From: Chiloscyllium plagiosum
Taxonomy: Eukaryota
DNA: 20,000 nucleotides
Reading direction: 5' to 3'
Assembly (NCBI RefSeq): GCF_004010195.1
Contig: NC_057756.1
Location: 7,500,246 to 7,520,245, forward strand
In this document: positions 1 through 20,000 of the stretch, in pieces
Numbering within the stretch: the stretch's first letter is position 1
How the letters are laid out: every line of letters starts with the position of its first letter
The notes under the pieces: model-generated
The model's database searches: none
Seen by the model: the letters and a program-made list of their open reading frames with translations, nothing else
Told to the model about the DNA's origin: nothing
Program-made: the position numbers and the translations under genes

Positions 1-2189
1 GAATAGTTATGGAGAGGGACACAACTGGCCCACAGGTTCAATGTCTAAATTGGGGCAAGGAGAATTTTGATGGAGTTAGACAGGAGCTTGCAGGGAACAG
101 TTTATTTGCCGGCAAAGGGATGTTTGGCAAGTGGGAGGTGCTTAAAAATGAGATAGCTCGAGCTGAAGGTCTATGTGTTCCTGTGAGGGTGAAGGGCAAG
201 TTTGGTACGAATATGATGAAAAGACATATTGAGGCTTTGACCAGAAAAAAACAAAGGAGGTATGGCTCAGGTACAGGAAGCCGGTACCAAGGGAATCCCT
301 GGAGATATCTAGAAAGTACAGGCGTTTACTGAAGTAGGAAATCGGCTGAGCAAAAAAGGGGCACGAGATTGCCTTGGCTGAAAAGATGAGGGTGAATCCA
401 AAGAGTTATTTTAAATATATTAAAGAAAATTAAAGGAAATTGAATGCTGAGAGTGAGAATAGGTCCCGTTAAGGATCAAAGTGGAAATGTATGTGTAGAG
501 ATGGGTGAGATTCTCATGGATTATTTCTGCTTGTTGGAAACTTGTGAAGTTAGTTGTGATATCTTGGGGACAGTCCATATTTCAGCAGAGGAGGTGCTGG
601 ATGCATTACAATGTATCAAGGTGGATAAATCTCCTGGTCCTGATCAGATTTATTCACAATTGCAAGAGGCTTGAGAGCAATTTCAGTGACCCTGGCTAAT
701 CTTTTTGCATCATCGTTAGCCACGAATAGGTTCCCAGAAGACTGGACGTTAGCCAAAGTTGTACCATTATTCAAGAAGGGCTGCAAAGGAAAACCTGGGA
801 ACTATAGACCAGAAACCCAAACATCTGTGGTCGGAAAGTTATCCTTGAGAAGATTCTGAGGCATAAGATTTCGACACATTTGGAAAGATTGGGTTTTATG
901 TGGAGTAGTGAGCTTGGCTTTTTGACTGGGAGATCATGGTTGTCAAATTTGTTGGAGTTCTTTGATGAAGTGAGCAGAACGTTTGACGAGGGCAGAGCGA
1001 TAGATGTAGTCTATATGGATTTTAGTAAGGCCTTTTATAAGGGTCCACATGGTAAGCTATTCTGAAAGGTCAGTTCGCAAGGAATCCAGGGCGAGCTGGC
1101 AAATTGCATACAAAATTGGCTTAATGGTGCGAAGCAGAGGTTAATAGTGGAAGGATGCTTGTTGAACTGGAGACCTGTGATTAGTAGAGTACCTTAAGGT
1201 TTGGTGCTGGACCCATTACTGTTTTATATAAATTATTTGGATGAGAATGTACAAGGCATGATTAGTAAGTTTGCAGCTGACACTAAAATAGGCAGTATTG
1301 TGGACAGTGAAGAAGATTATCAAAAACTGCAGCAGTACCTTGGCCAGCTGGGCAAGTGGGCTGTGAAATGGCAAATAGATTTTAACATCAATAGATGTGT
1401 GGACTTGCATTTTGTAAAGTCAAGCCAAGGTAGGAGGCTCATGGTGAATGGTAGGGCCTTCAGGAGTGCAGTGGAACAGAGGCATCTTGGAGTTCAGGTT
1501 CACATTTCTCTGAAAGTGGAGTCACAGGCAAATAGGGCAGTGAAGAAAGCATTTAGTACACTGGCCTTCATCAGGCAGAGCATTCAGCATTGAAGTTGGG
1601 AAGTTATGTTTCACATGTACAGGACATTTGTAAGACCGCACTTGGAGCATTGTGTTCAATTTTGGTCAGCTTGCTATTGGAAGGATGTTATTAAACTGGA
1701 AAGCTTGCAGAAGGAATTTACAGAGATGTTGCCAGCACTCAATGGCCTGGGTTATAGGGAGAGGTTGAACAAGCTTGGACTTTTTTCTTTCAAGTCGAAG
1801 ATCTTGAGGTGGTGGGGGATTTATCGAGGTGTATAAGATCATGAGGGGCACAAATAGGGTGAATGCACTCAGTCTTTTTCCCAGGGTTGAGTCATCGAGG
1901 ACGAGAGGGCAGAAAGGTTCGAGGGGAAATAATAAAAAGTGGCAAGTTTATTTTACACAGAAGGTAGTACGCAAATTAAATGAGCTGTCAGTGGAAGCGG
2001 TTGAGGTAGGTACATTAACAACATTTAAAAGGCATTTGGACAAATAAATGGATAGGAGTGGGTTAGAAGGATATAGTCCAAGTGGAGGGAAATGGAGTTA
2101 GAGTGGATGGATATTTTGCTCGCCATGGGCCTGTTTGGGCCAAAGACCCTGTCTCCGTGTGGGGGATTCTCTGACTATATGACTCGATG
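1..2189 (+). mobile_element. Decayed CR1-clade LINE (ORF2 reverse transcriptase region to 3' tail), cut by the window edge at its 5' side
   Basis: Broken ORFs give ordered CR1 ORF2 motifs: KSPGPDQIY, PEDW..AKVVPLFKKG..PGNYRP, DVVYMDFSKAF..PH, ISKFAADTKI (FADD decayed), VRPHLEHCVQFW, TFKRHLDK. They are followed by a 3' UTR and a degenerate (CTATGACT)n-like tail at ~2170-2189. Many stops and frameshifts. Confidence 0.93.
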
Positions 2190-2413
2190 TGAAGTAGGAA
2201 GAATATCCCAGAGGATGAAGGAGCAGCAAAGTTCATGATTTTAGCTTAGAATCTACTGAGGGATTTCAAACCATTCCAGTGTAGCTATTTTTGCATGACT
2301 AGTGGGAAAAGAACATTGATTGAATGGAAACATTAAAACAAAGGTGTTTCATTTAATTAATTTTGAGTTCAGTGTAGGTAGAGGTAGGTGTAGTTCTCAA
2401 TAACTGGTGCTAT

Positions 2414-2720
2414 CAGAACCAAGGGCTCATAGGACAAGAAATAGATCATTTTGGACAAAGATAGCAAGTCATTTATTCACCCAGAGCATGGTGATACCAA
2501 GGAATCCTCTGCCAAAGAAAGTGGTTGATTCCAAAACTTTGGACGTTTTCAAGAAAGCAATCGATATATTTTTATTAAGCTAAAGTGATTAAAGGATGTC
2601 AGGAGAAAGCGGTGAGCAGAGTCCTGAATTGTATGATCGGCCATCATTAATATTGGGTTGTGAAGTAGATTTGAAAGACCGAATGGACTCACCCTACTCA
2701 TATATTGCATGTCTCTGTGT
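2414..2720 (+). mobile_element. Old CR1-type LINE 3' fragment
   Basis: Contains ttcacccagagcatggtg...ggaatcctctgcc...ttcaagaaagcaatcgatatattt and ends in gaccgaatggactcaccctactc, the typical CR1 3' end pattern. Boundaries approximate. Confidence 0.7.
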
Positions 2721-2859
2721 TTGATTGAGATGCCTCCGTAGAAGCAGCAGCACCTTATGAGCTTAAGCTGTTGTATTACTTTGGTTGTTTAGCTCAGGTC
2801 GCTGGATCTGTCAAACACAAGTATTGGTTTCAATCTCTGTCGGAGTTTGAAAGCTGGTA

Positions 2860-3117
2860 TTGATTTATGAAAATGACGGGCATTTTTTTCGTACAAATGG
2901 TGGTGTCTGTATGGAATGAGATGCCAGATGAGGTGATAGAGGCTGGGACAATTATAACACAGAACAGGCATCTGGATGGGTATATGAATATGATGTATTT
3001 CGTGGGATTTGGGCCAAGTGCTGGTAAATGAGACAAGGTCAGAGAGGGAGGTCTGGTCAGCATGAATCGGTTTGACTGAAGGGTCTGTTTCCGTGCTGAA
3101 CAACTGCATGATTTCTG
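2860..3117 (+). mobile_element. CR1/HER1-type LINE 3' fragment
   Basis: gtatggaatgagatgccagatgaggtgatagaggctgggacaatt...ggcatctggatggg...gactgaagggtctgtttccgtgctg matches the other CR1 3' ends in the window (5580-5785, 18030-18240). Confidence 0.85.
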
Positions 3118-3315
3118 CAATTCATTGCTCACAGGGATTGTTCTATCAATGAGTCACTAAGGGTATAAGCCTTCTCTTTGATATTTTCTTATGAAGTCAG
3201 AACGAAATAATTTGAATGCAACAGGGACTTAATATCTCGGTGGTAATATATTTTCCATAACAGGTTAGAAATACGAATGATGCAACTTTAACATTCCCTT
3301 GAGAATCTGAAAGAG

Positions 3316-3322
3316 TATAAAA
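3316..3322 (+). promoter_or_regulatory. Candidate TATA box of the GPCR gene
   Basis: TATAAAA starts 87 nt upstream of the likely ATG (3403), in non-repeat sequence. Positional inference only. Confidence 0.3.
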
Positions 3323-3402
3323 TGGTTTCTGAACACAGTAATACGATGTTCAACTCGAAGGTTTTGGTTTCACCACCCAGGATTAGAACTTTCACATGCA
3401 AA

Positions 3403-3469
3403 ATGCTGCAGTTGTTCACCATTGTTGATAAAGTATATTACATCACTATTGCTGCTATTGGCGTCCCTG
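3403..3469 (+). CDS. Coding exon 1 of a GPR139/GPR142-like class A GPCR (copy 1)
   Basis: gcaaaATG gives MLQLFTIVDKVYYITIAAIGVP + G, followed by a consensus donor G|GTAAGT at 3470. The phase-1 junction joins in frame to the acceptor at 6657 to complete TM1 (AAIGVPV-DTLAIVIL). In-frame upstream ATGs at 3322 and 3346 are alternative starts. Confidence 0.82.
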
Positions 3470-3477
3470 GTAAGTCC

Positions 3478-3828
3478 TTTTTTTATGATTCATTCATAGG
3501 ATGTGGGCATCGCCGGCTAGGCCAGCATTTATGGCTCAGAGGGGAGTTTAGGAGTCAGACACATTGCTGTAGGTCTGGAGTCGCATGTTGGTCAGACTAG
3601 GTAAGGATTGCACTTTCCTTCCCGAAAGGACATTAGTGGGCTAGACCGATTTTACCAAAAATCAACAATGATTCATGATTGTCATTAAACTTCTAATTCC
3701 AGATTTTTGTTTACGTTGAATTCAAATTCCATCATCTACCATAGGGAGTCAAATCTGGGTACCCAGTACATTATCGGGGTCTCTGGATTAATAGTCCAGT
3801 GATAATGTTGTGATGCAATTCCCTTCCC
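3478..3828 (-). mobile_element. tRNA-derived SINE (SlmI/MetaSINE-like), antisense in the intron
   Basis: The minus strand reads a decayed tRNA-like head (...ATTATCACTGGACTATTAATCCAGAGACCC...), a central CACTAATGTCCTTTCGGGAAGGAAAGTGCAATCCTTACCTAGTCTGACC block, and a tail GATGCCCACATCCTATGAATGAATCATAAAAAAA. The family name is from recall. Confidence 0.75.
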
Positions 3829-4036
3829 TTAGCCGAACTTTGAAAGTTGCATCAATCTGTGCAATGGAATGCCATGCGAACGTGCTTACAGTTTGCTCAA
3901 AGTATTTACCAATTGTTTTCACTGCAGGTCAGTTAGCGCTGCCATCATCGGACATGCATTATCAGGATTGTTGCAAGTTTTGACTGGAACTTAATGATAG
4001 GAGAATCTCTGTGAGCAGTAGATTGCAGCGATCGGA

Positions 4037-4080
4037 GACTCATAGAGTTATACAACACAGAAACACAGCCTCCAGTCAAG
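4037..4080 (-). mobile_element. Very short CR1 3' tail fragment
   Basis: catagagttatacaacacagaaaca is the reverse complement of the CR1/HER1 terminal tgtttc.gtgctgta..actctatga motif. Confidence 0.55.
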
Positions 4081-4087
4081 CCAGCTA

Positions 4088-4760
4088 TTAAAATGGTGGC
4101 AAGATAAGACACTGTAGTCAGACCGCCTGTCTCTCCAGTTCCTTTTCCTTGTCCTTCCTTTCTTGTCACCAGTTTGCAGTATTTTTTCACACACCCACCT
4201 CTCACCCCCGCCCAACCCTGAAACTTTTAGCTACCCCAGCTGGGGAATGGAGATGAGTCATGACTGGATACACGACAGGGGTGAGCAGGGACGAAGACAC
4301 GGAATGAATCCTCAGGTTACGGCAGTAGGAAATCTTTTTCCCAGAACGGCATGTGGGGAATCTTGACTCCCAGAGTGGTAAGCGGGGAATCCCAAGTTCC
4401 AGAGCAGCATGATGTGAAGCGTCACTAATCTTGTTGCTGCTGAGTGTCGGTGAAGGATTGGGCTGAATGTTGGAGAGATGGGGGACACTTGTGGGCCCTC
4501 GCACCATGTGCTGAGCTGCTGCTGTTGTAATGCTTTACCGGGCTGTAATGTAAACAGCTACCTCATTCCTAACTATACTCAGACACTGTCAGTAATGCTA
4601 CTGCTTCCCTTTTGAAGCTCTTTAGTATAATATCACTGTACTTTTTTTACTCTGTGCGATTTGTACTTGTACCAAAGATGGTATCATTAATTGGCAGCTA
4701 TTGTAAAATCTTTCCACTGTACTCCTGTACTTCTGTACTGGAGGATAAGTGACAACAAAG
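4088..4760 (+). mobile_element. Probable non-autonomous retroposon with an L2/Rex1-like 3' end
   Basis: GC-richer block that starts aaaatggtggc (decayed AAGATGGCGGC) and ends ctttccactgtactc...gtgacaacaaa (decayed GTGACAATAAA tail). No coding signal. Family uncertain. Confidence 0.45.
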
Positions 4761-4801
4761 GATATTAATTATGTATAGTTCTGTTGAGTTGATGACGTGC
4801 A

Positions 4802-7293
4802 AGGAAGACGTTTCCTTGCTTAACACATCTTATTCGAATTATCTTGTTGAACAATTAAGATTTCTCTTTTCAAAGAATAGTTTAGAGAAAGAAGCGCTAA
4901 TATTTCCTAATCTCAGTGAGTTACAGGATGCAGTAAAATGTGTTCACTAACACATCGCCAGTACTGAGGATGTTTTCCAGTCTTCAACATAATTAGTGAT
5001 TCGAAATGTAGTTTCCAAAAATGTAGATAAATATGAGGAGCTAAATTTTAAAAAGGCATATTAGAGCAGGACTTCTTCACTATTTGTCATGGGTCCTGAG
5101 GACTACTGCCTGGCAAACAGATCTTGGAATGCACGTACATAGTTCCTTGAAAGTGGAGTCGCTCATAGACAGGATAGTAAAGGAAGTGTTTAGTTCACTT
5201 GGCTTTAATGGGCCGTGCATTGAGTGTAGGAGTTAGGACGTCATGATGTGGCTGTACACAACATTGGTTCAGCCACTTCTGGAAAACTGCCATTATTCCT
5301 GTTCTCCCTGTGGTAGGAAAGATGCTGTTAAACCTGAAAGTGTTCAGAAAATATTTACAAGGATGTTAACAGGGACTGCAAGTCTGAGCTGTAGGGAGAG
5401 GCTGGATAGGCTAGGCTGTGTTCCCTGGAGCATCGAAGGCTGAGGGGCATGGATAGAGAGTGAATACTCAAGGACTTTTCCCCAGGGTAAGAGAGCCCAA
5501 AGTCTGAGGGCATTGGTTTAAGGTGAGAGGGGCAAGATTTAAAAGGGATCTAAGGTGCAACTTTTTCAAGCAGAGCGTGACGTGTGTATGGAAAGAGCTG
5601 CTAGAGGAAGTGGTGGAGGCTGGTACAAGTACAACATTTAAAAGGCATCTGGATGGGCAAATGCAAAAAAAGGTTTAGTGGGATATTACCTACATACTGC
5701 TAATGGGACTAGATTAATTTGGAATATCTGCTCAGCATGGATGAGTGGACTGAAGGGTCTGTTTCTGTGCTATTCTCAGAGTGACTGAAAGCAATTGCTG
5801 GAGTGTAGCATTGACAGCTGGTTGTGTGCAAAGAGAAAATAAACCATTTGTAAGAACAAGTTAAAATATATACTTTCTCACTTGAAAGAATTCTTCGTTT
5901 TGTCTTATCCTTTGTTAAATTGTTCGATCCATTGACAGCTCTGCTTGGTTATCTTGATGTTCATCAGTGGTTTCATTTGTCTAACAGCAAATTTCAGTTT
6001 CTCAATGGATATCCTTCATCTGTCCAAATCCCAACATCAGATCCACTTGTTGATTGGGTGTGGATCTGATATCTTTTTGCAGGTGCCAATGTTGTCATAT
6101 TCTTGTCAAACATTGTTTAATAAAGTGTCTGTCCTGTAAGGCAGGATTATGACATGTAATGTTCTCAGAGCCATGATTCTGGGCACTATGTTTTTAATAC
6201 GGATATCATTCTATGTCAGCTTGCAATGTGAACATGTGAAAATGAGCCCTTGTAATATTTACATCCGTAACTCTTTGGCTGGGAGAATAGCTTCGTTAAT
6301 TGTTTAGAACACAGAAGTGAAATGGACAGTTTGCTATCCTGCTCATATTTCTGATCTTCCATTCATGGAATGATGTCAGTTAAGCTGATACAACATGTGC
6401 AACCTGATTCTGCACACAGCAGTAACATATTCCACTGACCACTTTCCACCAACATCGCGATTTTGCAGTACTTCATTTTGAACACCGTACACCCACTCCC
6501 TTTGTTTACTGGATGCAGCTAAACATGCAATGGAATCAGGATGAAAATTATTTTTACATTTCAATATTCTTCCTGACTGCCCTAATGTCTTCTCGATTCA
6601 AATAGAAACCTGTTTGACGTACAATTACAAAACTAATTTCAGTTTTCTTTCTTACAGTTGACACATTGGCAATTGTAATCCTGTCTCAAGGAAAATGCGG
6701 CCTCTCCAGACGCACTACTCATTACCTGGTCGCCATGGCAACAGCGGACCTGATGTTCATCATCACTGACGTTATATTGTATCAACTAAATCAGTACTTT
6801 TACCAGGGATCATTCCTATATCTTACACCTGCATGCATTGTGATTCACTTCCTGGTTTATGTGAGTTCAGACTCTTCTGTCTGGTTCACTGTCACTTTCT
6901 CCGCTGATCGGTTTGTGACCATTTGTTGCCGGAAACTGAAACTGAAATATTGTACAGTGAAAACAGCAAATGTTATTCTTTCAACAACCTGCATTCTTTT
7001 CTCTCTAAAAAGTATTCCCATTGTCATGACACGGGAAACTATGATTGTGGTTGACAATGTACATTGGTCTTGTCAAATTAAGGACAGCTATTACACAGAA
7101 CTCGGGTGGATAGTTTATGACTGGTTTCAGAAGGTGTTAACACCATTACTCCCATTCAGTTTAGTTTTACTCTTCAATGCATTGACAGTCAGATACGTGT
7201 TAGTGGCGAATCGGATCCGTAAAAGATTGAGGAGTCAGAACACGGAAGAGAAGTGCAGCGATCCTGAGATGGAGAGCAGAAGGAAGTCAATGA
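4802..7293 (+). repeat. Segmental tandem duplication unit A (3' part of the intron plus exon 2), paralogous to 17136-19757
   Basis: Colinear similarity from tccttgcttaacacat (4813 vs 17148) through the shared CR1 fragment, unique intron sequence, the acceptor and the exon up to agaaggaag.caatgat. Confidence 0.93.
5003..5785 (+). mobile_element. CR1/HER1-type LINE 3' fragment in the intron
   Basis: Encodes decayed LYTTLVQPLLENC...ESVQKIFTRML...RERLDRLG. Ends in gactgaagggtctgtttctgtgct. Confidence 0.88.
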
Positions 7294-7568
7294 TTTTACT
7301 GTTCACTATATCGGGTAGCTTTATATTGTTGTGGTCACCCTATGTGATAATTTTCATATATTATCAAATTGCAGCACTTGATCCCAAATATTACAACAAT
7401 AGTTTGCATGTATTTGAAAGAATTGGATACATGCTGCTAAGTTTGAGTTGCTGCGCAAATACGTTTATTTATGGAGTAACTCAGTCAAAGTTCCGGGAAC
7501 AGTTCATTCGCTCTGTAAAATACCCACTGACTGCAATCAATCGAGTCTTTACTTTTAGAATGAATTGA
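6658..7568 (+). CDS. Main coding exon 2 of a probable G-protein coupled receptor 139-like (rhodopsin family 7TM) gene; spliced product 325 aa
   Basis: Uninterrupted ORF with hydrophobic TM segments: TM2 YLVAMATADL, Cys at the top of TM3 (TPAC), SVWFTVTFSADRF (DRY-like), ECL2 Cys (WSC), TM5 LTPLLPF...N, TM6 FILLWSP, TM7 SCCANTFIY (NPxxY variant) and helix 8 SKFREQF. The GKCGLS..T.YL and SVW.TV...DRF signatures fit the GPR139/GPR142 group. Confidence 0.93.
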
Positions 7569-8386
7569 TTTAGATCTTTAAGACAGTGCCACATACGACT
7601 GTTTTCCTAAGTGTAGCATTGAATAGTAAATGTCAATGACATTATTTGTATCAAGAATGTTGGGTCATATGAAATTATTAACAGCATTCCATTCAATTAG
7701 ATGTTACTTTGATTTGTATTTATAATACTGAGACAAGATTTTTAATCTTCACTTGATGGAAGCGTAACAAACCATTTGTTCAAGAAAGCAGCCACAGACA
7801 CAGAGGAAAATCTCCAACAAATCGACAGTCAGAAGTGAATTAAGCAGATTGCATTCCATCAAAGAGGTCGCACCGAATTTAACCACGGGGCCCCTCATTA
7901 GTGTTAGCAGTGAATTGCAAACGAGTCCACTCACATTCTGTCTGCTCCATTTCAGTTTTGTTTTGCAAAAACCTTACCTCTCATTTCATTTACCTCAGAA
8001 ATGATCTGTTAGTGTCCGAAATTATGTTATTATTGAACAGCTCAGACACGAAACAGAAATCAGGATTGCTTGTTCATGTTTATTTCCTTTCTCATTTAAC
8101 GTGGTCGGCTTTCAGTGAAAGATAAGTCTGCAACTCTGCACAATTGGTTTTAATAATGAAAAAGGACAGGATTAAAGTCAATGAAAATAATGAGAAAGTA
8201 TCTGTGCTCTTCACATACAAGAAAGTTTAAAAAATTTCAAAGGATATGACAAAAATATTTTGCCATTTCGCTTTACTGTACTCAAATGAGAGAGTTTCGT
8301 TCTGTGCAACATCTATAGCTCTGACTTAGCTGCTTCTTTCACTTCCTGTTCTTGGTACTTTGTTAAACTGCCTTTTGATTATCACA

Positions 8387-8694
8387 CAACGGTGACTCAG
8401 TGGTTAGCACTGATGCCTCACAATGAGAAGGACACGGGTTCAATTCCTGCATCGGGCAACTGTGGAGTTTGCACATTCTCCCCGTGTCTGCGTGGGTTTC
8501 CTTCGAGTGCTCCGCTTTCCTTCCACAATCCAAAGATGGTCAGGTCAGGTGAATTGCCTATACTGTTAGTTGCATTAGTCAGTGGTAAATAGAAGATAGG
8601 GTCTTGGATCTGGGTGGGTTACTTTTCAGAGGGGCGGTGTGGACTTGTTGTGCTGAATGGCCTGTTTCCACACTGTAAGGAATCTAATCTCAAA
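8387..8694 (+). mobile_element. HE1-type tRNA-derived V-SINE
   Basis: A box TGACTCAGTGG (8393-8403), B box GGTTCAATTCC (8437-8447), V-domain tgtggagtttgcacattctccccgtgtctgcgtgggtttcc, LINE-derived 3' end ggcctgtttccacactgta and an (ATCTA)n tail. Confidence 0.92.
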
Positions 8695-8912
8695 ATACTT
8701 AGCAGCAAAGGACCAGACCTGATTTGTAACCAAAGATCTCTGGCCTGGAATTTTCACATTACTACACTTGTAGTAGGATAACAGTTTCAAACTGTTCTGA
8801 ATGAATTCTTGCCTGGAAGCAAATCTGTTTCAAACTTACCTTCTTCCAGGCTCTGTGAACTGCCATCAATGCCACACATGTTACGTTTCTCATTTCACAA
8901 GAAAATCTTGTT

Positions 8913-9138
8913 ACAGATTCAATCAATAAGCACATCGACCTGGACCCAATATACCGACCACTGCAACGGAAAGCTGGAACTGACAACCGGAAGCGGCAGA
9001 TTCAAACCACTATAAATGCCGGAGGAAAGATCACAGAAGCGCTTCACAGGGAGGCTCCCAAGCACTGAGGATGTCACCTAGACAGGGGACAAAACGTCTG
9101 CAACACATATTCCCATCTCGGCGAACACATCCACAACA
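8913..9138 (+). mobile_element. Penelope-like element 3' end / pseudo-LTR fragment
   Basis: Translates TDSINKHIDLDPIYRPL, resembling the C-terminus after the PLE GIY-YIG domain. Carries a hammerhead-like motif. Same family as 10660-10743 and 19885-20000. Confidence 0.75.
9062..9101 (+). ncRNA. Degenerate minimal type I hammerhead ribozyme motif
   Basis: GCA-CTGAGGA-T-GTCACC-TAGACA-GGGGAC-AAAA-CGTC-TGC: stem I GCA/TGC, core CUGANGA, stem II, palindromic ACGT stem III and a GUC site. GAAA is mutated to AAAA. Confidence 0.7.
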
Positions 9139-9139
9139 T

Positions 9140-9323
9140 TCTCCTTTAGGATCAATTCTAACAATTTTGCCTTAAGAGTCACCAGGCTAACTAACCTACA
9201 TTTCCTGCTTTCCATAACCTTCCCTTCTTCAAAGAAAAACTTAGTTACTTTGTAATCTCATTGAACCTTCCCAGATTTGGTTCTGAATTTTAGAATATTG
9301 ACACCAACACATCTATTATCTCA
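9140..9323 (-). mobile_element. Old CR1 RT fragment
   Basis: The minus strand contains aggttagttagcctggtgactcttaaggcaaaattgttagaattgat, a decayed R.VSL....KLLE motif. Confidence 0.55.
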
Positions 9324-9344
9324 TGAGTTAGTGAGAACATGGCG

Positions 9345-9500
9345 TCACAGAACTGCACAGCATGGAAATAAACCCATTAGTCCAACTCATCCGTGCCAAG
9401 CAGATATGCAAAATTAATCTGGTCCTATTGGCCAGCATTTGACCCATATGCCTCTACCCCCTTCCTATTCTTGCACCCACCCAGATGCCTTTTCAACGTT
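9345..9500 (-). mobile_element. CR1/HER1-type LINE 3' fragment
   Basis: Reverse complement of the 3' end seen at 5635-5775 (cagcatggaaa...gtccaactcatcc...cccagatgccttt). Confidence 0.85.
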
Positions 9501-9672
9501 CTTTTAACAGGTTGCATTGGTTAATTCGAGCCACAATTTCTAATTTTCTATGACTTTGACTTAATCAGCACTGACCGACTGAATTGTCACCGACTCACAC
9601 ACAGACAGTCACAGCCTGAGTCCCCTCTGCTGGGGACTGTACATGTTTACACACACAAACTCACACACACAC

Positions 9673-9878
9673 CTTCAGAGAGGACAGTATCGCAGTATCC
9701 CCTTATTGTACATGCCACTTACCCAGCTAGCTCAATACCAGCTCCTTGAGTGAGTAGACCCCCTGATGCTCTTGTTTATGTCAGTCAGTCAGGACTTACT
9801 GTTGAAACAGGTTAACACCCCCAATCAGGGAATTCATATTCTGAGATCCACCTGGCTGACTTTGTTCCAATAACCACA
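9673..9878 (-). mobile_element. Probable decayed solo LTR (Gypsy-type)
   Basis: The minus strand starts TGTGGTTATT...GTCAGCCAGGTGGATCTCAGAATATGAATTCCCTGATTGGGGG, with TATA-like CATAAA and polyA-like AATAAG. It resembles a common shark LTR (recall). The 3' CA end and TSD were not resolved. Confidence 0.5.
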
Positions 9879-10659
9879 ATCGGCCTGCCTCTGTCTTCAT
9901 TGGATAACTGTAGTTTTGTTCAAAATAAATTCATTAAAGACAACTGATTATTTGAGCTCTTTGTCCTCAATGCGACATAGAAAAGTGTCCAATTGACCGT
10001 ATCAGAACAAGATAAAACAATTCCATTTTACTGTGACATCAGAGAGTAAGATGGCCTTCCTACCTGTATTCCCACTACCGTTCTGGTATTACCTTCCCTT
10101 AGAGAAATAGGAACTCAATTGAGCATGAATATGAAATTATCTTTAAATTGCAAAGCAAAGCAATTGTTAAAGAATACTGTATGTCAGTCACAAAAGGAAC
10201 ATGTTTATAAAGAACTAGGATTTATGAAAGGCCAAAAGTATTTCATGGTAGGATTCACCCCGAAACCGTGGCACTGAACCCTACGTAGAAATAATATGAT
10301 AGAGAATCAAAAGTCAACCTTAAACATAGTCCCAAAAGAGAGATTGACAAAGAGAGTTCTGAGACATGCACCTTTAACGATTAAGGAGTCAGCAATGTTG
10401 CAGATTCAGTTGTTGCTGAAAATCTTTAACACAAAGTGCATTTTTGTAACTTTCTAACCAGAGGGTGATGGACACTGATTCACATCATACACACGAGACA
10501 CGTGCAATCTGATGTTGGACAAAGAGGTGGTCATGGTATCATCGGTATGTTACAATGTGGAATTAAAGTCATAATCTTATCAGCTTTGGGCTTAGTCAAT
10601 ATCGGTATAGCCTTTAGATTTCAGATGACCTACCCCTACTGACTCATATGGCCAGATGT

Positions 10660-10743
10660 ACGTTTGCAACACAAATTCCCAGCTCGGCAAACAGACCACA
10701 ACAACGAGCACCCGAGCTACAAATCTTCTCACAAACTTTGAAC
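10660..10743 (+). mobile_element. Penelope-like terminal fragment (sequence downstream of the hammerhead)
   Basis: acgtttgcaacacaaattcccagctcggcaaacagaccacaac aligns to 9094-9137 and 19981-20000 and extends further 3'. Confidence 0.75.
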
Positions 10744-10759
10744 CTGAAGGAGAATCTCA

Positions 10760-10900
10760 TTGGAAAACTTGGGAAGAGTCAGCTGGAATTTTTGAAATGG
10801 AGATTAATTTTAGTCAACTCCCCAGAATTGTTTGAATGTGTTACGTTTGCTATTGATAAAGGGGAGCTCATTGATGTATTTCATTTGGATTCCAAGGTCA
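10760..10900 (+). mobile_element. Old CR1 RT fragment
   Basis: Translates to ...ELFECVTFAIDKGELIDVFHLDSK, a decayed EFFE.VT..VDKG..VDV.YLDF.K motif. Confidence 0.7.
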
Positions 10901-13891
10901 CTGTACAAGAAGGACGAGTTGCACCTGAACTGGAGAAGCACCAATATCCTGGGAGGGAGGTTTGCTGGAGCTCTTTGGGATAATTTAAACTGGATTGGCA
11001 GGAGCTTGGGAACCTGAGCTATGGACCTGATAATGGATTAGGTAGTGAACAGTTAGATATAGCGTGCAGAGAGTCTGTGATGAGGGATCGGCACTTGATA
11101 GGGCTACGGTGCAGTCAGTGTGATGGAATAAGTGTGGTGAACTAAGCGCACAGATCAGTATTAGGACATATGATGTTTTGGCCATTACGGAGACTTGGAT
11201 ATTACAGTGGTAGGAATGATTGTTCGATATTCCAGAGTTTAGATGTTTCAAAAGGAATGGGGGTGGGGGCGTGGAGGTAAAGGAAGTGAAGGGGTGGCAT
11301 TGCTAATCAGTGAGAGTGTTACTGCTGTCGAAAGGGAAGTCGTCGAAGACGATTGAGTATGCGTGGAAGTCAGAAACTGGAAAGGAGCAGTCACTTAATT
11401 TGGAGTTTTCTCCAGGCCCTCCTATAGCAACAGAGAGATGGAGGAGCAAATTGGGAGGCAGAAATTGGAAAGGTGCAGATGTAATAGGGTTGTTGTCTTG
11501 AGTGACTTTAACTTCTCTAATATTGATTGGAACCTATTAAATTCAATTAGTTTGGATGGAGCAGTTTTTGTCAGTGTGTCAAGGAAGGATTTCTGACACA
11601 ATATTTAGATAGGGCAAGTAGAGGCGAGGCCAATTTGGATTTGGTGTTTGGCACCGAACAGGCCAGTTGGCCCACCTCTCGGTGGAAGAACATTTCAGTG
11701 ACAGTGATCACCACTCCCTGACCTTTGCTGCAGTCAAGAAGAGGGTCAGGGGAAAATGGTATGAGAAAGTAATTGGGTGTGAGGGAATTTCAATGCTAGT
11801 AGGCAGGAATTGAGGCACCTAAATTGGGAACAAATGTTCTAAGGGAGATGGACAACAGAAATGTGGAGGTTGTTTAGGAAGCATGTGCTGATAGTGCTGG
11901 GCAGGCTTTTCTCACTGAGGCAAGGAAGGCATGATATTTTGAAAGAAACTTGGATGACTTGGAATGAGGAACATCTCGTCAAGAGAAAGAAAGGAACTTA
12001 CTTAAGGTTGAGGAGGCAAGAATCAGACAAGGCTTTAGAGGGTTACAGGGTAGCCAGGAAGGAACTGAAGAATGGACTTAGGAGAACTGGAAGGGGGCAT
12101 GAAAAAGCTTTAGTGGATAGGATAAAGAAAACCCTAAGGCATTCTACACTTATATGAGGAACAGGAGGATGGTCAGACTTGGGGAAGGCCGGATCGGAGG
12201 TAGTAAAGGGAACTTGCTCTTGGGATCAGAGGAAGTAGGGGGAGGTCCTTATTGAATGTTTTACTTTAGTATTCACTACTGAGTGAAACCTTGATGCTTC
12301 TGAAGAGAGCATGAAACAGACTGCTATGCTCAAATAGATTGATGTACTGAAGAAGGATGTACTGAAAATTTTGAAAAATATCAAAATAGATAAATCTCCT
12401 GGACCAGATGTCATCTATCCAAAGTTTCTACAGGAAGACAGAAAAGAGATTGTTGTGCGTTTGGAAATGATTTTTTTGTGTCCTCACTGTTCACTGGAGT
12501 AGTGCCAGATTGGCAACTATTATTCCCTTATTCCAAAAAGGGAATAGGGATAATCCTGGCAATTACGGACCAGTCAGTCTAACTCCAGTAGTGAGCAAAC
12601 TATTGGAGAGGATTCTGAGAGAAAGGATTTATGGTTACTTGGAAAACCGCAGTTTGATTTGAGATAGTCAGCATGACTTTGTGAGGGGCAGGTCATGCCT
12701 CACAAACGTTAGTGAATTCTTTGAAATGTGACAAAACACATTGTTGAAGATAGAGCAGTGGATGTGGTGCCCATGAGATATAGCAAGGCATTTGCTGAGG
12801 TTTTTCATGGTAGGCCTATTCAGAAAATAAGGAAATTTAGCTGTCTGGATACAGACTTGACTGGCCGATGGTGGTAGGAGATGGAAAGTATTCAGCGTGG
12901 ATCTCAGTGACAAGTGGTGTTTCACTGGGACCTTTGCTCTTTGTGATTTTTATAAATGACTTGGATGAGAAAGTGGAAGGGTGGGTTAGTAGTTTTGCCG
13001 ATAACACGAAGGTTGGCTAGTGTGGAGGGTTGTTTTAGGTTGCAACCGGACATTGAGAGAATGCAGAGCTGGGCTGATAACTGGCAGATGGAGCTCACCC
13101 TGGAAAGGTGTGAAGTGATTCACTTTGGAAGTTAAAATTTGAATGCAGGGTTAAAGGCTGGATTCTTGGCAGCGTAGAGGAATAGAGGAATCTTGGGATC
13201 TACGTCTAAAGAGCCCTCAAAGTTGCCACTCAGATTGATAGATTTGTTCCAAAGGCCTATGGTGTGTTGGCTTTCACTAGCAGGGTGATTGAGTTCAAGA
13301 GCCGTGAGGTTATGCTGCAGCTCTAAAGAGCTCTGGTTAGACCACACCTGAAATATTGTGTTCAGTTCTGGTCGCCTCATCATAGGAAACATCTGGAAAC
13401 TTTAGAGAGGGAGCAGAGGAGATCCAGGATGCTGCTTGGACTGGAGGGCATGTCTTCTGAAGAAAGGTTAAGGGGCCAAAGCTTTTCTCATTGGAGCAAA
13501 GAAGAATGAGATGTAACTTGATAAAGATGTACAGGATGTTAACAGCCATCGATAGAGTGGATAGGCAGTGACTTTATCGCATGGCAGAAACGTCCATCAT
13601 TCGGAGCATGGTTTAAGGCATTTGAAGGAATGTTTAGGGCAGATGTTTGCAGTCAGTTCCTTGCACATAAATTAGTGCGTGCATGGAATGCACTGTCAGT
13701 AGTAGTAGTAGTAGTAGAGTCAGATACATTAGGGGCATTTAAGCAAATCTTGGATAGGCACACGGGACATAGTACAATGAATGGTATGTAGCTTAGTCTG
13801 ATCTTAGAGCAGTATGAACGGATGGCACAACACTGAGTGCCCAATGACCAGTACTGTGCTGTACCGTTCTCTGTTCTATGTTCTGTGTTCT
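10901..13891 (+). mobile_element. Long decayed CR1 LINE: end of ORF1 esterase, APE endonuclease, RT, 3' UTR and tail
   Basis: LYKKDELHLNWRSTNILGGRFA (SGNH esterase DxxH block), AITETW (~11181), DFNFSNIDW (~11503), SDH (11703), KSPGPD (12392), NY.PVSLT, FADNTK (12994), VRPHL.YCVQFWSP and a (GTTCTAT)n-like tail at 13866-13891. Confidence 0.93.
13698..13717 (+). repeat. (AGT)n microsatellite inside the LINE
   Basis: agtagtagtagtagtagtag, 6 full units plus AG. Confidence 0.9.
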
Positions 13892-15262
13892 TAGCTGAAG
13901 CCCAACGGGACTTCAAACAGGCACTACAACTTGAAAATGCGGCAAGTGGACCATTTGAGTTCCAGGGTATTCTGACACAAGTGGACATCCTCAGTAGGAC
14001 AACTGAGCTTGGGGGACACCACTTAAGTGAAAGTATTTGCATAGCGTCACTAAGGAGATATCCTGAACAGAGGGTCATCAGGTCAGCCCACATCAAAATC
14101 CCGAAACAAAGCCAAGTCCTGATCAAATTTTCTCAACAATCCAGGCCAGCAGGCCATTGTAGTTGCTGCTGGTATGCGAACTTGAAGATTCTGCACTGCC
14201 TGAATTAAACAAGAGAGCTCACAAGCCAGTATACAGAGTAGTGCACACCCTGGAACGTTCACCTTTAGCTGGTTTTGAACAGTGAAATTGTGTTGCAACA
14301 ACCAAATCAGAACCCCAACAAAATAAACGTCTAGCTAAATGGTCTCCAGTTCTCATGGACTTTGAAACAAATGTGCTTTTTTCAGTCTTGAACAAAATTC
14401 GCTCTGGACTCAAATCCTTAAGACCTTGGCCAGACTGAGAGTCTATGCTGGGAAACCTTTACAGACAAAGGGAACAACTTTGATTCTGGTCTGTTATGAG
14501 AAGCAACTGGTTCATTTCGCATTGGTTGTAGTAAAAGGCTCGGGCCCAAGCCTGATGACCCTGATTTTTTGAGAAACTTTCAAATGAATTAGCTCAACAT
14601 TTTTCGACTAGAATATGCTGGCTGAATGAAGTCCTTATTAATACCCAGACGTTTCTCAGGAAAATCGAGGAACTGTCAAACGGGTGTAGGGCACCTTATA
14701 TGTTGACCAGGAAACAAATCCATGATTCTGCAAGTCCCACGCAGTGCCATTTGCCTTACGGGCAAAAGGAGAGGCAGAAATCCAGGAAGTTGGAAAGGGA
14801 AGGAAGATTGAACCTGTCTACTTTGCAGAATGGGCAGCACTGGCCTACTGATTGTGAAGCCCAAAGGGTTGTTTTGTGATTGTGGGGATTTAAAGCAAAG
14901 TGTAGACTGCTTTTCACAGCTGGCTGAATACCCAGCCTTGTGCGTACTGGGCTCATATGAAAAACTGGCAAGAAGTTGTTCCTTCACAAAACTGGATGAT
15001 CCATGTGTACAAGTGGTTAGATGAGGAATCCCAGATGTATGCAACAATTCATGCCCATAAAGGTTTGTACTAATATACGAGACTGCCATCAGCCTGTGCC
15101 ATTTTCCAACTGACAATGGAGAGCATTTTCCTAGAGATACCCCAAGTCTGCATTTATCTGGGTAATGTGTCAAGAAAGAGAAAAATCAATAAAGTGCACT
15201 GAGAGAACTTGGAAACGACGCTTAAACATTTCTCCAAGTTGAGTGCACATTTCAGGAAGGAA
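13892..15262 (+). mobile_element. Decayed Gypsy/Ty3 LTR-retrotransposon internal region (gag, protease, RT)
   Basis: Gag-like LAEAQRDFKQALQLENAASG, protease-end VVKGSGPSLM (~14527), and RT motifs VPFALR, EWAA (14828), IVKP...CGDLK, FTKLD, HKGLY.YTRLP, AIFQ.TME and YLGN in place of YLDD (15155-15166). Confidence 0.85.
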
Positions 15263-15279
15263 GGTATCCGTATAAATAA

Positions 15280-16440
15280 CATCCATTGACTTACTTCTGC
15301 CCACCAGCATTGTCACCTCTTTAATACTGAACTTTGCAGGCGTGACCTAACCTCTATGAATCTATGCTGACTCTCTCTGATTAGCAGGCATTTTTGAAGC
15401 GATTGTTACCCTACTCTTGATTACAGATTCTAACAATTTCCCCATCACAGAAGTCAGGCTGACTCATCTGTAATTCCCTGGTTTCAATCTGTCTCCCGTC
15501 TCAAAGAGTGGAATGACATGAGCAAATTTCCAAATCCAGAGGTACAACTACTGAATCCAGGGAATTCTGAAACATTATGGTGAGGACATTGGCAAAATGT
15601 TCTCCTACCTCCTTTAATGCCCACAGATGGAAGCCATCAGAATTTGTCATCTACAATTCAATTCATTTCATAGAAGATCATAGAATCTCGCCAGTGTGCA
15701 ACCAGGCCTTTCGGCTCAACAAGTCCACACCGACCTTCTGAAGAGTAACCGATCCAGACCCATTCCCCTACCCAATGACTCTCCATTAACCCCTCATTAA
15801 TGCACCTGACCTGCACATCACTGAATACTGTGGGCAAAGTAGTGTGGGCAATTAACTTAAACTGCTCATTTTTGGATTGTGGGAGGTAACTGGAGCACAC
15901 AGAGGAAACCCACGCAGACACCGGAAGAATGTGCAAACTCCACACAGGCAGTGGCTCGGGGCTAGAATCAAGCCTGGATCCCTCACGCTGTGCTGCAGCA
16001 GTACTAAACACTGAGCTGCCGTGCTGCCCCATTTCCCCATTACTGATGATATATTTTTGCTGATTTTATTGAGATATTGCCCTGATCTTCTATTACTTAC
16101 TGTGAAACTTCCAGCAGACTACCCTTCTTTTCTGGTCTCAATCCTGAAACAAATTAATCGTTCAGCATGTCTGCTATTTCAACACTATCATTGAAAATAT
16201 CCCCACTCTCAGCCTTCAGTGGGGACCAGCATTAATCTAAGCAGCTGCATTCCCTTTCTCTAACCAGAAAATCATTTCTTACTGTATTTTACATTCTGTG
16301 GATATTTCCTTTCATCATCCTTTTTAGCTGATCTGATAAACTGCTTTGTGACCTACCATGTCAATCCATATCTTTGTCACTTGCTGTGGGACGTGGTGAT
16401 GGTTCTCTGTGTTTTTTTTCATTTTATGCTGCTCTTGACT
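15280..16440 (-). mobile_element. Decayed CR1 ORF2 fragment, interrupted by an HE1 SINE
   Basis: The minus strand gives DGFH..LKEVGE, FQNSLDS.VVPLD, VIPLF, KPGNYR.VSLTSVMGKLLESVIK (15400-15640). Weaker linker-region similarity continues at 16040-16440. Confidence 0.75.
15670..16029 (-). mobile_element. HE1-type tRNA-derived V-SINE
   Basis: The minus strand starts GGGCAGCACGGCAGCTCAGTGTTTAGTACTGCTGC, has the V-domain TGTGGAGTTTGCACATTCTTCCGGTGTCTGCGTGGGTTTCC and the tail GATTCTATGATCTTCTAT. Candidate TSD CATTTC at 15664-15669 and 16030-16035. Confidence 0.92.
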
Positions 16441-16623
16441 TGTTTGATCTGGAAGGGTTAGTGCACTGCAGAAATGATGGAACAGTTGCTAAAGACGAAT
16501 GATGAATGGAGATATTATTTCTAAATATTCGTTGCAATTCTCCCACTGTTAGCTTTTTTCTAAAAAAAAAACTTGCTACGCACAGTATTTATCTTTGAAA
16601 GATAGTGCTGTTGTTTTTTTATT

Positions 16624-16860
16624 GAGTAGAGGAGATTGAGAGAGGATATGATCGAAGTGCATAAAATTATAAGGGGCATGGACAGGGTTGATAGGAAAAA
16701 CATTTTCTCCTTCATGGTGAGATCAATGTGCAGGGGCATAGACTTAAGTGAGGGGCAAAGGTTATTAGAGGAGATGCGAAGTAAACACTTGGTCGCATTC
16801 AGGGTAGATGGAATTTATAAGAATGTTACCAACACTGGACAGCTTGAATTTTAAGGAGTG
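16624..16860 (+). mobile_element. CR1 3' fragment
   Basis: RRLREDMIEVHKIIRGMDRVDRK, the CR1 ORF2 C-terminal motif. Confidence 0.8.
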
Positions 16861-16866
16861 ACTGGA

Positions 16867-17135
16867 TAGAGTCAGAGCCAGAGTCATACAGCATGAAAAC
16901 ACGGGACCTTTTTCCCTGAAACTTTGGAGGCTGAGTGGAGACCCTTTTGAGTTCAATAAACTCATGAGGGGCATGGAAAGGTTGAATAGGCAAGGTCTTT
17001 TCACCAGGGTAGGGGGTGTTCAAGGTAGAGGGCATAGGTTTAGGGTGAGAGGGGAAAGTTTTAAAAGGGACCTAAGGATGAACGTTTTCACGCAGAGGGT
17101 GGTGCATATGTGGAATGAGCTGCCAGAGGAAGTGG
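16867..17135. mobile_element. Antisense CR1 tail (16867-16902) joined to a sense CR1 3' fragment (16903-17135)
   Basis: agagtcatacagcatgaaaaca is a reverse-complement tail. It is followed by MRGMERLNRQGLF...RGHRFRVRG..FKRDLR.NVFTQRVV..WNELPEEV on the + strand. Confidence 0.75.
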
Positions 17136-17607
17136 AGGATGATGATGTCCTTGCTTAACACATTTAATCCCTCCTTTTTTTGTTGAACAGTTACAGGGTT
17201 TTTCTTTCAAAGAATAGTTTACAGCAAGAAGCGCTGATATTTCCATTCTCAGCGAGTGACATGAATGGAAAGCAGTGAAATCCATTCACTAACATATTGC
17301 TAGTACTAAGGATGTTTTTTCCGGTTTTCAACGTAATTAGTGATTTGAAATGTACTTTCCAGAAATTTAGACAAATGTAACAAGTTTTGGAAAGGCAAAT
17401 CGGGACAGGACTTCTACACTTAATGGTAAGGTCCAGAGGGCCGTTGCCAAACAAAGAGACCTTGGGGTACAAGTTCATAGTTCCTTGAAAGTGGAGTCAC
17501 ACGTTGACAGTATAGAAAAGCAGATGTTTAATACACTTACCTTTTTTGGCAGTGCGTTAGTATAGGAGTTGGGATGTCATGTTGTGGCTGTACAGATGTT
17601 GGTTCGG

Positions 17608-17710
17608 GGAGAAAGTGAGGACTGCAGATGCTGGAGATCAGAGCAGCAGGTCAGGCAGCATCCAAGGAGCAGGAGAATCGACGTTTCGGGCATAAGCCCT
17701 TCTTCAGGAA
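17608..17710 (-). mobile_element. Short non-autonomous Penelope-derived (retrozyme-like) element with a 9-bp TSD
   Basis: Flanked by perfect TTGGTTCGG direct repeats (17599-17607 and 17711-17719). Absent from the paralogous site (single ttggttcag at 5264-5272). Carries a hammerhead motif. Confidence 0.88.
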
Positions 17711-17711
17711 T
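17676..17711 (-). ncRNA. Minimal type I hammerhead ribozyme motif with intact catalytic core
   Basis: Minus strand ATTC-CTGAAGA-A-GGGC-TTAT-GCCC-GAAA-CG-TC-GATT: CUGANGA, a perfect 4-bp stem II, GAAA, a palindromic ACGU stem III and a GUC triplet (predicted cut between 17680 and 17679). Confidence 0.85.
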
Positions 17712-19145
17712 TGGTTCGGCCAATTCTAGAAAATTACGATCAATTCTGCTCTCCCTGCTCCAGGAAAGATGGTGTTAACTTTGAAAGTGTGCAAAAAAGA
17801 TTTACAAGGATGTCGCCGGTGTTGGAAAGTCTGAGCTACAGGAAAAGGCTGGATAGGCTGGGGTTTTTCTTCATGGAGCACCGAAGGCTGAGGGGCATGG
17901 ATAGAGTGACTGGTCAAGGTATTCCCTCCAGGGTGAGAGAGTCGAAATCTAGATGGCATTGGTTTAAGGTGAGAGGGGAAGGGGTTAAAAGGGATTCTAG
18001 GGGCAACGTTTTCATGCAGAGGGAGATGCATGTATGGAATGAACTGCCAGATAAAATGGTGGAGGCCGGTGCAAATTCAACTTTTAAAAGGAATCTGGAA
18101 GGGCACATCAGCAGGGTGATTTGAGAGGAATATTGGCTAAATTCTGCAAAATGGGACTTGATTAATTTAGGATATCTGTTCAGTGTGCACGAGTTGAACT
18201 GAAGGGTCTGGTCCCCTGCTGTACATCTCAATGACTCTAAGTGACTGAAAGCAATTGTTGGGGGCTTGGGGTACAGAATAGACAATTGGTTGTGTACATG
18301 GAGAGAGCAAACCATGTGCAAGACCAAGTTTAAATATATACTTTCTCGTATGAAAGAATTCTTTATTTCTCTTATTTTGAAGGCAGCCTTTGTTAAACTG
18401 TTCAATCACTTGACAGCTTCATTTGATTATAGTTATGTTCATCAATGGGTTCATTTATCTTACAGCATATTTCAGTTTTTCAGTGGTTATCCCACTGTCC
18501 TTCATGCGGCCAATCCCAAACCATAGGTCCACTTGTTGATTAGTGTGTGAATATGGTCTCTTACCACGAGTGCTGCTGTTCTCATATTCCTGTGGGACAT
18601 TATTAAGAATGCGTCTGTCCTGTAAGACATGATTATTTAATGTAATGGTGTCAAATTCATGATTCTGAACATCACATTTGTAATGTGATGTCATTCAATG
18701 TCAGCTTGCATTGTGATCATGTTAAAATGAGTCCTTAGAACATTTAAATCCAAAGCTCCTTGGCTAGAAGGACAGCTTGGTTAATTGTTGAGAACACAGA
18801 AATACAGTTTTATACCTTGTTCATTTTTGAAATATTCTTCCATTAACAGAATGATGCGCATTAAGCCAATAGAACATGTTCAATCTGATTTTGTATACAA
18901 TATGTTTTAGTAACATATTCAACTGACCAATTTACACCTACATAGAGATGTTATAATCCTTCATGTTCAACACCACGAACCCATACTCTTTGTTCATATG
19001 ACACAGCTTAATATGGGATGGAAACAGTATTAAAATTCCTTTTACATATTAATATGCTTCCTGATAGCCCTAATGCAATCTCGACTCAAATGGAAGACTG
19101 TTCAAACTGCAATTGCTAAACTAATTTCAGTTCTCCCTCTTACAG

Positions 19146-19757
19146 TTAATGCACTGGCAATTGTAATTCTGTCCCTCAGAAAATGCGGCCTCTGCAGATG
19201 CAATACTCATTACCTGCTGGCCATGGCAACAGCGGATCTGATGTTCGTCATCACTGATGTCATATTGTATCAACTGAATCAGTACTTTTACCAGGGATCA
19301 TTCCTGCACCTCACACCTGTATGCATTGTGATTCAGTTCCTGCTTTTAATGAGATCTGACTGTTCTGTCTGGTTCACTGTCACTTTCTCCGCTGGTCGGC
19401 TTGTCACCATTTGTTGCCGGAAAGTGAAACTGAAATATTGTACCGTGAAAACACTAGCTTTTCATTCTAAAAAAATGCTTCCATTTTCATAACACAGGGA
19501 CCCATGATTGTGGTTGACAATGTACAGTGGTCTTGTCAAATGAAGGCCAGCTGCTATACAGAAGTCGCACGGATGGTTTATGACTGGTTTGATTAGGTGT
19601 TAACACCATTACTCCCATTCAGTTTAGTTTTGCTCTTCAACGTTATGACAGTCAGATACGTTTTAGTGGTGAGTCGGATCCGTAAAGGATTGAGGAGTCA
19701 GAACATGGAAGAAAAGCGCAGTGATCCTGAGATGGAGAGCAGAAGGAAGGCAATGAT
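19146..19757 (+). pseudogene. GPR139-like GPCR pseudogene (copy 2, exon 2)
   Basis: Acceptor ttacAG at 19145. Highly similar to copy 1 (VNALAIVILSLRKCGL...AMATADL). DRF is changed to GRL. 30 nt of TM4 are replaced by CTAG (19454-19457) and there is an extra A in the run at 19469-19475, giving TAA at 19490. In-frame TAG at 19594-19596. Interrupted by a retroelement at ~19758. Confidence 0.92.
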
Positions 19758-19878
19758 AGAACATAGAACATAGAAGAATACAGCGCAGTACAGGCCCTTC
19801 GGCCCTCGATGTTGCGCCGATCCAAGCCCACCTAACCTACACTAGCCCACTAACCACCATAAGCCTATCCAATGCCCG
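19758..19878 (-). mobile_element. Young 5'-truncated CR1 3' end inserted into the pseudogene exon
   Basis: agaacatagaacatagaa is the reverse complement of a (TTCTATG)n tail, followed by cagtacaggcccttcggccc. CpG-rich. Confidence 0.85.
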
Positions 19879-19884
19879 GATAGG

Positions 19885-20000
19885 GAGGGACAGACCACTG
19901 TAAACACCGGAGGAAACATCAAAGAAGCGCTTCGCAGGAGGCTCCCAAGCACTGACGATGTCGCCTAGCCAGGGGACGGAACTTTTGCAACAAAAACTTC
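19885..20000 (+). mobile_element. Penelope-like terminal fragment with a degenerate hammerhead (19949-19988); runs off the window
   Basis: accactgtaaacaccggaggaaacatcaaagaagcgcttcgcaggaggctcccaagcactgacgatgtcgcctagccaggggacggaac aligns with 9006-9095. Confidence 0.8.

Follow-up and report, generated by a model that had tools for sequence, protein, structure and literature searches.

The two receptor genes found in a 20,000-nt stretch of the Chiloscyllium plagiosum genome (hereafter the window) almost certainly belong to a large chondrichthyan family of class A G-protein-coupled receptors (GPCRs), which turns over through local duplication and loss and is older than the shark-chimaera split. 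Searches and trees show the family as a chondrichthyan expansion of a GPR139/GPR142-related orphan subtype, which amphibians and sturgeon still carry as a conserved gene, apparently in single copy. The complete account, in which this expansion and turnover are joined by diversified ligands and a chemosensory use, is offered tentatively and with slightly more doubt than belief.

An intact receptor gene and a broken paralog

Gene 1 is an intact class A GPCR gene with two coding exons, whose spliced 978-nt open frame encodes 325 amino acids (Table 1). The pairing of its exons has been modelled independently, since the same first 23 residues open four Hemiscyllium and Chiloscyllium models in RefSeq (P0001, P0002, P0003 and P0005); the product of exon 2 is 84-85% identical to bamboo-shark RefSeq proteins. 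Class membership is supported by Pfam (7tm_1, E 7e-25), by Foldseek, by a seven-helix AlphaFold2 model of exon 2 (pLDDT 87.9, with a beta-hairpin in ECL2), and by the tallied class A motifs, i.e. D2.50, DR at 3.49-3.50, the C3.25-C45.50 pair, W6.48, P6.50, and N7.49/Y7.53. At E<=0.01, 7tm_1 is the only Pfam profile that matches gene 1, with no match to the OR, TAAR, V1R, V2R and T2R profiles. At position 1.50, where 114 of 116 relatives have N, gene 1 has D. This is one of five private changes at positions conserved at a level of at least 90%, because of which gene 1 itself may be under relaxed constraint; at least five such changes are also present in 14 of 120 relatives. A TATAAA string at 3316, upstream of exon 1, is a candidate element.

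The sequence-only reading had pictured two same-strand paralogs ~12.5 kb apart, one intact and one pseudogenised, with a short N-terminus and most of the 7TM region in one exon. This description is borne out by the 67-nt exon 1, by an exon 2 that runs from within TM1 to helix 8, by the distance of 12,488 bp between the starts of the second exons (19146 in gene 2), and by the frameshift, stop and repeat insertion that disable gene 2.

Table 1. Features of the receptor gene pair (positions within the window)
Feature	Position	Strand	Description
Gene 1 coding exon 1	3403..3469	+	67 nt; ATG, short N-terminus, first half of TM1; GT donor
Gene 1 intron	3470..6657	+	3,188 nt; phase-1; contains interspersed repeat fragments
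Gene 1 coding exon 2	6658..7568	+	AG acceptor; rest of TM1 to helix 8 and stop; inside ORF 6618-7568
Duplicated block, copy A	4813..7294	+	3' part of intron and exon 2 to start of TM6; blastn
Gene 2 intron remnant	17148..19145	+	homologous to 4813-6657; intact AG acceptor at its end
Gene 2 pseudogene, exon 2 relic	19146..19757	+	TM1 to start of TM6; tblastn 76% and 73% in two frames
Gene 2 frameshift, 25 nt lost in TM4	19462..19469	+	aligned as 17 + 8; placement ambiguous
Gene 2 premature TAG, TM5	19594..19596	+	in register; AAG in gene 1
Interspersed-repeat sequence interrupting gene 2	19758..20000	.	matches to other repeats in the window

Gene 2 is a dead copy. The duplicated block (4813-7294 versus 17148-19757) is 76-77% identical by blastn, far beyond chance, and the intron parts are identical at 668 of 868 aligned non-repeat positions. 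The shifted frame of gene 2 terminates at TAA 19490-19492, its D3.49 is replaced by G, and it carries 23 derived amino-acid changes versus 13 in gene 1. A search of 7569-20000 for the first exon of gene 2 came up empty (best local score 55, compared with 44-62 for shuffles), and a family-profile search likewise detected no second exon 1 in the window. Homology ends where an interspersed repeat starts (19758-19823 matches 13820-13884 in reverse at 79%, and 19891-19992 matches 9003-9105 at 85%), so TM6-TM7 of gene 2 may sit past the window end. The pairwise dN/dS is 0.46 and dS 0.215, pseudogene included, which does not bear out the rapid divergence previously attributed to the pair. In the tree, both genes fall into a polytomy together with copies from bamboo and zebra sharks. 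As an instance of family turnover the pair is unremarkable, and the window contains no gene flanking it.

The locus is repeat-rich, and summed contig depth is very high over 3374-4069 and 5114-5809, in the region of exon 1 and the intron of gene 1. At 85% likeness, summed depth in the exon 2 bins is 96-3,608 (set X1) and 275-1,990 (set X2), whereas the non-repeat bins (5984-6505 and 7550-8071) of the same contig sets reach 8-33; the exon 2 values are compatible with many paralogs, the depth figure being no copy number. A ~2% sample of a single-cell RNA run (tissue not given) placed 1,205 reads on 3200-8400, 1,186 of them partial and mostly on intron repeats, with a depth of 0-1.6 in the exon 2 bins and zero reads spliced across the gene 1 intron. 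Rfam gave no matches, and none of the eight repeat-region ORFs matched Pfam.

A large family in cartilaginous fishes

Among 2,216 candidate clusters, 1,738 are related to gene 1 at E<=1e-10, and 103 clusters at the 50% identity level pass 1e-30. The best 120 of the 1,738 are all from sharks (11 species), including 69 from the horn shark Heterodontus francisci that are spread over 21 contigs, 23 and 12 of them on two chromosome-size contigs. These are counts of clusters rather than genes (P0002 and P0003, one residue apart, are listed separately), taken from the proteins of other species and not from the C. plagiosum genome. Of the 21 representatives checked inside the clade, 20 come from cartilaginous fishes, among them rays, skates and Callorhinchus, and one is nameless; subfamilies are common to sharks, rays and chimaera. 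Clustered paralogs, lineage-specific subfamilies and a pseudogene, with copies counted in other species, are the marks of birth-and-death evolution. The earlier proposal of a lineage-specific, clustered family of this type, to which both genes belong, is upheld by the 1,738 clusters, the 21 horn-shark contigs, the trees and the dead gene 2.

The closest part of the family in one horn shark (69 clusters in the best 120) exceeds the 20-62 olfactory receptors that PMC10869828 gives per cartilaginous fish despite their large noses and many sensory neurons. Cartilaginous fishes are described as GPCR-poor in PMC8455134. According to the methods of PMC12361510, standard expansion pipelines can drop families of >100 copies, and such a filter may have hidden the shark family. 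In the literature outside subscription papers, judged by title and abstract start, we found no description of it. Labels of GPR139/GPR142 amount to one orthogroup label in 24 supplementary files of PMC8455134, none in one supplementary file of PMC11806052, and none in the readable 11 of 12 supplementary files of PMC12361510.

Relation to GPR139, GPR142 and orphan subtypes

The chondrichthyan expansion groups with the amphibian/sturgeon subtype at support of 99/98 and 98/98 in two trees, which took in no true GPR139 or GPR142 sequence. Support for the sister relation goes down to 81 in one quick tree, and one alternative topology is not rejected (p-AU 0.095); on these comparisons, the expansion has as its sister group a conserved orphan that amphibians and sturgeon apparently carry as a single copy. 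None of 1,675 candidates is a one-to-one conserved shark counterpart of the amphibian orphan (best 33%). In comparison with gene 1, human GPR139 reaches 43 bits, whereas the orphans of amphibians and coelacanth reach 128 and 107. The next-nearest invertebrate matches are sex-peptide-receptor-like.

Against the family profile, GPR139 reaches 95.7 bits and the runner-up receptor 77.8, which makes GPR139 the nearest characterised receptor by sequence. Human GPR139 is also the best PDB sequence match to gene 1, with the neurotensin receptor among the nearest solved structures. Foldseek ranks C3aR first and GPR139 sixth; the top rank was rejected as a sign of an immune role, the E-values lying in a narrow range. 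As counted by hand from a pairwise alignment, the GPR139 pocket residues E108, F109, H187, W241, R244 and N271 correspond to V, Y, Q, W, Y and Y in gene 1, and five of these six agonist-pocket positions vary across the shark family.

It is extremely improbable that gene 1 is the shark ortholog of GPR139 (or GPR142) with a recent local duplicate, sensing L-Trp and L-Phe like these mammalian class A orphan receptors. Apart from the PDB match and the two coding exons in both genes (PMC7318219), this interpretation can draw on RefSeq, which labels 118 of the 120 best matches 'probable GPR139', a name that is misleading for the family. It is contradicted by the identity of 22% between gene 1 and human GPR139, compared with 70% between the human and zebrafish GPR139 (PMC7318219), by the higher scores of the amphibian and coelacanth orphans, and by the retention of W241 alone among the six pocket residues. 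The pair is thus not the true GPR139 ortholog on identity, bit score or pocket. The earlier assignment as GPR139/GPR142-like stands for the wider group only, since a different orphan subtype is the nearest relative, and inherited aromatic-amino-acid (Trp/Phe) sensing is not supported, one of the six pocket residues being identical.

Variation in the ligand pocket

Variability was compared between pocket positions and other extracellular-half helix positions, using 40 positions that we take to line the pocket from a general list and our own generic numbering, not from model coordinates. The ratio is 2.43 (p 5e-4) for 69 horn-shark paralogs, 2.36 (p 0.003) for 13 sawshark paralogs, and 1.52 (p 4e-4) for 65 diverse representatives. 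For 20 amphibian orthologs it is 0.24 (p 0.001), i.e. a ~4-fold less variable pocket, at a mean identity like that of the horn-shark set (77% vs 74%), and for 93 orthologs of a second subtype it is 0.87 (not significant). All 120 of the best-matching relatives share W6.48, D2.50, D3.49 and C45.50; across the family, the intracellular, G-protein-facing surface and the TM3-ECL2 disulfide are held and the pocket-lining residues change. A six-residue pocket string, chosen post hoc and carrying no test, has 66 variants in the 69 horn-shark paralogs and one in the 20 amphibians; a 16-position 'core pocket' set was also picked after seeing the data and is not counted as a test. Since the pocket is variable among paralogs and conserved among amphibian orthologs, we are fairly confident that the family constitutes a diversified ligand repertoire. 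The pattern of a chemosensory or immune repertoire, which the sequence-only reading had proposed, is recovered here as pocket-focused diversification (2.43 and 2.36 vs 0.24 and 0.87).

The same variation bears on a mostly neutral expansion, in which repeat-driven segmental duplication in slow, repeat-rich genomes would produce copies that decay without any repertoire function. The repeats at the locus, the dead gene 2 with no exon 1 in the window and the unusual substitutions in gene 1 agree with such a process. We consider it very improbable, given a dN/dS of 0.46 even with the pseudogene included, subfamilies common to sharks, rays and chimaera, and variation that is concentrated in the pocket with the intracellular side held.

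Possible physiological roles

A short N-terminus, a nearly single-exon layout, clusters and pseudogenes are typical of chemoreceptor families. The variable pocket, together with the conserved G-protein-facing surface and disulfide, suggests that the copies would most likely detect many different ligands via one signalling route. In the use that we consider the most likely, a chemosensory one, individual cells in nose, skin, gill, mouth or gut would express one or a few copies each, and the ligands would be environmental peptides or small metabolites acting through a Gq/Go-phospholipase C route. Shark olfactory neurons are reported as Go- and TRPC2-positive in PMC10116579; against a chemosensory use, the same source has V2R/OlfC as the main receptors of the catshark nose. 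PMC11979771 reports expression of shark OR genes beyond the nose, so the type of receptor family is no predictor of tissue. It is possible, though doubtful, that the family is an additional, independently evolved vertebrate chemosensory or olfactory family, larger than all recognised shark ones together and expressed as one or a few copies per rosette cell, which would overturn the view of sharks smelling with only 20-62 receptors. What else the shark nose or skin expresses is a question that can now be addressed in existing RNA-seq.

The sequence signature would fit immune or barrier receptor families too. On leukocytes, mast-like cells or sensory nerve endings, the copies might serve as sensors of microbial or damage peptides in the manner of MRGPRs or formyl-peptide receptors, a role we regard as rather unlikely. 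Pocket-focused diversification and turnover fit it equally well, the peptide-receptor-type ECL2 hairpin of the model and the disulfide suit peptide ligands, and the role may be vacant, cartilaginous fishes being reported without MAS1 and related receptors in PMC8455134. The Chiloscyllium model P0162 is fused to an upstream coiled-coil piece, and a RING-type protein falls into the cluster of that piece, which hints weakly at a neighbour of TRIM type. On the other side, the nearest solved structures by sequence are GPR139 and the neurotensin receptor rather than chemoattractant receptors, and no GPR139/GPR142 label occurs in four supplementary files of a shark immune single-cell atlas (PMC11372145), a weak negative because the atlas may name its genes otherwise.

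Continuing the peptide role of the GPR139/MIP/FMRFamide group, the copies could also read diversified endogenous or conspecific peptides of reproductive, pheromonal or neuroendocrine type. The sex-peptide-receptor-like invertebrate matches point this way, as do the activation of the wider group by peptides with aromatic C-termini described in PMC8557429 and the testis-enriched expression of some shark V2R genes described in PMC11979771. Receptors with fixed ligands keep their pockets, however, as the amphibian and second-subtype orthologs do, and we judge this role improbable. We know of no matching expanded peptide family.

Comparison with known receptor systems

Our preferred reading, a family expanded for chemosensory use, can be set beside several known systems. 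The amphibian/sturgeon orphan (P0218, P0284-P0303), also named 'probable GPR139' in RefSeq, has the length class, disulfide and ICL3 end motif in common with the expansion and is 25-28% identical to gene 1. It is represented in amphibians by one cluster per species (66-74% identity to P0218), whereas the expansion has many copies, and its pocket is invariant (F3.33, W6.48, K6.51, N7.39) and near GPR139 chemistry. This single-copy relative in frogs and salamanders offers a way toward the ancestral ligand of the family. Sharks possess conserved orthologs of the coelacanth-type subtype (P0230 and 144 more) that are separate from the expansion. By description, this subtype fits GPR210A/GPR210B, which Rinne et al. 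2019 (PMC6504862) named as GPR139/GPR142-related orphan subtypes occurring in coelacanth, gar and fishes; the main text of that paper never mentions sharks and describes no expansion.

The protostome MIP, sex-peptide, FMRFamide and myosuppressin receptors are placed as the sister group of GPR139/142 in PMC8557429. Together with the nematode Srw receptors, they are among the next matches at 23-30% identity, the invertebrate expansion being independent. Srw is an expanded nematode family that is often taken as chemosensory. GPR139 and GPR142 share with the shark family a short N-terminus, W6.48 and a similar TM1-TM3 layout. The differences are that GPR139 is one conserved gene, whereas the shark family has many copies per genome, and that human GPR139 lacks C3.25 at the place where 117 of 120 family members have it. 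To the OR, TAAR, V1R/ORA, V2R/OlfC, T2R and MRGPR/FPR families the shark family has no homology beyond class A and is of separate origin, but it is like them in its clusters, pseudogenes, lineage-specific subfamilies, and variable pocket on a conserved scaffold.

A large chondrichthyan receptor family

A search with the exon 2 protein of gene 1, the intact two-exon class A receptor of the window, returned 1,738 of 2,216 candidate clusters (made at 90% identity) at E<=1e-10; cluster counts can slightly exceed gene counts, as shown by P0002 and P0003, two relatives' proteins that differ by one residue. The suggestion in the sequence-only reading that the receptor pair may be part of an expanded family is upheld by the copies counted in other species. 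The best 120 of the 1,738 matches are from sharks only (11 species) and are named GPR139 (118) or capa-receptor-like (2) in RefSeq. Heterodontus francisci supplies 69 of these 120, spread over 21 contigs; two of these contigs are of chromosome size and carry 23 and 12 of them. Most of the other 1,618 clusters are presumably chondrichthyan. At 50% identity, 103 representatives pass 1e-30, and the in-clade representatives identified (21 of the 64 full-length ones) comprise 20 from sharks, rays, skates or Callorhinchus and one unnamed. Monophyly of the expansion is supported at 81/77 to 89/73. Since two chimaera sequences fall into separate subgroups of a quick tree, the expansion would have begun before the holocephalan-elasmobranch split.

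The family genes are visible in RefSeq, filed under the GPR139 name. No description of the expansion was found in the titles and abstract openings of the open-access literature, in passages of PMC10620051 and PMC12361510, or in the supplements of related papers. The family is larger than the window shows, and these are apparently undescribed chondrichthyan receptors with a clear repertoire signature. In one model, P0162 from Chiloscyllium punctatum, a receptor of the family is joined to a coiled-coil piece, and its cluster includes a RING-type protein; the model is probably mis-joined and lies beside a TRIM-type gene.

Nearest relatives

The best non-shark matches are a salamander orphan (P0218, 128 bits), a coelacanth orphan (P0230, 107) and a teleost orphan (98). 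The salamander protein matches 25 of 1,675 candidates. Of these, 20 are amphibian clusters, each from a different listed species, and the others are a sturgeon sequence (46%) and four members of the expanded family from sharks or skates (32-33%); no amniote or teleost member of the amphibian/sturgeon orphan is among these candidates. This conserved orphan (P0218, P0284-P0303) is labelled GPR139 in RefSeq yet is distinct from it; S1.50 and N2.50 replace the usual N and D, and the amphibian gene retains F3.33, W6.48, K6.51 and N7.39, which brings its pocket close to that of GPR139. A second subtype is defined by the coelacanth protein, which has 145 matches in fishes, amphibians and reptiles; the subtype includes conserved shark orthologs of its own (60-66% identity). 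From sharks to reptiles, this subtype (P0230, P0318-P0435) has R6.51 in 93 of 93 sequences and lacks W6.48. Two of its models are annotated as TMEM183A isoforms, which suggests that TMEM183A is its neighbour gene.

The expansion joins the amphibian/sturgeon subtype with support of 99/98 in a 38-row mixture-model tree and 98/98 in a 28-row tree, and of only 81 in a quick 26-row tree. Grouping of the expansion with the second subtype was rejected (p-AU 0.008); grouping of the two subtypes that contain bony vertebrates survives the topology test (p-AU 0.095). Apparently, a single-copy sister lineage of the expansion exists in amphibians and sturgeon. In Rinne et al. (PMC6504862, excerpt), GPR139/142-related orphans are named GPR210A and B and sharks are unmentioned; the wider group is placed as sister of the protostome MIP, FMRFamide and myosuppressin receptors (PMC8557429, excerpt).

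Variability of the ligand pocket

Helices were numbered from their own motifs, and mean BLOSUM-based variability was obtained for three classes: pocket, other extracellular-half and intracellular-half positions. The pocket set, fixed before the analysis, holds 40 positions that we take to be ligand-accessible in class A receptors. The three classes gave 2.62 / 1.08 / 0.69 in 69 horn-shark paralogs (pocket vs extracellular p 5e-4), 2.10 / 0.89 / 0.48 for the 13 paralogs from sawshark (p 0.003) and 4.26 / 2.80 / 1.93 across 65 diverse representatives (p 4e-4). The difference ran in the opposite direction (0.18 / 0.75 / 0.78, p 0.001) in 20 orthologs from amphibians, whose mean identity is similar (77% vs 74% for the horn-shark paralogs), and 93 second-subtype orthologs gave 1.31 / 1.51 / 1.51 (p 0.57). 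All these p-values assume that positions are independent and take no account of shared ancestry. In the first run the poorly annotated TM1 start was kept in the control, and the horn-shark p was 0.017 for variability and 0.11 for entropy; TM1 1.33-1.45 was then removed. The most variable helix positions (3.33, 2.61, 3.29, 7.39, 3.32, 7.43, 7.35 and 3.36) are all invariant in amphibians. The family is shown to combine a conserved scaffold and intracellular face with a varied pocket and turnover by duplication and loss; beside this pattern, a neutral expansion is very unlikely.

The receptor pair and its surroundings

The anatomy first proposed for the pair, an intact gene and a second, broken copy (gene 2), is confirmed.

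Positions of receptor gene parts and repeats in the window
Feature	Positions	Remarks
Gene 1 exon 1	3403-3469	GT donor; joins exon 2 in open frame
Gene 1 exon 2	6658-7568	AG acceptor; spliced product 325 aa
Gene 1 residue 24	6660-6662	D at 1.50
Gene 2, 3' intron and exon 2	17148-19757	76-77% identity to gene 1 region
Gene 2 stop codon	19594-19596	TAG
Long, decayed, G-rich stretches	1-2170; about 10890-13830	presumed CR1-type LINE
Frames broken by stops	about 14800-15250	presumed LTR retrotransposon
SINE-like repeat, two inverted copies	8396-8675; 15692-16015	67% identity
Short repeat, two copies	9003-9105; 19891-19992	85%; hammerhead-like core by eye

The gene 1 protein matches 7tm_1 and no other Pfam family, and the AlphaFold2 model of exon 2 (83-row alignment, pLDDT 87.9) has a helix bundle, an ECL2 beta-hairpin and helix 8. 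Its first 23 residues recur in four RefSeq proteins, all of Hemiscyllium or Chiloscyllium origin, that are 81-85% identical to it across exon 2; this agreement indicates a genome of bamboo-shark type. An N-glycosylation sequon in ECL3 (residue 269) is found in 91 of 120 relatives; the short N-terminus has none. Five private changes occur where at least 90% of relatives are conserved, a load equalled in 14 of 120 relatives. They include N1.50D (N in 114 of 116 relatives), which may impair folding or signalling, and gene 1 may still function or may have come under relaxed constraint.

The exon 2 starts of the two genes are 12,488 bp apart. Besides its stop codon, gene 2 has lost 25 nt in TM4 and carries D3.49 to G; no exon 1 was found within 7569-20000. 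Its homology ends where a repeat present elsewhere in the window begins, so its 3' part may lie beyond the window. Over 185 codons the pair has dN 0.099, dS 0.215 and a ratio of 0.46, values that speak for purifying selection instead of the rapid divergence initially proposed; the non-repeat part of the intron differs by 0.275. Derived amino-acid changes number 23 in gene 2 and 13 in gene 1 (1 ambiguous), with branch lengths of 0.17 and 0.089, and both genes lie in a polytomy that also holds copies from bamboo and zebra sharks. As a cluster of one intact gene and one pseudogene the pair is routine, and it is best read as an old duplication held under purifying selection before one copy decayed.

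Translations of the two G-rich stretches resemble what we take to be CR1-type LINE reverse transcriptase motifs, and the broken frames resemble, by motif likeness, presumed LTR-retrotransposon reverse transcriptase. Pfam matched 0 of 8 ORF pieces in and around the G-rich stretches, and Rfam gave no match for the short repeat.

Possible function

Ligands would differ from copy to copy and are probably peptides or small metabolites; the copies would signal via one common G protein. We tentatively rank chemosensory use first, as a plausible reading, because the genes are laid out and turn over as in chemoreceptor families, and because the olfactory receptor repertoire recognised so far is small (20-62 genes; PMC10869828, excerpt). 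Olfactory neurons of sharks are Go- and TRPC2-positive (PMC10116579, excerpt), and GPR139 signals mainly through Gq/11 (PMC7318219, excerpt). Olfactory expression of the family is less likely than not. Catshark OR expression extends beyond the nose, and some V2R genes of this species are expressed in testis or rectal gland (PMC11979771, section 13), so family type does not fix tissue. Endogenous or reproductive peptides as ligands seem quite improbable. A role as immune or barrier receptors, rather unlikely overall, fits the sequence data as well as a chemosensory one, and sharks are reported without MAS1 relatives (PMC8455134, excerpt).

Comparison with GPR139

Among solved structures, human GPR139 is the best sequence match to gene 1. 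The score of 43 bits, the identity of 22% and the change of five of six pocket residues rule against gene 1 being GPR139, and a true GPR139 is scarcely credible here; human and zebrafish GPR139 orthologs share 70% identity (PMC7318219, excerpt). The trees contain no GPR139 or GPR142 sequences. At the Trp/Phe pocket sites E108, F109, H187, W241, R244 and N271 of GPR139 (same excerpt), the residues of gene 1 are V, Y, Q, W, Y and Y in an alignment counted by hand, and five of these sites vary across the family. Among family members, 117 of 120 carry C3.25 and all 120 carry C45.50, whereas human GPR139 lacks a cysteine at the first site.

Follow-up and report, generated by a model that had tools for sequence, protein, structure and literature searches.

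A 103-bp hammerhead-bearing insert in a GPCR cluster of the shark Chiloscyllium plagiosum is probably a young, truncated end of a very abundant Penelope-like element

The stretch of 20,000 nucleotides of the Chiloscyllium plagiosum genome analysed in this work (hereafter, the window) contains a 103-bp insert carrying, on the minus strand, the motif of a hammerhead ribozyme. This raises the question of whether the insert is a mobile element in its own right or a piece of a larger one, and of what produced its 5' end, which lies just upstream of the ribozyme core. The first-pass annotation regarded it as a separate SINE-like element mobilised in trans. According to the data reported below, the insert appears instead to be a young truncated end of a very abundant Penelope-like element. 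More precisely, we assign a probability of about 0.88 to its being the 5'-truncated, internally deleted pseudo-LTR (pLTR) plus tail of this high-copy element, likely written by the element's own reverse transcriptase (RT)/GIY-YIG protein; the observed basis for this is the identity of the end block to ORF-bearing copies, the target-site duplication, the empty sites and the distribution of the ends.

The insertion itself is real, as previously annotated: 103 bp separate two perfect 9-bp copies of TTGGTTCGG (Table 1). The undeleted form of the family measures about 128 bp, and the 3' edge of the 25-bp deletion that is private to the window insert coincides with the tail boundary. The deletion junction exhibits a microhomology of 2 nt with respect to the commonest parent type and of 5 nt with respect to a rarer one; it was matched only once in the genome, both as a 26-mer and as a 19-mer, so that the 103-bp form is single-copy and does not make up a family. 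The insert is the smallest form of the family, lacks an inverted partner and is a monomer, no tandem arrangement being found at the locus. Neither a tRNA gene nor an exact pol III A or B box was found for it, the latter in agreement with the annotation, and no terminal inverted repeats were detected. Thus, a tRNA-derived SINE was rejected for the lack of a tRNA-like head and of A/B boxes, and a DNA transposon or MITE for the lack of terminal inverted repeats. The insert is predicted to have been dead on arrival.

Table 1. Coordinates of the features discussed in the text (positions within the window)
Feature	Position	Strand	Basis or remark
Intact two-exon rhodopsin-family GPCR gene	3403..7568	+	exon 1 3403-3469, exon 2 from 6658; Pfam 7tm_1
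Paralogous empty site (LINE fragment, intron of the intact GPCR gene)	5264..5272	+	TTGGTTCAG, 8/9 identical to the duplication
Host LINE 3' fragment, common to the paralogues, interrupted by the insert	17400..18210	+	approximate bounds
Left copy of the 9-bp target-site duplication	17599..17607	+	sequence
Insert: probable 5'-truncated Neptune-like Penelope pLTR plus tail, with a private 25-bp internal deletion	17608..17710	-	sequence comparison
35-nt tail (optional 3' extension of Penelope inserts)	17608..17642	-	tail as described in PMC11167929 and PMC8557442 (available text)
25-bp deletion junction	17638..17647	-	one genome occurrence
Minimal type I hammerhead motif	17676..17711	-	core read from the sequence, plus descriptor match
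Hammerhead stem I	5' strand 17711-17708; 3' strand 17679-17676	-	U.U mismatch
Hammerhead CUGAAGA; extra A	17707-17701; 17700	-	
Hammerhead stem II, GGGC/UUAU/GCCC	17699-17688	-	4 bp
Hammerhead GAAA; CGUC	17687-17684; 17683-17680	-	ACGU self-complementary, without loop III
Predicted cut	17680/17679	-	would leave a 5' end at 17679
Right copy of the duplication	17711..17719	+	base 17711 also fits the element template (1-nt microhomology)
Exon 2 of the filled paralogue	19146..19757	+	frameshifted and interrupted

The interrupted LINE fragment, presumably of the CR1 type, is embedded in a tandem GPCR cluster of eight two-exon paralogues spanning 160 kb and sharing 81-93% DNA identity, every one of which has the same intronic fragment. 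The empty site indicated by the first-pass annotation within the intact gene is indeed uninterrupted; its supposed identity to the duplication did not hold, since it reads TTGGTTCAG (eight positions out of nine), while the 22 uninterrupted LINE homologues of the target site among the loci examined read TTGGTTAGG. The site is empty and uninterrupted in all six alignable GPCR paralogues, the seventh having a local deletion without insert; hence, the insertion postdates the gene duplications, as previously proposed, and can be dated cleanly in this respect. Moreover, the flanks are 77-82% identical between paralogues and each block of the insert differs by 0-2 bases from family members, which implies that the insertion is much younger than the duplications. 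The paralogue holding the insert upstream is a broken gene: the region 7600-17300 revealed no exon 1, while exon 2 is frameshifted and split by about 3.3 kb of inserted repeats, from position 19757 to about 23110 (into L119). The closest homologous proteins with a name come from cartilaginous fishes. As for DNA contigs, two records from organism A span the right junction, extending 25 nt into the element, and one record from organism B matches 17710-17810, followed by 26 unlike letters; bridging of an insertion junction required 31 letters, a length of which all these records fall short, so that the lack of the insert in organism B is a hint only.

The minus strand of the insert harbors the type I order of CUGANGA, stem II, GAAA and NUH core, together with the extra nucleotide 9/10.1, the G10.1-C11.1 pair and a palindromic, loopless stem III. 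The minimal-hammerhead descriptor retrieved one match in the 20-kb window and none in 300 order-1 Markov resamples, in agreement with the complete core of a Penelope-type minimal hammerhead noted at first sight. The check with hammerhead models proposed at the same time failed when carried out with Rfam, which retrieved no hammerhead in the window (E<=1) or in 17500-17850 (E<=10) and gave two chance matches only. In subfamily A, to which the window copy belongs, stem I pairs C-G, U-A, U.U and A-U, that is, two base pairs, a mismatch and one base pair, the outermost A (17711) being common to the element and the duplication; in the sister subfamily C all four positions are paired. In nine family representatives, whose stem pairs were read by a script (two MAFFT alignments had misaligned stem II), stems I and II vary in pairs, 15.2-16.2 flips between CG and GC, and one stem I pair is broken in representative H; from these paired changes and the flip of the stem III palindrome, the motif looks to be under selection in the source elements. 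These nine were gathered with the same descriptor, and the conservation of the core among them is therefore obtained by construction. In 25 long subfamily A copies, core mismatches amount to 1.5% per site versus 5.1% elsewhere.

As a monomer, the window motif is predicted to be inactive: since loop III is absent, folding would be possible only with a second copy, and stem I of the insert, a monomer, is weak. The ribozyme would then be a passenger in the window insert. According to the available text of the two relevant papers, published minimal hammerheads showed no cleavage as monomers and weak cleavage as dimers (PMC4209133), and cleavage by the anole hammerhead required protein (PMC11167929).

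The two window blocks closely match long copies of the family, showing 0/69 and 0/35 mismatches with L005, 1/69 and 0/35 with L014, and 1/69 with L030. RT coding sequence lies upstream of the block in L014, and GIY-YIG coding sequence in L030, whose stop codon is 153 nt before the core. Going upstream from the block, long copies have a 3' UTR of about 150 nt and then a GIY-YIG-like domain; the RT motifs through YIDD are located 976-1151 nt upstream of the core, in the same sense, in four of the five loci holding them. On the other side, 37 nt separate the tail from an ATG, located about 162 nt after C3, and an open frame of more than 300 residues follows. Since the ORF starts past the tail and the same block recurs about 150 nt after the ORF stop, the block represents both the leader and the 3' pLTR. 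The insert thus shares sequence with the ends of an autonomous Penelope-like element (PLE), a check suggested by the first-pass annotation, and these data support its proposal that a Penelope RT/GIY-YIG machinery would have made the insertion.

The GIY-YIG pieces, probed directly against Pfam, scored 21.7 and 20 bits versus a cut-off of 22.6 (E 2.5e-4 and 8.7e-4), and Pfam gave no match for four pieces (two from the RT region, one RT-thumb/EN and one N-terminal). A protein search retrieved 37 relatives among 828 candidates; in one of these, at 46% identity, the RVT_1 and GIY-YIG domains both exceed the Pfam cut-offs. With the RT piece, the PDB sequence search returned nothing significant and the protein atlas gave no result; the N-terminal RT piece yielded 38,788 first-look candidates genome-wide, 150 of which were scored. 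A CxxxxCxxC linker lies between RT and EN in L088 and L030, and a zinc-finger-like RT-EN linker is common to Neptune and Nematis (PMC8557442); the linker fits the Neptune/Nematis type and the element can be described as Neptune-like. In the 20 long candidates, all of which contain assembly gaps, neither a gap-free full-length pLTR-ORF-pLTR copy nor an open frame of 450 residues was found, so that the ORF was tiled from pieces. Ahead of the RT, the ORF also includes a long N-terminal stretch containing a tandem repeat rich in Thr/Ala/Pro (L267:1510-2620, L270).

The family is very large. Exact genome matches were 61,754 for the core pattern, 70,294 for the 28-mer downstream of the cut site, 45,944 for the tail pattern, 19,439 for the 28-mer directly upstream of the core and 917 for the ORF-start pattern, with no match for any of the reversed controls; the core, tail, flank and ORF-start patterns span different sets of subfamilies, and the counts represent a rough profile. 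In the DNA search, 803 candidates were considered and 40 of them yielded a total of 58 matches. Among 139 cores, 57 belong to long copies, 44 to short copies with an inverted partner, 35 to solo short copies, and three are at gaps. Automated searching recognised duplications of 7-16 bp in 10 of the 35 solo copies, compared to 10 of 1190 mismatched flank pairings. The 3' ends form two groups separated by about 35 nt: of 86 subfamily A copies, 48 terminate at 85-97 nt and another 34 at 121-126 nt, in agreement with the two RT start sites described for the anole element. A pLTR at both ends of the ORF, an optional tail of 30-40 nt and inverted truncated partners are all seen in the family.

The 5' ends were mapped using the motif downstream of the cut as anchor, in 99 of the first 100 listed copies of one chromosome. 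In 39 of them the end lies 0-10 nt upstream of C3 and in another 24 it is inside the core, with four cases at 11-52 nt upstream, four within 3 nt of the cut and one further down; the remaining copies are long (24) or run into gaps (three). The commonest end of the family is at +3 to +5, where 30 of the 72 short 5' ends are located (p about 2e-26 versus a uniform distribution), as are 12 of the 24 without an inverted partner; a core-anchored sample concurs, with 57 of 100 5' ends within 10 nt. In the window copy, the end is at +3 (+4 if the shared base is counted). Hence, the position of its minus-strand 5' end 3 nt before the core, as described in the first-pass annotation, is correct; it is not a special mark of the insert, being the modal end of truncated copies. 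Moreover, just one of the 72 short ends falls within 1 nt of the cut, which, together with the clustering at +3 to +5, implies that cleavage did not make the 5' end of the insert.

RNA data were considered as well. None of the listed records containing the locus is registered as RNA, which speaks neither for nor against expression. No read of run X22 mapped on the family reference, so that this run provides no test. In run X21, of which about 2% was covered, 3,474 reads mapped on the family reference in both orientations, and 95% of them run on into unlike sequence. No pile-up of starts or ends, including at the cut site and at the proposed RNA 5' end, was detected in this run, which is poly(A) single-cell and a poor test of 5' ends; the RNA 5' ends anticipated at 17679 thus did not emerge, in keeping with the genomic ends.

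On these grounds, we can depict the following scenario for the origin of the insert. The GIY-YIG endonuclease would have nicked the LINE fragment with a 9-bp stagger, and the RT would have started internally in the RNA, at the tail end, as seen in vitro for the anole element. At the tail boundary, it may then have jumped from one short repeat to another, leaving out 25 nt, unless these nucleotides were lost later. Synthesis would have come to a halt 3-4 nt upstream of the core, the place at which most short copies end.

The independent ribozyme-bearing SINE-like element originally proposed, copied from a short RNA of its own and mobilised in trans, is in our opinion improbable. The 103-bp form is single-copy, a similar junction is found in three genome copies, and its blocks are 0-2 mismatches away from autonomous long copies. 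Furthermore, in the 84 subfamily A copies of one chromosome arm used for the comparison, haplotypes are common to short and long copies, with no short-only haplotype in the sample, and the haplotype of the window insert is shared by three long and three inverted-short copies. It is true that short copies outnumber long ones (as judged from the downstream and upstream 28-mers), that solo copies with duplications are common, that dispersed loci of a sister subfamily carry ORF-less units, and that solo copies could be transcribed if the promoter were internal, as in the Penelope of D. virilis (PMC2377424). Nevertheless, the insert lacks pol III boxes and also the ORF-start sequence that, according to the available text, the anole protein required in vitro (PMC11167929), and the family reads mostly run into unlike sequence and lie in both orientations.

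Two further explanations were considered. A longer tandem insertion might have shrunk by recombination to a solo pLTR with the duplication kept; partial tandems do occur in the family, and rotifer solo pLTRs have been so explained, though they lack duplications (PMC3846280, available text). The window copy is nevertheless very young (0-2 mismatches) and the solo ends coincide with those of the inverted copies, a match that recombination would not be expected to give, so that we consider this origin very improbable. It is hardly credible, in turn, that the insert is a retrozyme monomer, i.e., the cDNA of a hammerhead-excised RNA, even if its hammerhead is of type I and animal retrozymes have been argued to derive from pLTRs (10.64898/2026.07.22.740005, available text): a cleavage product would begin at 17679, whereas the insert retains the whole core, short ends at the cut are nearly absent and there is no tandem at the locus. 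The ends thus contradict this origin, unless a circle was reverse-transcribed from another starting point. The truncated pLTR plus tail of an autonomous element hence remains the reading that we adopt.

Within the reading of a truncated pLTR, the cause of the stop 3-4 nt upstream of the core has to be considered separately. The RNA likely starts at the commonest 5' end of the family, 3-4 nt before the core, and run-off at this RNA 5' end is the cause that we prefer, with roughly even chances. The stop falls at the outer edge of helix I; in subfamilies A and B, it also matches the position of the motif YYATTCC, which we take to resemble a pol II initiator. In the Penelope of D. virilis, the promoter is internal and includes an initiator (PMC2377424, available text). 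An RT stall or a fold-back of the cDNA at a hairpin formed by the upstream pyrimidine tract and the core, in the same element, might also account for the stop, with chances clearly short of even. A hairpin whose loop covers +3 to +5 was predicted in both of the subfamily A copies folded with their natural upstream sequence; as many as 20 of the 24 ends inside the core (among 99) are beside an inverted copy, and Penelope inversions have been attributed to self-priming (PMC3846280, available text). On the other hand, the concentration at +3 to +5 is no weaker in solo copies, which lack an inversion (12 of 24), several tandem junctions join ORF-start sequence to the same point, and subfamily B has short ends near the same place, yet the folded B copy showed no hairpin. 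Two other candidates were set aside: a DPE-like element, since its spacing, judged by eye, is off with respect to the consensus in the available text of PMC2377424, and a cap-derived extra G, since 14 of 20 ends at +4 follow a G and many of these are explicable by the inverted partner, the duplication or a template variant.

A Penelope end bearing a hammerhead is of a known kind (Cervera 2014; Frangieh 2024). The minimal hammerhead is the same kind as the min-HHRs in the pLTRs of metazoan PLEs (Cervera and De la Pena 2014, PMC4209133), from which the window motif differs in having a 4-bp helix II and a U.U mismatch in helix I; sharks are not named in the available text of that paper, which reports 4,000-9,000 motifs in coelacanth and Xenopus, to be compared to the 61,754 exact matches of the shark family with the caution that the counting methods differ. 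The closest similarities are with Poseidon PAc of Anolis carolinensis (Frangieh et al. 2024, PMC11167929), in which, according to the available text, the hammerhead likewise heads the RNA leader, two 3' ends lie 30-40 nt apart (the tail), RNA-seq ends are absent at the cut site and cleavage is dispensable for insertion. In contrast, the ATG is located past the tail in the shark family and at stem II in Poseidon PAc, and the CxxxxCxxC linker of the Neptune/Nematis type sets the shark element apart. The main text on Poseidon PAc does not mention any pile-up of 5' ends at helix I, and its Fig. S2 may show the boundary. The available descriptions of the canonical EN+ PLE unit include a pLTR, a tail, an adjacent inverted 5'-truncated copy and an 8-10 bp duplication (PMC8557442, PMC3846280); these forms are all present in the shark family, including the 9-bp duplication and a microhomology deletion. 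In the literature covered by our search, which left out most subscription papers and the repeat databases, none was found on a family of the shark type or on a 5'-end pile-up.

Non-LTR retrozymes and the hammerhead SINE-like repeats of Schistosoma (10.64898/2026.07.22.740005; PMC6765202) are also short, non-coding and Penelope-related, with a type I hammerhead; as far as the available text describes them, they form head-to-tail arrays of a family unit, whereas the window insert is a single-copy truncation. The units of subfamily C fit the retrozyme class better than the window insert does. In this subfamily, a junction between ORF-start and pre-core sequence occurs at 40 places in the genome, and 20 loci holding it (L301-L320; e.g., L302, L308, L312 and L316) consist mostly of units of about 224-320 bp that lack an ORF and are arranged head to tail, with 1-6 hammerheads, the compound junctions recurring between dispersed loci. 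Some of these loci may be artefacts, since in five of the 20 an assembly gap comes first and the sequence after it starts at the same base. Non-autonomous derivatives thus appear to exist in the clade of the window element; the window copy, a monomer of subfamily A, does not have the subfamily C junction.

A more speculative scenario, which we regard as doubtful, would place an RNA initiator at the 5' edge of helix I and the RT start 90-125 nt downstream, so that tens of thousands of strong-stop cDNAs integrate as promoter-plus-ribozyme cassettes, some of them being transcribed anew and re-mobilised. If this were true, Penelope elements would beget SINE-like and retrozyme families, and the tandem units of subfamily C would be a step caught in the act.

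The single locus matters little: it lies upstream of a broken GPCR paralogue, and dead short copies like it number in the thousands. The family, in turn, provides more than 60,000 natural Penelope-like integration products with mapped 5' and 3' ends. That the cDNA stops just before the ribozyme, and not at the cut, bears on the role of the Penelope hammerhead, and the family makes the question of RNA start versus RT stall directly testable.

Other repeats were observed in the window and in the loci examined. A second hammerhead-bearing family, likely another Penelope family, is represented by three decayed remnants in the window (8925-9135, 19880-20000 and 10654-10722, plus strand), with GAAA lost at about 9091; intact versions are found in L002, L243 and L280. 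At least five further minimal-hammerhead families (L041, L076, L237, L248, L269, L286) were recognised, some with AGCU rather than ACGU as stem III palindrome. Lastly, the window contains a SINE-like repeat that occurs twice, in opposite orientations and with 79-83% complementarity (8385-8690, plus strand; 15680-16030, minus strand), and that we take to resemble a shark tRNA-derived SINE, and, at about 13900-15270, a decayed fragment that by eye corresponds to the pol region of an LTR retrotransposon.
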